Positions 1-64,000 of a stretch of DNA of 64,000 nucleotides are shown piece after piece; position 1 is the first letter of the stretch, and each line of letters begins with the position of its first letter. Source of the stretch: a virus; the IMG/VR virus record IMGVR_UViG_3300046169_000120, positions 32,001-96,000 of that record. One strand, 5' to 3'. Made by a program: the position numbers and the translations under genes. The notes beneath the pieces are model-generated. The model did not search any database. It saw only the letters and a list, made by a program, of their open reading frames with translations, and had not been told where the DNA came from.

Positions 1-29
1 ACGATAATGACCTAGTTAACACAGCTGGC

Positions 30-455
30 ATGGATAAAGATAAAACCTATGCAGCTTGTTCTATTCAATATAAAAAAATGAAAAGTTCTCTTTATGAAAA
101 AGGTCAAGCAGGATTAACAGAAGAACAAAAGAAACTTCCAAAACCCCTGCAAGAGGCAATCTTGAAAAAACAAGGTGTAAAGATGGATGAATCTGAATCT
201 GGTTTGTGGGAAAATATCCAAAAAAAGAAAAAACGCATGGGTAAAAATTACAAGCCAGCAAAACCCGGAGATAAAGACTATCCATCAAAAAAAGCAATTA
301 AAAAAGCCCAATCCGCAGATGAAGAAAAAGACTTCAAGCCACACATGATGTACGACCCAAAAACAGGAAAAGCTGTAGAAGTAAAAACATATAAAAAACA
401 TCTAGAATTAAAAGATAAGGGTTATACCCACGAAAAGTCTAACCCTCAAAATTAA
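30..455 (+). CDS. Hypothetical Lys-rich phage protein
   Basis: 141-aa ORF directly upstream of the fibre genes; short charged modules, no catalytic motif recognised. Confidence 0.6.
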   Translation: MDKDKTYAACSIQYKKMKSSLYEKGQAGLTEEQKKLPKPLQEAILKKQGVKMDESESGLWENIQKKKKRMGKNYKPAKPGDKDYPSKKAIKKAQSADEEKDFKPHMMYDPKTGKAVEVKTYKKHLELKDKGYTHEKSNPQN

Positions 456-461
456 TAAGCT

Positions 462-1976
462 ATGGACAATAAAAAGATAACCGAATTACCGTTAGAAGCG
501 TTACCATCGAACGACGATGTACTGGCGATAGTAAGCGACCCAATTGGTACGCCCCAAACACGACAAGTAACAGTGTCAAATTTGTTAGCGCTCACTCCCG
601 ACAATTCAACCCCTGTTACACTCGCCACTGTCGCAAGCAATTACTTGTCGTTGAGTGGACAACAACTTACGGCAGGTACAGTTCCAGTTTCATTGGGAGG
701 TACAGGAGCAACAACTGCTGCCACTGCTCGTACAAGTTTAGGTGTTGATGCATCAGGAACCGACAATTCAACCCCTGTTACACTCGCCACTGTCGCAAGC
801 AATTACTTGTCGTTGAGTGGACAACAACTTACGGCAGGTACAGTTCCAGTTTCATTGGGAGGCACAGGAGCAACAACTGCTGCCGCTGCTCGTACAAACC
901 TTGGAATTTCGGGTGCATCTCTAAGTTTTGAAACGGAGGCTGGAGCCACCCGAACCCTTAGCGACAGTGATAGTGGAAAAGTTATCTCATGCACTAATAC
1001 AAGTGATGTAACGATTACAATCCCTAGTACATTAACTTCTGGCTTTAACTGTAGGATAGTTCAATCGGGTACAGGGCAGGTTGCTGTAACAGCTGGATCA
1101 GGAGTAAATCTTTACGGGTACGCTGGTTTAGCAACAGCGGGTAGATATGCCGCAATTAACATTGTACCTGTATCGAGTTCGACTTATGTAATCGAAGGTG
1201 AGGCAACATTTCCCCCAGGTGATTTCGATAACAATATTTACGCAGTACGACTTGATGGTGCTACAGAGTATTTAGCGACAGGTAGCACCTTTAATTCTCT
1301 CTTTCAAGACAGTTTTAGTATGTCATTTTGGGCTAGGGTTGATGCATCATCGACCGGACTTCGGTTCTTGGCAACTAGTGCAATTTCGGGAGTCAATAGG
1401 TTTCAAGTAAACTTCTCAGGGTCAGCAATGTCTGCGTATATTAGTTGCAACTCTGCACAAGATACGCTTACTGCAAGCACAAGTCACACATACACCGATT
1501 GGTTTCATGTAGCTGTTGTTGCAGAACAAAGCGGAAGTAATCTGAATTTTAAATTATATGTTAACGCAAGTAACGATGATTCAGGGGTCTTAGCTACAAA
1601 TTTATCTAACTTCACAACTTCAACAAACCTTCTTTTAGGTGCAAGAACTACAGCTGGAAATTCAGGGTCTTACGGATGGCTTGGAGATATAGACGAAGTT
1701 GCATTTTTCAATACTGCTTTATCAGGTCCACAGGTAGCAAATATTTACAAAGGCCAAAATAATGGAGCAACAACAGGAGGAACTAATGGTGTTCCAGGTG
1801 ATCTGACCACATTCAGTCCCGCACACTGGTGGAGAATGGGCGATAGTGATTCTGCATCAAGCGGTGGAATCGTGACTACTATAACCGACCTAAGAGGTAG
1901 CGTTGATTTGTCGGGTCAGAACACCCCTGTTTACCACGACCTAAGTACAGACCCTGATTCAATACACGTAGCTTAA
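462..1976 (+). CDS. Tail fibre/receptor-binding protein with C-terminal LamG (concanavalin-like) domain
   Basis: N-terminal KKITELP motif; two 54-aa GGTGATTAAAARTxLG fibre repeats; LamG motifs WFHVAVV..LYVN, GDIDEVAFFN, HWWRMGD. Confidence 0.8.
   Translation: MDNKKITELPLEALPSNDDVLAIVSDPIGTPQTRQVTVSNLLALTPDNSTPVTLATVASNYLSLSGQQLTAGTVPVSLGGTGATTAATARTSLGVDASGTDNSTPVTLATVASNYLSLSGQQLTAGTVPVSLGGTGATTAAAARTNLGISGASLSFETEAGATRTLSDSDSGKVISCTNTSDVTITIPSTLTSGFNCRIVQSGTGQVAVTAGSGVNLYGYAGLATAGRYAAINIVPVSSSTYVIEGEATFPPGDFDNNIYAVRLDGATEYLATGSTFNSLFQDSFSMSFWARVDASSTGLRFLATSAISGVNRFQVNFSGSAMSAYISCNSAQDTLTASTSHTYTDWFHVAVVAEQSGSNLNFKLYVNASNDDSGVLATNLSNFTTSTNLLLGARTTAGNSGSYGWLGDIDEVAFFNTALSGPQVANIYKGQNNGATTGGTNGVPGDLTTFSPAHWWRMGDSDSASSGGIVTTITDLRGSVDLSGQNTPVYHDLSTDPDSIHVA
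597..897 (+). repeat. ~1.9 copies of a 162-bp coding repeat, near-identical to 33316-33616
   Basis: Direct comparison at offset 32719 shows about 7 mismatches in 301 bp (counted by eye). Confidence 0.95.
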
Positions 1977-1977
1977 T

Positions 1978-2202
1978 ATGAGAAAATATGTAATTATAGA
2001 TAAATCGGAAGTTAGCTTGGTTGACTTTTCTAAAACATTAATGACATCAGAGAATACGCTATTTTACTCCCTTGATGGCACAAAAACTGTAATTAAGTAC
2101 GAAGGTGATGAGCCATTCTTTTTGGCAGGAAAAACAGAATACAGTCATAGCGAAATAATAGTAATTCTAGATACTGACTTTTGGCGAGAAAACGAATCAT
2201 AG
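1978..2202 (+). CDS. Small LamG-partner protein (copy 1 of 4), possible fibre chaperone or cap
   Basis: YVII..EV..VDF....S..TL.YS.DGTKT..KYEG..P.FL.GK pattern shared with 3818, 4873 and 35920. Confidence 0.8.
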   Translation: MRKYVIIDKSEVSLVDFSKTLMTSENTLFYSLDGTKTVIKYEGDEPFFLAGKTEYSHSEIIVILDTDFWRENES

Positions 2203-2210
2203 AAAACATC

Positions 2211-3821
2211 ATGCCTGCACCACAAAGTTTTAATAAAATATTACTCACAACAAGCAATGAAAGTGAAAAAAATATTACATTGCAAGAAATTAGCGGACAA
2301 TTATATATAAATGATCATCTTGTTATTACATCTGCAAATATTGGATCGTTGTCAAATATTACAGTTATCGAATCTGATGTAACAACACTACAAACCGACC
2401 TAACAACACTGGATACTAGCGTAAGCACTTTACAATCTGAAGTGTCAACATTACAAGCAAGTTCTGGCACCTCAGTTTTAACAAATTCAAGTAGTGTAAG
2501 TTTTGACGGAACTAACGATCAAGCTCGAACATTTAGCGCTTTTGAATCAATGTTTCAAAGTAGCTTTAGTATTTCAGGTTGGGGAAAGCTTAATAACACC
2601 TCAGGTTTAAAGTTTTGGTTTGGAGTAAATGTTTCTGGGACCAGTCGTTATCAATTATATTTTAGCGGCTCAACATTGTATTCATTTATTCAATCTGGTG
2701 GCACTAGTGGAGATACCTTAAATAGTAATTCTAGTAGTGCTTCATTTACAGACTGGTTTCATGTTTGTGTCACATACGAACAAAGCGGCGCAAATCTGAT
2801 ACAAAAAATGTACATAAATGGATCCTTTGTTGACTCAGGAACTACCTCTACTGATTTATCCAATTGGTCAAACACAAGTCAAGACATGTTAATTGGCTCC
2901 AGGAACACTACTGGACAGTATGTTTGGAACGGGTTGATGGATGAGCTTGCATTTTTTGACTCAGCATTGTCTTCATCTGATGTGACTGCTATTTATAATA
3001 GCGGAAGTCCGACAGACTTAACCAATCTTAACCCCATACATTGGTGGAGAATGGGGGATGACGATAGCTCCACTGGTACTACAATTACTGATCAAGGTAG
3101 TGGAAGTGCAGATCTAGCCCTAACGAATGGACCAACATTTTCAACTAATATCCCCGAAGAAGAAGAGGTTTTCTCTAACACTTACAGCTTAAGCCTTGAC
3201 GGCGCTAATGACTATTTAAGCATAAGCGCTTCTAGTTATTCTATATCTGGCAACAAAAGCTTCTCAGCATGGCTTAAACCTACCTCAGGCTCTTATCACT
3301 ATCTTTGGGGTTACGGTACAAATTTATATGCTTTGTATTTCGACTCGTCCGCAGTTTCAATAAGAATGTGGCCGTCAGGTCAAGGCGGAGGATCAGGCAG
3401 AACTTATCAACGTATGGTTTCGCCCGTCTCGCTTACAAACGGTTCTTGGTACAATATAACCATCACTGGAGACGGAACTACATTAAAGTTATATGTTAAC
3501 GGGCAATCCGCGGCGAGTACTTACACAGACAATGACGATTGGTATTTTGAAACAGCCTTGAGGGCTGGAGCTTCAGGAACTTCTTTTTCGGGTCTTGTGG
3601 ATGAATTTGCATTCTTTAATTCTACTTTAAGCAGCTCCGAAGTGAGCGCCATTTATGGAAGCGGTGAACCTTCAAGCCTGAGCGATTACAATCCTCATTT
3701 ATGGTGGAGAATGGGAGACAATGACGGGGGTACAGGCACTACCGTCACAGATCAAGGTAGTGGCAGCAACGACGCAACACTAACCAACGGACCAACATTT
3801 TCAACAACAATACCATCATGA
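2211..3821 (+). CDS. Virion protein with short coiled coil and two LamG domains
   Basis: Heptad run TTLQTDLTTLDTSVSTLQSEVSTLQ, then two DE(L/F)AFF..L / WWRMGD domains; ATG 2211 preferred to overlapping TTG 2181. Confidence 0.8.
   Translation: MPAPQSFNKILLTTSNESEKNITLQEISGQLYINDHLVITSANIGSLSNITVIESDVTTLQTDLTTLDTSVSTLQSEVSTLQASSGTSVLTNSSSVSFDGTNDQARTFSAFESMFQSSFSISGWGKLNNTSGLKFWFGVNVSGTSRYQLYFSGSTLYSFIQSGGTSGDTLNSNSSSASFTDWFHVCVTYEQSGANLIQKMYINGSFVDSGTTSTDLSNWSNTSQDMLIGSRNTTGQYVWNGLMDELAFFDSALSSSDVTAIYNSGSPTDLTNLNPIHWWRMGDDDSSTGTTITDQGSGSADLALTNGPTFSTNIPEEEEVFSNTYSLSLDGANDYLSISASSYSISGNKSFSAWLKPTSGSYHYLWGYGTNLYALYFDSSAVSIRMWPSGQGGGSGRTYQRMVSPVSLTNGSWYNITITGDGTTLKLYVNGQSAASTYTDNDDWYFETALRAGASGTSFSGLVDEFAFFNSTLSSSEVSAIYGSGEPSSLSDYNPHLWWRMGDNDGGTGTTVTDQGSGSNDATLTNGPTFSTTIPS
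3196..3805 (+). repeat. ~610-bp LamG-coding block duplicated at 5367-5976
   Basis: Long identical stretches at offset 2171 with patches of mostly synonymous change. Confidence 0.95.
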
Positions 3822-4045
3822 GAAATTACGTTATAATCGATAAATCAGAAGTTGCAAATATCGACTTCTCTAAAGTTAAAGAAACCTCGTTAGAAACCTT
3901 GAGATACTCTATAGACGGAACAAAAACATTTGTGAAGTTCGAAGGAGATACTCCTACATTTCTATCAGGCAAACAACAATATACTCACTCACAAATTCTA
4001 GAAATTCTTGCTGGAGAAGAGTGGGTAAGCGGAGAGCCAATTTAA
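3818..4045 (+). CDS. Small LamG-partner protein (copy 2)
   Basis: Paralog of 1978-2202; ATGA overlap with the upstream LamG gene. Confidence 0.8.
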   Translation: MRNYVIIDKSEVANIDFSKVKETSLETLRYSIDGTKTFVKFEGDTPTFLSGKQQYTHSQILEILAGEEWVSGEPI

Positions 4046-4167
4046 AAAATAGAAAACAAATCATATTCTGTATAAGCAGAATTCATAAAAAACCCGCGCT
4101 TATATAAAATAAAAAAAATACATATAAAACTGTTTCCCATGGAGTTGATTTTCTTGTAAATATTTCT

Positions 4168-4722
4168 ATGGCAAAAATTCAACAAACCGAGGTTCTATCA
4201 TTAAACGGAGACAATGTTAGAATACAATCAAGCAAAGAAAATGCATTTGAGATTACAGACAGCGATGGAAACTTGTTGCTCAGTAGAAATTCATTAGAGG
4301 AAAGCATTTCAAGCCTTGCTACAGCAATAGAAAAAAACGACTTTATTTCTGTGCAAGAATCTCTTGACGCAGGTATAAGCTCTATAACGATATCTTTTGG
4401 AAGAAACTTTTCTTTTACGCCAAAAGTGGTTGCAAACATAATTTCTGAGTCAACAGATCAAATTTTGGCTTGTCAACTTTCAGAAACTACTCTTTCATCA
4501 GCAACATTTCATTTTTCAGATGAGATTCCCGCGGAAGGTTCTTACGCTATACAAGTTATAGCGTTAAGTCAAACTCAAGAAACTCAAGTGGCGACAATAG
4601 CTTCTTCTTCAGATATAACTTCAAGAACTGGAGATCCAGAAGGTACAGCTTTCTTTGCGTCAGACACTGATGAGCTTTATATTTATATAGGCTCAACTTG
4701 GAAAAAATTCGAATCGCAATAA
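4168..4722 (+). CDS. Hypothetical virion/fibre-associated protein
   Basis: C-terminal G..FFASDT.ELYIY.GSTW motif of the kind seen in fibre modules. Confidence 0.6.
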   Translation: MAKIQQTEVLSLNGDNVRIQSSKENAFEITDSDGNLLLSRNSLEESISSLATAIEKNDFISVQESLDAGISSITISFGRNFSFTPKVVANIISESTDQILACQLSETTLSSATFHFSDEIPAEGSYAIQVIALSQTQETQVATIASSSDITSRTGDPEGTAFFASDTDELYIYIGSTWKKFESQ

Positions 4723-4732
4723 CATATATAAT

Positions 4733-4867
4733 ATGTCAACAATAGATACAATAACAACCAGACCTACTTCAGGCATGAGCGCCGGAGATATATATTTTGA
4801 AACGTCAAGTAATAAAATCATTGTTTGGACAGGTTCCACCTGGACAGAGATTACTTCAGATAATTAA
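4733..4867 (+). CDS. 44-aa ORF below the ORF-track cutoff: stand-alone fibre-type motif
   Basis: MSTIDTITTRPTSGMSAGDIYFETSSNKIIVWTGSTWTEITSDN fills the intergenic gap and resembles motifs in both neighbours. Confidence 0.75.
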   Translation: MSTIDTITTRPTSGMSAGDIYFETSSNKIIVWTGSTWTEITSDN

Positions 4868-4872
4868 TAATT

Positions 4873-5103
4873 ATGAACGCTAGACAATATGTTATTATAA
4901 ACGCCGCTGATGTTTCATCCGTGAACTTTGATGATGTGCTTGAGACTTCCGCAGATACACTAAGATACAATGTAGCAGGGGATCAGACCTTTGTTAAATA
5001 CGAAGGAACCCAACCATCATTCTTGAGTGGAAAAACTCCATTAAATCACTCGCAAATGGTTGAAATTCTATCGAGCGAAGAATGGACAACTAAAGATATT
5101 TGA
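4873..5103 (+). CDS. Small LamG-partner protein (copy 3)
   Basis: Paralog of 1978-2202. Confidence 0.8.
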   Translation: MNARQYVIINAADVSSVNFDDVLETSADTLRYNVAGDQTFVKYEGTQPSFLSGKTPLNHSQMVEILSSEEWTTKDI

Positions 5104-5107
5104 CACT

Positions 5108-5992
5108 ATGAGTAAAATAACAATAATAAACGACGCAGAACAAGCTGCGCTTGTAACAAATAATGCCGTAACCGCCGGAAAGTTTTATTTAAAAGGTGAA
5201 GGTTCCACAAACGCAGGAGACATTGTGATATACAATGGGTCTACATGGAAAAGATTTGCCAATGAAGCTACTCAAGCTAGTGAAATTGAGGAGGAGGCTA
5301 GTGAAAATGAATCTAATCAATCTGATGAATCTACTACTACATTTTCTAACGGATATAGCGTAAGCTTTGACGGCGCTAATGACTATTTAAGCATAAGCGC
5401 TTCTAGTTATTCTATATCTGGCAATAAAAGTTTCTCAGCATGGCTTAAACCTACCTCAGGCTCTTATCACTATCTTTGGGGTTACGGTACAAATTTATAT
5501 GCTTTGTATTTCGACTCGTCCGCAGTTTCAATAAGAATGTGGCCGTCAGGTCAAGGCGGAGGATCAGGCAGAACTTATCAACGCATGGTTTCACCTGTAT
5601 CATTTACAAATGGTTCTTGGTACAACATCACGATTACTGGAGACGGAACTACATTAAAGTTATATGTTAACGGACAATCCGCAGCAAGTACTTACACAGA
5701 CAATGACGATTGGTATTTTGAAACAGCCTTAAGGGCTGGAGCTACAGGCACTTCTTTTGCGGGTCTCGTGGATGAATTTGCATTCTTTAATTCTACTTTA
5801 AGCAGCTCCGAAGTGAGCGCCATTTATGGAAGCGGTGAACCTTCAAGCCTGAGCGATTACAATCCTCATTTATGGTGGAGAATGGGAGAAAATGACGGGG
5901 GTACAGGCACTACCGTCACAGATCAAGGTAGTGGCAGCAACGACGCCGCACTTACCAACGGACCTACTTTTTCAACTGACGTACCCTCTTAA
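5108..5992 (+). CDS. LamG-domain virion protein
   Basis: N-terminal IYNGSTWKRF motif, acidic linker, LamG almost identical to the second domain of 2211-3821; ATG 5108. Confidence 0.8.
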   Translation: MSKITIINDAEQAALVTNNAVTAGKFYLKGEGSTNAGDIVIYNGSTWKRFANEATQASEIEEEASENESNQSDESTTTFSNGYSVSFDGANDYLSISASSYSISGNKSFSAWLKPTSGSYHYLWGYGTNLYALYFDSSAVSIRMWPSGQGGGSGRTYQRMVSPVSFTNGSWYNITITGDGTTLKLYVNGQSAASTYTDNDDWYFETALRAGATGTSFAGLVDEFAFFNSTLSSSEVSAIYGSGEPSSLSDYNPHLWWRMGENDGGTGTTVTDQGSGSNDAALTNGPTFSTDVPS

Positions 5993-6016
5993 CATTCATC
6001 GAGTGTAAATATTTTT

Positions 6017-6613
6017 TTGGACTTAATTAACAGCAAAGATCGATCTGTTTTAATACTATCTCATTTCTGGACACCAATAAATATAACCACAGCAAAGGAA
6101 GGCGTTCGAAAATTAATATCTTGTGGGTCAAAGCATTTGAAAGAGCCAACGGTTCGAGCATTGAGTGCGAGTGGCGAGCCGTTGTTGTGGGATGAATGGA
6201 TAGATGCTTCTCGCGCAAGCTACTATCAATCACAGCCATTTTTAACAAGTTGCAGTAGAATATATCCTGTGCCTACCATTTTATTGACCACATCAAAGTG
6301 GGTGTTTCAAACAACACAAAAACCAAATCTTAGATATCTACACAAACGATATCGCGGACGCTGTCAAATATGCGGCGACAAGTTTGATATCAAGGATATG
6401 ACCATTGAACATGTTTACCCAAAAAGCAAAGGTGGCCCAAAAGAAGATCATAACATTACACTTACTTGCCAGCCATGCAATTGCAAAAAAGGAGCAATAT
6501 ATCCATATCAAAATTACCGTGGAGAAGAATTAAAAGGCTACAAACCATTAAGGCATTTTCACGCATTTCAAAAAGGGCGCATCGAATGGCAGCCGTTTCT
6601 ATTTAAAAATTAG
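6017..6613 (+). CDS. HNH endonuclease
   Basis: CQICG..TIEHVYPKSKGG....NITLTCQPCNCKKG is a McrA-type HNH motif with two CxxC. Confidence 0.9.
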   Translation: MDLINSKDRSVLILSHFWTPINITTAKEGVRKLISCGSKHLKEPTVRALSASGEPLLWDEWIDASRASYYQSQPFLTSCSRIYPVPTILLTTSKWVFQTTQKPNLRYLHKRYRGRCQICGDKFDIKDMTIEHVYPKSKGGPKEDHNITLTCQPCNCKKGAIYPYQNYRGEELKGYKPLRHFHAFQKGRIEWQPFLFKN

Positions 6614-6617
6614 ACAC

Positions 6618-6644
6618 AAAAAAGCCCCCCATTTCTGGGAGGCT
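6618..6644 (-). terminator. Intrinsic terminator of the beta-barrel gene
   Basis: 9-bp GC-rich stem, GAAA loop and U-tract on the minus strand. Confidence 0.8.
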
Positions 6645-6671
6645 GTATGAACAATTATACTTAGAGTATAA

Positions 6672-7316
6672 TTAAAAACTCGCAGTCAATGCCGCAGCCA
6701 CAATACAGTCACTTTCAATTGCATCAGAATTAACCTGATCTGCACTCAAAGATAATACAAGATTCTTGGCAATATTTTTACTTGCGCTAATTCCAACAGA
6801 ATAATAATCAATATTATCTCCACTGTTTAGATCTGTATTACCAAGTGTTCCTCGAACAGATAAATCAATACTATTAATTGAAATGTCGTGAGATACGCCA
6901 GCTTCGAATGTGTATTGACTTTCATCAACATTACGAGCTGCAGAAAGCGTTGGACTTAATAATGTATTGAAATCAGCAGACAATACAACATCAAGATTAC
7001 TTACTCCATCAAGTTGCTCAAAATGCTCAATTCCGCCATAAACAGAAAGTAGTGAACCGAGACTCTTGCCAATTCCTCCAGACAGAATATAAGCATCTCC
7101 ATCTGCACCTGTGCTATGTGCGGTTTGTGCGCCGACTGAAACATCAAATCCACCCTTTGTGGTAGCATAAGATGCGGACGTTTGTAGAGAGTCTTCTGCG
7201 ATTAGAGATCCGCGACGAAACACGTCCGAGCCGTAACCTGTGGATAAAGATCCAGCAGAAGCTGCGTTAATAGAAAATACTGCCAAGGCAGCGAGTGTTA
7301 GTAATTTATTTTTCAT
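6672..7316 (-). CDS. Outer-membrane beta-barrel protein (TorF/Gcw-like putative porin)
   Basis: Sec signal peptide ending ASA, SDxxxRG near the mature N-terminus, alternating beta strands, terminal Phe (LTASF). Confidence 0.65.
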   Translation of the reverse strand: MKNKLLTLAALAVFSINAASAGSLSTGYGSDVFRRGSLIAEDSLQTSASYATTKGGFDVSVGAQTAHSTGADGDAYILSGGIGKSLGSLLSVYGGIEHFEQLDGVSNLDVVLSADFNTLLSPTLSAARNVDESQYTFEAGVSHDISINSIDLSVRGTLGNTDLNSGDNIDYYSVGISASKNIAKNLVLSLSADQVNSDAIESDCIVAAALTASF

Positions 7317-7355
7317 AATTTGAACTGTAGATTATATAGATTTATTCTAGTTTTG

Positions 7356-7763
7356 TCAAGTAATTTCTATTCTTTTTGTTTTTTGTTGTTTTCTGGGTAT
7401 GTTTATGTATAGTATGCCATCTTTGTTTGTGGCTTTGATTTTGTTTGTGTCGAGTTCGTTTTTGAGGGTGAATAGATTGGTCGACTCGCGCGGTTCAAAT
7501 TGTTGATGTAGATATTTATCTTCTTTTTGTTGCGTCGACTTGCACACCACTTTTAGAACACCATTTTCACAAGATAAATTGATATCCTCTTTTGCGACAC
7601 CTGGGCATTCTAATTGTATTTCAATTTCCTTTTCTCTAGATACAATGTTCGCGCGACGTTTTGACTCAACTGTGTCAAACAGCGAATCAGTAAACAAATC
7701 TTCAAGTAGATTGCTCCATGCGTTAGTATTTTTATTGTATGAATTGTTGATATAGTATGACAT
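7356..7763 (-). CDS. Small heat-shock protein (Hsp20/alpha-crystallin)
   Basis: PGVAKEDINL..ENGVLKV and IKA..KDGILYINIPR motifs; ATG 7763 likely start. Confidence 0.9.
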   Translation of the reverse strand: MSYYINNSYNKNTNAWSNLLEDLFTDSLFDTVESKRRANIVSREKEIEIQLECPGVAKEDINLSCENGVLKVVCKSTQQKEDKYLHQQFEPRESTNLFTLKNELDTNKIKATNKDGILYINIPRKQQKTKRIEIT

Positions 7764-7858
7764 TTTGTAATTTATATTTAATTGTTTGAGACTGTGTGTC
7801 ACAAAAACACTGTGTTTTCGATATTCACACTTATATACTTGCTACTTTCATGCCAAAT

Positions 7859-7884
7859 AAAAAAGCCCCCATCGCTGGGGGCTT
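7859..7884 (-). terminator. Intrinsic terminator after nrdB
   Basis: AAGCCCCCA-loop-TGGGGGCTT followed by a U-run on the minus strand. Confidence 0.8.
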
Positions 7885-7910
7885 GGTAGCTTGCAATTCC
7901 TCTTGGAGAA

Positions 7911-8924
7911 TTAAAAGTCGTCTTCCAGAGCGCCGCTTTGTTGGTACTCACGAACTCGGCGCTCAAAAAAGTTGCCCATAGCTTGAACATCAACAACTTC
8001 ACTAAGCCAAGGAAATGGATTTTTATCGCTAGGAAAGCGATAGTCAAGACCAATACCTTCTAACCTACGATTACCAATATAATGCATATAATCAACAAAC
8101 ATATCCGCATTCAATCCAAGAATGCCTGTTGGTAAAACATCGTGTGCGTATGCAATCTCAAGCTCAACAGCTTTTTTCATATGATCCACAAACTCTTGCT
8201 GAATTTCTTCTGTCCAGATTTCTGGATTTTGCTCGATAAGAGTATTGATAAGATATGTACCAAATGCAATGTGAGAGCTTTCATCACGCAGTGTATACTT
8301 GATTTGATCAGAAATGCCTTGGAGCTTGTTTTGGCGACCCAATGCAAGAAGCATAGCAAATCCGCTAAAGAAGAACGTTCCTTCGCATACAATCCAGTAT
8401 GTCAAAAAGTTTCTCAGAAGCTCTTGCTTACCCTCTATTGTTTGCGGGTCAAAATCTTGACGACTGATGTCATTGGTGATACCCATTAGAAAGTCATCCT
8501 TTGCTTTGATGCTAGGAATTGTTTCGTATGCGGCAAACACCTCTTCGATATTCAGATCCAAACTGTCACAAATATATACTACCGTAAGATTGTGAAGACT
8601 TTCTTCAAATGCTTGACGCAATATGTACTGCCTGCACTCAGCATCTGTAACATATTTAAAGGCAGATAAAAGCAAATTATTACCAACCAAAGACTCAGAT
8701 CCAGCAAAAAACCCAAGACAACGTTTAACAAGTAATTTTTCATCATTTGTAATTTCATTATTTTTCCATTGTTTAATATCTACCTGCATACTTATTTCAG
8801 TAGGCATCCAATTGTTTGCGCAACTTTTTAGAAATAAGTCCCAAGCATATTTGTGTTTGTGTGGCAAGATACGATTCACGCCAGCGATGTTTTCTGTAAG
8901 AAGTTCTCCTGTTTTAGTTTCCAT
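7911..8924 (-). CDS. nrdB: Ribonucleotide reductase beta subunit, class Ic-like (no radical Tyr)
   Basis: W.PTEI, GFFAGSESLVGNN, FEESLH, EGTFFFSGF, RDESSH, NFFERRVREY. Confidence 0.93.
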   Translation of the reverse strand: METKTGELLTENIAGVNRILPHKHKYAWDLFLKSCANNWMPTEISMQVDIKQWKNNEITNDEKLLVKRCLGFFAGSESLVGNNLLLSAFKYVTDAECRQYILRQAFEESLHNLTVVYICDSLDLNIEEVFAAYETIPSIKAKDDFLMGITNDISRQDFDPQTIEGKQELLRNFLTYWIVCEGTFFFSGFAMLLALGRQNKLQGISDQIKYTLRDESSHIAFGTYLINTLIEQNPEIWTEEIQQEFVDHMKKAVELEIAYAHDVLPTGILGLNADMFVDYMHYIGNRRLEGIGLDYRFPSDKNPFPWLSEVVDVQAMGNFFERRVREYQQSGALEDDF

Positions 8925-8997
8925 GTTTGTATATAACGATAAATTTTTAATTAAAGATTACAATAATACATTATTATTTAAATGAAGTCAATGAAAT

Positions 8998-10254
8998 TCA
9001 TTTACCCTCTTTATCTTTAATCATTCTTGACTCTAGTTCAAACTTTTTATCCCAATCTATAAATCCATTTTCATCCATCCAAGGAGGGCGCACTTCATTA
9101 CTTGTACCTGAAAAATAAAAAGATAATCCAACAATAGATATTACTACAAGAGCAATACCGAAACATATCCAAGCCAAATTCTTGATAAAAAAATTCTTTA
9201 TCTTAGGTTCAGGCTTTAGCCCAGGATCTGGCTTTGGTTGAGGCTTTGGCTGAGGCTTTGGCTGAGGCTTTGGCTGAGGCTTTGGTTGAGGCTTTGGCTG
9301 AGGCTTTGGCTGAGGCTTTGGCTGAGGCTTTGGTTGAGGCTTTGGCTCTGGTTCAGGATCTGGAGTATAAATTAACATTCCATCTGCATCAATAATACCA
9401 TGTCCCCACGAATAATCTTTTCCTTCTACACCTGCGTCGTCAGCATGCTCTTTTAACAAATCTCTAATTTCATCTACTGTATAACTATAACCTTCAGATT
9501 TTAATTTTGAAATAAGTAGAGCCACGACTCCAGCAACAAAAGGGCATGCCATAGATGTTCCGCTAAGGCGTGCATAACTTTTTTGTTTATATGTACTGTA
9601 TATATTTACTCCTGGAGCAGCGATCTCGACTTGTTTACCTCGAGATGAAAAAGAGGCAATAGCTTTATTTTTGTCAAAAGCAGCAACAGCAATACATTCT
9701 TCTAATGCAGCAGGATAATTTACCCCAGCAATACCAGAGTTTCCTGCTGCGCAGATAACTACAATATTTGAATCGTAAGCTTTTTTTACAGCCTCTTGTA
9801 TGCTCGAATTAAGTCTTGGACCTCCCAAAGACATGCTAATAATATCAACTTTTTTCTCTATACAATAGTTAATCGCAGATGCTATACCGGCAGAACTTCC
9901 TGAGCCAGAATTACTTAAACCTTTAACGCATAAACACTTAGAGTCAGGTGCTACACCAACCATTCCAGAGGAATTATTCTTTGCGGATATAATACCAACA
10001 CAATGTGTTTGATGGCCATGTTTATCCTCTGCAGATTCTCCTTCGATAAAGCTTGGTCCCTCAATTGCATTATCTCCAATGTCAGGATGATTTGGAAAAC
10101 CCGTATCTATCACACCTATAAGTACATTTTTACCTGTTGAAGTTTGCCATATTTTAGGGATATTTAATTGACTTAAACCCCAATCTGTTAATTGGGAAAA
10201 GGTTGAGTAAACTTTTTCAACCTTGATGGGGGGTAATTGAAATTCATCTTTCAT
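8998..10254 (-). CDS. Subtilisin-family (S8) protease with Pro-rich stalk and C-terminal transmembrane helix
   Basis: VIDTG, HGHQTHCVG, AAGN, SGTSMACP; (PQPK)9; hydrophobic helix AWICFGIALVVISIVGLSFYF. Confidence 0.9.
   Translation of the reverse strand: MKDEFQLPPIKVEKVYSTFSQLTDWGLSQLNIPKIWQTSTGKNVLIGVIDTGFPNHPDIGDNAIEGPSFIEGESAEDKHGHQTHCVGIISAKNNSSGMVGVAPDSKCLCVKGLSNSGSGSSAGIASAINYCIEKKVDIISMSLGGPRLNSSIQEAVKKAYDSNIVVICAAGNSGIAGVNYPAALEECIAVAAFDKNKAIASFSSRGKQVEIAAPGVNIYSTYKQKSYARLSGTSMACPFVAGVVALLISKLKSEGYSYTVDEIRDLLKEHADDAGVEGKDYSWGHGIIDADGMLIYTPDPEPEPKPQPKPQPKPQPKPQPKPQPKPQPKPQPKPQPKPQPKPDPGLKPEPKIKNFFIKNLAWICFGIALVVISIVGLSFYFSGTSNEVRPPWMDENGFIDWDKKFELESRMIKDKEGK
9233..9340. repeat. 12-bp tandem repeat x9 encoding PQPK
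   Basis: TTTGGYTGAGGC units; T variant at units 1, 5 and 9 gives a 48-bp higher-order period. Confidence 0.95.
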
Positions 10255-10270
10255 TACTATATTATAATTC

Positions 10271-12715
10271 TTATTGACAACTTTCGCAAGTCCCACCATT
10301 TTTCATAGCTTCGATACTGCAAGCAGTAGCCTCTGAAGGCTTGGTGGAGTCGGTGTTAGCCTTTTCAACTTTAGACGCCGCACGATTACGAAGGTAGTAT
10401 GTAGTCTTCAACCCGGCTTCCCAGCAATTCATATATACATCATTCAAATACTTTAATGAGGTAGATTTATTGTAAAGATTAAAACTTACTGCTTGATCAA
10501 TCCATTTTTGGCGAGCTGCATTACATTCAATAAGTTTAAACATATCGCGGTCAAATGCTGTTTTGTATTTTTCTTTTAATTCAGTTGGAATGTCGCCATT
10601 AAGCAAGGATAAATCGCCATCAACACTTTTCACAAGCTCAGCAATTTTACTGTTCCAAAGACCAGCAGCCTTCATATCATCAATAAAGTGTTGGTTTGTT
10701 ATAAAGAAGTTTCCGCTTTTATTTTCATACACAAAGAGAACCGAGAAATTTGGTTCAATACTTTGCTCGACACCATTGATATAACCAATTGTGGCAGTTG
10801 GAGCGATCGCCATAACATTACTATTCCGCATTCCATGCTCGGCAACGTGGCTACGAAGCTCTTTCCATTCAGATGTAAGGGTTTCACCTCCTCCGACACT
10901 AGAAGCCTTTCTGTATTCTGTGAGAACGTTATACGAATCTATTGGAAAAATATTTTGGCTCCATAGTGATCCTTGGTATGTTTCATATGAACCTTTTTCT
11001 TTTGCAAGGTTCGAGCTTGCAGAAATAGCGTTGTACGAATAAAACTCAAACAAATGATCATTAAATTTCACAGCCTCATCACTGTCTATATTGATGTTCA
11101 TTTTGTGCAACACATCATGCAATGCCATCATACCCAATCCAATAGGACGATTTCTTAAATTGCTATTGCTTGCTTCTTTCGTAGGATAAAAATTAAGATC
11201 AACAACACTATCCAATGCTCGTATAGCAACATGTATTGTATTTTTTAATTTATCATAATCTAAAGTATTGTCATCTTTTAAATGATTGAGTAGATTGACT
11301 GATCCAAGATTACAAACCGCAGTTTCACCAATTTTTGTTTTTTCGCCTTTATCATATTCAGACGCTTTGGTGTGAAGTGTGATTTCAGTGCAAAGATTAC
11401 TGCTGTGCACAATACCTTCGTGTTGATTAGTATAACGAATATTGCATGGATCTTTGAATGTGCACCATGGATGGGATGTTTCAAACAACACCTTTAGCAT
11501 TTTCTTCCACAATTCTTTTGCAGGAACTACTCGATAGTTTTTAATGATACCTTCTTCTGCTTGATTACATAGTTTATTATAACGAGCGTCAAAATCTTCA
11601 GCGAAACAATCGTGCAAAGTTTTCCCATCTTCTCCAACTGTGTCTCGAGGATCAAAATAATACCAAGCATCTTCATTTTGAACTCGGCGCATAAATTCAT
11701 CAGGAATCCAAGATGCTGTATTCATATCGTGACAGCGTAGACGATCATCGCCTGTATTCCTACGAAGATTAAGAAAGTCTTCAAAATCTAAATGCCAAGG
11801 TTCAAGATATGCACATCCAGCACCTGGACGCTTGCCACCTTGATTTACAGCAACCAAAAGATCGTTGTAAATCTTCAACCATGGAACTAATCCGCTAGAG
11901 ATACCGTTTGTTCCCTTGATGTGAGAACCTGTAGAACGAAATGGAGTAACGTCTAATCCAAGACCGCCTGCATACTTGCTTTTTCGCGCTTCTTGCCAAG
12001 CGCCATCAAAAATACCGTCAATACTATCATCAAATGTATTAAGGTAACAACTACTCAACTGAGATCTAGCAGTTCCACTATTAAAAAGAGTTGGAGTAGA
12101 AGAAGTATACAAAAATTGACTAAAAAGATCATAATACTTAATCGCCCACTCTTCTTTATTCTCTTCGTTTAGAGCAAGTCCCATGGCAACCCTCATCCAA
12201 AAACTTTGTGGAGCTTCCATGATTTTGTCGTCTTCACGAATAAAATAACGATCTGTGAGAATTTGAATACCAAGATACTTAAAAGAGTTGTCTCGACGAA
12301 TTCGAAGCGCTTCAGATAATTGAGTTAAATCATACTCAAGCATGCGCTCGTTCAGTTTTCCACTTTTAACCAACTTCTTGATTCCTTGAATAAAACTCTT
12401 GCGATATTGCAATCGAAAAGCGTCGCTGTCAACACCTTCCTTAAATACTTCTTTATATACTGTGTTGAGTAGAAGTCGAGCTGCGGCATAACTATAATTA
12501 GGCTCTTTCTCTATCTTTTCTCGTGCGCTTAATATAAGTGACGTGTCGATTTCTTTGGTTGTAATTTTATCGTACAGCTGAAGTTGTGCATCTAATACAA
12601 TCTCACTGACCGAAACATCAGACACTCCTTCGCACGCACGCTCTACATTAGCATTAATCTTCTCGACAATAAAATCCTGAAGACGACCATTTCTTTTTTT
12701 TACTTTTATATCCAT
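10271..12715 (-). CDS. nrdA: Ribonucleotide reductase alpha subunit with ATP cone
   Basis: VKKRNG ATP cone, TPTLFNSG..QLSSCY, SNLCTEI, CNLGSVNL, IAPTAT, KTTYYLR, C-terminal CESCQ. Confidence 0.97.
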   Translation of the reverse strand: MDIKVKKRNGRLQDFIVEKINANVERACEGVSDVSVSEIVLDAQLQLYDKITTKEIDTSLILSAREKIEKEPNYSYAAARLLLNTVYKEVFKEGVDSDAFRLQYRKSFIQGIKKLVKSGKLNERMLEYDLTQLSEALRIRRDNSFKYLGIQILTDRYFIREDDKIMEAPQSFWMRVAMGLALNEENKEEWAIKYYDLFSQFLYTSSTPTLFNSGTARSQLSSCYLNTFDDSIDGIFDGAWQEARKSKYAGGLGLDVTPFRSTGSHIKGTNGISSGLVPWLKIYNDLLVAVNQGGKRPGAGCAYLEPWHLDFEDFLNLRRNTGDDRLRCHDMNTASWIPDEFMRRVQNEDAWYYFDPRDTVGEDGKTLHDCFAEDFDARYNKLCNQAEEGIIKNYRVVPAKELWKKMLKVLFETSHPWCTFKDPCNIRYTNQHEGIVHSSNLCTEITLHTKASEYDKGEKTKIGETAVCNLGSVNLLNHLKDDNTLDYDKLKNTIHVAIRALDSVVDLNFYPTKEASNSNLRNRPIGLGMMALHDVLHKMNINIDSDEAVKFNDHLFEFYSYNAISASSNLAKEKGSYETYQGSLWSQNIFPIDSYNVLTEYRKASSVGGGETLTSEWKELRSHVAEHGMRNSNVMAIAPTATIGYINGVEQSIEPNFSVLFVYENKSGNFFITNQHFIDDMKAAGLWNSKIAELVKSVDGDLSLLNGDIPTELKEKYKTAFDRDMFKLIECNAARQKWIDQAVSFNLYNKSTSLKYLNDVYMNCWEAGLKTTYYLRNRAASKVEKANTDSTKPSEATACSIEAMKNGGTCESCQ

Positions 12716-12727
12716 ATTATGTTTTAA

Positions 12728-12819
12728 ATAGTAACATTTAGTTGGGGTTATGTCAATTGAAATTATCTGTATGTTTATAACTTTTCAAGCTTGACAATAT
12801 CATTGCGTTTTGATAAAAT
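12728..12819. promoter_or_regulatory. Divergent sigma70-type promoters for nrdA and the polymerase cluster
   Basis: TTGACA-N17-TAAAAT (+, 12791-12819) and TTGACA-N17-TACTAT (-). Confidence 0.7.
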
Positions 12820-12826
12820 AGTTGGC

Positions 12827-13591
12827 ATGTTACCTTTATTTAAAAGCCACTATTCAATCGGCAAGAGTATATTAACTCTGGATGATCCAATTACACATAA
12901 AGAAGGCGGATCAGACAGTGTTTTTAGTATTGCTGTAGAAAATAAATTAAAACAAGTGATCCTCGTTGAGGATTCTTTAACAGGATTTCTTCAAGCCAAA
13001 AAAAATGCGGATAATTTAAAATTAAAACTTATCTTTGGATTGCGCATTGATATGAGAGAGAATGCAAGTGTCGACCCAAAAGAAGAATCTGTAAAGAGTT
13101 CGCACAAAATTATATTGTTTGCACGAGACGCCGAAGGATGCAAATTACTAAATACAATATATAGTGAAGCATTCACCAAACATTACAACTGCGTGGATCA
13201 AAAAGTGCTAAAGAAACATTGGAACGATAAACATCTCATTCTAGCAATACCTTTTTATGATAGTTTTATTTATAACAATCTTATGAAGTTCGCAAACTGC
13301 ACACCAAGTTTTGACTTCACCAAGCCAACATTCTTTATCGAGCAAAACGGCTTACCTTTCGACAATTTCCTAGAACAAAAAGTAAAAAACTACGCCTCTA
13401 AAGACAACAATAAAGTGGAATATACAAAAAGTATATACTATAAAAATAAATCAGACGTAACTGCCCTACAAACATATAAATGTATTACTGGTAGAACATT
13501 TGGAAACAAAACATTAAGTAAACCAAACTTAGATCACTTCGGCAGCAATGAATTTTGCTTCGAAAGCTGGAAGGAGAATAATGAAAGATAA
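12827..13591 (+). CDS. Stand-alone PHP domain of DNA polymerase III alpha (probably catalytically degenerate)
   Basis: FKSHYSIGKSIL, LVEDSLTGF, KLIFGL and HKIILFARD.EG.KLL follow the DnaE N-terminal pattern, but His ligands are missing. Confidence 0.8.
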   Translation: MLPLFKSHYSIGKSILTLDDPITHKEGGSDSVFSIAVENKLKQVILVEDSLTGFLQAKKNADNLKLKLIFGLRIDMRENASVDPKEESVKSSHKIILFARDAEGCKLLNTIYSEAFTKHYNCVDQKVLKKHWNDKHLILAIPFYDSFIYNNLMKFANCTPSFDFTKPTFFIEQNGLPFDNFLEQKVKNYASKDNNKVEYTKSIYYKNKSDVTALQTYKCITGRTFGNKTLSKPNLDHFGSNEFCFESWKENNER

Positions 13592-14087
13592 ACTATTACC
13601 ACTTACGAAAATTTTCGTAGGAAAATCTTCCTGCAAGGGAAGGGGTGTCTTTGCCGCTCAAGACCTTGAGCAAGAAGAATTAATTGAAGAATCGCATTTC
13701 ATAATTTCTGGTTGCGCAAGTGACCTTCAAGATGAGCAGCTGAAGAGATATGTATTTTCTTTATTTTATAATGAAAAATTCAGTGCAGAAGAAAATGAAC
13801 GATTAAATTTTCAATCGCTTTTTAAGCTAAGAATTGATGACCAAGATATTCAAAATTCTTTCTTTCAAGAATTGAAAGATCTTGGATATGATGACTCTTC
13901 AAAAATTTTCTCAACAGCAGCAGTACTAGGTTATGGTATGATATACAATCACTCATTAAACCCTAATATAGAATGGGATATAGATTATAATGATTTTGTG
14001 TTTAAATATAAAACTAACCAAAAAATTTCCAAGGGACAAGAACTTTTTATAAATTATGGCAACCCAGAAAGAAAAGATTTAAAATGA
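13581..14087 (+). CDS. SET-domain protein-lysine methyltransferase
   Basis: GRGVFA, YNHS.NPN, GQELFINYG; AAGGAG SD before ATG 13581. Confidence 0.88.
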   Translation: MKDKLLPLTKIFVGKSSCKGRGVFAAQDLEQEELIEESHFIISGCASDLQDEQLKRYVFSLFYNEKFSAEENERLNFQSLFKLRIDDQDIQNSFFQELKDLGYDDSSKIFSTAAVLGYGMIYNHSLNPNIEWDIDYNDFVFKYKTNQKISKGQELFINYGNPERKDLK

Positions 14088-14728
14088 AAGAATCACTACT
14101 TAGATTTCAAAAGAACAAAAATTATCTTGTTTTTGATTACGAAACCTGTAATCTCAACTTAACTGCAAACAATAAGCCTTGGCAATTAGCATTTCTTGTG
14201 ATAAAGAATAATAAAATTGTAGAATCTAAAGATTATTGGCTCAAATGGGACGAGCTTCATGTGTCCCCAGAGGCTGCAAAAATTACAGGATTTACAGAAG
14301 CGAAGTATAAAAAGAAAGCAACCTGCCCAAAAGCTGCACTTGATCATTTAGAGAAGTATTTGTATGACGACTCTTATCTTAAGGTTGGACACAATCTACT
14401 AGGCTTTGATGTTTACATGCACAATCTACATCGTAAACTTGTTGACTCAAAGGCTCAAGCTGATTATAGTTACACAGAGCACCTTGTTGACACCTTGTGT
14501 TTGGCGAAAGCACTCAAGAAGCGAATCAAGTTAGATAAAGATGACGACTTTCTTGCTTGGCAATATCGACTCAACCACTTGATCGAAAGAGGTTTGAGTT
14601 GTAATTTAAAACAATGCTGCAAAGATTTCGACATCGACTTTGATGAAAAAAAGTTGCATGACGCTTTGTATGACATTACTGTTAATTTTGAAGTATTTAA
14701 AAAAATGATCTGGGAAATAGAAGTATGA
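14084..14728 (+). CDS. DEDDh 3'-5' exonuclease (DnaQ/epsilon-like)
   Basis: VFDYET, VGHN..GFD, DTL, HDALYD. Confidence 0.92.
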   Translation: MKESLLRFQKNKNYLVFDYETCNLNLTANNKPWQLAFLVIKNNKIVESKDYWLKWDELHVSPEAAKITGFTEAKYKKKATCPKAALDHLEKYLYDDSYLKVGHNLLGFDVYMHNLHRKLVDSKAQADYSYTEHLVDTLCLAKALKKRIKLDKDDDFLAWQYRLNHLIERGLSCNLKQCCKDFDIDFDEKKLHDALYDITVNFEVFKKMIWEIEV

Positions 14729-17286
14729 GCGAATTCACAAAACAATTTACAAGTTATGAAGATTGCATTCCTCCAGGAGTGCGTCTTCCAAATATTAAAA
14801 TCGAAGAGAAGTATTATAAAATGCTGGAAACATCTCCAGACATATCCAACTTTGACTTTCTTCGTAAACTATGTCATAAAGGCGTATACGATCGCGGAAT
14901 CGATAAGTTTGATAATAAAAAAGAATACTTTGATCGTGCAAAATCAGAATTAAAAATATTAGATGAACTAGGATTTATTGATTATATATTATTAAATTGG
15001 GATATACTTAATTTTTGTCATGAGAATGATATTCCAACTGGCCCAGGCAGAGGAAGTGCAGCGGGCTCACTTGTACTGTATTTGATTGGAGTAACAAATG
15101 TTGATCCTGTAGAATATAATTTGTTTTTTGAGCGATTTGTTTCGAAAAGTCGTGCTCGCAAAACCGAAAAAGATGGAGTCACTTATCTTGACGGAAGCTT
15201 GTTGGCAGATGTAGATAACGACATCGCTTATGAGCGTCGTGCCGAAGTTATAGATTATATCGAGCGCAAACATCCTGCTCGTACCGCAAAGATTCTTACA
15301 CTGAATACTCTTAGTGGCAAATTATGTGTCAAAGAATGTGGTAAAATTGTTGGTGAATTCACCGAGCAGCAAGTTAATGAAGTGAGTGATACTATTCCAA
15401 AACGTTTTGGAGTTGTTGTGCCCCTTCAGACTGCTATTGAAGAGAGTGAAAAATTTACCGATTGGGCGGCGCAGAATGGAGAAGTATTTAATATCGCCCT
15501 AAAGCTTGAAGGCTTAAACAAAAACACGGGTGTCCACCCAAGTGGTATTGCCATTTCGTTTGACACAATGACTGATATCTGCCCTGTGCAAACATCAAAT
15601 GATGGTGCATTAGTCACAGGTTATGATATGAATTGGGTGTCTGAACTGATGGTCAAGTTTGATATTCTTGGATTGCGCACGTTAAGCGTGATTTATGATG
15701 TATGCAAGAGTCTTGGAATTGATTGTAATGAAATTGATCTTCACAATGCAGAAATATTCAAACCATTACAGGGCCTACGAGCGCCCCATGGCTTGTTTCA
15801 GTTAGAATCTGATACAAACTATCGTGTCTGCAAGAAAGTTAAACCACAGAGCCTTGAGCAGCTTAGCGCGGTTATAGCTATTGGTCGCCCAGGAGCTCTT
15901 GAGTTCTTAGGGGACTATGCGACTTATATCGAAACAAATGAAGCTCAAGTGATTCATGAATTTTTTACAGACGTTTTAGATTATACAGGAGGAATTCCGC
16001 TTTACCAAGAGCAACTTATGCAAATGGCGGTTAAAGTTGGATTTACTCTTGATGAATCAGAACAACTTCGTCGTATAGTAGGAAAGAAAAAGATTGACCA
16101 AATGCCTGCGTGGAAAGCCAAGATTGAAGAGAAAGTAAGACAGAAAGGATTGAGTCCAGATGTTGGAACAATACTTTGGAGCGTTGCAGAGGATAGTGCA
16201 AACTATTCATTCAACAAATCACACTCTTTAAGTTATTCAGTTCTTTCTGCATGGACTACATATCTTAAATTTAATCATCCACAACAATTCTTTCTTTCGT
16301 TATTAAAAATGACAAAGTATGAACCTGCGCCACAGGAAGAAATATCTAAAGTTAGTAAAGAATTATCTCATTTTGGTATAAAATTACTATCTCCAGACTT
16401 GGCCAAATCTGGCATGGACTTCTCCATTGAGGGTAAGGATATTCGCTTTGGTTTGAATAGTATAAAAGGCGTTAGTGAAAAATCTTTGCAGTCATTGCGT
16501 GATTTTCGTTCGAGTGAAACGCCAACTAAATATGATATTTTTCTTGCTGCAAAGCAAGCGGGATTGAATATTGGTATCTTGAGCGCGTTAATTCAGGCTG
16601 GAGCACTAGAAAGTAAAGGGTCTAACAGGTCACTTATGGTTCTTGAAGCTCAAGCATTCAATCAATTAACCGACCGCGAAAAACGAAACTTTATACTTCT
16701 CGGCGATAAATATGAATATAAATTATTAAATTGTATTGCAGATGCAAAAAAAGGTGATCTTGTGGGAGATGATGGTAAACCATTAATGAAAGAATCAAGG
16801 TTCAAAACATTCAAAAGAAAATATGATGTATATAAATCAATTTATGATAAAAATAAACAATATGAAACATTTGCAAATTGGTATTTTGAAACAGAACTTC
16901 TTGGATACAGTCACAGCTCTAATCTCAAAACATGTTTTACAGACAGTTACAATTCATTAAAAGATTCTCGCGATCTGCAACTCATGGATGCAGATGACAA
17001 GGGAAAGTTTATTGGTGTGGTGGAAGATTGTATCAAAAGAACCTCACGAAATGGCAACAAATATATGAAATTAAGTATCGCAGACGAGTATGGAAGATAT
17101 GACGCAATGTTATTAAATTCTCGCCGAGGAAAATTTTATGACAGATATTTTGACTCTGACAAGAAAACTCCTGTAAAAAAGAGTATAATAGTAGCATATG
17201 GACGCAAAGGTGAAGATATTGTTTTTCTCGATTCATTAAATATAATGGATGAAAAAATCTACATGAAAATGTCAGACGTTAAGTAA
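14725..17286 (+). CDS. dnaE: DNA polymerase III alpha catalytic part (no PHP domain)
   Basis: GRGSAAGSLVLY, ADVDND, GVHPSG, KFDILGL, YQEQ, YSFNKSHS, IRFGLNSIKGV, C-terminal OB fold. Confidence 0.95.
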   Translation: MSEFTKQFTSYEDCIPPGVRLPNIKIEEKYYKMLETSPDISNFDFLRKLCHKGVYDRGIDKFDNKKEYFDRAKSELKILDELGFIDYILLNWDILNFCHENDIPTGPGRGSAAGSLVLYLIGVTNVDPVEYNLFFERFVSKSRARKTEKDGVTYLDGSLLADVDNDIAYERRAEVIDYIERKHPARTAKILTLNTLSGKLCVKECGKIVGEFTEQQVNEVSDTIPKRFGVVVPLQTAIEESEKFTDWAAQNGEVFNIALKLEGLNKNTGVHPSGIAISFDTMTDICPVQTSNDGALVTGYDMNWVSELMVKFDILGLRTLSVIYDVCKSLGIDCNEIDLHNAEIFKPLQGLRAPHGLFQLESDTNYRVCKKVKPQSLEQLSAVIAIGRPGALEFLGDYATYIETNEAQVIHEFFTDVLDYTGGIPLYQEQLMQMAVKVGFTLDESEQLRRIVGKKKIDQMPAWKAKIEEKVRQKGLSPDVGTILWSVAEDSANYSFNKSHSLSYSVLSAWTTYLKFNHPQQFFLSLLKMTKYEPAPQEEISKVSKELSHFGIKLLSPDLAKSGMDFSIEGKDIRFGLNSIKGVSEKSLQSLRDFRSSETPTKYDIFLAAKQAGLNIGILSALIQAGALESKGSNRSLMVLEAQAFNQLTDREKRNFILLGDKYEYKLLNCIADAKKGDLVGDDGKPLMKESRFKTFKRKYDVYKSIYDKNKQYETFANWYFETELLGYSHSSNLKTCFTDSYNSLKDSRDLQLMDADDKGKFIGVVEDCIKRTSRNGNKYMKLSIADEYGRYDAMLLNSRRGKFYDRYFDSDKKTPVKKSIIVAYGRKGEDIVFLDSLNIMDEKIYMKMSDVK

Positions 17287-17302
17287 TTTAGCGTGTAAAT
17301 CA

Positions 17303-19783
17303 ATGAAGATGACTCCAAAACCAAACTTTACGCCGCGTGCGCAACAAGCGATCAGTGAAGCAAAAAGAGTAGCCACTAAATTCGGAAATGAATTTATTAG
17401 CCTAGAGCATTTGTTTTACGGAATGGTCAATTTGAATGCAGGAATTTTGAGCGAAATATTATTTTTATTACAGATCGATCAGGATCTTCTCAAGGAAGAG
17501 ATCGAGAAAACATTTTATATTGTAGAAAGCGACAGTACTCAAGCTTTTATACCCGAAGATTTTCATGCAGAATATGATGAACATTTTCATCTTGTATTGA
17601 AAGTTGCAGCGAGTATTAGTGACAAACTCGGGCATGAATATGTTGGTGTAGAACACATGTTGCTAGCTTTATTAAAGTATGAACACTCTAGTATTCCCAG
17701 CTTTTTTGATCACTTTCATGCAAGTGAAGATGATATCATTGCAGAAGTACGAGAATATTTACATATATCAAAAGAACAAACCCCACCCAAACAAGATCGC
17801 ATAAAATTCATCAAAAAGAATGCGCAAACAGTAAAAGAATCAAAACAACCAAACCTCGAAAAATTTGCCACCAATTTAAATGAAGCTGCAAAACAAGGAA
17901 AATTTGATAATATCATTGGTAAAGAAAGTGAAATATATGATGTGTCAGAAATTCTTTGTCGCAGAACGAAGAATAACCCCGTATTACTTGGAGAGCCTGG
18001 AGTTGGTAAAACAGCTATCGTTGAAGGTTTAGCTCAAAACATTGTAAAAGGTACATGCTCAGACTTTCTACTCAACAAAGTTATATACTCTTTAGACTTA
18101 GGATCCTTGATTGCTGGCACAAAATATCGTGGTCAATTTGAAGAAAGATTAAAAGGAATAATCGAAGAAGCAAAAAAGAATAAAGATATCATATTGTTTG
18201 TAGATGAAATACACACTTTAGTGGGAGCAGGAAGTGCTGAAGGCAGCATGGACGCAGCAAACCTTTTAAAGCCTCTTTTGGCTCGTGGAGAACTGAAATG
18301 TATAGGAGCTACAACTCAATCCGAGTACAAAAAAACAATCCTGAAAGATGGAGCATTGGATCGTCGTTTTCAATCAGTAAAAGTTATCGAGCCAAACAAA
18401 GAAGAGACGCGACAAATTCTTGAAGGAGTTAAAGATAAATACGAAAGCTTTCATAGCATACATTATCCAGAAGAAACACTAGATTTGATTGTTGATCTGT
18501 CTGCAAAATATATATTAGATAAGCAGTTTCCAGATAAAGCTATAGATATTCTCGATCAAGTAGGATCAAAAGTAAAAATTAAAAATATCGAACGCCCGCA
18601 AAAAGCAAAAGATATAGAGCAACAATTAGAACTGCTAGCAGTTCAAGAAGCTAACTTGCAGTCTATAGGTCAGTCTTACGATGAAACCGAAGATCAGCAA
18701 TTAGATTTGCTTGAGCAGTATGACAAAATCATAACTGAATGGGCAAATAAAACAATGAAAAAACGCATTGCAGTTAAACCCAAGGACATATTCGAAGTTT
18801 TGAGTTCTCGCACAGGAGTTCCTGTTCAAGACATGAGCAAGAAAGATAGTGAAAAAATGCTTGGGCTACTTAAAAACCTTAATCGTAGAGTTGTTGGTCA
18901 AAAGCAAGCTTTGCAAGAAATCTCAGAATCTATACTTCGTTCGAAATCTGGCTTACAGGATCCTAATAAACCTGTAGGAAGCTTCCTTCTTGTTGGCGCA
19001 AGTGGAACAGGTAAAACTCATACCGCAAAATGTATTGCAGAATTTATTTATGGTAGCAAAAGCACATTAATTCAAATAGACATGAGTGAATACAGCGAAA
19101 AGATTGCTGCTACAAGATTGATTGGTGCTGCTCCAGGTTACGTAGGATACGAAGAAGGCGGAGAGTTAACTGAAAAAGTTCGCCGCAATCCATACAGCGT
19201 TGTTTTGTTTGACGAAGTCGAAAAAGCTCATCCAGAAGTGCTCAATATTCTTCTTCAAATTATGGAAGAGGGAGTTGTGACCGATAACAGTGGAAGAAAA
19301 ATACATTTTAATAATTGCATAATCATATTAACTGGAAACATAGGCAGCGAGAAAGCTGCCAAGCCAAACATTGGCTTCGGTCAGAGTGATAGCGAATCAG
19401 TAGCAAAAGACAAACTTTTCACAGAGTTGAAAACATTCTTTCGTCCAGAATTCCTTAATCGCTTGAATGAAGTAATATTATTCAATGACTTTGATATCAA
19501 AGAGCTAGCTAAAATAGTGAAGCTTGAAGCGTCTAAAGTGGCAGATAAATTAATAGATAAAAACATAAAAATGTCTATCACACCAAGCGTATCAAAATAT
19601 ATTGCAGAGCAAGCTGCTAAAGAAAAAATGGGAGCTCGTCCAATAAGAAGAATAATACAAAAATTAATTGAAAATCAATTGAGCACATTACTTCTAAGCA
19701 AAAAATTGCCTGAAAATTCAACAATCAAGTTCTCTCTAATCAAAGGAGAACTAGAATACAAAATTACGGAAGAAGAGGTTTGA
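17303..19783 (+). CDS. clpC: ClpC-like AAA+ unfoldase
   Basis: Clp-N repeats, [19 protein letters not shown], second Walker [21 protein letters not shown] loop. Confidence 0.92.
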
Positions 19784-20273
19784 TGGGATCGGGAAGTTCG
19801 GGATTTTTAACTTCCATAGGATCCTCGAACTTCTCACCTGGATTGTTGTGAAGATCCTTACTAGTGTCATTTTGTTTTTCATTATAGATGCTCATGCATG
19901 CGCCAAAACGATCTCCTTGAATAGGATAACGTTTCTTCATGTTTGCATCTAATATGCAACGAGTAACAAATTGATCACCGCTTTCTTGTGCAGAAGGAGT
20001 TGGATACCGTTTATCTTGATTAGATAAATAATTATTTTTCTCGGAATCAGATTCCTCTTCTTTTTGTGCAGGAAACATTTTTTCATACTCAGAATACTGT
20101 AAAGCTTTATCAATACTTTCGTATGCTTCATTTACATTCTTTCGAACCCAGTCTTCTAGCATCGTGTTATCGTTGACCATCTCATACATCAATCTAGCTT
20201 TTTTCCAAATGTGAAACAATTGAGATTTGATGATTTTATTTGGATTAGAATTACTTTCTGAAATTTCGCTCAT
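19764..20273 (-). CDS. Hypothetical phage protein
   Basis: 169-aa ORF at the end of the head operon, preceded by the GTGTA motif. Confidence 0.65.
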   Translation of the reverse strand: MSEISESNSNPNKIIKSQLFHIWKKARLMYEMVNDNTMLEDWVRKNVNEAYESIDKALQYSEYEKMFPAQKEEESDSEKNNYLSNQDKRYPTPSAQESGDQFVTRCILDANMKKRYPIQGDRFGACMSIYNEKQNDTSKDLHNNPGEKFEDPMEVKNPELPDPIKPLLP

Positions 20274-20292
20274 GATAATGTATTACACTGTT

Positions 20293-20811
20293 TTAATTAT
20301 AATATCCGTCGAGATTTGGATTTTGTCCTGTAGCAGGCGCATCAGCGCCGTGTACTTGATTAGGCTTGGCTCCATATAGGTTATATGCATGAACCAAATC
20401 TTTCAACCTTTCCTGGGAAGATAAGTATGCTTCATGATAACTTTTCGCAGTAAGATTTTTATTTGATCTTTGGATCATTGAGTCCCCTTCTCTTATAACC
20501 TGAAAGTCTGCATTACCATCGCTTCCGTCAATACCCCTTAATACCCTACGATGAGATTTGCGATTATACTCGCTAACATATAATTCTGTTAATATTGATT
20601 GTTCCTCAAGATTAAGCCCGCTAGGATTTGCCCCGCTAAATTGAGAATAAATTAAGTTATTTAATTCCCCCAAATGACCCTCAAGCCATCCAGATATTAA
20701 GCCAATTTGTGTTTCTCTAGCTGCTCCCTGCGGTTCGTAACCAATTTCTTGGTCGTGAATAAAAACCGCCAAATGACCAAGGTTTGTATCTGGATGTATG
20801 TCGTGAGCCAT
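20293..20811 (-). CDS. Hypothetical virion protein, possible head-tail adaptor
   Basis: Size and position downstream of the capsid gene only. Confidence 0.45.
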   Translation of the reverse strand: MAHDIHPDTNLGHLAVFIHDQEIGYEPQGAARETQIGLISGWLEGHLGELNNLIYSQFSGANPSGLNLEEQSILTELYVSEYNRKSHRRVLRGIDGSDGNADFQVIREGDSMIQRSNKNLTAKSYHEAYLSSQERLKDLVHAYNLYGAKPNQVHGADAPATGQNPNLDGYYN

Positions 20812-20812
20812 G

Positions 20813-21235
20813 TTAACCTCTCAAGTAATCGATAACCTCTTTATGCTTCGGATTGTTGGGGTCAAGGTGTAAAGGTTCTCCCATAACTTGAACACTTCCC
20901 TTGCCATGTAAACTTGCATCAAATGCTCGTTTAATCTTGTTTTTTAACACTGTTTTATTTCCAGCTGGAAATACTCCAACCTTAACTGCGAATGCTTGAA
21001 GATCTGTAAGATTCATATCTTGCAGCATATCAGTAAATACTCTTTTATCGTTGGTTTTAAATGGATTAATTTTTGGAATACCTAGGATTTCTTCAAGCTC
21101 GCGTGCCTTAGCGACTTGATCTTCATAACTTTTTCCGTTTGTTTGTTGAAGATTCTCAAGTTGTACTTTCTTCTTTTTTGCGGTTGCTTTTTTAGAAGCA
21201 GTAGACTTGCTCGATGTTGTTTTTTTGTTTGCCAT
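20813..21235 (-). CDS. Hypothetical basic protein
   Basis: 140-aa ORF with Lys-rich N-terminus and a purine-rich SD. Confidence 0.6.
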   Translation of the reverse strand: MANKKTTSSKSTASKKATAKKKKVQLENLQQTNGKSYEDQVAKARELEEILGIPKINPFKTNDKRVFTDMLQDMNLTDLQAFAVKVGVFPAGNKTVLKNKIKRAFDASLHGKGSVQVMGEPLHLDPNNPKHKEVIDYLRG

Positions 21236-21292
21236 AATTTATACCTTTTTCCTTTTAGGATTATACACTAATATATAGTAAATTGATAAAAT

Positions 21293-21322
21293 AAAAAATC
21301 CACCCCAGTTTCCTGAGGTGGA
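21293..21322 (-). terminator. Intrinsic terminator after the major capsid gene
   Basis: TCCACCTCAG-GAAA-CTGGGGTGGA plus U-run. Confidence 0.85.
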
Positions 21323-21354
21323 CCTTTTATAAAACGTTAATTTTTAAATTAAAA

Positions 21355-22494
21355 TTAAACGATAAGACCAAGTAATACGCGATCGTCGATGATCATGCGA
21401 CCCTCTTCAAGAGAACCGTAATAACCAATCTTGGATTGACGTGTTACGAATTGATCGTCGGATACGAGAGAAAACTCATCTCCGGACTCGGAATCGGTAG
21501 CTACTGCACGAATCATGGATTCGCGACTAAGGTCAGCACCAACAAGGATTTGCTCACTAGCACCATCGAATGTTGTTGCGCTAGCGCTCACAGAATAGTG
21601 ATCACCATAGTCTGTACTACCTGCAGCTGTATCAAAAACAGTATTCCATTTTTGACCATTACCCAATTCATTATACTCTTGAATGGATACGCCATAGAAC
21701 TCAGGAATGCCAGCGCTATTGAAAATAGCGTCACGCATTGTGTCGGTACCAGCAATTCCGTCTCCAGCAGTTGGTACTCCACCAGCTCCACCAATTGTGT
21801 TAATTGGGTTGTAAGCTAAACCACGAATTTCTTCTACGATTTCAGGAGAAACAAGAAGATCTGTGATTCCGCGTCCGCGACGATCAGCAGGTGTTCCGCC
21901 AGTCCAAGAAGTATTAATTCTTTTGGCCTTAGTGAACAATTTATTGAGGTCTGAGAGTAAGAAGCGATTAGCTTGTGCAGAACGCATAACGTGTTTTTCG
22001 CTATTCGTTACAGCGTTAGCTAAGGCAGTCATTATCATTGTAGCAGAAGTTTTTTCTTGCTTAAGAAGAATTTCTTGTGCCATACGTGTGAATGTCTTAC
22101 TAACAACGTCAAGTCTGGAACGAGAAGCATAACGCTTATCGAAACTCAATGCACTGTCGAGAGTATAAGTTGTGAACTTAAGCTCGCTTTGTGAAGGAGC
22201 AACTTGGTTGGTAGGAAGTCCACCAGGAACTGATTGACTCCATACTTGGATGTAATCTTCGTCAGTAATGTCGTGGTAAAGATCCAAAGGAATACTTGGG
22301 CTCTCGTCACTGTTAAACTGAAGACTAGTAAACATGTTGCTTACTGTAGGGGCTGTGTTAACAACTTCTGCCAAAACTGGACCGATAAATTCGGCTAAAG
22401 CAGTTTGAGCTTCATATGCAACATCGCGATTCTTCGAAGCCATAGCTTTGATAAGCTCGGCTTGCTCGGGAGTGTTTTGTAAAGTAATTTTCAT
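21355..22494 (-). CDS. Major capsid protein (probable)
   Basis: 379 aa; order terminase-protease/scaffold-decoration-this gene-strong terminator; SD AAGG. Confidence 0.75.
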   Translation of the reverse strand: MKITLQNTPEQAELIKAMASKNRDVAYEAQTALAEFIGPVLAEVVNTAPTVSNMFTSLQFNSDESPSIPLDLYHDITDEDYIQVWSQSVPGGLPTNQVAPSQSELKFTTYTLDSALSFDKRYASRSRLDVVSKTFTRMAQEILLKQEKTSATMIMTALANAVTNSEKHVMRSAQANRFLLSDLNKLFTKAKRINTSWTGGTPADRRGRGITDLLVSPEIVEEIRGLAYNPINTIGGAGGVPTAGDGIAGTDTMRDAIFNSAGIPEFYGVSIQEYNELGNGQKWNTVFDTAAGSTDYGDHYSVSASATTFDGASEQILVGADLSRESMIRAVATDSESGDEFSLVSDDQFVTRQSKIGYYGSLEEGRMIIDDRVLLGLIV

Positions 22495-22512
22495 TTTCTT
22501 AAATTTCCTTTC

Positions 22513-23142
22513 TTAGAAGCTGATTTTGCAGAGAAACTTTGCAGAACTATCGCTAGTATCAGTTCCTGTTGCAATTACTTTTCCTACAACAGCTGTTCCA
22601 GCACCACTAGTACCTGCTGCGGCCAATTGTCCAGCTACAGAAGAGATAACAAGGTTATCGTTTAATGAAGGAGCACTTTCAAAAGCTGCTGCAGTTAAAA
22701 GAACTAATCCTTTGGTCAAAACAGGAACTGTTTGTCCAGGAAGAACTCCTTGCGCTTCATCAAGCTTTTGTTTGTAGTACAACATTTTTTCACCATTTTC
22801 ATCAAAAGCAAGAGTTTCACGAAGTGTGATTCCCAGAGCTTTGTCTGCGGTGTCAGCGTCAGCAAGCGCAACAGTCATACCGTTAGAGGGGTATGCGTTA
22901 AATCCGACATGTGAACCATTGCTTGCTCCAAGGTAATCTCTAAGATTACCTGAAGTGGAAAGCGTGGATGGTGCATCACCGGGGAGTGCGCCCGCAGCTA
23001 CTTGAACAACAACACCTGCGTCAAATTCGCCGCTACCGCTAGCAACAAAACTCGAAAGAGTTGCTGAGCTAACGTCAAGCGAGAACAAATTGACAACGTC
23101 ATGTTCGCTGTAGTCTCGGTATGGTAGTATTCTTTTTGCCAT
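22513..23142 (-). CDS. Capsid decoration/cement protein (probable)
   Basis: Ala/Gly/Ser-rich 209 aa between scaffold and capsid; VPVLTKGLV and VVGKVIA beta-tulip-like motifs. Confidence 0.6.
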   Translation of the reverse strand: MAKRILPYRDYSEHDVVNLFSLDVSSATLSSFVASGSGEFDAGVVVQVAAGALPGDAPSTLSTSGNLRDYLGASNGSHVGFNAYPSNGMTVALADADTADKALGITLRETLAFDENGEKMLYYKQKLDEAQGVLPGQTVPVLTKGLVLLTAAAFESAPSLNDNLVISSVAGQLAAAGTSGAGTAVVGKVIATGTDTSDSSAKFLCKISF

Positions 23143-23162
23143 AATTTTTTTCTTTCTATATA

Positions 23163-24788
23163 TTAGTATGAAATTTTAACAGATTCTTTGAAAGTCTTGG
23201 AAAGACGATCACGAAGTGAGTCTCCATCCGAAGAGCTTTCATTGTTGTTTACAACAGCAGCTTCTTCAACTTCAAGCGAGTCAAGAGCTTCAGATACTTC
23301 GTCAGAAGTTTCTTCTGTAGCTTCTACCTCTTCTTGAATTTCGGATGCTTGTGCAACTTCAACTTCAACTTCTGTTTTTTCTTCTGTCGCAGCTTCAACT
23401 GTTTCGAGGCGCTTTGCAACTTCTGCAGCTACGCGATCTTCGAATGCCTTTTGCTCGGCAGCGATAAATTCTTTGTTTTTATGTTTCCAAACCTTAGCAA
23501 GCTTTTCTTGATAACCTGCAAAACTTTCTTCAGTTTCGTCAAGGTCAGTAAGTTCAGACGCTACGATTTTAGAATCTTCTTCGTCAAGGTCATAGATTTC
23601 GTTCAACATCTCCATGCGAGCATTAAAACGAACTTCAGATTCGCGAGCAGTATTTTCTTGCTCGAGAGCTGAAAGCTTCTCTTGAGTGGATTGCAGTTGC
23701 TGTTCTACTTCACCCATTTTCTCTTGAAGAGAATTTTGAGCCTGAACAGCTTCTTCTTTTTCAGCTTTAGCCTTGTCGAGATCAGCAACGTATTGTTCGC
23801 CTTTCTCACGGATAGCCTCGATAAACACTTTTGAGATGCTTGCGACGCTCTCTTCAGAGAAATCTTGGTTGCCAAGCTTTTCGTCTAAAGCTGCTCGGAA
23901 TTCATTTATGATTGTGTCTTTGTCCATAATAGTATTATTATTGGTTTCTTTGTTTAGTACATTTTCTTGTGAGGAATGGGAAGTTTTTTTGCTTTTTGTT
24001 ATTAATTCGTCGATTGGCTCATTTCTGCTTGATGTTGCAGCCTTGGGTTCACCTTGTTGAGTGACTAAACCTTTTACATCTGCCGCAGGGTTGGAAGTGA
24101 AACCTATTCCTAATGGATATATCTCACCAACAATCAAGCGATTAACTTTTCGACCGTCTTTCAATGCCCCTTTTCCTCCCAAAGATTTTAAATAAGGAGA
24201 GTACGCTTTAATCTCTTGAGGATCTGAAACAATTGTTGATTCGTGCAAGTCATCTCCACCAACAGATATTACATAATCATTAAAACCAACTTCCCAACTT
24301 GTAGAAACAGTTTGATAATAATCGCTTTCTGGGTCGGTTGAGTTCATAACCAAATCAGTAAACTCTTTACTCGCCGTTTTATAGACTACTGCGGCAAGTG
24401 CAATATTGTAAGCGCCTTCAGTAATCAAAGCTTCGTCATCACTTATTAATTCAGATGAATCATCATATCTTGAGAATCCGGCAGATACGATATGCCCAAC
24501 AATTCTATCTCTATCGTGTTCAATGTTAGTTGGTTTATGAATGAAAAAATCTTTGATTGCTACAGCAGCCTCGCTATCAATACCATCTCCATTTTTATTA
24601 AATTTATTTACTACTGCTGCATTGAATGCCACTCCAAGCAGGTCAATATTTCTATCAAGATCGATATTTTGAGGAATCAGAGGCTTGAGCGAATCAAGAG
24701 ATGCCTGGCTGATATTCGAATGCTCGATGTCACTTGATGCGAAAACTACGCTATCAAAAGTCGCGGTGTATTTATATTCTTTAGACAT
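23163..24788 (-). CDS. Prohead protease-scaffold fusion (probable)
   Basis: NKNGD, KPTNIEH..IVGHI, STSWEV, GIGFTSNPA protease-like N-half; acidic coiled-coil C-half. Confidence 0.75.
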   Translation of the reverse strand: MSKEYKYTATFDSVVFASSDIEHSNISQASLDSLKPLIPQNIDLDRNIDLLGVAFNAAVVNKFNKNGDGIDSEAAVAIKDFFIHKPTNIEHDRDRIVGHIVSAGFSRYDDSSELISDDEALITEGAYNIALAAVVYKTASKEFTDLVMNSTDPESDYYQTVSTSWEVGFNDYVISVGGDDLHESTIVSDPQEIKAYSPYLKSLGGKGALKDGRKVNRLIVGEIYPLGIGFTSNPAADVKGLVTQQGEPKAATSSRNEPIDELITKSKKTSHSSQENVLNKETNNNTIMDKDTIINEFRAALDEKLGNQDFSEESVASISKVFIEAIREKGEQYVADLDKAKAEKEEAVQAQNSLQEKMGEVEQQLQSTQEKLSALEQENTARESEVRFNARMEMLNEIYDLDEEDSKIVASELTDLDETEESFAGYQEKLAKVWKHKNKEFIAAEQKAFEDRVAAEVAKRLETVEAATEEKTEVEVEVAQASEIQEEVEATEETSDEVSEALDSLEVEEAAVVNNNESSSDGDSLRDRLSKTFKESVKISY

Positions 24789-24805
24789 TTAAATAAAATG
24801 TACAC

Positions 24806-26677
24806 TCAGTTTATAAACATGGGAGTAAAGCTATAATCAATATTCTCTGTTTTTGCATTCATCATATCATAATAAAGTTTAACCATCCAATTGCCAAGTA
24901 CAAGAGCGGAATAACTGTCTTTTCTCGCTTTTTCTGGACCAGTTTGACGTTTCAAACTTGGCGGTAAATCGAAATTTTGAGTACCTCCCGCAGATGTTGT
25001 TATCTGAACAAGGGAGCACTGCGTCTTGATTAGATTCATCATATCAAACTGATGTTCAACAAAGTCGATCATTTTTGCAGCATTTGTTTGACGCTCTAAA
25101 CTTTGCGATGTTCTCAGGAATTTTATATCCTGAATAGGTATTTTTTTGTTGCGTTGCTCATTGTATGCATCATCAATCGCGCGGCTAGCAAAGAATATTC
25201 TGTGATGATCAAAATTCGCCTGCAATAATTCATTTGCTAATCGTATCCATTGACTGGTAGGTTTTCTTAGGTAACAAATAGTTTTATCATCAAGATTATA
25301 CTCTCTTTTCCCTTCAATAAGTTTTTCTTGGTAGTGCTCTAGATCATCAAAGTTTGTGTTTAGACATTGTATATTGATTTTGTTTTTCTTGAACAAACTA
25401 CTTTCATTGCATGCATTGATAAATTGTACGCCTCCATTATAATCGCCGACAATAGAGACAATATTAAAATGAGTTAACAAGTAGTGAAAATAAAATATAT
25501 GTTGTTTTAAATTTGTTCCGCTGAGCGCATAACTATGAACGACAGTTCCATTTTTTTTGTCGTCATTCAACTTGAGTACCATCATTGCAAAGTCATCACT
25601 ACTTTCACTTTCTGCCCAACTAGGGTCAAATGCAAGAATATATTTTGCACCCACTTCACCGCAGACCTCTATAGTTGGATTCTCTCCGTCCTTGAGAGTG
25701 CAGGATGCCATTTTGGATGTTTTAAAGTATCCACTACTATCATCAGTGAATATCGATCCAAACTCTCGATCAAACTGACTCTGACTCATTGTGGATTTCG
25801 CTTGATTTAATAGATTTTGGTCATACAACTGTTTTGGCGCACAATCATAACTAAATTGCATTATTACTCTATGAGCATCACTTTGTTTTTTGCTGCCACT
25901 TCGTATCAAATTTTCAAACTGTTCGTATGCTTTGTACATATACTCAAATTTATAACTTGCAGAAGAAAGTGCTATAAGTTTATTATTTTTCCAGACGTGT
26001 CGATCATCTTCACGCATCTTTCCTTGTTCAATTAGATCAGTTTCTAAATTATACAATGATTCTCGTTGTGTTGGATTTTCTACGACACTCAAGAATGGTA
26101 TAATGACCTCATTATAGATCCGCTCAGGCATTAATGCAAACTCATCAATTATGATTCTATGAAAACGAAAACCACGAAGCTTTTCACCGTCACCAAGTGG
26201 CAATGCACGAATTCTACTACTGCCAATTTCGAGCAGCCACTCGTCATTACTTTTTGATTTGTGCGTGATGCATTGTGAAAGATATGCAGCTCCAGGTTTG
26301 CTGGCAATATCTTCTATTTTTTTGAAGATCATTTTTGCCTGACGAAATGATTTAGAAAGTATTCCAATCTCAACTCCTTGATTTAGTAGTGCATCAAGAT
26401 ACGCATAAATTGCGGTGGTGAATGATTTACTCATACCCCGACTCCACACACCCATGAAGTAATCTGTCTCGAACATAGCCTTGATTGCCATATGTTGAAA
26501 GGGAAACAGTTGTACACCGCTCACCAAGTCAGCAGTGAATGTGATATTTTCTCTTAAAAACTCATACAATAATAATTTAGCTTCCTTTTCTTCAATAAAA
26601 CCTTTAATCTCTCCAAGTTTTTTGTTAAAGTCTTCGTCTCCTCTGCGCGAAAGTTGATTTCCTGTCTCCCAAGCCAT
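24806..26677 (-). CDS. terL: Terminase large subunit
   Basis: LFPFQ, SRGMSKSF Walker A, LRGFR..IIIDE Walker B, LSSA motif III, LAFDPS and KDSYSAL nuclease motifs. Confidence 0.9.
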   Translation of the reverse strand: MAWETGNQLSRRGDEDFNKKLGEIKGFIEEKEAKLLLYEFLRENITFTADLVSGVQLFPFQHMAIKAMFETDYFMGVWSRGMSKSFTTAIYAYLDALLNQGVEIGILSKSFRQAKMIFKKIEDIASKPGAAYLSQCITHKSKSNDEWLLEIGSSRIRALPLGDGEKLRGFRFHRIIIDEFALMPERIYNEVIIPFLSVVENPTQRESLYNLETDLIEQGKMREDDRHVWKNNKLIALSSASYKFEYMYKAYEQFENLIRSGSKKQSDAHRVIMQFSYDCAPKQLYDQNLLNQAKSTMSQSQFDREFGSIFTDDSSGYFKTSKMASCTLKDGENPTIEVCGEVGAKYILAFDPSWAESESSDDFAMMVLKLNDDKKNGTVVHSYALSGTNLKQHIFYFHYLLTHFNIVSIVGDYNGGVQFINACNESSLFKKNKINIQCLNTNFDDLEHYQEKLIEGKREYNLDDKTICYLRKPTSQWIRLANELLQANFDHHRIFFASRAIDDAYNEQRNKKIPIQDIKFLRTSQSLERQTNAAKMIDFVEHQFDMMNLIKTQCSLVQITTSAGGTQNFDLPPSLKRQTGPEKARKDSYSALVLGNWMVKLYYDMMNAKTENIDYSFTPMFIN

Positions 26678-27594
26678 TATATTAATTTATTGCTGATGTA
26701 ATATTGTAAATCAACATTCCATAATTTCTTACCTAACGTTAAAATTTTTGGAATTAGTTGTTGGGACTGTTCCCTGCCACCTGTAAAAATAAACTGGCAA
26801 TTACCAGAGAAATCGTGCGCTAATACCCTCATGTTGTGATAAATATACTTCATGTTGGATGTGTGTGGCGACCATTTATTACGCTTTTCCATGGTACTCA
26901 TATCTGTTTCTGTTACCACAAAAAGGTAACTGTCAAAATCTTTCGTACGTTGAAGTTCTGCACGAAATCGATCGAGGTTGTTTTTGCTTAGCGTGGACTT
27001 GAAATCCGTTTCGCTTTTTCGATCAACGTATGTATAATCGTAATGATTGCTGCCCACAGCATAGTCTCCAAAGTCTAATTTTAATGATTCTGAACTGTCA
27101 AACTCAAGAGGTTGTTGTTCACGGGTGTCGATAAATATTTTAACATCATCTGGTACAGGGTTTTGCCATTCATCTGGCAAGCGCGTGCTAAACAATGGTT
27201 TTACTCCAACTAAATCACAAGCTTTGCTATATGAGCCAAAATGCTTTTGATATAAATCAACAGTAGGCATTTCGCTCGTTTTTAGCTCTACATGTGATGG
27301 ACCAAACTTCAACTCCTTACGCTTAATTCTTCGATCAAGCAATTCAAGAATATATTCTTTTACTTGTTTATCGGGGGTGCTTTTGCACCAATCCAACAAC
27401 TGTTGTCGGTTAGCGAAATCTCGGTCAAAATATTGTTCTTTATTTTTAAATGGTAAAGGGCTCCCAGTGAGCAAATTATTTCGAGGATAATATTTGGTAT
27501 AATATTCTGCAAGAGTAATTTTGTGAGAGCGTAAATGCATATGTAAACTTTTCTGGCTCTCAAATTGCGCAGAGCATATCTTACACTGATTCAT
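26677..27594 (-). CDS. C2H2 zinc finger plus ERCC4-type nuclease
   Basis: CKIC..F....L..H...H; IDTREQ.P, LDFGDY, VDRKS..DF. Confidence 0.82.
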   Translation of the reverse strand: MNQCKICSAQFESQKSLHMHLRSHKITLAEYYTKYYPRNNLLTGSPLPFKNKEQYFDRDFANRQQLLDWCKSTPDKQVKEYILELLDRRIKRKELKFGPSHVELKTSEMPTVDLYQKHFGSYSKACDLVGVKPLFSTRLPDEWQNPVPDDVKIFIDTREQQPLEFDSSESLKLDFGDYAVGSNHYDYTYVDRKSETDFKSTLSKNNLDRFRAELQRTKDFDSYLFVVTETDMSTMEKRNKWSPHTSNMKYIYHNMRVLAHDFSGNCQFIFTGGREQSQQLIPKILTLGKKLWNVDLQYYISNKLI

Positions 27595-27598
27595 TTTT

Positions 27599-28651
27599 CT
27601 AAATTACGTCTTCCTTGGATATACCAAGTACTCTAGCTTTCCAGTCAGGCATAGACTCTAAATGATCAGCTTCTTCTCGTGCAGCTTGCTTTTGAAGTTC
27701 GGCGATTTTTATCATAACTTCACGCTCTTCTTCTTCTTGAAACAATTGAACAAGCGCAAGAATATTAGCATTTTGTTGTTGCTTTGTGTTGATTCTTTTG
27801 GAACGATCACCTTGAAGTTTTTGAATGAGAGATTCCATTCTTTTTTCGCATTGATTGTATTCCTCGCTTTTTGTTTTTAATAGTTCTGCCAATCGAACAG
27901 TTAGATCTTGTTGATCTTCTGCCTCATCAAACATTCTATTCAATTTATTGATTGCGCCCTGTATATTTTTTAAATGTATATAATCCATACATACATTGAT
28001 GTATAAATTAATTTCATCACTTGTTAAATCTGGTTTATCCCAGGTTGCACGCACAAATTCTGCCTCAAATAAATCGCGATCTTCTTGACTGTCATAATTA
28101 TTTATAACTTGTATAAAGCGGGGAGAAGCAAGAAAGCCACCTAACGACTCAATTCCTTTTCTTTCCGCCATACTCAATTTATTTTCATCAATACGAGTTT
28201 GAGCGTAATCATTTATTTTCTTTATGATCTTGCTTGGAGCTTTGGGCGGAGAGTATTTCCTAAAGGTTGCGTCTTCAATCGCAGGAGTTGTTAGGTGTTC
28301 ATTGCTTTCAACATATGCATGAATAGCGACGTATTCTTGGCCAACCTTTGTTATTCTTGCGTCTGGAAATAATATAGCTGCAACTTGACCGCAGGTCATA
28401 CCATCACTAATAGAATTATCAATAAAGTCTTTTTGCTCTTGATTTAAAGCTATTGGGTCTTTGGCTCCAAAATGTCGAGTTTCATAATTTATCTCATTAT
28501 CTGCAAGGAATTTTCTTACAGCTCTTCCCTGCTTGCTACGACCATCAATATCTTGTAATTCTGGAAAAACTAATTTTGTTAATTCTGTCAGGTCATTGAT
28601 ATCTTTAGCGCTTTCGCGGATAATATCTTTCTGTTCTTTAGTTAAATCCAC
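27599..28651 (-). CDS. Hypothetical coiled-coil protein, terminase small subunit candidate
   Basis: Helical HTH-like segments plus a long coiled coil upstream of terL; function from position only. Confidence 0.4.
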   Translation of the reverse strand: MDLTKEQKDIIRESAKDINDLTELTKLVFPELQDIDGRSKQGRAVRKFLADNEINYETRHFGAKDPIALNQEQKDFIDNSISDGMTCGQVAAILFPDARITKVGQEYVAIHAYVESNEHLTTPAIEDATFRKYSPPKAPSKIIKKINDYAQTRIDENKLSMAERKGIESLGGFLASPRFIQVINNYDSQEDRDLFEAEFVRATWDKPDLTSDEINLYINVCMDYIHLKNIQGAINKLNRMFDEAEDQQDLTVRLAELLKTKSEEYNQCEKRMESLIQKLQGDRSKRINTKQQQNANILALVQLFQEEEEREVMIKIAELQKQAAREEADHLESMPDWKARVLGISKEDVI

Positions 28652-29424
28652 GGTAGATCAGTTCTTAGGGATATAACATCCTCTCTGGCCAATATATCTT
28701 GAGCTTTTTGCTTAAACATTTTCTTTAAGTTTTTTATTTGCTTGTAACCTGCTTTCCTGCCCTTTTCACTTGTCTTGTAACCCATTTTTTTAGCAACAAC
28801 CTCTTCATCTAAATGCTCAACAAATAATAATTCATATACTTGATATTGTTTTTCGTTTAACTCTTTTTTCATATGAATGTTTAATTTCTCTTGTGCATCA
28901 AGAATATTAAAATTATAATCTTTCATGGCTCCAACCTCATGAGTATGATTTTCTAGGGCTAGAGCCATTTTGATTCCGTAAGCAGGCTTCTTTGTTCGCT
29001 CCCACTTTGCATATAAGGGGCAAGAGGAGTCTTGTAGGCCGCTTTTGGTAAAGCCACACAAAGAAGCCTCACCTCCATCTTTTGTGGCACAATTTTGATT
29101 AAATGGACAGTTTAAGCAAGGCCTCACAAAGTTGCTGTAATTGTTTCGCAAAATGTTCTTCATCTGATTGGTAATAATTTTATTGATCCACGGCTTTAAG
29201 GATCTTCGTTGATCCCATTGATGCCATTTTTTATGAATGTGAGCTTTTATGATTTGCTCAACATCTTCAAAATCAAACCAAGCAAGAGAATCAAGAAACC
29301 ACTTGCCTCTTCTTTTTTTTATTTCAAGATCAATTTCGTCAGATTTGTCCTCGTAGATGAATTTAGGATTTTCTTGGTCTGCCACGTCTTTTAGCTTTTT
29401 TTTGAGAAGGTTTGGGTTGATCAT
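28642..29424 (-). CDS. Phage sigma70-family factor with Cys-rich insertion
   Basis: EDVEQ..WD..RSLKPWI.KI..NQMKNILR (region 2), LNEKQYQVYELLF......VAKKMG (region 4); real start may be GTG 29385. Confidence 0.75.
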   Translation of the reverse strand: MINPNLLKKKLKDVADQENPKFIYEDKSDEIDLEIKKRRGKWFLDSLAWFDFEDVEQIIKAHIHKKWHQWDQRRSLKPWINKIITNQMKNILRNNYSNFVRPCLNCPFNQNCATKDGGEASLCGFTKSGLQDSSCPLYAKWERTKKPAYGIKMALALENHTHEVGAMKDYNFNILDAQEKLNIHMKKELNEKQYQVYELLFVEHLDEEVVAKKMGYKTSEKGRKAGYKQIKNLKKMFKQKAQDILAREDVISLRTDLPWI

Positions 29425-29749
29425 TTTTATTAGCAGCTTCTATTTCCTCGAGAGGGAGAATATCCTTGAGACTAAATTTATTTTTGTCTTGTTCGATGCT
29501 GTATGAAAACTTGGTTATATCCGGAACCTCGTATACATCTGTACCATCGGGATCCTCGATCTCTGCGCGTTCAACAGGAGTTCGTCGTTTTTGAGCTCGA
29601 CGGATGGGTGTCGACTTGCTTGCGCTAGTCGAACTCGTTTTAGCCGCAGATAATATGTTTATACCCTCTCCACAACCACCGCAAAATTTCGGGGCTTGAA
29701 TAGAGTACATATTTTTAAAACCACAATGAGGACAATATGAGAAAGCCAT
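29363..29749 (-). CDS. Zinc-ribbon protein
   Basis: YCPHCG..........FCGGCG. Confidence 0.75.
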   Translation of the reverse strand: MAFSYCPHCGFKNMYSIQAPKFCGGCGEGINILSAAKTSSTSASKSTPIRRAQKRRTPVERAEIEDPDGTDVYEVPDITKFSYSIEQDKNKFSLKDILPLEEIEAANKNDQPKPSQKKAKRRGRPRKS

Positions 29750-29779
29750 AATATATTTATATTATAGCTTAAAATATAA

Positions 29780-30370
29780 TTATATCAAATAACCGCTAAT
29801 TACGCGTGCTTGTTTTTTTACAAATTCTTCAGCTTCTTCTCCCCATGCGCGATTTTCCTTAACATAATCCAGTACAATCACACCAAGAATACGACCATTT
29901 AATGTTTTAATAGGTCGTGCAAATATACTTTTAACACCCTTTTCCTCAAGAAATGATTTGAGTGTTATATCTTCTGTATATTCTTGTAGATTTTGACATA
30001 TAAATGTTTCCTCCTTGGCAATATTTTTTACTAATCCGTGGAAATTTGATGTTCGAATGTTTTGCAATTTGTGGCATTCTGCACTAATTCCTTCACTAAC
30101 CACCTCATATGTGCAACTCAATTTTTGTTGACTGCGTCCTGAAAAATAATGCTCCCCATTATGAAACTCAAGAACATACACTCGATCAGCTTCAGTTTCC
30201 TGCTGAAGGTATTCAATCGCCGTGATTACATTGTTATGGTGGCCTGGGTCATACTGAAATTGTTTACTCTTTTTTTCGTCATACTTCATCTTGAAATATA
30301 TACCGAATACTGCAGTAGCTGCAGAAACTACGCCTGTTAAAACACTAATTATATCAAGCCCACTATTCAT
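29780..30370 (-). CDS. N-terminal TM plus GAF-like domain protein (T4 holin T-like architecture)
   Basis: Single TM helix, ADRVYVLEFHNG, GVKSIFARPI....ILGVIVLDY. Confidence 0.6.
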   Translation of the reverse strand: MNSGLDIISVLTGVVSAATAVFGIYFKMKYDEKKSKQFQYDPGHHNNVITAIEYLQQETEADRVYVLEFHNGEHYFSGRSQQKLSCTYEVVSEGISAECHKLQNIRTSNFHGLVKNIAKEETFICQNLQEYTEDITLKSFLEEKGVKSIFARPIKTLNGRILGVIVLDYVKENRAWGEEAEEFVKKQARVISGYLI

Positions 30371-30594
30371 TTTTTAATTAATTTCGACGAGAGGGTCAAA
30401 AGCATAACCGATCCTATTATAATTGAGAACCATAATAAGGGCCCATAAACATCAAGCTTTTGCAATTCATCACTAATATATGATACATTATTTTCTTGCA
30501 GAGGAGAAGCTTTTTCCGCTATTTCTTGCGGTTTCTGTATGATTTTTTTTACGCAACCACTAAATAATAAAAAAAATAAATATATATACTTCAT
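30367..30594 (-). CDS. Lipoprotein with C-terminal TM helix (unimolecular spanin-like)
   Basis: Lipobox LFSGC at Cys14 and helix LLWFSIIIGSVMLLTL. Confidence 0.5.
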   Translation of the reverse strand: MKYIYLFFLLFSGCVKKIIQKPQEIAEKASPLQENNVSYISDELQKLDVYGPLLWFSIIIGSVMLLTLSSKLIKK

Positions 30595-31025
30595 CTGCGT
30601 TTACTTGGTATCGCATAAAATCCAACAACCATAAAACACAAATCCATAAAACTTGCCAACATTAACCCTCCAGTCATTTTGATCATCTCCCAATCTTTAC
30701 CTCCAAACAACCAACTAGCAAAACCCAATCGACCACCATCTCCTTTGGGCACGATAAGGCTGTATTCTATTTGTGGATTCATTGCATAATAGATCATCAA
30801 AAAACACATAGTGAAAGTGATGCTCATAAATAATATTCTACGTGTCACTTTAACAAAAGGATCACTGCTATTTTTTTCTTGACTGTCGATCAATGCTTTT
30901 AACATTGTTTCGTCTCTTGCCGCGAGCGCCAATTGATCTTGACGTTTTTGCTCAAGCCATGCATTCAATAAATTACAACCGAGCTTTATTCCGGCACCTA
31001 TGATAGTGTTTAATATTGGTCCCAT
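30591..31025 (-). CDS. Holin-like membrane protein
   Basis: Amphipathic N-terminus, two TM helices, basic C-terminus GFYAIPSKRR. Confidence 0.55.
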   Translation of the reverse strand: MGPILNTIIGAGIKLGCNLLNAWLEQKRQDQLALAARDETMLKALIDSQEKNSSDPFVKVTRRILFMSITFTMCFLMIYYAMNPQIEYSLIVPKGDGGRLGFASWLFGGKDWEMIKMTGGLMLASFMDLCFMVVGFYAIPSKRR

Positions 31026-31061
31026 GATATTTTATACACTTTGTTTAGTGTAATATATAAT

Positions 31062-31673
31062 ATGAATAAATATGCTTACTATAAATTGCTGCTGGTTTTA
31101 GGAATATTCACTGTTAGTGTTTGGATATTAACATCTTGCCTAAAAACAGATCTAAGTCAAATCAAAAATATACCCACTCAAAAGGAATATAAATCGAAAA
31201 TAATATATCATAAAGATTTAGGATATTATTTTAATCGACAAAAAAGTTTTAATAGTGTTCAAACACAAGTTCCAACAGACATTCAAATGTTGATGCTTGA
31301 CTCAAAATATCAACCATTAGATTACTTTTTTTGGAGAAAATTTAATAGTTGGTTTAAAGACTTAAAGTTTCAAAATGGAATCATGGCGGGCGTAGACAAT
31401 AGCGAAGCTTGGGATTGCGATAACTTTGCTATGCTTTACAAATCACTTGCCAGTATATCCGCCTACAAAGGTAATGGAAATGTAGACAGCGCAGTCGGAC
31501 TTGTGACTGTTTTACAAATCAATGAATTTGGAGGTGTTCCTGCTGGAGGTCTGCACATGTTAAACATTGTATTCACTTCAAAAAATTGGTATATATTTGA
31601 ACCGCAAACAGGAGAATTCATAGAATTGCACAAATATCCAAATCAAAAGTACATACAATACATTATAATGTAA
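31062..31673 (+). CDS. Papain/transglutaminase-fold cysteine hydrolase, probable lipoprotein
   Basis: WDCDNFA, H-M-L-N, FEPQT; signal peptide with LTSC. Confidence 0.65.
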   Translation: MNKYAYYKLLLVLGIFTVSVWILTSCLKTDLSQIKNIPTQKEYKSKIIYHKDLGYYFNRQKSFNSVQTQVPTDIQMLMLDSKYQPLDYFFWRKFNSWFKDLKFQNGIMAGVDNSEAWDCDNFAMLYKSLASISAYKGNGNVDSAVGLVTVLQINEFGGVPAGGLHMLNIVFTSKNWYIFEPQTGEFIELHKYPNQKYIQYIIM

Positions 31674-31703
31674 AAAATGTAAAGAATGTGTAATATACAT
31701 CAT

Positions 31704-31895
31704 ATGTCACAACGAAACATCCTAGAAACACTTAGTAAAAATCTAAACTCTTATCAGTCAACATGTTGGCTAAAAACAGAAAACGCAAAATTAAATGGCG
31801 CGACTCCTGCAGAATTGATGATGGAAAATAAACTTGACAAAGTGTCAAAAATATTGCCCGACGAAATTAAAAGAATAAAAAGTAAAAAAAACTAA
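31704..31895 (+). CDS. Xre/MbcA/ParS antitoxin C-terminal domain protein
   Basis: WL.TEN..LNG.TP.EL......V..IL signature; ATG 31704. Confidence 0.7.
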   Translation: MSQRNILETLSKNLNSYQSTCWLKTENAKLNGATPAELMMENKLDKVSKILPDEIKRIKSKKN

Positions 31896-31909
31896 TTTTT
31901 TCTTACAGG

Positions 31910-32575
31910 TTACGGTCTGAGTGCTCCCTGGATAGTCGCAGTGAATTTCATTTGATTCGCAGCTAAAAATGAGCCTACAGAAGTAGGGTTGTCGCTGCTA
32001 CTTGATATCATAATTTTTACTTTATTGGACACGCTAGTGTCTAAACTTATAGAATATGTTGTGCGAAGATCTATATCTGGACTAGTTATTCCTGATGGCG
32101 AAGTTGGACTCTTATAAATATAAGTAAAATTAGCAATATTAAATTCTTGGGAGACTCCACCTATCTGAAAATCATTGATTTGATCTGATCCTCCGCTTTT
32201 TGTATATTTATATGAAAATTGAGATCCTACTGTTGGAGCAGCAATAGTCCATTGATTTGGTTGAGTAGCATGCATTGATCCGTGAGAAACAATTTCTGCA
32301 GTTACATCCAAAGAAAAAGAAGATCCTGATGAAATCAGATTATTCTCATTAAATTCTATCAATCCAACGTGCGAAAGTGATGAACTGGTACTAGCGAAAA
32401 CGGTCGCGTTTTTGGAATCAACGTATGGTTGTGTTTCTTGAAGCGCTGTGAATAAATCACCTGCGATCATACGAAATGTTCCTCCTCCAGGTGTTTGTAT
32501 AATAACAAAGTCACTACTGGGCTGAAAGCTTGATTGTGAGAGTAACGGTAAATCTTCTATTCTTTTGTCGGCCAT
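31910..32575 (-). CDS. Hypothetical virion/fibre protein
   Basis: MADKRIEDLP N-terminus like 462 and 33166; beta-rich body. Confidence 0.55.
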   Translation of the reverse strand: MADKRIEDLPLLSQSSFQPSSDFVIIQTPGGGTFRMIAGDLFTALQETQPYVDSKNATVFASTSSSLSHVGLIEFNENNLISSGSSFSLDVTAEIVSHGSMHATQPNQWTIAAPTVGSQFSYKYTKSGGSDQINDFQIGGVSQEFNIANFTYIYKSPTSPSGITSPDIDLRTTYSISLDTSVSNKVKIMISSSSDNPTSVGSFLAANQMKFTATIQGALRP

Positions 32576-32635
32576 ATCATATGGTACACAATTTTATTTT
32601 TTTATAAATTATATTTTTTTGTGTATTATATATTC

Positions 32636-32827
32636 ATGAATGACGCGCTAGGAAAAATAAGTATTTTATTGTTGCTTTTTTACATGGGATGGTTTATACT
32701 AGATCAAAATAAATTAATACAAAATCAACGCGAAACAATTCAATCCATGAAGACTCAACTGTTTCTAGATGAAATAATATTAAAAGAATATCAAAAAAAA
32801 TTTAAAACACAGAGCAAATACTTATAA
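32636..32827 (+). CDS. Small membrane protein with coiled coil
   Basis: N-terminal TM helix; ATG 10 nt after GTGTA. Confidence 0.5.
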   Translation: MNDALGKISILLLLFYMGWFILDQNKLIQNQRETIQSMKTQLFLDEIILKEYQKKFKTQSKYL

Positions 32828-32833
32828 TACAAC

Positions 32834-33151
32834 ATGACAGATCAAAACAATCAAACAAACGAAGATAATACAAACAATTTATCAATCGAACGTAAAAATG
32901 CTGCTATTGTATTAGCAAATGAATTTATGGGACAAGCTACTCTTGGAGAAGCTCTTTCTCAAGTATCCTTGAACGCACTCATTCAACTCGCTCAAAACAA
33001 AGCTGTTGAGCAAGGACAACAACAAGTTCAAGAAATGACTGATGAACAAGTCGATCAATTGCTTGAAGTTGTGGCCCAAAAACAACAACAAACAGAAGCT
33101 GCCGCACAACAAGCAGTAAGTGACGTTTCAAAACAAACAGCAACCTCTTAA
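32834..33151 (+). CDS. Hypothetical Gln-rich protein
   Basis: 105-aa ORF in the operon. Confidence 0.6.
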   Translation: MTDQNNQTNEDNTNNLSIERKNAAIVLANEFMGQATLGEALSQVSLNALIQLAQNKAVEQGQQQVQEMTDEQVDQLLEVVAQKQQQTEAAAQQAVSDVSKQTATS

Positions 33152-33165
33152 AAACTTAAAATAAA

Positions 33166-34155
33166 ATGGCTGATAAAAAAATTACCGATCTAGTAGAGCT
33201 TAATGCAAGCGCTGCAAATGATGATTTATTGGCCATTGTTGATGCTAGTGATACTACAGGTTCTAGCGATGGAACATCTAAACAAATTACTGCTGCAAAT
33301 TTATTGTCTGGTGCGCCCGACAATTCAACCCCTGTTACACTCGCCACTGTCGCAAGCAATTACTTGTCGTTGAGTGGACAACAACTTACGGCAGGTACAG
33401 TTCCAGTTTCATTGGGAGGTACAGGAGCAACAACTGCTGCCGCTGCTCGTACAAGTTTAGGTGTTGATGCATCAGGAACCGACAATTCAACCGATGTTAC
33501 GCTAGCCACTGTCGCAAGCAATTACTTGTCGTTGAGTGGACAACAACTTACGGCAGGTACAGTTCCAGTTTCATTGGGAGGTACAGGAGCAACAACTGCT
33601 GCTGCTGCTCGTACAAGTTTAGGACTTGGAACAGCTGCAACTCAAACCGTAGGAACTTCGGCAAATAATGTTGTACAATTAGATGGATCCGCAAAATTAC
33701 CTGCTGTTGATGGATCTGCATTAACCAACTTGCCAAGTCCTGATGTAAACGGACTCCTCACCACCGCCCTACGAGGCACGGACAACCCGCACATCGGAGC
33801 GAATCCTAATCAGAGTTTCAAGGTTGTCGATAATCCGAGCAAGTCAGTCATGATCATAGCAGATGCGGACGGCAACTTGGACTTTTTGGTAAAGAGTGAC
33901 TCAGCTAGTATCTACCTAAACACTCCGTCTGCTAGAAAGGCGGCTTCGTTTGGATTTAGTGTAGTCGAAGATTCGACCGAGCCTGACATTGAGGTGGTGG
34001 GTACTCTAGCTGGTGCATCTGAAAACTACTCTGTTATCTCAGGAGACTCTGACTCTAAAGGAGCAAACGGCTTACCAATTCGCCAAGGCTTTCAAAACCC
34101 CGACATAGGGGCAAATCCGGCACCGATCTTAATCTCAGGCGGTACAATCGCTTAA
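33166..34155 (+). CDS. Tail fibre-like protein
   Basis: MADKKITDL start, the same 54-aa repeats as 462-1976, VVQLDGSAKLPAVDGSALT fibre motif. Confidence 0.75.
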   Translation: MADKKITDLVELNASAANDDLLAIVDASDTTGSSDGTSKQITAANLLSGAPDNSTPVTLATVASNYLSLSGQQLTAGTVPVSLGGTGATTAAAARTSLGVDASGTDNSTDVTLATVASNYLSLSGQQLTAGTVPVSLGGTGATTAAAARTSLGLGTAATQTVGTSANNVVQLDGSAKLPAVDGSALTNLPSPDVNGLLTTALRGTDNPHIGANPNQSFKVVDNPSKSVMIIADADGNLDFLVKSDSASIYLNTPSARKAASFGFSVVEDSTEPDIEVVGTLAGASENYSVISGDSDSKGANGLPIRQGFQNPDIGANPAPILISGGTIA

Positions 34156-34183
34156 CAACATTCTAACTTAGAACACACATATT

Positions 34184-35005
34184 ATGGCAACAGTATACAT
34201 ATTCAACGGCACACAAAGCGGAACCGCAGATGGTTCTTATTCAGATCCTTATGATTTATCGAACATAACAACCGCAGAATCAGACGCAGGTAGTGGTGGA
34301 ATTGTTATTTTTAAAGATGGTGCGTATACAGGAACAAGTTTAACTTTTGCTGATGGTTCTTTAAATTACCCGCTTACTTATAAAGCAGAAAATGCAAATG
34401 ATGTTACCATTACTATGTCTACGAAGTTTACTTTTGGTAATACATCGTTAGCTAGTAACTTAACTTACCAAGATTTAAAATTTGTAAACTCAGCCACCAG
34501 CATTGGGGATCGAGTTGTGTTCAGGCAGTTATCTACGGATACATCGATTAGGCATTTTGCCGATCGTTGCACTTATGAGTCTTTTGTATTTGGAACTTAT
34601 TTTGCCCCAGCAAGCGATCAAGAAAGATTGAGGTTAACCAACTGCGTTTATAAACACACAGGTTCATCACATTGGATGGGTCACCTTAGTGATGCAACCG
34701 CACAAGACCTTGAATTAATTGGATGCACTATTTACTCAAGCGGTACAGGTACATCTATTTTTAATCGGTATAATGTTACATTAAAAAATACTATTATTTT
34801 CGATCCAAATAATACAATAACAACTTGGCAATCCAACGGGTCTACTACGATAACAGGGGCTTGCGATTTAGTTAGGGCGGATGGAACTGATTTAAAAGCA
34901 GATGCGAACAACATCGCTCAAGACCCTCAATTCGTAGACGCCGCAAACGGCGATGTACGCCTCCGCCCATCCTCTCCTTGTATCGGTGCTGGAACCGCAA
35001 GCTAA
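34184..35005 (+). CDS. Beta-helix (pectin-lyase-like) virion protein
   Basis: ADGS..DPY, FKDGAY, C-terminal DPQFVD...GD.RL...SPCIGAG. Confidence 0.65.
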   Translation: MATVYIFNGTQSGTADGSYSDPYDLSNITTAESDAGSGGIVIFKDGAYTGTSLTFADGSLNYPLTYKAENANDVTITMSTKFTFGNTSLASNLTYQDLKFVNSATSIGDRVVFRQLSTDTSIRHFADRCTYESFVFGTYFAPASDQERLRLTNCVYKHTGSSHWMGHLSDATAQDLELIGCTIYSSGTGTSIFNRYNVTLKNTIIFDPNNTITTWQSNGSTTITGACDLVRADGTDLKADANNIAQDPQFVDAANGDVRLRPSSPCIGAGTAS

Positions 35006-35011
35006 GTAGTC

Positions 35012-35923
35012 ATGCCATTAAATAAACTGCACAAGAAGGACTTTACCATTGCGGTGAAGACGGGTACTGACGCAAATAGATCAAAGTTTTCAAAAGAATG
35101 TGTTCAAGGTGAATTGTACTTTGCTACTGATACAAAAAAAATCTATGTGGCAGAAACAACTGCTGGTGAATTTGATGCAACAATATCTGAGTTTACGTCT
35201 AGCGCAAGTGGAATAGGAGGTAGTTTCTCAAACCGTTATGCTTTACAATTGAATGGTTCCAATCAATATCTACACAGCTCAAGCACAACCCAGTCGTATT
35301 CAGTTGGTACAATTTCACTTTGGTTCAAGCTAGACTCAACTATTACCGCAACGTCATCAGTGCAGTCATTGATTGGTTTTGGGGGATCATACACGGGTTT
35401 AGTTTTAGGCGCTGATACAGGCTTAGTTAGCAACGAGATACTTATGTTCCGTACCTCTACAGCTAATTATGCTTATACGGATGCCGCTGGCTCAATAGAT
35501 ACAACTTGGCATCATGTTGCGGTTACTTGGGATGGAGCAGCCTCTGAATACAAGATTTACCTAGACGGAACTCAGGTAATGAACACTAAAACAGGCACTC
35601 ATTCGCAAGCAACTATAGATGATGTAATCATAGGTTTTAGGGATGCAAATGGAGGATACTTTGACGGAATTATTGATGAAGTAGCTATTTTTAGTCAATC
35701 AATGACTGCAATAGAGGTCGCTAATCTACAAACCAACGGAAAACCAAATGCATTAAACCTTCTTACACCTCAACCGCTAAGCTGGTGGAGGATGCTTGAC
35801 AGTGAAGGTGGATCAGGCTCTTCAGTAGCTGATGATGGAACACTTACAAACGATATGGATCTTATAAATTCTCCTACTCCTCACGATTTAAGTATTGGGC
35901 CCGACTCTATTTATAAGGCATGA
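35012..35923 (+). CDS. LamG-domain virion protein
   Basis: GELYFATDT N-terminal motif; WHHVAVTWD..KIYLDG, FDGIIDEVAIF, WWRM. Confidence 0.8.
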   Translation: MPLNKLHKKDFTIAVKTGTDANRSKFSKECVQGELYFATDTKKIYVAETTAGEFDATISEFTSSASGIGGSFSNRYALQLNGSNQYLHSSSTTQSYSVGTISLWFKLDSTITATSSVQSLIGFGGSYTGLVLGADTGLVSNEILMFRTSTANYAYTDAAGSIDTTWHHVAVTWDGAASEYKIYLDGTQVMNTKTGTHSQATIDDVIIGFRDANGGYFDGIIDEVAIFSQSMTAIEVANLQTNGKPNALNLLTPQPLSWWRMLDSEGGSGSSVADDGTLTNDMDLINSPTPHDLSIGPDSIYKA

Positions 35924-36150
35924 ACAAATTTGTAATTATAGAAACCTCAAAAGTATCTACTGTAGACTTCAACCAAGTTTTAGAAGATTCAGCAGACACG
36001 CTTCGATACTCATTCGATGGCACTAAAACATTTGTAAATTATAAAGGCGACCAACCCTCTTTCTTGGAAGGAAAATTAGAACATACTAATGCTGAAATAC
36101 TTGAGATCCTAAAGGGTGACGAGTGGGCATTTTCTGCAGCGAGTGATTAA
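35920..36150 (+). CDS. Small LamG-partner protein (copy 4)
   Basis: Paralog of 1978, 3818 and 4873; ATGA overlap. Confidence 0.8.
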   Translation: MNKFVIIETSKVSTVDFNQVLEDSADTLRYSFDGTKTFVNYKGDQPSFLEGKLEHTNAEILEILKGDEWAFSAASD

Positions 36151-36153
36151 CAC

Positions 36154-36474
36154 TCAATCAAAACCTCTAACAAAATCAAGCAGTCTAATAATCTCATTTA
36201 AATTATTACAATCTATACGATCTGTAATGATGTTGCACCCTTCTCTGGTTCCAATACTATATCCATCTTCTTTTTCATCTTCGCGAATCAGATCGCTAAT
36301 AAAATCGTGCGCTCCGTGAGACTTTAACCAATTCCAGTAGATTGCACGTGTTCCAAGAGGACAAACAAGCAAAATATCATCAAATATATAAGTTTTTGCA
36401 TACAATGTAATATCGCGAAAACAAGAGATTTCACTGGGTGGTTCTGTTAGGCAAGATTGTATTTTTAATTGCAT
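36154..36474 (-). CDS. Hypothetical protein
   Basis: 106-aa ORF filling the gap. Confidence 0.55.
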   Translation of the reverse strand: MQLKIQSCLTEPPSEISCFRDITLYAKTYIFDDILLVCPLGTRAIYWNWLKSHGAHDFISDLIREDEKEDGYSIGTREGCNIITDRIDCNNLNEIIRLLDFVRGFD

Positions 36475-36503
36475 TTATATTTTATATATATCTGTATTAT
36501 TTA

Positions 36504-37736
36504 TTAAGAATTTTGTTTTATTGGGAAAATAAATTTCGCGGTTTGTCCTGACATGATCGTATCAAGACGAGAAGTTGCTCCATGTTCATTAACTTGTGTC
36601 CACCTAGGAATTGTATAGTTCATATCATTCCAAACCAACCCCTGCTCAAAAACATTGTCAGGTTTTTCAAAATTATCGAATATTAATTTATGACTTTCAA
36701 TTGATCCAGTACTGCGATAGACGCCATGACTTCTGGCAATTATCGCTGAAGGGTCTTGAGGTATCCAGGGGCCATTTGTTTTATTTGGAGTAGTATTTAA
36801 AGAATTCATTTCGTCCATACAAAATCTGCCATAACTATAATGGTCTGCGTTATGCCAAATTTCTTTAAATATAGAAATATCGTGGGCTGAATTTAATTGA
36901 GAATGTTGCCACAATCCAGTCCCAGCCCCGTTCCAAGTGCTCGGAGAAAGGTAAGATAAATCACCCGTTCCAGGAGATACTTGCCCATCAGGCGTATTTT
37001 TAAACATATCATAAACCATATTCAAAACCGTCTGATCTAGTGTTGCGTGTGGAACCGGGCTGGATCCATCAAGAGCTCGACTTAAATAATCATTTTGATG
37101 AATATAAGCAGAAACTGCAATGTGTCCAACATAATTTAGGTTACCAGATACAAGTTGATTCTTAAATGTTTCATCCATATATGTATATATGCTACGCTGG
37201 GTATAATTTACCTGACTGGGCCAGGATACTGGAGACGCCTCTCGCAGATTTGGAAATTGACCGGTAGATGCCATTTTTTTGTCTCCTCCGTCTTTATCAA
37301 GAAATACAAGTAAAACACAAACTTTTGTTTGATAATCATCTTGGTAATCCCCCGGAAATGCGCTTTGATTATAAGGCTGATAGCATTGAGAAGCATGCAC
37401 AAAACCAACAACGCATTTATTCTCTTCAATAGACCATTCTCCAGACATATGATCAAATGGATTACAAGAAAAATTACCAAAAACACTCGATGCTTTTTTT
37501 CCTAGCCGCCGATATATTACTTGTCCATTTTTTGTTGATCTTTTAAACATTTTATTTGCAAAATCTACAGTCTCTAAAGAATTATTGGTAATTATATTTT
37601 TTATACCTTCAAAATTTGGGGTGCTTGTGGATGTGCTATAAATAAATTGACTGCCTCTTTCTTGTTTTGTATAGAACTTTTTTTTATACTCGTAATTATC
37701 ACCTTCATGATTATTAAAATAGTTTTTTATATTCAT
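36504..37736 (-). CDS. Hypothetical protein
   Basis: 410-aa ORF, no recognised motif. Confidence 0.65.
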   Translation of the reverse strand: MNIKNYFNNHEGDNYEYKKKFYTKQERGSQFIYSTSTSTPNFEGIKNIITNNSLETVDFANKMFKRSTKNGQVIYRRLGKKASSVFGNFSCNPFDHMSGEWSIEENKCVVGFVHASQCYQPYNQSAFPGDYQDDYQTKVCVLLVFLDKDGGDKKMASTGQFPNLREASPVSWPSQVNYTQRSIYTYMDETFKNQLVSGNLNYVGHIAVSAYIHQNDYLSRALDGSSPVPHATLDQTVLNMVYDMFKNTPDGQVSPGTGDLSYLSPSTWNGAGTGLWQHSQLNSAHDISIFKEIWHNADHYSYGRFCMDEMNSLNTTPNKTNGPWIPQDPSAIIARSHGVYRSTGSIESHKLIFDNFEKPDNVFEQGLVWNDMNYTIPRWTQVNEHGATSRLDTIMSGQTAKFIFPIKQNS

Positions 37737-37797
37737 AATTTATTCAGCAAAAATGGAAAATTAAAGCTAATCAATTCCAGGGCAATCTGTACGTTTC

Positions 37798-38901
37798 TCA
37801 ATTGACGTTGGTTGAGTTTTTTGAACTTGTTTGATAATTACCTAAGAAAGTTGCATTGTCGGCTATCGTTCCCGAAGGTGACGCTGCGGATGTAAAATAC
37901 CAAGTATTGTTTGAACTCTTGAAGATCGCTGCTCGAAACGGAGAAGTAACACAAAAGTTACCATGAATGCTTGAAATACTCAAATTTTCTGCAGTGGTAC
38001 GAGTATCACCTATGAAAGTTGCATTGTCGGCTATCGTTCCAGTAGTTGACGCTGAGGATGTAAAATACCAAGTATTGTTGGAACTTTTGAATACCGCTGC
38101 TCGCATAGTCGAAGCAACACAAAAGTCGCCATTAGAAGCTGACAGTATACTCAACTCATCTGATAAATAAAGATTACCAATGAAAGTTGCCTGGTCGACC
38201 ATCACTCCCGAACTTGTCCTTGCGGATGTAAAATACCAAGTATTGGTAGAACTTTTGAATACCGCTGCTCGATACCTAGAAGCAACACAAAAGTCGCCAC
38301 TAACGTTTGTTGCAATATTCGAGTTGTTTGCACTTGTGTGCGAATTACCCAAGAAAGTCGCCTGATCGGCTATCGTTCCAGTAGTTGACGCTGAGGATGT
38401 AAAATACCAAGTATTGTTGGAACTTTTGAATACCGCTGCTCGCATAGTCGAAGTAACACAAAAGTCTCCATTAGAACTCAGCATGCTCAACTCATCTGAT
38501 AAATAAAGATTACCAATGAAAGTTGCCTGGTCGACCATCACTCCCGAACTTGTCCTTGCGGATGTAAAATACCAAGTATTGCTGGAATTTTTGAATACCG
38601 CTGCTCGATACCTAGAAGCAACACCAAAGTTGCCATCAGTATTTCCAGTACTGCCACTACTACCACTACCACCAGAAGTGTTTGATGTGTTACTAGCTTG
38701 AACCCACGCATTTGTTGGAGATCCTAGATAAATATAAATTTCAGCAAGAGTTGTGTCAAACCATAAATCTCCCTCGCCTGGATTGCTTGGTGGAAACTGC
38801 GAAACATCAACGGTTGCTCCGCTCAAAATTAGTTCATTTATTTTGTTTCGGATTTCATTAACGCCGACTTGTTGTTGGTCGCCTGGAAGTTGGTTTACCA
38901 T
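37798..38901 (-). CDS. Virion-type protein with five ~56-aa tandem repeats
   Basis: GDLWFDT...YIY....W N-terminal motif, Gly/Ser linker, five G.FCV.S..RAA.FK.S.NTWYFTS.......D.ATF.G repeats. Confidence 0.75.
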   Translation of the reverse strand: MVNQLPGDQQQVGVNEIRNKINELILSGATVDVSQFPPSNPGEGDLWFDTTLAEIYIYLGSPTNAWVQASNTSNTSGGSGSSGSTGNTDGNFGVASRYRAAVFKNSSNTWYFTSARTSSGVMVDQATFIGNLYLSDELSMLSSNGDFCVTSTMRAAVFKSSNNTWYFTSSASTTGTIADQATFLGNSHTSANNSNIATNVSGDFCVASRYRAAVFKSSTNTWYFTSARTSSGVMVDQATFIGNLYLSDELSILSASNGDFCVASTMRAAVFKSSNNTWYFTSSASTTGTIADNATFIGDTRTTAENLSISSIHGNFCVTSPFRAAIFKSSNNTWYFTSAASPSGTIADNATFLGNYQTSSKNSTNVN

Positions 38902-38916
38902 AATGTTTATTACACT

Positions 38917-39648
38917 TTATTTTTTCTTGCTTATTTTTTCAATTACAAATTTTAATATTTTGCTTCTTAGTATGTCTTCTGCTCCAAAATGAAATGTATG
39001 TATGCCGCGAGCTTGACTTTCTTGGTCATTGAAGATAGAATACATGTCAGCAAATCCACTTTTGCCGTTGATGTCGCTTTGCATCGGATCGCCACAGATG
39101 ATCAACTTGCTGCCCTCGCCCAAACGAGTCATCAGGGTTGTCAATTCTTTGAAGGTAAAGTTTTGACTTTCATCCGCGATTACGATTTCATCACGCCAAC
39201 TTGCACCGCGAAGATAGTTGATCGGCATGCCTTTTACTATTTCTTTTTCTTTTATTGTGCTGGCTTGACCAGGAATCAATAGCTCGTCCAGCTTTTCATT
39301 CATTGGCATCATGTAAGGATTGATTTTTTCAGCCATTTCTCCAGGAAGCGCGCCGAGGCTCTTCTCGCCGCTCTCTGCGATTGTGCGTACATATGTGATG
39401 CCGCGCTCATTGTTCATGTTGTAAAGCTGTAGAGCGCCGTATATGGCCACGTACGTCTTGCTTGTGCCCGCGGGGCCACTGATGAATATTATTTTACTAT
39501 CATTATCAAATATGATTTGTAATAATTGTTTTTGTTTTTCAGTGAGTGCAATTTTTTTAAGCTTGATGTTGGTTTTGGTTAATGATTTACGAATTTTTTC
39601 AATTTCCGCTTCATTCACGATTTCTGGTTTTTTCTTGCGTCGAGGCAT
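38917..39648 (-). CDS. phoH: PhoH-family ATPase
   Basis: GPAGTSKT, LGALPG...EK..PY, YLRG, IADESQN, TRLG..SK....GD..QSD, RS. Confidence 0.93.
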   Translation of the reverse strand: MPRRKKKPEIVNEAEIEKIRKSLTKTNIKLKKIALTEKQKQLLQIIFDNDSKIIFISGPAGTSKTYVAIYGALQLYNMNNERGITYVRTIAESGEKSLGALPGEMAEKINPYMMPMNEKLDELLIPGQASTIKEKEIVKGMPINYLRGASWRDEIVIADESQNFTFKELTTLMTRLGEGSKLIICGDPMQSDINGKSGFADMYSIFNDQESQARGIHTFHFGAEDILRSKILKFVIEKISKKK

Positions 39649-39659
39649 GATATATATTA

Positions 39660-39911
39660 TTGTAATATATTGTACACTTTTTTTAAGTTTTTTTTGAGGC
39701 GGTTTAAGAGTTAAATAATTATAAATAGGTTATTTTAGAAAGGGCCGCCGATTTTTTTTTGGATCGAGCATATGTAGTAAATTATTTGTAATATATTGTA
39801 CACTTTTTTTAAGTTTTTTTTGAGGCGGTTTAAGAGTTAAATAATTATAAATAGGTTATTTTAGAAAGGGCCGCCGATTTTTTTTTGGATCGAGCATATG
39901 TAGTAAATTAT
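39660..39911. repeat. Exact 126-bp tandem duplication (39660-39785 = 39786-39911)
   Basis: Base-by-base identity; flanking bases differ on both sides. Confidence 0.93.
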
Positions 39912-40052
39912 ATAATGTGAATTTCATATTGAAAAAAGGCACCCCCCGCCGCTATTGTACAATTCGATCGAAAAATTAATCCATTTAATGGGTAGGGTCA
40001 CCATGGGGGAGGGGGTAGCCGTAAAGTTTTTTTACTTTTTTTCTCTTAGGGG

Positions 40053-40080
40053 TTGACTTTTGTTTGTCTCATGTCATACT
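40053..40080 (+). promoter_or_regulatory. First early sigma70-type promoter
   Basis: TTGACT-N16-CATACT with TGn extended -10. Confidence 0.7.
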
Positions 40081-40846
40081 CTTCATCATAGACAATAACA
40101 AATAATAACACACAAAATATCATGTTCTTAGAAATACTATTCATCATAAACTTCAGCTTCGTATTCTTTCTTGCTTACAAATGCATGACATCAAAGAGCA
40201 TTGATCTTTTTGAGGATGTATCGAAAAAAAACTAAAATAAAGTTTGACTTTTACGAAAAAATTCAGTAAATTAAGTACATGATTAAGAATAAAAGATACG
40301 CAGTTTCCTTCGAAGTTTTAACCTATCGCAGACGGAGATCTTCACTCAAACAAACAAGAGTTTACCACCATGACAGGTGAAGTGAATAAAAAAACAATTG
40401 CTTCTCATGCTTGGCATCTCATCAAAGAAGGAACAAAGAAGTTTTTGAACCTGCTTGCGGTTCTGCAATTGATGGCGAGTATGTCACACTTGAACGCAAG
40501 CTTGGCAACATCTTGAACATAAATGAATTGCCTGAGCCAACAGGCGAAATGAATTACGATCACGCTTACGCTGATTGCGAAAAATGGAACTATAATTGAT
40601 ATGACAACTGAAATAAATAACTTTCCCGAACTAGATCTTAGCCTCGCACTTAAGCAAGGCAGAAGGAAACCTAAAGTTTCTTGCACAGGCTGAACTTGCA
40701 ACCTTCACGCAAGGCGAGTCAGTACTTGAAGCATTGCACGCAGTACAACAAGCACGCAAGCATTGGGCAGAAGTAATAACAAAACAAAAAGAAGAAGGCG
40801 CGAAAAGGTTTGACTTACTACGCTAAACCTTTAGACTAAATACATC

Positions 40847-41146
40847 ATGAGAAAAGTAACACAACAAATTAAACAAGCATTCGAACAACGCCAAGCCAAG
40901 TCGGTTGGCAACACCATGACAGACGGCAACGCTGTTTGGTTGCATGGCAATAAGATAGTGCAACGCACTGAGGACGGGCTTGTGCTTGGTAGCCTCGCAG
41001 GTTGGAACACGCCAACCACGAGAGAAAGAGTCAATGGAATAACAGGATTGGGCTTTCATCAGAAGAACTTCGAACCTATGCTAAACGGCAACATAGTTGA
41101 CCCATCCGATTGGTTCGCAGTCGAGCAAGGTCCCGCGTTCGGGTAA
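40847..41146 (+). CDS. Hypothetical early protein
   Basis: 99 aa, LHGNKI and GWNT.TT.ER.N motifs; TTGACT..TAGACT promoter directly upstream. Confidence 0.75.
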   Translation: MRKVTQQIKQAFEQRQAKSVGNTMTDGNAVWLHGNKIVQRTEDGLVLGSLAGWNTPTTRERVNGITGLGFHQKNFEPMLNGNIVDPSDWFAVEQGPAFG

Positions 41147-41151
41147 TGGCG

Positions 41152-41228
41152 TAAAGCCCTAAGCATCAACAACTTAGGGTAAACCGCCTACGAGAGTTTT
41201 GCGTAACTCGTTGGTATACAACAACTTA
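41152..41228. repeat. 77-bp element, copy 1 (extra 25-bp palindrome at 41283-41307)
   Basis: TAAAGCCCTA-N5-CAACAACTTA, 27-bp core with CCTACG, TAACTCGTTG-N5-CAACAACTTA. Confidence 0.9.
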
Positions 41229-41403
41229 CAACAAACCTAAAATCTTTCTTAAAATAAAACAACTTTTTTTTGCGTGTTTACATAAGTGCATGATAATCAA
41301 TAGTTTATGACACAAAGTTTTTTTGCTATCGGCTTGACTTGGGGGCGTTTTGGTAGTACTTTGTATATATAAGATTAAGTAAGACAATTAACCAAAAATC
41401 AAA

Positions 41404-41652
41404 ATGAAATTATCACAAAACCAAATAAACTCCCTCTTTTCAATACTTGCCGACGCTGATGAAGGTTGCAACGATCGTGCTTGCGACAACTTGGCAGAAG
41501 CCTTTGGTGGTGAGCTTGGACTTGGTGAAGTACTTTCAGTTCCTTCTGAGTTGTCATCCGAACAAGTTGTTTCTGAGATACAAGATCCTCAGTTATGGTG
41601 GGAATCGGGTTGCGTCGAAGCTTGTGAAGAAATACTTGAACTCGTAAGATAA
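41404..41652 (+). CDS. Hypothetical acidic early protein
   Basis: 82-aa ORF after a TTGACT promoter. Confidence 0.65.
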   Translation: MKLSQNQINSLFSILADADEGCNDRACDNLAEAFGGELGLGEVLSVPSELSSEQVVSEIQDPQLWWESGCVEACEEILELVR

Positions 41653-41689
41653 AGCTTGTACTTTTAATCTTTAACCCTATAATAAAATT

Positions 41690-41866
41690 ATGAATAAAAT
41701 TGAAGTTAGAATAAAAAAATGGTCAACCTATTGGTCTGTCAAGATCTTTGATACAGGAACTGAATATCCTAGAGTTAGAACTGCATCTAGTCTTGCGTAT
41801 CTTAATGCAATAATAAAAGATGAAAAGTTAAATTCTCCTCGCTTTAATGTTGTCAATCAGCATTGA
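41690..41866 (+). CDS. Hypothetical 58-aa early protein
   Basis: MNKIEVRIKKWSTYW..., ATG just after TATAAT. Confidence 0.6.
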   Translation: MNKIEVRIKKWSTYWSVKIFDTGTEYPRVRTASSLAYLNAIIKDEKLNSPRFNVVNQH

Positions 41867-41873
41867 TCCTAGC

Positions 41874-41948
41874 GGGCTAATAGCTCAGCGGTAGAGCACC
41901 GCGTTGATAACGCGGCGGTCGGTGGTTCGAATCCACCTTAGCCCACCA
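41874..41948 (+). tRNA. tRNA-Ile(GAU)
   Basis: GGGCTAA/TTAGCCC acceptor, CCGCG-TTGATAA-CGCGG anticodon arm, GGTTCGAATCC, encoded CCA. Confidence 0.95.
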
Positions 41949-41964
41949 CTTTAAAAAGATTGCA

Positions 41965-42041
41965 TAAGTTGTTGCATACCAGCAACTTGCGCAAAAAATC
42001 CTAGGGCCGGTTTGCGTAAGTCGTTGACAGTCAACGCTTTA
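41965..42041. repeat. 77-bp element, copy 2 (extra palindrome at 42096-42120)
   Basis: TAAGTTGTTG-N5-CAGCAACTTG, core with CCTAGG, TAAGTCGTTG-N5-CAACGCTTTA. Confidence 0.9.
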
Positions 42042-42181
42042 CAACAAAACAAATTATAATCGCAAATAAATTAAAGTTTTTTTCGCGGCTTTATGTAAGT
42101 GTTTGATTGATAGTTGTTTATGATAGTGAGATAATTGCAAATAAGTTTGACTTTGGCTAAAAAATAAACGATAGTAATAGT

Positions 42182-42340
42182 ATGACAGAAGAACTAGAAG
42201 AATTCATGACAGAAGAACTCGGCATCATTGATCGCCTCGGAACTGATCCTCTCGAAGGATTAGACCTTTTTGAGGATGTTGGCGGTAACATTTGGACTCT
42301 TGACCAAGTGCTAAAAGAGTTTAACGATAGCAAAAAATAA
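42182..42340 (+). CDS. Hypothetical 52-aa acidic protein
   Basis: MTEELEEFMTEELG..., directly after a TTGACT promoter. Confidence 0.6.
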   Translation: MTEELEEFMTEELGIIDRLGTDPLEGLDLFEDVGGNIWTLDQVLKEFNDSKK

Positions 42341-42387
42341 TTCGCTTTTTTCTTGCGTAAAATTAGGTTTAGTAGTAGTTTAGTAGT

Positions 42388-42558
42388 ATGGAAACAAGAT
42401 TAGAAAAGATCACAAGAATAATGAGTAAAGCTCGCCAACAAAAACGCCAAGTGTGGATTCTCGATGCACTCATCGCCATTTGGGATGCCGAAGCACTAAA
42501 AGGTTTCTGCGAGCAAGAAGATTACGACTACGGCTTTCATGCACAATTTGATCAATAA
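42388..42558 (+). CDS. 56-aa protein, paralog of 42861-43004
   Basis: RL.KIT..MSKAR...RQ.WIL..L..IWDAEA shared. Confidence 0.8.
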   Translation: METRLEKITRIMSKARQQKRQVWILDALIAIWDAEALKGFCEQEDYDYGFHAQFDQ

Positions 42559-42559
42559 G

Positions 42560-42715
42560 ATGATAAATGTATACAAAAACCCTAACTTTGACAATTGGTA
42601 CAATGTTGTACTAAACGGCAAAATAATTGACAATGCCCGCCACTATGCCAAGGCAATGGAATTGGCTAAGAAAATAAGCGTAAAACGTAAAGTTCCAATA
42701 CTTTCCTCTAAATAG
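42560..42715 (+). CDS. Hypothetical 51-aa protein
   Basis: MINVYKNPNFDNWYNVV...; stop codon lies inside element copy 3. Confidence 0.6.
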   Translation: MINVYKNPNFDNWYNVVLNGKIIDNARHYAKAMELAKKISVKRKVPILSSK

Positions 42716-42785
42716 CTGAACATCAACGACTTAGGGCAAACGGCCCAAGCGAGTTTTGCGTAACTCGTTAAATAACAACGCTTTA
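42709..42785. repeat. 77-bp element, copy 3
   Basis: TAAATAGCTG-N5-CAACGACTTA, core with CCCAAG, TAACTCGTTA-N5-CAACGCTTTA. Confidence 0.9.
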
Positions 42786-42860
42786 CAACAAAGTGAAAAT
42801 AATTTCACTTTTTTTTGCGTTAGGCTTGACACGATCCCGTTTTGGGTATAGGTTATACTT

Positions 42861-43004
42861 ATGAACGACAAACAAGAAAGACTACAAAAAATCACCGCAA
42901 CAATGAGTAAAGCTCGCCTCGAAAATCGTCAACATTGGATCTTACTTTTACTGTCAGAAATTTGGGATGCCGAAGCAATAAGAATTTGCAAAAATAATGC
43001 TTGA
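42861..43004 (+). CDS. 47-aa protein, paralog of 42388-42558
   Basis: MNDKQERLQKITATMSKARLENRQHWILLLLSEIWDAEA. Confidence 0.8.
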   Translation: MNDKQERLQKITATMSKARLENRQHWILLLLSEIWDAEAIRICKNNA

Positions 43005-43062
43005 CTTTTAATCACACTAATATATTCTTAAAATTATAAATTACTAAAACAAAGGACACAAA

Positions 43063-43677
43063 ATGAAAATTGCACAAAACAGAATGAACGAAATCGCTAA
43101 ATACTCAAGAAATTTAAATGCTCATAATAAAGGTGGACATGGCAAGTTTTTGGAAATGTTTCTTGCAGATCACTACAACTTCCCTCAATACGATCAATAT
43201 AAATCAAAAGTAGACTTTCCAAAAGAAATAGTAGAGCAAGGAAATGTACCCTCTGAATGGGTAGCGGATTGGGAAGTAAAATACTACAACATCAAATCCT
43301 CCGTGATAATCCTTGGTGATCTCGAAAGAAAAATGAAATGCTTAAAAAATGGACTTGTCATTGTAATTGGCTTTTATGATGGAACACCCGATAATCTTGT
43401 TGATATAAAATTCATTAAAGTTAAAGCTGACACATCTTTACTGAAAAACTACAATACTTGGAAAGAAGTTTCCCGCTTTGTTAAAAACAGGAATAATTCG
43501 ATTGAGTCGACTCGTGAAAAAGTAAAGCAAGTAAACTCAAACACTCGAAGTGAATTCTTTGTCAACAATCTCTCTCGCAAGTCAAGGTGGAGCAACTCGC
43601 AAGGAAAAATGCTTGGTGAAGCTCGTCAAGTTGCACTCTGTATCTCGACAAAAAATTTAAAAAGCCTCTCAATTTAA
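43063..43677 (+). CDS. Putative PD-(D/E)xK nuclease (restriction-endonuclease-like)
   Basis: HGKFLE...KVDFP...WEVKY......I.LGD ordering of E, D and ExK. Confidence 0.5.
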   Translation: MKIAQNRMNEIAKYSRNLNAHNKGGHGKFLEMFLADHYNFPQYDQYKSKVDFPKEIVEQGNVPSEWVADWEVKYYNIKSSVIILGDLERKMKCLKNGLVIVIGFYDGTPDNLVDIKFIKVKADTSLLKNYNTWKEVSRFVKNRNNSIESTREKVKQVNSNTRSEFFVNNLSRKSRWSNSQGKMLGEARQVALCISTKNLKSLSI

Positions 43678-43712
43678 GCTTTACAAACATCAAGAAATAC
43701 TTAATAATAATT

Positions 43713-43874
43713 ATGAAAACATGGACAAAAGATCAAGTGCTAGAATTCTTCGACTCTCATTGGGAAACAACTATGGCAGAAATATCTCTGCTCTCGGGTT
43801 GGTCAACCTCAGATTTAAAATCGGTTCTCATGGAATGGGTAAGTCATGAATTGAGTCCCGACCTAAACCCTTAA
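43713..43874 (+). CDS. Hypothetical 53-aa HTH-like protein
   Basis: TMAEISLLSGWSTSDLKSVL; stop codon inside element copy 4. Confidence 0.55.
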   Translation: MKTWTKDQVLEFFDSHWETTMAEISLLSGWSTSDLKSVLMEWVSHELSPDLNP

Positions 43875-43940
43875 ACATCAACAACTTAGGGCAAACAGCC
43901 CAGGCGCGTTTTGCGCAACTCGTTGGTATACAGCGACTTA
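43864..43940. repeat. 77-bp element, copy 4
   Basis: TAAACCCTTA-N5-CAACAACTTA, core with CCCAGG, CAACTCGTTG-N5-CAGCGACTTA. Confidence 0.9.
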
Positions 43941-44007
43941 CAACAAAAACTTAAAATAATTGCAAAAAAAAATTGACAAAGTTAGTTTTCTTTGATAGGT
44001 TGTTTAT

Positions 44008-44283
44008 ATGATTAAGAATAAAACATTCACTGCAAACATTAATGTCTGTTCTATTGATAGCAAGGAAAAACTTCCTTTATGGAACACAAACACAAATTCC
44101 TTTGTTGATACACACACGACAAACAACATTCTTTCTGTTGAAGCTGAAGACAAGCACGAAGCTAGACGCAAGTTTTTTGCTATGGTTCGAAAGTTGCAAA
44201 CAAAAGTTCAACTTCAAAGGGGAATGTTTCCAAAAGAAGGAGACCAAGCCGTTTTTTACATTAACCAAATATGGGAAAAATAA
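44008..44283 (+). CDS. Hypothetical early protein
   Basis: 91 aa; ATG 6 nt after TTGACA-N17-TAGGTT. Confidence 0.7.
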   Translation: MIKNKTFTANINVCSIDSKEKLPLWNTNTNSFVDTHTTNNILSVEAEDKHEARRKFFAMVRKLQTKVQLQRGMFPKEGDQAVFYINQIWEK

Positions 44284-44329
44284 TTCACTTTTTTCTTGCG
44301 TTAAACTAAAAATAGGATTAAATTAAGAT

Positions 44330-44497
44330 ATGATTAAGATTAAAGATGTAGTAGTAGATTACAAACGCAGAATCCTCCAAGTTGAGGGTTTCCAAAAAGA
44401 TGGAGCTGAAACTTTTGTTTTGGCAAGAATTTATCGCTCGCAAAAGCGTGTTGCCGTTCCTCTTTCATCAGTAAAAAAACACCCATTCTTTGCATAA
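44330..44497 (+). CDS. Hypothetical 55-aa protein
   Basis: MIKIKDVVVDYKRRILQV...; ATGATTAAG start. Confidence 0.6.
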   Translation: MIKIKDVVVDYKRRILQVEGFQKDGAETFVLARIYRSQKRVAVPLSSVKKHPFFA

Positions 44498-44723
44498 AAA
44501 AGCTTGCAAAGCTTAACCTTTTACCTTACTCTCTCATTATGGACAAAGAACAACAACTAAAAGAACTAATTGAAATTCATACGCCAATCGCAGATGCGGG
44601 AGTCGCAAGTGCAAAAATTCTTGTAATAAATGCACAAATTGAGCTTGACGAAATACAAGAAATTCGTCAGAATCAAATGACATTAACCTTGACAAACTAA
44701 ACAAAATAAACATAATTAACAAC

Positions 44724-45023
44724 ATGACTGAATCACAAAGACTAGAAATCATTCGTCAAATGGCGAGCAACAATAACGCTACAGAAATCTCTCCTGTTTT
44801 CAAATCGTTCGTGGAAGATCTTCGAGCAGACATTCTTGCAGAAGAATTGATTGTTGAACATGGCTTGCTCAAAGCAACCGACAGAGATGTTGAGGACGAA
44901 GTCTCACACCTTGCAAGTAAAGAAGATCGTTCGGACGAAGAAGATGACTTCGACAATGACGAAAATCTTCATGACATGGAAGCGGTCAGTCCAACCATGA
45001 AAGCAATCTTCGAGCAAGATTAA
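44724..45023 (+). CDS. Hypothetical acidic protein
   Basis: 99 aa; TTGACA-N16-CATAAT directly upstream. Confidence 0.7.
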   Translation: MTESQRLEIIRQMASNNNATEISPVFKSFVEDLRADILAEELIVEHGLLKATDRDVEDEVSHLASKEDRSDEEDDFDNDENLHDMEAVSPTMKAIFEQD

Positions 45024-45060
45024 GCTTTACTTTTCAACCAAAAATTGCTAAAATAGTATC

Positions 45061-45252
45061 ATGCAAATAAAAAGTAAAATACAAGTTCTCGCAGAAAATC
45101 TGCGAAAAGTAACTCAACAAAAGTTTGTGGCGATTCGCAAGGGTGATCACGAACAAGCACATAATCTGCACGGAATGCAAATAGAGCTTGACTTACAACT
45201 TCATCTGCTTGAGTCGAAGCTTCAAAAAAATAATCCTTGCCTTGTTTGTTAG
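45061..45252 (+). CDS. Hypothetical helical-hairpin protein
   Basis: 63 aa, ATG just after TAAAAT. Confidence 0.55.
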   Translation: MQIKSKIQVLAENLRKVTQQKFVAIRKGDHEQAHNLHGMQIELDLQLHLLESKLQKNNPCLVC

Positions 45253-45338
45253 TGGATATCACAACAATTTTAATCATTAGTTCAATAGTTGGCATCATCC
45301 GTATGATTCACGACCACTTCGGAAGCGGGGCGTGGTAG
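45252..45338 (+). CDS. 28-aa membrane peptide, paralog of 51730-51807
   Basis: MDITTILIISSIVGIIRMIHDHFGSGAW (GTG start). Confidence 0.75.
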   Translation: MDITTILIISSIVGIIRMIHDHFGSGAW

Positions 45339-45394
45339 GTTAATGTTTTGGGGGAATAGGTCACTCGCTGAGTATCGGAGTTTGACCTTTCTCC

Positions 45395-45471
45395 CATCTC
45401 ATTGATAATCAACGACTTACAGAAAATCGCCTAGGTGACTTTTGCGTAACTCGTTGATATTCAGTTGTTTA
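45395..45471. repeat. 77-bp element, copy 5 (at the convergence of transcription)
   Basis: CATCTCATTG-N5-CAACGACTTA, core with CCTAGG, TAACTCGTTG-N5-CAGTTGTTTA. Confidence 0.9.
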
Positions 45472-45746
45472 CATAACTTTTTGTGTTGGGCCCGCTTTGG
45501 TGCATTTGTGCATTTAATATAAATATATATCGGCGGTTCTATTTCTATTTGCTATTTTTGTATTTGCTATTTACTATTTATGTATTTAGCTTTGCAACTC
45601 TATTTACCAACGCAATTGTATAAGGTGAATGATCCACGGCTCTATTTAGGTTTGATTCGAGATTACGAATTGCGTTGACGATATAGTCGAGAGTACCCAC
45701 GATGCCCGCAGGTTCTCCGTTTTTTAGGATTTGATAACTTTTCATT

Positions 45747-46109
45747 TTAGTATTTTGCTTGTTCTTGTATGTTGTCTTGTCTAATGTCTACAAGTAATTT
45801 TTCGTGCAGTATGCCATCAAGATCAAATTGCTTTATCAACTTTGATATCTGTAATGGTGATTGATGGGCGAGTACATCATCATGCTTGCCCAATGGAACA
45901 AAGTCTCCACGCTGATTGAACACCGCAACTTCGTAAGTGTTTGGATGATCTCCATAAAAGAAATCTCCACCTTCAGTATTCGCAACAACGCTGAAAGCGT
46001 AACCATTGTCAAGAGTTAAGCTTGCTTGAACGCCCAAATCTTGGAGGCTTGCGTGAGGAGTGAATGTTAAGTCATCAAAGGTCTTCATGGTAGATGTAGA
46101 TTGGTTCAT
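45747..46109 (-). CDS. Hypothetical phage protein
   Basis: NGY..SVV......YG.....YEVAV...DDV motif pattern. Confidence 0.7.
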   Translation of the reverse strand: MNQSTSTMKTFDDLTFTPHASLQDLGVQASLTLDNGYAFSVVANTEGGDFFYGDHPNTYEVAVFNQRGDFVPLGKHDDVLAHQSPLQISKLIKQFDLDGILHEKLLVDIRQDNIQEQAKY

Positions 46110-46264
46110 TGTTATAGTTTAGTTGATTATGACGAACAAATGTGTTGTTGTCAATGTTTTTTTTCATGGTTGCTTCGCCAATAAAGAAATCAGTTTTATC
46201 TGTTTTGTCTTCTGAGCGAATCGCAATAACGCATCCATCGTTGCTTTTAGTTATGAGATACTTT

Positions 46265-46510
46265 TTAGTTGCGGTAATAGCTTGCATTTGTTTTGTTTTC
46301 GTATAGTGTTTCGTATGAGTGTGCTTTGTTGGCGATTGCTTTTAATGCTCCACCAACTACATTTAACATGGAAAACGCATCTTCGTCAAGCAAATTGTTT
46401 TCTTGCATTGGTTCGATGAGGTTGTCGTGAATGAATGCCATTGCCAATTCGTTTGCTTCGAGAGCATCCAAGTCTTGGACTTGCAAGTGGTGTGGATCGT
46501 TAAGACGCAT
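46265..46510 (-). CDS. Hypothetical protein
   Basis: 81 aa with AAGGAG SD. Confidence 0.65.
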   Translation of the reverse strand: MRLNDPHHLQVQDLDALEANELAMAFIHDNLIEPMQENNLLDEDAFSMLNVVGGALKAIANKAHSYETLYENKTNASYYRN

Positions 46511-46613
46511 GAGCTAGTATCTCCTTGTGTTTGAGTTTTCGGTGAATCACTTTTGTCTTGAGCTTGTGCGGTCGAGACTTGGTGAAGAGAATGTTTTTTC
46601 TTATCTTAATCAT
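46500..46613 (-). CDS. 37-aa highly basic peptide
   Basis: MIKIRKNILFTKSRPHKLKTKVIHRKLKHKEILAHAS, 6 nt after TTGACT-N16-CATAAT (46620-46647). Confidence 0.65.
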   Translation of the reverse strand: MIKIRKNILFTKSRPHKLKTKVIHRKLKHKEILAHAS

Positions 46614-46678
46614 GGTTTAATTATGGCAGACTATCTCGCAGAGTCAATAAAAAAATCAATAAAATTAAAAAAAAGTTA

Positions 46679-46755
46679 TAAGTCCCGCCGCATCAACGAC
46701 TTGCGCGAAATCGCCCAGGGCAGCTTTGCGTAACTGCCTGAAACTCAACGGGTTA
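46679..46755. repeat. 77-bp element, copy 6
   Basis: TAAGTCCCGC-N5-CAACGACTTG, core with CCCAGG, TAACTGCCTG-N5-CAACGGGTTA. Confidence 0.88.
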
Positions 46756-46926
46756 GTAGCCTAACCAATCGAGAACCTTCTGAGCTGAATACTCGACAAG
46801 GTCGCCAACCTCATCAAAAAATTCTTGCTTTCCCTGTTCGTCAATGCCGTGATCGTCAAGTTCTTGCATCGCTCGTGCATAACTAATAGTCATTGCTTCC
46901 GCTGATTCGTAATAAGTATCTGTCAT
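46753..46926 (-). CDS. Hypothetical 57-aa acidic protein
   Basis: MTDTYYESAEAMTIS...VLDWLGY; its TAA is the last 3 bp of element copy 6. Confidence 0.7.
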   Translation of the reverse strand: MTDTYYESAEAMTISYARAMQELDDHGIDEQGKQEFFDEVGDLVEYSAQKVLDWLGY

Positions 46927-47156
46927 AGCCTTAACCTTGAGTTAATAATTGCAAGAATTGATCGTAAACCTTTTGCTTGCTACCTTTTAGGTTGAATTCT
47001 TTTTTTATGATTGAATAGCAACTTGCTCCGCTACTCATCTTTAGTCCTCTGAGTTCAAGTCTAAGACCTCTGAGCAATGTCTTAAATCTGAACGCTTCAA
47101 TTTGTGTTGGTGTGTTTAATGTCATGATGTAATAATAGTTGAGTTGAGTTGAGTTG

Positions 47157-47885
47157 TCAAGAGTCAACCCCCTCTTTCACAAATCCTGTTGTATCTTTCT
47201 TTGCCATACCTTTCTCGATAAGACCAACAACAACACCTTGCTTGTCAAGAAACCGCAAATCATTTTCATCACCATTGACAACTTCGTAACCTTTCCAAGT
47301 CTTCGGGAGTTGATTGCGAAACACTACGGCAACATTGCCACCCATACCCAAAACCATTTCGCCAAGTTTTTGATTGGTTTCGGAAAGTGAAAAAGTCAAG
47401 TGGTAGTTACTTGGAAACTCTTTATCCTTACTGAGATACTGAGACATACGCTTGAACGACTTGGTATAATCATAAAATTGAGTTGACGGAAACTTGTCGA
47501 AGATTGTTTTAGGTTGCTCTTCGTTAAGGAATACAGATTCCCAAGCAATGTCACTTGTAAGATTGAGACGGAAAACGGATTGCATACCTTTTTTGGTTGC
47601 GGTCTTAATCGAACTAGAAATTTCTTTTGATAACTTGAAAAGGAAATCAATTTGCTTGTCGAAGAATAACTTTGTCTTTGCAATACGAGATGCTTGAACA
47701 GAATTCATTTGCCCACGCCCCGCTGTGTTGAGGCAACTTGCTGTACAACCTTTGCTTCGCCATTGGCAAACTTCAAAGCCCGAAAGATTTGCGGGAGCAA
47801 AGTGAATTCCCTTAGTAATGTAACCGAGCTTTTCACCCTTTTCAATTTTTTGGTTACCTGCGGTGAGTAGTGTTGTCTTAATCAT
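47157..47885 (-). CDS. GP88-family (radical-SAM-related) protein
   Basis: Cx6Cx3C, RLN.TSDI, FYDYTK, NYHLTFS, GDENDLRFLD; ATG 47885 after promoter 47893-47920. Confidence 0.8.
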   Translation of the reverse strand: MIKTTLLTAGNQKIEKGEKLGYITKGIHFAPANLSGFEVCQWRSKGCTASCLNTAGRGQMNSVQASRIAKTKLFFDKQIDFLFKLSKEISSSIKTATKKGMQSVFRLNLTSDIAWESVFLNEEQPKTIFDKFPSTQFYDYTKSFKRMSQYLSKDKEFPSNYHLTFSLSETNQKLGEMVLGMGGNVAVVFRNQLPKTWKGYEVVNGDENDLRFLDKQGVVVGLIEKGMAKKDTTGFVKEGVDS

Positions 47886-47958
47886 GTATCCAATTATGAC
47901 AGATAAACTACCCAAGTCAACCCCTAAAATGCAGAAAAGTAAAAAAAGTTTTGTTGTG

Positions 47959-48035
47959 TATCTTGCTGTGACTCAACGACTTGCGCGAAATCACCTAGGC
48001 CCGTTTTCCCTAACTACCTGGCCTTCAACAACTTA
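47959..48035. repeat. 77-bp element, copy 7
   Basis: TATCTTGCTG-N5-CAACGACTTG, core with CCTAGG, TAACTACCTG-N5-CAACAACTTA. Confidence 0.88.
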
Positions 48036-48056
48036 CAGAATATCATTTGCAGACAC

Positions 48057-48081
48057 AAAAAAGCCCCCCAAATGGGGGGCT
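48057..48081 (-). terminator. Intrinsic terminator
   Basis: AGCCCCCC..GGGGGGCT stem plus U-run on the minus strand. Confidence 0.85.
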
Positions 48082-48106
48082 AGTTGGTAACCCTAAACCA
48101 ACTTGA

Positions 48107-48337
48107 TCAACTCACCGACCTTTTAAAAGTTTTGTCGGCACAAGTTGCACGAAGGATGTGCCTCCGAGCTACTCTACGATTTGAGCCATTCATGTCCGAG
48201 AACATAACATGGCGAGAGGTAACGCTATTGATTTTAGCGGAGAACGCTTTGCGTTGCTCACCTTTTTTGACAAGAAGGGAAACGAAACGACCCTTGAGAC
48301 TTTCAACTACATTTTGGAGTTTTGGTTGCTTTTTCAT
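48107..48337 (-). CDS. Hypothetical basic protein
   Basis: 76-aa ORF ending before the terminator. Confidence 0.65.
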   Translation of the reverse strand: MKKQPKLQNVVESLKGRFVSLLVKKGEQRKAFSAKINSVTSRHVMFSDMNGSNRRVARRHILRATCADKTFKRSVS

Positions 48338-48379
48338 AATTTTAATTTTGTTTTAGGTTTGTGTTATGGTTTGTTGTGA

Positions 48380-49135
48380 TTAAGATGCGTTTGCAACTTG
48401 AGAAGTTAATCCGACTTGAGAGTCAAGAACTCCATGCAATGCAAGCGAACGACTTGGTAATTGTGTGATTCCACCTTTAAGAATGTGAGTGAATCCGTTG
48501 TAAAGCGAGTGCATGGTTCGAGGAGAAAAATCGTCATGTTCGGGTTTGTGCCATTGCTCGACAACATCAGCAATCTTTGCTTTGCTTATCGCTCCATTTT
48601 GGAATGCACGAATAACAAGGTCATGGGCTTGCTCGTTGTCAAGCTCATACTCTTTGTATGCCGAGATGCGTTGCTCGTCACTTGCCCATGTCTCAGTCAT
48701 CTTGCCGAGAGTCTTTGCAATCACTTGAGACAAGTCACGCAAAATGTGAGTGGTGTGCCGTCTTGCAAGAACAACTTCGTTGGTGAAGATAAGGTTTGAA
48801 CAAACGAATGGAGCGTTGCCCATGCACAATCCCGCAGGAAAACATTTGTCGTGCGAGTTGCGAAGACCAACAATAGTTCCACGCTCGTCATTGTCAACAC
48901 CTGTGTTCTTAACATGAAACAAGCCAAAGTAGCGTTGACCATAGCGATGAAGAGAGTGATAAGTTTTAACAATTTCCCAACCATTGCCTTGCATTTGTTT
49001 TTGCACACGATTAACAAGGTCAGCATGACCAATTGGTTGCCAAGACTCAGTCGCTTCGGGAGTTGTTACATTCTCAACATCCTTGAAGGAAGATTCTTTG
49101 GTTGCACATACGGAGAGATTGATTTCTTTTGTCAT
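48380..49135 (-). CDS. DUF932-family protein
   Basis: PI.H, G.RYFG, GLRNSHD, G...FVCSNL, RRHT, SLYNGFT; ATG 49135 likely. Confidence 0.8.
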   Translation of the reverse strand: MTKEINLSVCATKESSFKDVENVTTPEATESWQPIGHADLVNRVQKQMQGNGWEIVKTYHSLHRYGQRYFGLFHVKNTGVDNDERGTIVGLRNSHDKCFPAGLCMGNAPFVCSNLIFTNEVVLARRHTTHILRDLSQVIAKTLGKMTETWASDEQRISAYKEYELDNEQAHDLVIRAFQNGAISKAKIADVVEQWHKPEHDDFSPRTMHSLYNGFTHILKGGITQLPSRSLALHGVLDSQVGLTSQVANAS

Positions 49136-49341
49136 AATTTTTTTAGTGTTGTGAGTTTCTGTCTTTGATGAGTTAATTATACTAAAGTTTTTGTTTTCTG
49201 TCAAGCTTTTTTCTTTGCGATTAAGTTTTTTTTTATTCGACTAATTTTTTTCTTGTTCAGTTATCCTTATCTTTATGTATACAAGTATGTCAGAAAATGA
49301 AGTGAAGTCAACCTTTTTTTTCATGAAATGAAAGATTGTTG

Positions 49342-49418
49342 TAAGTTGTTGATGGTCAACGAGTTGCGCAACACGGGCCTAGGCGATTTTCTGTAAGTCG
49401 TTGTGTATCAAGGGAATG
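49342..49418. repeat. 77-bp element, copy 8 (core inverted relative to the other copies)
   Basis: TAAGTTGTTG-N5-CAACGAGTTG, CCTAGG at core positions 12-17, TAAGTCGTTG-N5-CAAGGGAATG. Confidence 0.9.
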
Positions 49419-50029
49419 TGGGCCTCTCGAGGAAATCTCGAGAAGCCCAACCCTTAACCAATCAAGCTCGTTTCTCTAAATCGTAGAGTTGATTCAGCAA
49501 GATGCCGTGAGCAAGCTTGCGAGCGAAATAACTTCCGCCCTTCATGCCTCGCATTTCTGCTTGAGCAAGTTGAAACCCAATCGTACGCAATTTTGCGTTA
49601 AGTTTAGCAATTCCGTTTGTGGACATAATTACCCTTTCGTTGGTTGTGAATAATGGTGATAAGCCCTTTCGGCTTCCGCTTGCGATTCAAAGGAAACGCT
49701 TAGTAAATCTTGAGTCGTATCAAGATGATAGTTTGTTGGCGACTCCTCAAAATACAAATCCCATGTATCTGCTTCTGAGTCGTAACTTGGTTTGTCTAAT
49801 GGTTCGCCAACACAAACCGCATCAATGTATTCTTTTCGTTCCATAATTTATTGTCCCCACATTTGGTTGTACATCTCAACATCAGTTTGGTTTTCTTGAA
49901 CCTCGAAATCTTCGTGTTCTTTGCCCAAACTGACTGAGCAATTGTCGCTAGTAATGATGATTCTACCTCCACCAACTATTGCTAGTCGTGCTTGTAAATC
50001 GTTAATGATGTTTTGTAGTTCTTCCATAA

Positions 50030-50449
50030 TCAATACCAACAAGAATAGTAGATTCTGTGCTTGTTGTCAAGTGCTTTTCTTGCACTTTCTACAAACATCA
50101 AGTCGTTGCTCTTATACCAATACTCGTTTTCGGGAAATGGTTCGTCATCTTCATTGTTCCAAAAGTACGAGTCACTTCCCCAAAAGAATCCGTTCGCTTC
50201 GGGAAACTCAAAATTGTTGATTGCATACTCCAAATCGTCAATGTCTTGTTTGGTCAACTGCAATTCAACGCAATTAAAATCTCCCATTTCATCACCTTCA
50301 GTTTGTGCATTTGGACAACCCTTGTTTTCCCAAAGTTGTTGCATCCAACCTTGTAGTCGATTGTGCTTTCGCCACTCCATCAGTTGAACATCGTCATCCG
50401 AGTTGCGTTTGCGTGGTGGTCGTGAGTATGCGTATTGGTCTAATCCCAT
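50030..50449 (-). CDS. Conserved phage hypothetical protein
   Basis: MGLDQY..WRKHN.L.GW..NC..L...D..GFF.G..YY.CW pattern. Confidence 0.8.
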   Translation of the reverse strand: MGLDQYAYSRPPRKRNSDDDVQLMEWRKHNRLQGWMQQLWENKGCPNAQTEGDEMGDFNCVELQLTKQDIDDLEYAINNFEFPEANGFFWGSDSYFWNNEDDEPFPENEYWYKSNDLMFVESARKALDNKHRIYYSCWY

Positions 50450-50838
50450 AGTTTTTTCCTTTCGTTTATAGTTGTGCGGATTGCATTGATCCTTCCATCA
50501 TAGCTTCTCTTTCGAGACTTTGCAAGTCTATAATGATGTCTGCGAGAACTTCTTCTGCTGATTGAGTAGTGAAACCTTTGACTCCAACTTGTTGACCTTT
50601 CTCAAGATTCATTCTGTCGAATGGATCTGCGTAGCGAAGATTGCCACTTACGATTTGTGCGATTTCTTGTCTAATTTGTGCTTGATTCATAATTACTTGC
50701 TCCAATCTACTTCGTTAAATTCAACCTCTCCATGCCCGAAAATCATCTCAAACATTTTTATCAAGTCGTTTGGAGATAAGTAGTCGAACTCATCGAGGAT
50801 TTCTTTTTTTAGTTGTGTTTTTGTCAATTGGTCTGTGT

Positions 50839-51228
50839 TCATAATACTGCTAATACTTGTTTGGGTTCTAGTCTGACGGCAATAGCATAGTCTACCATCT
50901 GTTGAGTGTCGGTGTCAACAAAATTCTTGTGCTTGTAGGGATTGTATGTGACAGGTCGAGCCGTTGGATGTGAGTCGATCCACTCGCCCGTTTGCCAATT
51001 CTCAAGATAACCATGCACACCCGCATGAACATTTTTGCGTTGTTCTGCTAGAACACGCTTGCGTCCCGATTGACTCACCTTGAAAGTGCAACTATGCATC
51101 GCAAGATTCTTTGCGTGAAGTTTAACCAATCCATTTTGACGAACACTCCAACAATCTCTGTGAAGATTCTTGTAGACAAATACAGGTCGATTGTAGTTTA
51201 TCTTGTATCGAGGTTCGTCCTTAATCAT
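50839..51228 (-). CDS. Conserved phage hypothetical protein
   Basis: VY.NLH..CWSVR..G.V, F.VSQSGR.RV..EQRKNVHA, V.YNPYK; promoter at 51235-51262. Confidence 0.8.
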   Translation of the reverse strand: MIKDEPRYKINYNRPVFVYKNLHRDCWSVRQNGLVKLHAKNLAMHSCTFKVSQSGRKRVLAEQRKNVHAGVHGYLENWQTGEWIDSHPTARPVTYNPYKHKNFVDTDTQQMVDYAIAVRLEPKQVLAVL

Positions 51229-51482
51229 AAGTTTAGTATGACAGAATTTTAAGTGATGTCAACCCTCTTTTTTAAGGTCGTCAACAAATTTAGCCAAACG
51301 CTTGAGTTCGGCAATGGCGTTTTGTTTGCAGGCGAAACCTGCTTTTTGGCTTTGCAAAATTTCTACACAAATCGAAACTGTTGCTTGCCATGAGGGAGTT
51401 GCATTAATTGTTTTCATAAATACAAGTATGACAGGCTGAGCGTGCAAGTCAATACTTTTTTTCGTGTTTTTAAAGATTGTTG

Positions 51483-51559
51483 TATCTTGTTGTGGTTCAA
51501 CAACTTAGGTAAAACTACCTACGCGATTTTCGCGCAACTCGTTGATATTCAACACTTTA
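51483..51559. repeat. 77-bp element, copy 9
   Basis: TATCTTGTTG-N5-CAACAACTTA, core with CCTACG, CAACTCGTTG-N5-CAACACTTTA. Confidence 0.9.
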
Positions 51560-51729
51560 TAACATTTTAATTTTTATGTTGATTTTTTAATTTTTATTGT
51601 TTTTTATAGTATCTTTTATTTTATACTATTATTTATTAGTTTATTATTTCTTATTTATGTCATTGTTATTTCCCCCCTCTGTATTTGATAAGAATGATAT
51701 TTGATATTTGTGTATTTGGTGTTTGGGGT

Positions 51730-51807
51730 TTACCAATTGCGAATATCGTCAATCATGCGGATTACTCCTACTATGCTACTAACTATTAGGATTGTAGTTA
51801 CGTCCAT
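51730..51807 (-). CDS. 25-aa membrane peptide, paralog of 45252-45338
   Basis: MDVTTILIVSSIVGVIRMIDDIRNW. Confidence 0.75.
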   Translation of the reverse strand: MDVTTILIVSSIVGVIRMIDDIRNW

Positions 51808-52410
51808 TTATTGTGTTTTGCTGTATTGTTTCCAAATTTCAAGATCAAGATCAGTGACGCTCTTGCCAAGTTGGCGAGCTATGTTTTTAAAGATGTTCGC
51901 AAAATAGTAATAGGTGTTCTCGTTGCTTGGCGTGCTTTTTGGTGCATCTGCATACCCTTGGTCACGAAGAAAACGCAGTATGTGTGTGTCAAGCATCGGC
52001 TCATCAAAGTCCTCACGACTATGAGAAAGAAAGAATCGTGCGGTCTTAAGTCCAATCCCTGGAACCTCCAACAAACGATTCAAGGATACACTCTGGAGAT
52101 CTTTAATTTTAGACACAGCAACATAAGAATTGTATCTCTGAGCATACGGACTCAGCTTTGCCCAATGCATGATTTCATTTAGACGCCCGAGTTTAATTAA
52201 AGCACGAATGGAATCAAAAGGAGATGAATCCTTCATGAGTTCTGATTTGCGATGCTTTGATGCAACATCTTTTGCTCGTTCAAGAAACACCTCTAATTTG
52301 GGTGCTTCGATTGAACTTTTTTTGCCAGCGACATTGATGCAAAATAGTATGAACTCTTGTAGTTCAGATTGTGTTCTGTTGTAATTTGTTACTTCGGCGG
52401 GATTAATCAT
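51808..52410 (-). CDS. HhH DNA glycosylase (Ogg-like)
   Basis: LLEVPGIGLKTARFFL hairpin with Lys, LDTHILRFL with Asp, LDLEIW. Confidence 0.8.
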   Translation of the reverse strand: MINPAEVTNYNRTQSELQEFILFCINVAGKKSSIEAPKLEVFLERAKDVASKHRKSELMKDSSPFDSIRALIKLGRLNEIMHWAKLSPYAQRYNSYVAVSKIKDLQSVSLNRLLEVPGIGLKTARFFLSHSREDFDEPMLDTHILRFLRDQGYADAPKSTPSNENTYYYFANIFKNIARQLGKSVTDLDLEIWKQYSKTQ

Positions 52411-52428
52411 ATCTTTTTTTGTGTTAGG

Positions 52429-52683
52429 TTATTGTGCAATGTGAAGTGCTGTACGAAGATTGTTGCAATCGCCTGAAGATAAAAATACTTCTCGGCAATA
52501 GTCTAAATTTTCTCGTTCGACTCGCTCGATAGTTTTAACTGCTTGATAAGCATGAACTCGTTCTCGAGGTAGTCCGCCCCACTTGATAACCACTTTCATG
52601 TGTGGAAAATGCTCGGCAATCTCTGCGAGTTGTGCTTTGTTGATGTATCCCCAATTGGCAAGTATGTCTTTTAATGTCTGCAT
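52429..52683 (-). CDS. Hypothetical protein
   Basis: 84 aa; ATG 7 nt after TTGACA-N16-CATACT (52691-52718). Confidence 0.7.
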   Translation of the reverse strand: MQTLKDILANWGYINKAQLAEIAEHFPHMKVVIKWGGLPRERVHAYQAVKTIERVERENLDYCREVFLSSGDCNNLRTALHIAQ

Positions 52684-52719
52684 GATTACTAGTATGACAG
52701 ATTGTTTGTACTTGTCAAC

Positions 52720-52770
52720 AAAAAAGTCCCATTCGAGCCGAAGGGGTGGAGGGAGGCTCGAACAGGACTT
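52720..52770 (-). terminator. Long hairpin terminator closing the ncRNA unit
   Basis: AGTCC..TTCGAGCC-loop-GGCTCGAA..GGACT plus U-run. Confidence 0.7.
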
Positions 52771-52791
52771 AAGGGATGATTAAGAAATAGG

Positions 52792-52968
52792 TGTGGGGAG
52801 GGACTACTAAATACCCTCGACTTTCGGTGTGAACTTTAGTTCTATGTATACCTAATCGCACTACGCTTGGATTGGAAAATCCTACCTCAGACATTCGCCC
52901 ATCGGCACTTCACCACAAAGAAACGCATACCTTATCTCGAACACAAAGAGATTGCTCGGTCACCCACA
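52792..52968 (-). ncRNA. Candidate structured non-coding RNA (~180 nt)
   Basis: GC-richer island with no long ORF, ends pair (UGUGGG/CCCACA), T-arm-like 3' hairpin; own promoter, boxA-like site and terminator. Confidence 0.65.
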
Positions 52969-53059
52969 GGAAGGATTATAAGCCCTTCCAAAATTTTTAA
53001 AATGTAAAAGATCAATTATTTTATTTGATTGAGTTTGTTTCTCAATTATTTATACAAGT

Positions 53060-53088
53060 ATTATACTATATTATTTGTTATTTGTCAA
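53060..53088 (-). promoter_or_regulatory. Consensus sigma70 promoter driving the ncRNA; boxA-like TGATCTTTTACA at 53003-53014
   Basis: TTGACA-N17-TATAAT exact. Confidence 0.8.
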
Positions 53089-53188
53089 GGATTATTTTTT
53101 GTAAATTATAATCTTTTGCAAATTGTTCATCTCTTTTCATACTACTTACAATAATAATATTTTCTGATACATAGATTGGCATAATGCT

Positions 53189-53455
53189 TTAATTTATCAT
53201 TTGAGACTTAACATACATACCAAGTGCCACAAGTACTATAGTTAATACGAATGGTATAAGTCCGAAGGTAATAGCTTTAGTATTCTTAGACATGAATCCA
53301 AGAGATGCTCCGACCAATCCTCCAATTCCCGCTAATACAATAGGTAATCCACCAACAATTTTCATGCTCACAAGAATGAATGTGACAAAAAAAGAAATGA
53401 GTGATATTAGGCTAATTTGCCCTGCTAATTTTGAGTTTTTTGATTGTTCTGTCAT
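53189..53455 (-). CDS. Small 3-TM membrane protein
   Basis: Three hydrophobic segments. Confidence 0.6.
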   Translation of the reverse strand: MTEQSKNSKLAGQISLISLISFFVTFILVSMKIVGGLPIVLAGIGGLVGASLGFMSKNTKAITFGLIPFVLTIVLVALGMYVKSQMIN

Positions 53456-53459
53456 AAGG

Positions 53460-53748
53460 TTATAGTTTACTATAAATTGTATTGTTTGTCAAGTATTGTT
53501 TTTTAAAAATTGTAACTTTTTCGCAAGCTGTACAAGTTGATCGTCCGCATTTCGGTACTGCATAATCATTTATCGATACATTTTGTTTGCTATTTGATCC
53601 GCAACTAGATAAAAAAATTAATGCAATTAAGTATAATTTATTCACTTTCACAATTTACGCATCCTCTATGTTCATAAGGACACACATCGTTGTTACAATT
53701 ATCATCCGCACAACTAGATAAAAAAAATAATAATATTAAATATTTCAT
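53460..53748 (-). CDS. Two tandem small Cys-rich lipoproteins (53638-53748 and 53460-53651)
   Basis: Both have an FLSSC lipobox and a late CxxC. Confidence 0.55.
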
Positions 53749-53896
53749 TAGTTTGGTAATAATAATGTTTTTAATTGTTGTATTGTTCTATTGGTTAATA
53801 AAGATAATTGTTCTAGTGTGATGTTCCAATTTGTATCGTAGAGATGTTCAATCTCTGCATCAGTCCATTGTTCGGGCAATTTGAATATATCTAACT

Positions 53897-54106
53897 TCAT
53901 GCAAATTTTCGTTTGGCTAGACGCATCGCACGCTCGGCTTTAATTTCTGCGAGGCGTTGTTGTGCTTCTGCTTGTTGTGCGAAGATACTATCTGTTACGA
54001 CACTACCAAAGTTGGCAAACTTGCCTCGTTTGTTGACGCTTGTATACTTGCCGTTTTGAATGTCAGTCATTACCTGTGATGCTCGTGCGTTTTTTGCAAT
54101 ACTCAT
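53897..54106 (-). CDS. Hypothetical basic protein
   Basis: 69 aa, AAGG SD, own TGn-CATACT promoter. Confidence 0.7.
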   Translation of the reverse strand: MSIAKNARASQVMTDIQNGKYTSVNKRGKFANFGSVVTDSIFAQQAEAQQRLAEIKAERAMRLAKRKFA

Positions 54107-54733
54107 TTTGTTTTTCCTTTTGTTAGCAATTATTGGTTGATGTTGTCTAGTATGACAGACTATTCGTTTTTGTCAAGTCTTTTTTTGTTGAACTTGCTTT
54201 TTCCGCCAAATGCCCCTGTTTTAGTGGCAACTCCACCCTTTGCTCCGACTTTGCCTCGTCCGCTCTTCTTTTTTCCTACAATATACTTTCTTGGATTTAT
54301 TTGATTCATAATTTTCTATATTTTTTTGTTTAATTAATCGGGGGCAATATATTTGAGGCTTTATTTGTGTTTATTTGCTTTACTTTTATTTGTTCTTCAC
54401 TAAACCATTTAACACAATAACCTAATAAAAAACTTGGTACAATTATGCACATTAAAATTATTATCGTTTCAATCATTATCTATGTATTTTTCGTATATAT
54501 ACAATCCTATTATTATAAAAATAATAAAACTAAAAATTTCATTCATTTGTTTCTTAATATTTGAGCTATTAGTATTAGAGTTTCATTTATTTTGTTTAAC
54601 TCTATTCGTACATCATCTGTGTATCCATTTGATATAGATATTTGTTCTTTTATTTTGTCGAGTTCTTTTGCAATTTGTTTCATGGTATATAATATATTGT
54701 ATATTTGCAAATGTGTCAAGCAAAAAAAGAATT

Positions 54734-54807
54734 TGGCAGACCGACAGGGATTTGAACCCCGACTAGAGGTACCAAAAACCTCTGTGCTACCATTACACCA
54801 TCAGTCT
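54734..54807 (-). tRNA. tRNA-Gln(UUG)
   Basis: AGACTGA/TCGGTCT acceptor, GAGGT-TTTTGGT-ACCTC arm, GGTTCAAATCC, CCA. Confidence 0.92.
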
Positions 54808-54816
54808 GTAAAGAAT

Positions 54817-54894
54817 TGGCGGGATAGACGAGACTCGAACTCGCGACCTTCTGCGTGACAGGCAGACGCTCTAACCAAACTGAGCTACTACCCC
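54817..54894 (-). tRNA. tRNA-Asp(GUC)
   Basis: GGGGTAG/CTATCCC acceptor, TCTGC-CTGTCAC-GCAGA arm, GTTCGAGTC, CCA. Confidence 0.95.
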
Positions 54895-55619
54895 CAATCC
54901 ACCCACAATTACACTAAAAATTTTATTTAATTATTTATAAATTCGGGACTCTCTGTCCACATACCCTTGGCTCGCTTGCCGTTATTTGTTTTGAGGTTGA
55001 TTGTTGCGTACAAGTGTTCAAGCATTGCCCTGTCATCTTCTTTTTCTTTATTTGATGTTTTATTTTTTGCAATTATTTTATTTATATCATCTAATATATG
55101 GTCTATTTCTCTTCTTGTGTGCATTGTATTATATTGTATATTGTTATTTTGTTATTTCGCTTAAATAATTGTATAAATTTCTACATTCTATTATTGATTT
55201 GTTTGTATTATTTTGTTTTAATTGAAATTCCATGCTTTGTTGCATCATCATTACATCTTGTATCTGCTCGTCAGAGTATAAATGTATATCTTTTGCTAGT
55301 GTTTCGACTATAAATAACTTTTTTCAAGCATCTCTTCGGCATGAGGATCATTATCCTCCATTATTGCGTAATCTCCTCAAGATATTCTAGCGTGTGCTTA
55401 GCTTCCCACAAGGCTTTCTCTTCATCGCCCAACTGCACATAAAAATTCATGCTATTATTATGTATATTCAGTTGTTCTGCTTGGTCTTTTGTTAATTTGC
55501 TTATCTTGTTTTGAAAGATTTCAACTATTTCAATACTTATTCTTTGTAGTTCAGTCATAATATACTATATACAATACAATACGAATATGAGATTGTCAAC
55601 AATAAAATGAAATATTATA

Positions 55620-55644
55620 CAATATATTGATAATCAATGACTTA
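55620..55644. promoter_or_regulatory. Solo 25-bp dyad IHF-consensus palindrome
   Basis: CAATATATTG-ATAAT-CAATGACTTA, 20 bp upstream of a leftward TTGACA. Confidence 0.6.
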
Positions 55645-56227
55645 TGATAGTATTATTTGAGATCGCTTGGAAATCCGTGACTATTTCGTACCACTTCTTT
55701 AGACTCGCCCGAATCACACTCTTTTTTTGATTCATTTAGCACAATCGCACGAAATATTTGATGCAGTTGCGAGGTCGCTCGGCACACCTGTATATAACTT
55801 ATTTTTGTTATTTGTATTATTGTATAGAGAAATTTATATACTTTAGTCATTTTTATTATTTATTTATTAGTTTTTTGTATCAAATTATACTATATTTAAT
55901 AGTAATTTATTTTGAGTTTTTTTATTTTGCACCAATTTTAATTATAAAAACTGATTTAATTGTATCAATTATTTTATATATTTAGGTCGGGCAACCCACT
56001 TTACCCCATTTTCTACCACATTACAACACATTATTATTGTTTATTTATTGTATTATTGTTTATTATTGATTATTGTATATATTGTATATTCCTATATAGA
56101 ATGCGTACATATAAAGTATATTGTTATGAGTCAATAGAATAATGTGAGAAGGGGATGTATTGGCTAAAGCGAGAAGACAACAACAAAATATAGTAAAACA
56201 TATGTAACTGATATGTAGCACATATGG

Positions 56228-57412
56228 TTACTCATAGTTTCTAAATGATATTGCATATGGAAAGCGTGGAATTCCATCGGGAGTAAGTTGGAAATACTTT
56301 ATGGTTGCCAACTGACCAATATACTCTTTGCGATTGTCGTAGATTTCCTTGAGGTAATCAAAGTTACCTTTGATGTTTGAGTTGAAGGTTCTCTTGGTTT
56401 TCTCGCAATAACACACAAGATGCTTTGCAGTACCACTACGATTGCCATTACCAATGTCAATATCAACAACACGATATTCTGCATCCACAAATTCTTTTCT
56501 TTTCAATAATGATTTGCTTCTTTTGTTTTCATAACTTGATAATGATTTGCGTACCATTTGACCTTCATATCCTTGTTCAAGATATTGATTGTATAAATTG
56601 TTTAGATTGCCAAGAGTATATGCTTCGTTGGTTTCAACAAGATGAATGTGCTTGCTTTGAACAAGATGTGCTTGCAATTCTTCGATGCGATGATCGAACG
56701 AATGTTTTTCTGCGATTACATCATTGATTCTTGGAGCATCATAAATGTGATATTGTATTGTATCTTCTGCTTCCGCTAATCGTTCTTGAAATTCTGTGCA
56801 TTTCTTGGCAAATGCTTTGTCAGTCATCTTGGATGATTGAATTGGCTTTTGCTTGCGAACAAGGGAAGTAATTTTATTGAAGTTGTCCCGCAAATCGTGA
56901 TTGTATAGTTCTCCATCGAGAATTGCCGTTGGATGGGCGAGGAAGAACCCATTTAGGCTTTTAAGGATGTGAGGAATACACTCTATCTCTTTGCCATTGC
57001 GAGTTCGTCCTACGAGCTTGTCACCCTCTTTGCGTACAACGCAACGAATTCCATCCAATTTTGGTTGCGAATAGCAAGGATACGCAATTTCACCTTGACG
57101 ATCCTTGAAATTGTGTGCAAGCATCGGCTCATAGAACTTTTTTTTCTGTGCATCTATTGGATCAAGAGCATATCCACTATCCAATTTCTTTTGAAATTTA
57201 GCTTGAGCTTGCAATTCTGCTTGACTTTCGGGAGTCGTTTCATTGCTTCGTCCAACATTCTTGGCGATTGTGGTTGTAGCCTTGTCGGTAGTCTTTTTGC
57301 CATCTACTAATCCTTTGACTGCATAAAATGATGCACCATCAATGTGCATTGTCCATTCACGCAATTTACCTTTAGTATCTACTTTATATAATGTCTGCAA
57401 TGTTTTCGTCAT
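56228..57412 (-). CDS. ATP-dependent DNA ligase
   Basis: PMLA, QPKLDGIR, LDGELY, YHIYD, EGQMVR, LLKRK, GIPRFP. Confidence 0.93.
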   Translation of the reverse strand: MTKTLQTLYKVDTKGKLREWTMHIDGASFYAVKGLVDGKKTTDKATTTIAKNVGRSNETTPESQAELQAQAKFQKKLDSGYALDPIDAQKKKFYEPMLAHNFKDRQGEIAYPCYSQPKLDGIRCVVRKEGDKLVGRTRNGKEIECIPHILKSLNGFFLAHPTAILDGELYNHDLRDNFNKITSLVRKQKPIQSSKMTDKAFAKKCTEFQERLAEAEDTIQYHIYDAPRINDVIAEKHSFDHRIEELQAHLVQSKHIHLVETNEAYTLGNLNNLYNQYLEQGYEGQMVRKSLSSYENKRSKSLLKRKEFVDAEYRVVDIDIGNGNRSGTAKHLVCYCEKTKRTFNSNIKGNFDYLKEIYDNRKEYIGQLATIKYFQLTPDGIPRFPYAISFRNYE

Positions 57413-57453
57413 GTTTATAATAATAGGGCAACATCAAAATGATGTCAAGCCTT

Positions 57454-60400
57454 TTAAATGAGTTTCTGTAAAATCTTTAATTCTTCTTTGCCAACATACT
57501 TATCGAAGTATACGCAAAAATCTATTAAATTAGCCCGAATTGAGAATTGTTCGCTATGTTGTATGTAATTAACAACAACATCAAATCTTCCATCTCGCCA
57601 AAATTCAATCAAGTCTGCAAAATCAAAATCAGTCTTTTCTTCGTTCTTGAGCATCACGAACCTTTTTGCGAACCATTACATTAGGATTGTTGATATGCGG
57701 AACAAGAGGTTCATTTCCTGTGTGCGACATTTTTTTACCAAATTTTGAATCTTTTTTTCTTTCTCTGCTTTGTTTTCCCATTTTAATTTAATTGTTTTTT
57801 TTGTTTAATTGGTTGTCTTTATCTTTATACTCTTGTAGTTTATAGAATCTTTTAAATTTATTTATAAATTCATTATCAGTAAGTGAATCAAAATCTTTTT
57901 GTAATTGCCATTTAGCAAATCGTTTGAGTTCTTTTTCTTCCCAACTCTCAATCATCTCTCTTGCGAGTTTCTCTTTATTGGTAAATGTACAATAATTTTT
58001 GCTCAATTAGTATTCTCCGATAAGTTCTTTCAAGCTGAATGTATTGCTTCCCATGTGAAACACAACATTGCTAACAGATGGTTTACTCAACAACTTCAAC
58101 TTTTCAGAATTTAAAAATTCATTAAATTGCTCTTCATTGTCAAAGTCAATCTTTTGATCGAGATTGCCAAATTTATAAGTTATACAAAAATTTTCTTTCA
58201 TTTAAGTAGATGTAGAGTTAATGCAAAGATGCCCGAAATTGAACCTATCGTCATAACGACTCCTATCATATCAATCATTTCCATCGTTAAGAAATAATAA
58301 ATAACCAAATGCCAATACTACCAACACAACACCAATTGCCATGTTTACTCCATTTAATATGCTATAAAATTCCATACGATTACGCTACTGCGAGGATTTG
58401 AGGGTTTGCTACTTTTTCGATAAGAAATCTACGAATTGATTCGCTGATATCTAATATCTCATTAAATTCTGTATAACTAAGTGGGTTTGCATCACCTTGT
58501 CCACCATAACAAATTCGGTATCCTTCTTCAAGAGGAGTAATGTTTGCTTTGGCTTGCTTGGTATAATTGCCATTGATGTCTCGATTCCATTCCCAAGCAG
58601 AATGATACGAGTTGATGTAAACAAGAACATCCAATCTGCCCAAATTGTGTCCAACACTATTTTTGCGTTCTCTCATGTCCACAAAATCAACGCAAGCACT
58701 TGGATAACCACTCTTCATGTCTTTGAGCCAAACATGAACTGCATGATGATTCATTTGACTATAATAGTTGTATGTGCCACTTCCATATCGGTTGGTACTC
58801 ATCAACTTTCCACCCGAAATCTTGCCCATCTGCTCGTTTCTATCACTTTTGCTTTTGTAACTCAACAAATTTTCGCTTGGAATTAACTTCTTGAGTGTGT
58901 TGTTACTTTTAAAATAAATTGTTTGTGGATTCCATAGATTCCATCTTACTTGTGCATTGTTAAAATAATTATTCATGTTTTTTATTCAATTAGTGTTTTA
59001 GTTTATAGTTTATACTATATATCAAATGTTTTAATCTGTCAAGTTTTTATCTTCCATTCTTGTGATATTGTATTCTTCTTCTGTTGTGAATGGATATTTG
59101 TTTAGAAATTCTGCTTTGCTCAATTCGTGAAAATCGCTCATGCGTTCACTATCTTCTGTAAAACTTTGAATCTCGTAAGAGTATTCCATGTGTCTATCCC
59201 AAACTTTTACATCGTCTGCAACCCAATCAAAAAAATCATGTAATAAGGTGACTGCTTCCAATACTTGATTGTTTCCATCTCCTAACGCACTTGTCTCTGC
59301 TTCGTTCAATACGAATTCTATTGCTTTTCTTAATTCCATTTAATCTTCTCTTGTTCCAACAACTAATAATTTAACATCTTCTCCTTCACCTGTCAATTCA
59401 AAATGTTCGCAAATCTCACCAAAAATAACCCCATCTTCGGGAGCGATACTTACCCATTGGCAATTTTGTTCCTTGCCATCAACTTCGGTATCAATAACAT
59501 CCCATCCATAATTGTCGAGTTTTGCTCGTTGTGCTTTAGTTAGTTTCATAGATTTTTTTGTTTAATTATGCTTCACTCCATACTTCATCGAATCCAACCA
59601 ATGCTTCGGTATCTCCACCGATATAGTCTCCATCGAATCCATTTTTGTTTTCAATTATCATTGCTCTTCTTGTGGTTTGTATCTGCTTGACTTTTCCGCA
59701 TTGTTCAATGTCGCTCTTGAATCCTACCCAATCGCCAACATTAACTTCAAAGGTTTCTTCCCATTTGTTTTTAATTTTCATAAATCTGAGTATGAACTAA
59801 ATGATTGTGCTTGTCAAGAGTTTTTTATGTACTCGCCAAATTCTTCATCGTTCATGTGACTCGTTCCATCAAGCGGATTGCATGAAACGATTTCTGCTCC
59901 TATCTTCCAATCGTGAGAAAGTTCTTCATCTTTATCCATTTGAGCATAAGCAATTTGTTGAGCTTTTTCTACTGAATCTGCTTCTACTTGCCAAATATGA
60001 TAGGTTGTGCTTTCCATTTCAATTCTATAAACTTTTTTATTCATTTATCTTTCCCAAAAATAGACTCCCATTCTTCACGAATATCGAGGTCAGATGCTTC
60101 ATCCAATCCCGAACATCCCTCGATAAGTAAATCTATAATTTGACTTGTACTCATGTTCATCGCTTCTTGTTCGGCAAGATCATAACGCATATCATCAATC
60201 GTTGGTTCTTCTTCTCTGCTCTGAAATTCAGTTGTTCTCATCTGTAAATGTGTCTAATTTTTCGTATAATTTGTTGATTTGTTTTTCCAATTTGCAGATG
60301 TACATTACATCATCGGGTTCTCGCATATACATATAATCAAGTTCCGCTTCCAAGTCCTTGATCGACTTCCATGTATCTCGATATTCTTCTTCGTTTTCTT

Positions 60401-61145
60401 GTACTTTCATAAGAATCTTATAATTCATCAAACTACAAAATCTTCGTAGATAAACAATGGCTTATTGTTGTCTTGCATCCCTCGAAATGTACCAAGAGTA
60501 TTGTACTCGAAATGTTCAAGGGCATCAGTCTCGTCAATCTCCCAATCTTCCATCAATGCACGAATAATCTTCTCGACTGAATACACAACTCGATCATCTG
60601 TATCGCTACCAATGATTGCACGATTAAAAGTAGAGCGAGGTTCAAGAACGATTGCTTCTTCATTGTTTTCTGCAATTCGCTCGATCACTTCGTCACCAAA
60701 TGATTGTTGATTTTCGTTTGTCATGTTGTTATCTTATGAAATTACAGAAGTTGTGTCAACACTTAAATTCATACATTCTGATAATGTTGCATCTTCTTCC
60801 ACTTCTTTGATTGAGATGTTGATTCGATCATCATGTTCAGTATCTTCTGTTGGAAGAAAGTTAAATGAACTAATTTCTCCATTTAATAAGCTGATAATCT
60901 CTTCATGCGTTAAACCTAATTGTATGTGATAATTTTTCATATTATGCGAAATATACTCGCTCAAATGGTCTGTCCGAAACAGGCAGATGTTGGTTCACGA
61001 TCTTCTGAAGCAATGCAACTTGCTTGTTCAAATCTTTCCAATCTGATTCTCTGTATTCATCTCGCACATGATCAATCAACATATAATGCTCCATGCAATC
61101 TAACACATTTTGTAGTGCAATTAACTGATTTTCTTTTAACTTCAT
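57454..61145 (-). other. Run of small hypothetical early ORFs (about 60-200 aa, many acidic)
   Basis: Tightly packed minus-strand ORFs, e.g. 58380-58976, 59031-59339, 59566-59781, 60428-60724; no function recognised. Confidence 0.65.
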
Positions 61146-61149
61146 AAAT

Positions 61150-61911
61150 TTATCTTTCTAAGCAGTAACTCCAATAACGAGAATTTCTTCTGTTTTGAAC
61201 CTTGTTCCAATACATTTCTCTTGCCACATTAGGAGCAACTCCATGCTTGTCGCATCGTACAAGCCATTCGTCTTCCATGCGTTGATAAGCTTTGAGAGTG
61301 TTTGCGTGACCTTTCTTTACATCGTGACCCATGAAACGCAAAAGGTGAACATCAAGACAACAAAGTTGTGCTTCGGTAGGATAACTCAACGCAAGTGCGT
61401 AAGTTGTCTTTGCATTACCTAACCCATAAATTGTTCCAATTAGACGATTGCGACATTCTTGCCATGTCTCGTCATCTTGCTTTTTGAACTGATCGGGATT
61501 CTCACGAAACTTGGTTGCCAAGTCCCACAATCCACGCTCTCTACGCTCATACAAGCCCACTCTAGCCTTGACGATCATTTGCTTGAGCTTGTCTTTGGAT
61601 ATAGTCCAAGAAAGATCACTCATGGCAACCTCGTAGCCTCGCACATTACTTTCCCAAGTGGTATGCACACTCATAATGGCGAATACCCAACGAGCAAACA
61701 TTTCGGAATCATCTTGAGGAATCAAGTTTGTCCAATACTCTTGCTCTGCATGAACTGCACCGAGTTTAAGGTTGTTAAAGAAACGATCCACATTCTTGAG
61801 AGGATCAACTTCGGGTTTAGTCTCTACTTGCTCGATACGCTCGTTGATTGGAGCGATAGAGTTGGTAAGAAGTAAGATAGAATTATTCAATGTGTTTTCT
61901 GCAATGTTCAT
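61150..61911 (-). CDS. Second HhH DNA glycosylase (Ogg-like)
   Basis: FAIMSVHTTWESN, IYGLGNAKT hairpin with Lys, CLDVHLLRF; promoter at 61919-61946. Confidence 0.72.
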   Translation of the reverse strand: MNIAENTLNNSILLLTNSIAPINERIEQVETKPEVDPLKNVDRFFNNLKLGAVHAEQEYWTNLIPQDDSEMFARWVFAIMSVHTTWESNVRGYEVAMSDLSWTISKDKLKQMIVKARVGLYERRERGLWDLATKFRENPDQFKKQDDETWQECRNRLIGTIYGLGNAKTTYALALSYPTEAQLCCLDVHLLRFMGHDVKKGHANTLKAYQRMEDEWLVRCDKHGVAPNVAREMYWNKVQNRRNSRYWSYCLER

Positions 61912-61976
61912 AATAAGTAGTATGACAGATTAAGTGTTTATGTCAACGATTTTTTTTAAGAAAATTAATTTTGTTA

Positions 61977-62001
61977 TAAATGTTTGATTATCAATGTTTT
62001 G
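61977..62001. promoter_or_regulatory. Solo 25-bp dyad IHF-consensus palindrome
   Basis: TAAATGTTTG-ATTAT-CAATGTTTTG, 30 bp upstream of the -35 at 61946. Confidence 0.6.
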
Positions 62002-62011
62002 TGCTATCATT

Positions 62012-62419
62012 TTAAATTTGTGCGAAATCAAATACAACAGGCTTGCCTCTTAACATTCCACAATTTTGTTTGTAAATATCAAGATCAACACAACGCTCAT
62101 CTCCTAGAATCGAATGAATTTTTTTATGCGATTGGTCAGAGAGTTTGGTATTTGCTCGCTCTTGTATGACTATTTGATTGTCGATATAATATGGTTTAAT
62201 GTAAAAATTTTGCAAATCACTTGGCAACTCCGCAAATTCATCGTTGAGGGAATCGGCAATTTTAATTACATAACCTAATTTATTTTTAGAGTAAACTGAT
62301 TTGTAACTACCTTCACCGATTTTTAAAAACCCCCGAACGATAATTTGCTGAACGAATTTTTCGATGTGTTTATCGAGTTCCAAGTAAAGACTTAACATCT
62401 TCGACTTGGTTGCGTTCAT
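62012..62419 (-). CDS. Minimal protein-kinase-like protein
   Basis: IGEGSYKSVY, VIKIA..N.E, IQER, DIYKQN.G, PVVFDF. Confidence 0.7.
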   Translation of the reverse strand: MNATKSKMLSLYLELDKHIEKFVQQIIVRGFLKIGEGSYKSVYSKNKLGYVIKIADSLNDEFAELPSDLQNFYIKPYYIDNQIVIQERANTKLSDQSHKKIHSILGDERCVDLDIYKQNCGMLRGKPVVFDFAQI

Positions 62420-62421
62420 TG

Positions 62422-62673
62422 CTATGAGATTGCAATAAGAGTATCGTGGATCATATGACGAGTTTTATAATCGAGAATTCGACCCTCTTCGTCTTGTGGT
62501 AGATCAAGTAACATCTCTTGCATATCTTGACTAAGAACCTCACAAATGCAAGCAATTTTGCGATAGATTCCGATTTCTTTGTACTTTAGAATTGCCCATA
62601 TCGAATCAACTTGTGCATCATTAGCTTGAGCGATAAGATTGAGCAACTTTATATCTTGTGTTTGTATTTCCAT
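62422..62673 (-). CDS. Hypothetical protein
   Basis: ATG 62673 avoids overlap with rIIB. Confidence 0.55.
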   Translation of the reverse strand: MEIQTQDIKLLNLIAQANDAQVDSIWAILKYKEIGIYRKIACICEVLSQDMQEMLLDLPQDEEGRILDYKTRHMIHDTLIAIS

Positions 62674-62686
62674 AATTTTATTAAAT

Positions 62687-63778
62687 TTATTGTGCAACTC
62701 GATATTGTGATCGTGGAGTATCATCATCTCCAACAAAATCATAACCAAGATTTTCTACTATATCATAAATCTCACCACAACTCAAGTCATATCCTTTCAT
62801 GCGACTTTGAATTTGCTTGAGAGTTGGTTCTTCACCATTCTCATGCTTGTTCTCAATATAATTGCGAATTGCAATCGTTTCCATGTCAGAATCTTCTTCT
62901 TCATGGCAATCGCAAGATTCGCAATCACCATAACATTCTTCACTCTCACACTCGCCATCATACTCATCTTCGGTAGTTGACCCATAAATAGGCTTGTTTG
63001 CCTCGTAAACAGGTTTGAAGAGTTCGGTACGAGTATCAGTAATATCTGCCACTACCTCGTACTTGCTCACACGCAACTTTTGAAAATCACAATCAGTTGG
63101 AACACTAACTGCATCAGAAGGATCAAACTTGACAACAAGCAATCTGCCATCGGTACTCGCCCAATCATTTGCATAGTCGTAACTACCAACATGAAGACCG
63201 AAAGAACAATGATTATTTTTGTTGTCATCAACGCATCTGCGAGCAACCTCGATAGTTGCACCAACTTCATTCAAAATTTGATGTCGTTCGTTCGTTTCGC
63301 CTTGCACAACAATCGTATCTGCATTGCCTGTTTGTGACCAATAATCACCTTGAACACCCTTGTAACCAAGTACCATGCCGTCTTCATCATTCGGCAATGC
63401 TCGATAACTCAAAAAGGTGTACAATTCGTTCACACTATTAGCACTTGGATTGGCTTGCAATCGAGTGATAAAATTCACAAGCGGAGCAGAGTCCTTCATG
63501 CCACTACGAAGCATCTCAATGAGCTTGTCAACTACAACTCCATGTAGTCTATGACCTTTGTAATAAACAACTTCATCCTTAACTTCAATGTCTCCTTGGA
63601 TAAAATTTTCAACTGATTTTTTGATGTCAATTAAATCTCCAAGATCATCATATCTTGCATCAAGAATAGCTTTCTTGGCAAGAGTATAGTTTACATGATC
63701 TTTTCTTATTGAGTAAGGCTTACCTTCCCAAAAGATGGTGATTGAATTTTCGCTTAATATGTATGGTACTTTATTCAT
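62687..63778 (-). CDS. rIIB: rIIB-like protein
   Basis: L..NPS...V.ELY.FL, DG..LGYK.V, R..VDDN....CS.GLHVGS..YA, P.D.VSVP.D....KLRV..YEVV. Confidence 0.9.
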   Translation of the reverse strand: MNKVPYILSENSITIFWEGKPYSIRKDHVNYTLAKKAILDARYDDLGDLIDIKKSVENFIQGDIEVKDEVVYYKGHRLHGVVVDKLIEMLRSGMKDSAPLVNFITRLQANPSANSVNELYTFLSYRALPNDEDGMVLGYKGVQGDYWSQTGNADTIVVQGETNERHQILNEVGATIEVARRCVDDNKNNHCSFGLHVGSYDYANDWASTDGRLLVVKFDPSDAVSVPTDCDFQKLRVSKYEVVADITDTRTELFKPVYEANKPIYGSTTEDEYDGECESEECYGDCESCDCHEEEDSDMETIAIRNYIENKHENGEEPTLKQIQSRMKGYDLSCGEIYDIVENLGYDFVGDDDTPRSQYRVAQ

Positions 63779-63814
63779 TCTATATAATATACTTGATTTT
63801 GTTTTGTTTGTCAA

Positions 63815-64000
63815 TTACTTTTTGTCACAAAGATTGATATAATTGATAATGTCATCGAAAATTTGTTTGTCTACATTGCTATATCTTACACTATCTGCAA
63901 CATGAGCGAGCATTGGATATGATGATTTAATTGCATCAATATCTTGCTTGAATTGCTTGGCAGAGAATCCATTGTCGAGATTAAATTCCAACCATTCACT
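63815..64000 (-). CDS. C-terminal fragment of a probable rIIA-like protein (runs off the window)
   Basis: Open frame ending YPML...IINYINLCD directly upstream of rIIB. Confidence 0.5.
   Translation of the reverse strand, partial: SEWLEFNLDNGFSAKQFKQDIDAIKSSYPMLAHVADSVRYSNVDKQIFDDIINYINLCDKK

What the first reader, a model, noticed from the sequence alone, without database searches (positions are those of the whole stretch)
41152..51559. Nine 77-bp elements of invariant geometry partition the early region into small-gene cassettes
Seen: copies start at 41152, 41965, 42709, 43864, 45395, 46679, 47959, 49342 and 51483. Each is exactly a 25-bp imperfect palindrome (consensus TAASTCGTTG-N5-CAACRACTTA), a 27-bp core and a second 25-bp palindrome, with no indels although the sequence drifts. 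The core is roughly SGCAAAA...TTTTGCG with CCTAGG/CCCAGG/CCTACG/CCCAAG at positions 11-16 (12-17 in copy 8, so inverted). The palindromes are 52 bp apart, about 5 helical turns, and their inner halves are best conserved. Copies 1 and 2 have a third palindrome exactly 79 bp after the second. Several copies abut or contain the stop codon of the preceding gene (42715, 43874, 46753) or follow the tRNA CCA. Intervals of 0.7-2.1 kb carry unrelated cargo: tRNA-Ile, a nuclease-like gene, GP88, DUF932 and micro-ORFs. Known: YAANNNNTTGATW is the IHF consensus, and two inverted copies sharing the W give exactly this 25-mer. Inference: a nucleoprotein site in which two IHF-like bends frame a core bound or cut by a second protein. 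It could be a cassette-shuffling recombination site (loosely analogous to integron arrays or T4-type PeSL cassettes), a DNA-entry/packaging signal near the genome end, or a promoter enhancer. I recognise no recombinase in the window.
Basis: partly seen in the sequence, partly recalled or inferred. Interest (0 to 1): 0.88.

Follow-up and report, generated by a model that had tools for sequence, protein, structure and literature searches.

The report
Double-palindrome boundary modules of phage cassettes
Nine rigidly built 77-bp DNA repeats between the small early genes of an uncultured marine phage look like docking sites for a DNA-bending protein placed just upstream of host-type promoters, and they are also the places where related phages gain and lose small gene cassettes.

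Summary
A profile scan of the whole 125.7-kb genome finds exactly nine copies, all in a 10.4-kb early region. Aligned with 113 copies from related IMG/VR contigs, they give 77 columns without a single gap.

They are not RNA or cruciform structures. For the whole hairpin, the 25-bp palindromes and the central core hairpin, base pairing is lower than in column shuffles. Each palindrome is two inverted copies of about TCAAcgAcTTA, which overlaps the IHF consensus but is more specific than it. The palindromes recur in 48 of 80 related loci, around cores of lineage-specific length.

The elements lie between a gene end and an A/T-rich tract plus a sigma70-type promoter: 6 of 9 here, 89 of 139 in the family. 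Three in-register element-to-element cassette indels were found. There is no Tyr or Ser recombinase and no HU/IHF gene; a RecA-like gene is present.

The same 12-mer occurs 26 times in the cultured Stenotrophomonas phage DLP6, before stem-loop plus promoter units.

Best reading: protein-bound boundary/upstream modules of early cassettes, PeSL-like in role.

This scan has noted the same family before in at least eight other genomes. I found no paper that describes it.

The parts
41152..41228 (+). Element 1 (25-bp palindrome, 27-bp core, 25-bp palindrome). It follows ORF 40847-41146 (Kyano_Gp96 family).
   Evidence: (97.1 bits). An RNA-library contig joins 41225 to 42039, that is element 1 to element 2 in register.
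41965..42041 (+). Element 2, 16 nt after tRNA-Ile (41874-41948).
   Evidence: (89.0 bits).
42709..42785 (+). Element 3. It contains the stop codon of ORF 42539-42715. TTGACA at 42826-42831 starts 40 bp after the element; then 17 bp, TAGGTT, 6 bp and the ATG at 42861.
   Evidence: 97.0 bits. The promoter was read from the sequence printed.
43864..43940 (+). Element 4. It contains the stop codon of ORF 43713-43874. TTGACA at 43973-43978 starts 32 bp after the element; then 17 bp, TAGGTT, 6 bp and the ATG at 44008.
   Evidence: 99.1 bits. The promoter was read from the sequence printed.
45395..45471 (+). Element 5, at the point where the plus-strand and minus-strand early gene arms converge. No outward promoter was found. 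It is a hybrid of two elements that flank a 1.19-kb cassette in relative L043.
   Evidence: (85.6 bits).
46679..46755 (.). Element 6. It contains the stop codon of minus-strand ORF 46753-46926. The minus-strand promoter TTGACT-16-CATAAT (46647-46620) has its -35 box starting 31 bp beyond the element.
   Evidence: (94.7 bits).
47959..48035 (.). Element 7, upstream of the GP88 gene. The minus-strand promoter TTGACT-16-CATAAT (47920-47893) starts 38 bp beyond the element. A GC hairpin with a T run at 48081-48062(-) lies on its other side.
   Evidence: (87.6 bits). An RNA-library contig (47535-48266) bridges it.
49342..49418 (-). Element 8, the one inverted copy, upstream of the DUF932 gene unit. 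The minus-strand promoter TTGACT-16-CATACT (49311-49284) starts 30 bp beyond the element.
   Evidence: (76.2 bits on minus, 68.1 on plus). An RNA-library contig (48842-49599) bridges it.
51483..51559 (.). Element 9. The minus-strand promoter TTGACT-16-CATACT (51452-51425) starts 30 bp beyond the element.
   Evidence: (87.8 bits).
41283..41307 (.). Weak solitary palindrome ('third palindrome' of copy 1), 79 bp after the second palindrome. It overlaps a GATAAT box.
   Evidence: 12.1 bits; shuffled genomes give 3-6 hits of 8 bits or more.
55620..55644 (.). Weak solitary palindrome, 20 bp upstream of the -35 box of the minus-strand promoter 55599-55571.
   Evidence: (13.1 bits).

Best explanation
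**What it is.** The nine elements belong to a widespread family of double-palindrome modules. The modules mark the borders of small early-gene cassettes in a large group of uncultured marine phages.

**Binding (inferred).** They act as double-stranded DNA bound by protein, not as folded RNA. Each 25-bp palindrome is two inverted copies of an 11-12-bp unit (about TCAAcgAcTTA). The unit overlaps the consensus of the DNA-bending protein IHF. The most likely binder is a host IHF/DNABII-type architectural protein. I put that specific point at about 0.4. The alternative is an unidentified sequence-specific protein of host or phage.

**Core (inferred).** The two palindromes clamp a core whose length is fixed within a phage lineage (27 bp here, 16-30 bp elsewhere). 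In this lineage the core is itself a conserved dyad, G-NN-AAA-NN-GCC-NNN-GG-NNNN-TTT-NN-C. That suggests a second, lineage-specific partner.

**Position (shown).** The module lies between the end of one early transcription unit and the A/T-rich tract plus sigma70-type promoter of the next.

**Function (inferred).** The bound, bent complex shapes the upstream DNA of that promoter, by activation, insulation or shut-off.

**Recombination.** Because the modules are dispersed direct repeats, they are crossover points at which cassettes are deleted, inserted and exchanged between related phages. The junctions are shown. Ordinary homologous or short-homology recombination as the mechanism is inferred (the phage has a RecA-like gene).
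For: **Real and geometry-constrained**
- Nine sites only in the genome.
- 120 distinct copies align in 77 columns with no gap, although orthologous copies are only 57-96% identical to the window's. That is no better than their 77-bp flanks, at 55-96%.

**Not a base-paired structure**
- Whole hairpin: 65.8% of cells paired against 68.3% in shuffles.
- 25-bp palindromes: 73.0% against 74.5%.
- Central core hairpin: 66.5% against 70.8%.
- All 500 shuffles reached the observed value in each case.
- Variable arm positions do not compensate. Columns 22 and 56 are C/C in 73 of 120 rows.
- No T run follows the arms.

**Motif conserved across lineages**
- Logo: T15 C16 A17 A18.. A21. T23 T24 A25.
- 48 of 80 loci that encode a GP88 relative carry at least 7 palindromes. 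They occur in pairs spaced 41/42, 46/47, 48-50, 52 or 55 bp, nearly constant within a contig.

**Promoter link**
- In the window, 6 of 9 copies have a TTGACA/TTGACT box starting 30-40 bp beyond the element.
- 89 of 139 unique family members have an outward promoter within 80 bp, against 23 of 139 with an inward one.
- Of 369 unique double palindromes, 162 have an outward promoter within 90 bp. The distances pile up at 20, 26, 30-31 and 40-41 bp.

**Asymmetric unit used in another arrangement**
- Cultured Stenotrophomonas phage DLP6 has 26 copies of ATCAASGACTTA (reversed-pattern control: 0).
- They are mostly direct pairs 25 bp apart. In 14 of 14 forward clusters each is followed by a GC stem-loop, TTTACT and a TATAAT-like box.
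- The paper lists them as PHIRE 'promoters in groups of two' (passages read).

**No phage-encoded binder found**
- tblastn at E below 0.001 finds only RNR (both subunits), PhoH and dCMP deaminase shared with DLP6.
- No PF00216 gene.
- No DNA-binding Pfam domain in 30 early-region proteins.

**Crossover points**
- Window copy 5 is a clean hybrid of two L043 elements that flank a 1.19-kb cassette.
- A contig in run X15 joins 41225 to 42039. It skips 813 bp, which equals the spacing of elements 1 and 2.
- L046 and L105 differ by about 257 bp between two elements.
- A RecA-like gene lies at G000:C1:18303-18902.
Against: - No binding has been shown, and the host is unknown. MAG bins that hold related terminase genes carry labels of five phyla.
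- The strict IHF consensus fits only 3 of 36 half sites here and 44 of 480 in the family.
- The positions IHF leaves free (CGAC, especially A21) are conserved. That points to a more specific reader than IHF.
- Two overlapping inverted IHF-type units in 25 bp cannot both be occupied (my reasoning from what I recall of the IHF-H' structure).
- Palindrome spacing differs between lineages by non-integral helical turns (41 to 55 bp). There is therefore no universal bend phasing.
- The motif is not enriched in S-PM2, P-SSM2, phiM12, HTVC008M or RB49.
- Only 44-64% of elements have a promoter by my scan. Many early promoters in the window have no element, and copy 5 has none.
- Promoter distances are not independent data, because orthologues share them.
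- About half of the indels between close relatives do not touch an element: 4 of 8 for window against L043, and 4 of 9 for L046 against L105.
- A small left-hand core hairpin (columns 26-29 with 35-38) shows weak covariation: 63.4% against 59.9%, with 0 of 500 shuffles as high. Some nucleic-acid pairing in the core is therefore not excluded.
Confidence: 0.55

Rival explanations
1. Operator array of a phage-encoded regulator, with no IHF involved. A phage protein (two different ones for palindrome and core, or one multidomain complex) binds the elements to switch early transcription off or on.
For: - The unit is more specific than the IHF consensus: CAA-NN-A-N-TTA, with CGAC favoured.
- The core is a conserved dyad in this lineage and changes with lineage, as expected for a co-evolving phage factor.
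- A weak extra palindrome overlaps a -10-like box at 41283.
- Close relatives by GP88 (L044, 89% identical) use a different element type: TTGGCA..AAAATCGCC..CGATTT..TGCCAA.
Against: - No DNA-binding Pfam domain in 30 early proteins, and no PHROG function in the 10 tested.
- No gene within 10 kb of GP88 tracks the presence of palindromes. The best candidates are 22 of 40 against 2 of 20, and DUF932 at 40 of 40 against 14 of 20.
- DLP6 uses the same 12-mer yet shares only RNR, PhoH and dCMP deaminase at tblastn E below 0.001.
- Sequence searches would miss small, fast-evolving proteins, and genes further away were not profiled.
Confidence: 0.25
2. Dedicated site-specific recombination sites (integron-attC-like or att-like). 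The core is cut and rejoined by a recombinase, and bending proteins act as accessory factors.
For: - Three in-register element-to-element cassette indels.
- Different cassette order and content between relatives in the plus-strand arm.
- The architecture of bender sites flanking a dyad core recalls att sites (my knowledge).
- An earlier scan note (e1-6163156, not tested by me) reports an IS110/TasR-like DEDD protein elsewhere in this genome.
Against: - No Pfam Phage_integrase or Resolvase match at E up to 1 in six frames of the genome.
- The junctions are not at one fixed point. One lies in the shared TTACAACAAA at the right edge; one lies somewhere in a nearly identical interior of more than 50 bp.
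- Other indels have breakpoints in promoter repeats with no element, for example 42864/44276 in repeat D9, and 46926/47120.
- A RecA-like gene and more than 50 bp of near identity between neighbouring elements are enough for homologous exchange.
- According to that note, the TasR-type guides spell a site that the phage genome lacks.
Confidence: 0.1
3. RNA-level element: a transcription terminator or attenuator, an RNase III-type processing site or a 3' stabiliser. It would be formed when the palindromes are transcribed, as with the stem-loop of PeSLs.
For: - Position at the 3' ends of transcription units.
- The consensus core reads AAACCGCCC-A-GGGCGGTTTT.
- In other lineages and in DLP6 the core is a GC-rich inverted repeat, in DLP6 a predicted terminator.
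- Weak covariation in a 4-bp core hairpin.
- Some RNA-library contigs end at element borders: 43947 and 49421 (contig ends are not transcript ends).
Against: - Pairing is below the shuffled controls for all three larger helices.
- Central core pairs form in only 38-61 of 120 copies.
- No T run follows.
- Separate canonical GC hairpins with T runs stand beside elements, at 48081-48062 here and before type-B elements in L047 and L061.
- RNA-library contigs bridge elements 7 and 8 (DNA carry-over is not excluded).
- A rigid length with no indels in the loop regions is unusual for hairpins.
Confidence: 0.1

Closest known systems
PeSL (promoter-early stem-loop) cassettes of T4-type phages: Arbiol et al. 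2010, PMC2839356 (passages read); Comeau et al. 2014, PMC4122927 (abstract read)
   Same: - Repeated composite motifs in a hyperplastic region of small ORFans.
- A sigma70-like early promoter with an A/T-rich upstream tract, preceded by an inverted-repeat element at the end of the upstream gene.
- Indels between close relatives with crossovers inside the repeats.
   Different: - The upstream part is not a variable polyG/polyC stem-loop. It is a fixed 25+27+25-bp module with conserved sequence columns and no pair covariation.
- The phage is not T4-type: it has a DnaE-type polymerase and a distant terminase.
- The genes are leaderless instead of having Shine-Dalgarno leaders.
- Only a subset of promoters carry the module.
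- The PeSL paper contains neither 'IHF' nor 'palindrom'.
IHF binding sites upstream of phage early promoters (lambda pL, Mu Pe) and in attP (H', H1). These examples are recalled, not read here. The consensus WATCAANNNNTTR occurs in 24 papers of the library (listing only).
   Same: - An asymmetric unit of about 13 bp with TCAA and TTA/G blocks 4 bp apart.
- Placement roughly 65-140 bp upstream of sigma70 start sites.
- Use as an accessory site next to a second protein's site.
   Different: - Units are paired head to head in a 25-bp palindrome, four per element.
- The 'free' positions are conserved.
- The strict consensus is met by 3 of 36 half sites.
- No binding data and no known host.
'Phage promoters' of Stenotrophomonas phage DLP6 found with PHIRE (Peters et al. 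2017, PMC5349666; passages read)
   Same: - The identical 12-mer ATCAACGACTTA, 26 copies, in pairs.
- They stand in front of gene clusters, immediately before a GC-rich inverted repeat and a sigma70-type promoter.
   Different: - In DLP6 the two units are direct repeats 25 bp apart and co-directional with the genes, and they are followed by a predicted intrinsic terminator.
- Here they are inverted pairs on both sides of a core.
- The paper treats them as promoters. Their position before a terminator argues against that (my reading).
RIP/RIB elements (BIME-1) of E. coli: REP palindromes flanking an IHF site at 3' ends of transcription units (recalled, not read here)
   Same: - A mosaic of GC-rich palindromes and IHF-type sites.
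- Dispersed, and located between transcription units.
   Different: - The order is inverse: here IHF-like palindromes flank the GC-rich or dyad core.
- They are phage-borne, next to promoters, and have a rigid length.
- There is no sequence relation.

Membership tests
PeSL | [quoted passage not shown] | tested here: met
   - 6 of 9 window copies have TTGACA/TTGACT 30-40 bp beyond the element, after an A/T tract.
- 89 of 139 family members have an outward promoter within 80 bp.
PeSL | Adjacent stable stem-loop (often polyG/polyC) that works as a terminator or attenuator | tested here: not met
   - Pairing is below the shuffled controls for the arms, the whole element and the central core.
- No T run follows.
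- Terminator activity itself could not be tested.
- Relatives L063 and L120 do have polyG/polyC words.
PeSL | Lies in a hyperplastic region and flanks small ORFans | tested here: met
   - Most of the 30 small ORFs scanned in Pfam have no family.
- Gene content differs between close relatives.
PeSL | Indels between close relatives with crossovers within the repeats | tested here: met
   - Window copy 5 is a hybrid of two L043 elements.
- An 813-bp in-register skip is seen in run X15.
- Other indels lie at promoter repeats.
PeSL | Mini-circles formed by exchange between flanking repeats | not testable with these tools
   Only Logan contigs were available, with no raw reads.
PeSL | Carried by T4-type myoviruses | tested here: not met
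   - DnaE-type polymerase, and a terminase at most 27% identical to Firmicute phage terminases.
- Only four genes are shared with the T4-like phage DLP6.
IHF binding site | Match to WATCAANNNNTTR | tested here: inconclusive
   - Strict consensus: 3 of 36 half sites (window), 44 of 480 (family).
- TCAANNNNTTR: 16 of 36 and 205 of 480.
- CAANNNNTTR: 22 of 36 and 314 of 480.
- The logo's strongest columns coincide with TCAA and TTA.
- Whole window: 18 strict matches against 8.7 expected.
IHF binding site | Bound and bent by IHF | not testable with these tools
IHF binding site | Host (or phage) encodes IHF/DNABII | tested here: inconclusive
   - The phage has no PF00216 match at E up to 1.
- The host is unknown: MAG labels of five phyla.
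- The host of DLP6 is a gammaproteobacterium; that it has IHF is my knowledge, not tested here.
Integron attC / att-type site-specific recombination site | Cognate tyrosine or serine recombinase | tested here: not met
   No PF00589 or PF00239 match in six frames of the 93%-complete record.
Integron attC / att-type site-specific recombination site | One fixed crossover point in the core | tested here: inconclusive
   - One junction lies in TTACAACAAA at the right edge.
- One can be placed only to the nearly identical interior.
Intrinsic (rho-independent) terminator | GC-rich hairpin followed by a U run | tested here: not met
   - Central core pairs form in 38-61 of 120 copies.
- No T run follows the arms.
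- The consensus scan marks no canonical site in eight of the nine elements.

The most novel reading that the evidence does not exclude
The modules are the sites of a dedicated cassette-exchange machine. Host IHF-type benders on the four half sites fold the DNA around a lineage-specific phage protein that recognises the dyad core. That protein pairs or cuts two modules. Early genes would then be shuffled by a recombinase of no known family, in an integron-like system of lytic phages that also doubles as promoter control.
Probability: 0.1. Interest if true: 0.85.

Novelty: new variant of a known kind. Interest (0 to 1): 0.6.

Why it matters
**Control of early genes.** How large uncultured phages control and insulate their many tiny early genes is largely unknown. 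So is how they keep exchanging those genes, which are often host-takeover and anti-defence functions.

**A testable grammar.** This family offers a concrete, conserved grammar for both processes:
- a unit of about 12 bp, reused as inverted pairs (marine phages) or direct pairs (DLP6);
- a lineage-specific core of fixed length;
- a set distance to a host-type promoter.

**A cultured system.** Because the same 12-mer occurs in a cultured phage-host pair (DLP6 with Stenotrophomonas maltophilia), the binding protein and its effect on transcription can be tested at the bench now.

**Practical uses.**
- The elements give an easy sequence marker for early regions and cassette borders in metagenomic phage contigs.
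- They correct the reading of the DLP6 'promoters'.

Tried and rejected
- **Close cultured relatives.** megablast of 41000-52000 and blastn of one element against 50,697 phage records gave nothing useful. The terminase and polymerase have only distant hits.
- **Rfam.** The region holds only tRNAs and a manA RNA; no family covers the elements.
- **Host.** Related terminase genes sit in MAGs labelled Halobacteriovorax, Flavobacteriaceae (three), Verrucomicrobiales, Neomarinimicrobiota and Saccharibacteria. The labels are inconsistent, probably mis-binning, so I draw no host from them.
- **Polarity.**
  - Columns 22 and 56 are C/C on the window's top strand in 78 of 106 copies of 13 relatives, whatever the gene direction.
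  - They are C/C 35 times and G/G 35 times when oriented by promoter.
  - Other lineages have symmetric inner half sites.
  - I therefore treat the asymmetry as inherited from a founder copy, not as a strand signal.
- **Helical phasing between the two palindromes.** Rejected as a universal rule, because the spacings 41/42, 46/47, 50, 52 and 55 bp all occur.
- **Gene that tracks the palindromes.** None was found within 10 kb of GP88. Type-A-specific ORFs mostly reflect clade relatedness.
- **Enrichment of indel breakpoints at elements.** 4 of 8 (window against L043) and 5 of 9 (L046 against L105) touch an element within 25 bp. My rough chance estimate is about 30%. This is suggestive only. I dropped the rows that lie outside the element-bearing part, and many pairs share events.
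- **Motif in other phages.** TCAASRASTTA is at control level in S-PM2, P-SSM2, phiM12, HTVC008M and RB49. This neither helps nor hurts the IHF reading.
- **Read laying.**
  - Parts with low RNA-library depth (for example 42902-43468) and contig ends near elements are not evidence.
  - Joints with short sides (42034 to 48908; 42034 to 51531 with 29 other letters between) are probably relatives' elements.
- **Literature.** Four searches found no description of this family: plus the motif strings, which led only to DLP6. Supplements were not opened, so the DLP6 and PeSL supplementary tables may hold more.

Full report
**1. The observation**

- The nine 77-bp copies are at the stated coordinates and split cleanly into 25 + 27 + 25 bp. 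A repeat search recovers eight of them as one family. The ninth, 49342, differs because it is inverted.
- A position weight matrix built from the nine copies was run over both strands of the whole 125,691-bp genome. The window is C1:32001-96000 of that genome. The scan finds these nine places at 76-99 bits on their best strand and nothing else above -14.7 bits. The family is therefore confined to 10.4 kb.
- I pulled relatives from IMG/VR in two ways:
  - a degenerate pattern taken from the inner arms gave 42 stretches;
  - the GP88 protein that lies between copies 6 and 7 gave 166 confirmed relatives, of which 80 loci were kept.
- The matrix finds 4-10 copies in each of 14 of the 80 GP88 loci, in the same region.
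- The 9 window copies plus 113 distinct copies from those loci align in exactly 77 columns without a single gap. Seven columns are invariant and 22 more are at least 90% conserved.
- Orthologous copies are only 57-96% identical to the window's. That is no better than the 77 bp on either side, at 55-96%. What is conserved is a set of columns and the length, not the sequence as a whole.

**2. DNA site or folded RNA?**

The element is a nested palindrome, so I tested every plausible helix for compensatory change on the 120 distinct rows.

| Helix | Cells paired, observed | Cells paired, shuffles | Shuffles reaching the observed value |
|---|---|---|---|
| Whole-element hairpin | 65.8% | 68.3% | 500 of 500 |
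| Two 25-bp palindromes | 73.0% | 74.5% | 500 of 500 |
| Central core hairpin (columns 30-37 with 41-48) | 66.5% | 70.8% | 500 of 500 |
| Two 4-bp side hairpins in the core | 63.4% | 59.9% | 0 of 500 |

- Only the side hairpins exceed the shuffles. The left one has GGGC/GCCC, CGCG/CGCG and GGGA/TCCC variants. This is weak, and the tool warns that related sequences can give such a result without structure.
- The strongest non-adjacent mutual information is between the mirror columns 22 and 56. They carry the same base (C/C 73, G/G 28), not complementary bases.
- No T run follows the arms.
- Real GC hairpins with T runs stand next to elements as separate features.
- I conclude that the conserved symmetry is read as sequence on duplex DNA. 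That means a protein site. Small core hairpins are not excluded.

**3. Anatomy**

- Each half site has the logo T15 C16 A17 A18 c g A21 c T23 T24 A25. The inner halves are stronger than the outer ones.
- The TCAA and TTA blocks fall on the specified positions of the IHF consensus WATCAANNNNTTR.
- The fit is partial:
  - strict consensus: 3 of 36 half sites in the window and 44 of 480 in the family;
  - TCAANNNNTTR: 16 of 36 and 205 of 480.
- The 'free' positions are conserved, especially A21.
- The core is itself a dyad centred on column 39. G27, A30-32, G35, C36, C37, G41, T46-48 and C51 are conserved, with CCTAGG or CCCAGG in the middle.
- A palindrome matrix finds all 18 palindromes of the nine elements in the genome, plus:
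  - one strong solitary copy at G000:C1:99421 (20.9 bits), just upstream of a minus-strand promoter;
Shuffled genomes give 3-6 hits of 8 bits or more.

**4. A wider family**

- With the 25-bp palindrome matrix, 48 of the 80 GP88 loci carry at least 7 palindromes, almost always in pairs.
- The pair spacing is nearly constant within a contig but differs between lineages: 41/42, 46/47, 48-50, 52 and 55 bp.
- In most lineages the core is GC-rich and often a dyad, for example GGCGGGCCGGCCCGCC. The A/T-tract core seen here is the version of one clade.
- Some near relatives by GP88 (L044, L047, L061) have a different 35-bp element instead: TTGGCA..AAAATCGCC..CGATTT..TGCCAA. It stands after a canonical terminator and before an A/T tract and promoter. 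One copy is a hybrid of the two types.
- Others (L063, L120) have polyG/polyC words, as described for PeSL stem-loops.
- The slot 'gene end, repeat, A/T tract, promoter' is therefore constant in this phage group, while what fills it changes.
- The palindromes are the most widely shared filler. The core length is under lineage-specific constraint. Since 41 to 55 bp are not integral helical turns, there is no universal phasing between the two palindromes.

**5. Position relative to genes and promoters**

- The early region has a plus-strand arm (about 39.9-45.4 kb) and a minus-strand arm that meet at copy 5. Many sigma70-type promoters end 6-7 nt before the ATG. An earlier scan note on this genome said the same.
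- Copies 3 and 4 are followed by CAACAAA, an A/T tract, TTGACA (40 and 32 bp after the element), 17 bp, TAGGTT, 6 bp and the ATG.
- Copies 6-9 have TTGACT 31, 38, 30 and 30 bp beyond their left edge, reading leftwards.
- Copies 1 and 2 have a repeated T-rich/TTGCGT block and a TTGACT promoter about 105 bp away.
- Copy 5 has none.
- In the family:
  - 89 of 139 unique instances have an outward promoter (at least 9 of 12 consensus positions) whose -35 box starts within 80 bp, against 23 of 139 with an inward one. My criteria miss TAGGTT-type boxes, so this is a lower bound.
  - Over all lineages, 162 of 369 unique double palindromes have such a promoter within 90 bp. The distances pile up at 20 (11), 26 (11), 30-31 (40) and 40-41 (22).
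  - This ladder of about 10 bp hints at face-of-the-helix placement. Orthologues share distances, so I treat it as suggestive.
- Many early promoters in the window have no element. The module is thus not part of every promoter. It marks the borders of groups of one to nine small genes.

**6. Cassette turnover**

- Gene order in the minus-strand arm is largely collinear among the clade. The plus-strand arm varies a great deal.
- Against the closest relative, L043 (91% mean identity over the aligned blocks), the element-bearing part has eight indels of at least 100 bp.
  - One is exact. L043 has two elements 1,192 bp apart where the window has copy 5.
  - Copy 5 equals the left flank and left outer arm of the first element and the right outer arm and right flank of the second. 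The interior of more than 50 bp is nearly identical in all three.
- L046 and L105 differ in the same way by about 257 bp.
- In public data, a contig of an RNA-library run (X15) joins 41225 to 42039. It skips 813 bp, exactly the spacing of elements 1 and 2, with 10 shared letters at the joint.
- Other indels have their ends in promoter repeats without an element: 42864/44276 in repeat D9, 46926/47120, and 51275/47120's counterpart 51275/51467.
- Four of eight indels (window against L043) and five of nine (L046 against L105) touch an element within 25 bp. My rough chance expectation is about 30%. Rows outside the element-bearing part were dropped by hand.
- The genome has no Pfam tyrosine or serine recombinase and no HU/IHF gene in six frames. 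It does have a RecA-like gene.
- This pattern is what Arbiol et al. describe for PeSLs: dispersed regulatory repeats that serve as homology for excision and insertion of ORFan cassettes. It does not call for a dedicated recombinase, although one of an unknown family cannot be excluded.

**7. A cultured phage with the same unit**

- A full-text search for the unit's letters led to the paper on Stenotrophomonas phage DLP6 (PMC5349666). Its terminator table shows TCAACGACTTA directly before GC hairpins.
- Its text reports 25 PHIRE 'promoters', 22 of them 'in groups of two in front of a gene cluster' (passages read, figures and supplements not seen).
- In the record KU682439, ATCAASGACTTA occurs 26 times: 23 forward and 3 reverse. 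The reversed-pattern control gives 0.
- In all 14 forward clusters a second copy, exact or slightly degenerate, lies 25 or 26 bp upstream in direct orientation. The pair is followed by a GC-rich inverted repeat, TTTACT-like letters and a TATAAT, TATACT or TATGAT box.
- There the strict IHF consensus (A-ATCAA-CGAC-TTA) is met.
- Our phage and DLP6 share only ribonucleotide reductase (both subunits), PhoH and dCMP deaminase at tblastn E below 0.001.
- The same asymmetric unit thus serves as direct pairs in one phage and inverted pairs in another, unrelated one, and no shared candidate regulator is visible. This fits a conserved host factor with an asymmetric site, as IHF is, better than a dimeric helix-turn-helix repressor.
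- It is not proof:
  - small phage proteins evolve beyond tblastn reach;
  - the unit is not enriched in S-PM2, P-SSM2, phiM12, HTVC008M or RB49;
  - the marine phage's host is unknown.

**8. Conclusion and comparison**

- The most likely reading (0.55) is a protein-bound boundary and upstream module of early-gene cassettes. Two palindromic docking sites, for an IHF/DNABII-type bender (about 0.4) or another specific protein, clamp a lineage-specific core. The module sits at a set distance from a host-type promoter. As a dispersed repeat it doubles as the crossover point for cassette gain and loss.
- It works like a PeSL but fails two of the PeSL criteria: there is no selected stem-loop, and the phage is not T4-type.
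- It resembles IHF sites but meets the consensus only in part.
- I therefore class it as a new variant of a known kind.
- Earlier notes of this scan describe the same family in at least eight other genomes and reach the same reading. They are AI notes, not independent evidence, and I consulted them after my own tests. None of them mentions DLP6.
- I found no paper that describes the family.

Noticed in passing
window 52788-52989 (-): A manA RNA motif (Rfam RF01745, 67.9 bits against a gathering score of 55.2). It stands as its own unit behind the exact promoter TTGACA-17-TATAAT at 53088-53060.
   Followed up: no
window 39660-39911: A perfect 126-bp tandem duplication just before the plus-strand early arm. 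Contigs of two DNA runs (X1, X4) skip one copy (39751 to 39879), so copy number varies in nature.
   Followed up: partly
window 38005-38641, inside ORF 37798-38901 (-): Four repeats of 165-171 bp (80-93% identical) inside a 367-aa ORF that has no PHROG match: a repeat protein next to PhoH.
   Followed up: no
window 40000-56500: Sigma70-type promoters end 6-7 nt before the ATG of most small early genes (leaderless layout). Several use TAGGTT or CATACT as the -10 box.
   Followed up: partly
window 46931-47125 (-): A 64-aa micro-gene with its own promoter is absent from L043 and from contigs of runs X15 and X16 (joint 46920 to 47120). In other relatives its homologue sits at a different place, between the homologues of 49629 and 50030.
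   Followed up: partly
L044, L047, L061 (for example L061:7202-7243): A second element type, TTGGCA-yr-AAAATCGCC-ygC-CGATTT-CG-TGCCAA, fills the same slot (after a terminator, before an A/T tract and promoter) in phages whose GP88 is 79-89% identical to the window's. L061:1582-1623 is a hybrid of the two types.
   Followed up: partly
L063, L120: Related contigs carry many polyG/polyC words (for example 29 copies of one 11-mer in L120), like the stem-loops described for PeSLs.
   Followed up: no
G000:C1:99421-99445 (beyond the window's end): A solitary strong palindrome (20.9 bits) next to an A/T tract and a minus-strand TTGACA promoter: a half module outside the array.
   Followed up: no
KU682439 (DLP6), for example 45311-45347, 74440-74476, 121604-121640: The published 'phage promoters in groups of two' are direct pairs of ATCAACGACTTA placed before a terminator-like stem-loop and a sigma70-type promoter. 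They are probably upstream protein sites, not promoters.
   Followed up: yes
L154-L160 (genome contigs): Contigs that encode terminases 52-88% identical to this phage's sit in MAGs labelled with five different phyla. This looks like phage contigs mis-binned into bacterial MAGs.
   Followed up: no

Follow-up and report, generated by a model that had tools for sequence, protein, structure and literature searches.

The locus analyzed here lies on the minus strand of a 64,000-nucleotide stretch of viral DNA (positions 32,001 to 96,000 of record IMGVR_UViG_3300046169_000120), hereafter the window. In the direction of transcription it comprises a sigma70-type promoter, an AU-rich leader, a structured RNA that matches the manA family, a short spacer and an intrinsic terminator, followed by a second promoter and an 84-aa ORF for which no match was detected in Pfam or PHROG (Table 1). 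The source genome is a viral record of 125,691 b, 93% complete, with a single copy of manA, and it belongs to an uncultured marine phage. A BLASTN search with positions 52400-53500 gave no match among isolated phages. The phage encodes a DnaE-type polymerase sharing 27-33% identity with those of the nearest isolates, and for the terminase the identity is about 24%, leaving the phage with no close isolate; as judged by comparing these two proteins, the lineage is unrelated to the T4-like cyanophages. The type of promoter leads us to guess at a marine gammaproteobacterium as the host. ARAGORN found three tRNAs in the 64-kb window, the nearest of them 1.7 kb from the manA locus.

Table 1. Features of the manA locus, in window coordinates.
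Feature	Position	Strand	Remarks
Sigma70-type promoter TTGACA-N17-TATAAT	53060..53088	-	12/12 match; relatives 11-12 of 12
AU-rich leader, 70 nt	52990..53059	-	5' hairpin at 53045-53029 and TGATCTTTTACA at 53014-53003
manA RNA (RF01745)	52788..52989	-	Rfam match, 202 nt, full model
L5 loop GUGGUG	52911..52916	-	UGG core complementary to CCA of L7 (52875-52873)
L8 loop segment ACUAAA	52835..52840	-	Complementary to L9
L9 loop segment UUUAGU	52806..52811	-	Complementary to L8; within the last hairpin (52818-52798)
AU-rich spacer UUUCUUAAUCAU...	52769..52787	-	Sequence between manA and the terminator
Intrinsic terminator	52720..52768	-	14-bp stem hairpin (52768-52726) and T6 (52725-52720); dG -22.7 kcal/mol
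Second promoter TTGACA-N16-(TG)CATACT	52691..52718	-	Belongs to the next gene; delimits the RNA unit and is not part of it
Next gene, 84-aa ORF	52429..52683	-	Neighbor; would-be target if manA were a riboswitch

An earlier note on this DNA, made from its letters without database searches, had described a stand-alone transcription unit that opens with an exact TTGACA-N17-TATAAT and closes with a long hairpin and a U-run, and both signals lie where it placed them. The promoter is the best site between positions 51000 and 56000, and its spacing predicts a transcript start near 53053. Seven perfect sites of this kind were found in the 125,691-b genome, compared to none for a reversed-pattern control. 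As two further perfect promoters of the window precede and drive genes for ordinary proteins, a perfect promoter alone is no mark of an RNA gene. The loop of the terminator hairpin is about 15 nt in the fold; a consensus scan missed this terminator, probably because the loop exceeds the 8-nt limit of that tool.

Identification of the structured RNA

A search against Rfam assigned the structured block to manA (RF01745) with 67.9 bits, compared to a gathering score of 55.2, and an E-value of 3.8e-15, the match spanning model positions 1-192 of 192. At E<=1, no Rfam family besides manA was matched between positions 52600 and 53200. We regard it as practically certain that the block is a member of the manA family. 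The earlier note had tentatively likened the 3' hairpin to manA, and the likeness proved right for the whole block; a match of this kind confirms the RNA, but, as had been foreseen, the RNA can then no longer be claimed as a new class, the class itself being already known and the copy in the window being a divergent member of it. The tRNA-like 3' end that had also been suggested was not borne out, since ARAGORN placed no tRNA or tmRNA there and Rfam found only manA.

Most of the pairings read from the letters have a counterpart in the Rfam model. The GGAAGG/CCTTCC hairpin (52989-52969) is real and corresponds to stem 1 of manA, not to a separate leader element. The ends of the block do pair, GUGGG at 52967-52963 with CCCAC at 52797-52793, forming the closing helix of manA, and the segments AUCUC/GAGAU, GGAUU/AAUCC and GAAC/GUUC are three of its internal helices. 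The fourth internal pairing proposed, a "CCUAAUCGCACUA-complementary arm", is conserved in sequence but unpaired in the clade and corresponds to no supported helix. The terminal hairpin GAGGG-UAUUUAGUAGU-CCCUC (52818-52798) is present as the last hairpin of manA.

Conservation of the locus and of the fold in related phages

Related viral loci, 29 in total, were retrieved through the neighboring 200-aa protein, and manA was found at the same site in 26 of them (15/18 and 11/11), with scores of 61.4-89.4 bits. As for the three loci without a full manA, two are on contigs cut at that point, one of which (L014) retains the 3' 76 nt of manA, and the third encodes a protein that is only 38% identical. 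The 27 manA copies reduce to 19 distinct cores, 69-90% identical to that of the window.

To analyze the fold, the relatives were aligned with MAFFT without use of the Rfam model, and RNAalifold run on this alignment returned 49 pairs, 21 of them with changes on both sides. The Rfam structure was then projected onto the alignment of the 19 distinct relatives, with slid partners and shuffles as controls. The projected structure was paired in 77.1% of the cells, compared to 39.5-52.5% with slid partners, and its covariation score was 0.283, compared to 0.082-0.115; none of 500 shuffles reached the observed pairing or covariation. Pairing amounted to 94-100% in six of the 11 helices, and pairs changed on both sides were found in six helices. 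Among individual elements, the closing helix GUGGG/CCCAC is invariant in the 19 relatives and differs from the family consensus GGGaG/CuCCC by two pairs, each changed on both sides, and the last hairpin is 100% paired, with three pairs changed on both sides. The fold is thus supported by covariation.

The long 3' arm, which carries the L8 loop and consists in the model of a 7-bp and a 4-bp helix, is the part that departs from this pattern, with 43.6% and 24.0% of the cells paired, respectively. In the clade its place is taken by a short invariant UGAAC-UGAU-GUUCA hairpin between unpaired stretches that are conserved, and the variant arm contains a single pair that co-varies perfectly (columns 143:183, 19/19). 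Such an arm does not exclude membership in the manA family. On the other hand, the window RNA folded alone showed no unusual stability (z -0.62), and in 8 of 23 units the minimum free energy (MFE) fold of the single sequence lacked the closing helix. The support for the RNA structure comes therefore from the Rfam score and the covariation, and not from folding energy.

Architecture of the transcription unit

The architecture of the unit was scored on 23 distinct extended units. Mean pairwise identity was 0.42 upstream of the -35 element, 0.84 in the promoter, 0.81 in the leader (computed on the 13 units without inserts), 0.74 in the manA core, 0.60 in the spacer plus terminator and 0.81 in the first 150 nt of the next ORF. 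The promoter scored 12/12 in 14 units and 11/12 in the other nine. Inserted non-coding modules were found within the unit upstream of manA in 8/23 and downstream of it in 3/23, none of them matching an Rfam family at E<=0.1. The RNA begins 66-73 nt past the -10 element in 15 units, and 120-184 nt past it in the eight with modules inserted upstream.

A terminator follows manA in all 23 units (dG -17.3 to -25.9 kcal/mol, T6-T8), located at +45 to +70 in 20 of them and at +114 to +117 in the three that carry a further module. Its stem sequences vary widely among relatives, with the hairpin always kept and present in the MFE fold of every unit. Between manA and the terminator, the spacer sequence CTTAATCA was found in 19 of the 27 copies, equivalent to 10 of 15 distinct downstream stretches. 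Beyond the terminator, the second promoter is a perfect TTGACA/CATACT in 19/23 units, and in all 23 only 6-7 nt separate the end of its -10 element from the ATG of the next gene (7 nt in the window), with no Shine-Dalgarno-like stretch in the gap. Such a short distance implies that the mRNA of the next gene would be leaderless or nearly so.

Sense ORFs of 20-41 aa do exist in the unit, an example in the window being one of 41 aa (52894-52769), and a small protein could in principle be their product. None of these ORFs is conserved across the relatives, in agreement with the absence of an ORF claimed by the earlier note: the 41-aa ORF is missing from L004, the relative that is 90% identical to the window, and in L019, L021 and L022 no sense ORF reaches 20 aa. 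Some indels between relatives have lengths that are not multiples of three, and the substitution pattern is that of a paired RNA. We give a coding function next to no credence. With promoter and terminator in 23/23 units and manA in 26/29 loci, the description as a stand-alone non-coding transcription unit with a structured RNA is supported by the relatives.

A conserved leader with a boxA-like word

The leader is more conserved than manA itself. The stem of its 5' hairpin, which is TTGAG-AAACAAA-CTCAA in the window, reads TTGAG/CTCAA in 18 units; four others have TTAAG/CTTAA, a compensatory change, and one unit was unparsed. Judging from this conservation, the leader is clearly functional in the clade. 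Downstream of the hairpin, the word TGATCTTTTACA agrees at 10 of 12 positions with the sequence that we take to be the boxA consensus of the E. coli rrn operons, as the earlier note had pointed out. It occurs once in the genome, and the word at this site is kept in 23/23 units, in 22 of them at 41-48 nt from the end of the -10 element, even where modules have been inserted after it. In 15 of the 23 units it reads GATCTTTAACA, and nine of these (TGATCTTTAACA) match the presumed consensus at 11/12.

These observations are what would be expected if the word were a true boxA that recruits NusB and NusE, allowing the transcript to escape Rho and to be trimmed by RNases, in the manner of a stable RNA from an rrn operon; the identity of 0.81 in the leader, as against 0.42 upstream of the promoter, speaks for this reading as well. 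Like the rrn-type boxA leaders, this one has a promoter-proximal word resembling boxA that precedes an untranslated structured RNA. Unlike in those leaders, the match does not exceed chance: in the AT-rich window six matches with up to two mismatches were counted and 11.13 +/- 3.30 expected. The word is moreover missing from other manA loci: none of 37 unrelated copies among the matches listed (see below) has it upstream at up to two mismatches, compared to 4.4-7.7% of control windows. As the consensus is a presumed one and the host is a guess, the assignment of the leader word as boxA is unproven and, in our judgment, doubtful. The proposal concerns the leader only and is compatible with the interpretation of the RNA given below.

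manA copies in unrelated viruses

A pattern built from the conserved words of the Rfam family matched at least 119 viral stretches. Among the 80 matches listed, 59 loci were eligible; the shortest 40 of these made up the sample surveyed, and manA was confirmed in 37 of them. The pattern required GTGGTG in L5, and variation of L5 in this set is consequently uninformative. These 37 typical copies scored 120-197 bits, compared to 61-89 bits for the clade of the window.

Among the matches listed, an ORF starts 7-78 nt downstream of manA in 28 of the 37 unrelated copies, and this 5'-UTR-like position is the usual setting in the wider family. Ten of the ORFs that follow typical copies were tested and found to encode gp32 (five cases), transaldolase (two), a phosphomannomutase, a cupin/JmjC protein and a 2OG-Fe(II) oxygenase. 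In six of the 37, again among the matches listed, manA is followed by a tRNA gene on the same strand, with an overlap of 1 nt in one case and distances of 2, 5, 7, 49 and 49 nt in the others, and one more copy from the same matches lies 138 nt past an array of three tRNAs. A terminator-like site was found within 200 nt in 10/37 (seven of them at +14 to +47), compared to 4/37 in the antisense control, among the matches listed. Therefore, manA is found in three settings, before an ORF, before a tRNA and before a terminator. An element dedicated to switching from a 5'-UTR would hardly be expected to have a tRNA or a terminator next to it downstream.

The typical manA RNAs, known from T4-like cyanophages according to the part available of PMC2864571, have several features in common with the RNA of the window: a 5' hairpin, a closing helix, a multi-branch core, a last loop of 11 nt, the conserved words GUGAC, UAAGGU, GUGGUG and CCA, and a co-varying pairing of L8 with L9. 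In contrast, the L8 arm of the window RNA lacks the consensus helix and its L6 loop is not GNRA-like. The setting differs as well: typical copies stand before gp32, transaldolase or phosphomannomutase, whereas here manA occupies its own promoter-to-terminator unit instead of lying directly before an ORF, in a phage that is not T4-like.

Free-standing RNA or cis-regulatory switch

Rfam lists manA as cis-regulatory, and the available part of Weinberg et al. 2010 (PMC2864571) ranks it among the probable riboswitch candidates. A terminator placed after an aptamer, both in the orientation of the genes downstream, is moreover the textbook layout of a transcription-terminating riboswitch, in which manA would bind a metabolite and the hairpin at 52768-52720 would act as the expression platform, gating read-through into the 84-aa gene and beyond. 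The frequent location of unrelated copies shortly before an ORF is in keeping with such a role. RNA data were available as Logan contigs from four RNA runs, of depth 2-22 and without transcript ends, in which uncovered parts carry no meaning. Contigs of the RNA libraries X15, X16 and X18 (depth 2-3.6) cover the pieces 52673-52820, 52604-52754 and 52650-52804, respectively, and all three cross the terminator and the second promoter into the next ORF. These thin bridging contigs would also fit a riboswitch; they may reflect some read-through if they derive from RNA, or a carry-over of DNA. A 354-nt contig in X17, with a depth of 22, corresponds to the manA of a relative.

A terminator controlled by manA would be expected to share an antiterminator pairing with it. 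The pairing of the 5' arm of the terminator with the 3' part of manA was no better than in shuffled controls (mean z -0.51 over 23 units; below -2 in two of them), and the terminator sequence drifts freely while the 3' part of manA stays constant. In place of a cis-regulatory 5'-UTR, all 23 units show a terminator of their own, after which the next gene has a promoter to itself. As this promoter lies 6-7 nt before an ATG without a Shine-Dalgarno-like stretch, an mRNA produced by read-through would carry that AUG internally and unaided. Furthermore, tRNA genes adjoin manA in six of the 37 unrelated loci, among the matches listed, the genes after typical copies are very mixed (gp32 in five of the ten tested, plus four other kinds), and a full-text literature search found no paper naming a manA ligand. 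Taking both sides into account, we consider a riboswitch at this locus distinctly improbable. The genomic evidence argues against the cis-regulatory label for this clade, as far as conserved sequence features can tell.

The arrangement of a terminator belonging to the unit followed by a promoter belonging to the next gene is read instead as that of an RNA acting as a free molecule, and we hold it to be likely that manA is here a free-standing gene and not a switch acting in cis. According to this model, the host RNA polymerase would start near 53053 at the consensus sigma70 promoter, transcribe the conserved 70-nt leader and the 202-nt manA fold, and stop at the strong intrinsic terminator near 52720, rendering a primary RNA of about 330 nt. 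The next gene would be independent of the manA transcript, being expressed from its own promoter as an mRNA that begins at or near the AUG.

Loop-loop contacts and proposed self-association

The available part of a July 2026 preprint (10.64898/2026.07.01.735769) describes cryo-EM structures of manA RNAs as pentamers, pentamer-based octamers, decamers and a 60-subunit cage, held together by the intermolecular kissing loops L5-L7' and L8-L9'; in another manA variant the contacts are L6-P6' (GNRA loop/receptor), L5-L7' and L3-L8'. In the same part of that source, the assemblies were obtained in vitro with about 3 mg/mL RNA, 10 mM MgCl2 and a step at 50 C, the type of oligomer is said to be set by peripheral helices, and manA is still called a putative cis-regulatory element. 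By counting helices in the Rfam consensus, we infer that the loop numbers used in that part of the preprint correspond to GUGGUG for L5, gaaa for L6, ACCA for L7, aCUguA for L8 and UAuacAguAAU for L9, a mapping that the GNRA-type L6 fits.

The pairing between L8 and L9 was analyzed in 55 manA sequences, 54 of which could be parsed (35 typical and 19 of the clade; L073 was unparsed and the L9 of L084 is doubtful). The three central pairs are formed in 54/54 parsed sequences, with no exception. One of them is C-G in 44 and A-U in 10, with no mismatch, and another is G-C in 51, A-U in two (the window and L004) and G-U in one; none of 5000 partner shuffles reached the observed value. Within the clade the complementarity extends over 3-6 bp in 19/19 members, most of which carry ACUG:CAGU, and the window and L004 share a compensated six-pair version, ACUAAA:UUUAGU. 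In the case of L5 and L7, 87 of 95 cells are paired in the 19 clade sequences, with no covariation above shuffled partners in the clade (2180 of 5000 shuffles reached the observed value). The co-varying L8:L9 pairing matches the kissing-loop contact described in the available part of the preprint, and the contribution of the present analysis is the family-wide covariation of a contact that, in that part, the structures place between subunits.

Both L8:L9 and L5:L7 fit the sequences equally as contacts within one molecule or between copies, and a free-standing RNA that acts as a monomer, binding or decoying a protein or an RNA with L8:L9 as an internal pseudoknot, has thus to be considered. The stand-alone architecture suits a monomer just as well, the long invariant unpaired stretches around L8 in the clade are in keeping with it, and an internal kiss can be conceived sterically, given that the hairpins of L8 and L9 are neighbors at the same junction; a "pseudoknot?" is in fact marked in manA in the available part of Weinberg et al. 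2010 (PMC2864571). Against a monomer, the structures in the part available of 10.64898/2026.07.01.735769 put L8-L9' and L5-L7' between subunits, and no binding partner was suggested by any of our results. We judge an action as a monomer to be unlikely.

By analogy with the solved RNAs, the most likely action of the window RNA would be self-association into closed multimers through L8/L9 and L5/L7 loop contacts. It belongs to the same family as the cage-forming manA of the available part of 10.64898/2026.07.01.735769, and both interface loop pairs are complementary in 19/19 clade members. Its peripheral helices differ from those of the cage-forming RNAs, its assembly is a prediction from sequence, and the geometry of the variant L8 arm may differ from that of the solved RNAs. 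The free-standing RNA of the window is probably self-assembling, and we lean, with reasonable rather than strong confidence, towards a member of the manA family that is produced in this phage lineage as a separate non-coding transcript and that acts as a free, self-associating molecule. That the RNA forms multimers in vivo we hold to be slightly below an even chance. A more far-reaching version, which we put forward tentatively, is that manA is a dedicated early RNA gene whose product builds an RNA-only shell or ring inside infected cells through L8:L9 and L5:L7, with the leader as a Nus-type antitermination or processing signal that ensures a high yield of the untranslated RNA. If this version were true, manA would be a natural RNA cage of phage origin that is open to genetics, and the view of it as a riboswitch candidate, held for 16 years, would be overturned.

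The nearest functional analogues are ROOL and GOLLD, structured phage RNAs that, in the part available of PMC12286853, are often found near tRNA islands and assemble in vitro into closed multimers consisting of RNA only. A location next to tRNA genes is shared by some manA copies; ROOL and GOLLD are, on the other hand, far larger than manA and have no relation to it in sequence or structure. manA has been an orphan riboswitch candidate since 2010 and, according to the available part of the 2026 preprint, forms cages in vitro; the lineage analyzed here offers a clean natural case for manA as an RNA gene in its own right. These results turn the experiments to be done from ligand screens to assembly, for which the unit of about 330 nt is well delimited. 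As for its occurrence in sequencing data, 14 DNA runs (marine, seawater or viral metagenomes) each contained 75% or more of the sampled words, and six RNA runs a fraction of 0.05-0.16 of them.

Variable composition of the manA unit

In some of the related viral loci (Table), the promoter-to-terminator unit that encloses the manA RNA was found to carry one or more of three kinds of additional non-coding modules, placed upstream or downstream of manA, none of which matched an Rfam family at E<=0.1. The manA site behaves like a small RNA cassette. A metatranscriptome contig of RNA sequencing run X17 (354 nt, depth 22) contains the manA of a relative, aligning with window positions 52790-52984; its central part differs from that of the window (141 versus 134 letters), and the sequence downstream of manA is also unlike the window's.

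Between manA and its terminator, the spacer UUUCUUAAUCAU (window 52769-52787) is conserved, with CTTAATCA being found in 19 of 27 copies, and may serve as a processing site.

In unrelated viral contigs, tRNA genes directly adjoin typical manA RNAs on the same strand, separated by at most 49 nt and in one case overlapping by 1 nt; alternatively, manA lies downstream of a three-tRNA array. These arrangements suggest that manA is co-transcribed with the tRNAs and released through tRNA processing. Separately, in 6 of the 37 typical loci, manA is preceded on the same strand, at a distance of 224-413 nt, by an aptamer of the glutamine riboswitch family (RF01739), scoring 35-39 bits.

Positions of inserted modules, typical manA loci and perfect promoters
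Feature	Position	Strand	Also in
Extra non-coding module, kind 1	about L005:1700-1775		L002, L007, L012, L027
Extra non-coding module, kind 2	about L029:2355-2415		L023, L025
Extra non-coding module, kind 3	about L024:2297-2390		L023, L026
manA with adjoining tRNA gene or preceding three-tRNA array (unrelated contigs)	L068:2344-2609, L109:2795-3072, L076:695-972, L090:2878-3155, L064:3525-3834, L125:5685-5991, L094:2401-2959
RF01739 aptamer upstream of manA (unrelated contigs)	L091, L126, L048, L109, L071, L089
Perfect TTGACA-N17-TATAAT (n = 7; full viral record G000:C1)	39331, 81176, 85060, 102762, 104148, 109394, 125422	minus

Promoters and neighboring genes

All seven perfect TTGACA-N17-TATAAT sites of the genome lie on a single strand, and the two in the window other than that of manA drive protein genes with short 5' UTRs. 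A second type, TTGACA-N16/17-tgtCATACT, ends 6-7 nt before the ATG in the window (52691-52683 and 51262-51226) and in the relatives L002-L029, a spacing constant in 23 of 23 related units, with no Shine-Dalgarno-like stretch in between, implying that the genes behind these promoters would be expressed from leaderless mRNAs. Further promoters of this type are located at window positions 54176 and 51452.

Two paralogous phrog_11575 genes are encoded at 51808-52410(-) and 61150-61911(-) of the window, both with weak helix-hairpin-helix/Ogg-type glycosylase matches slightly under the Pfam cut-off.
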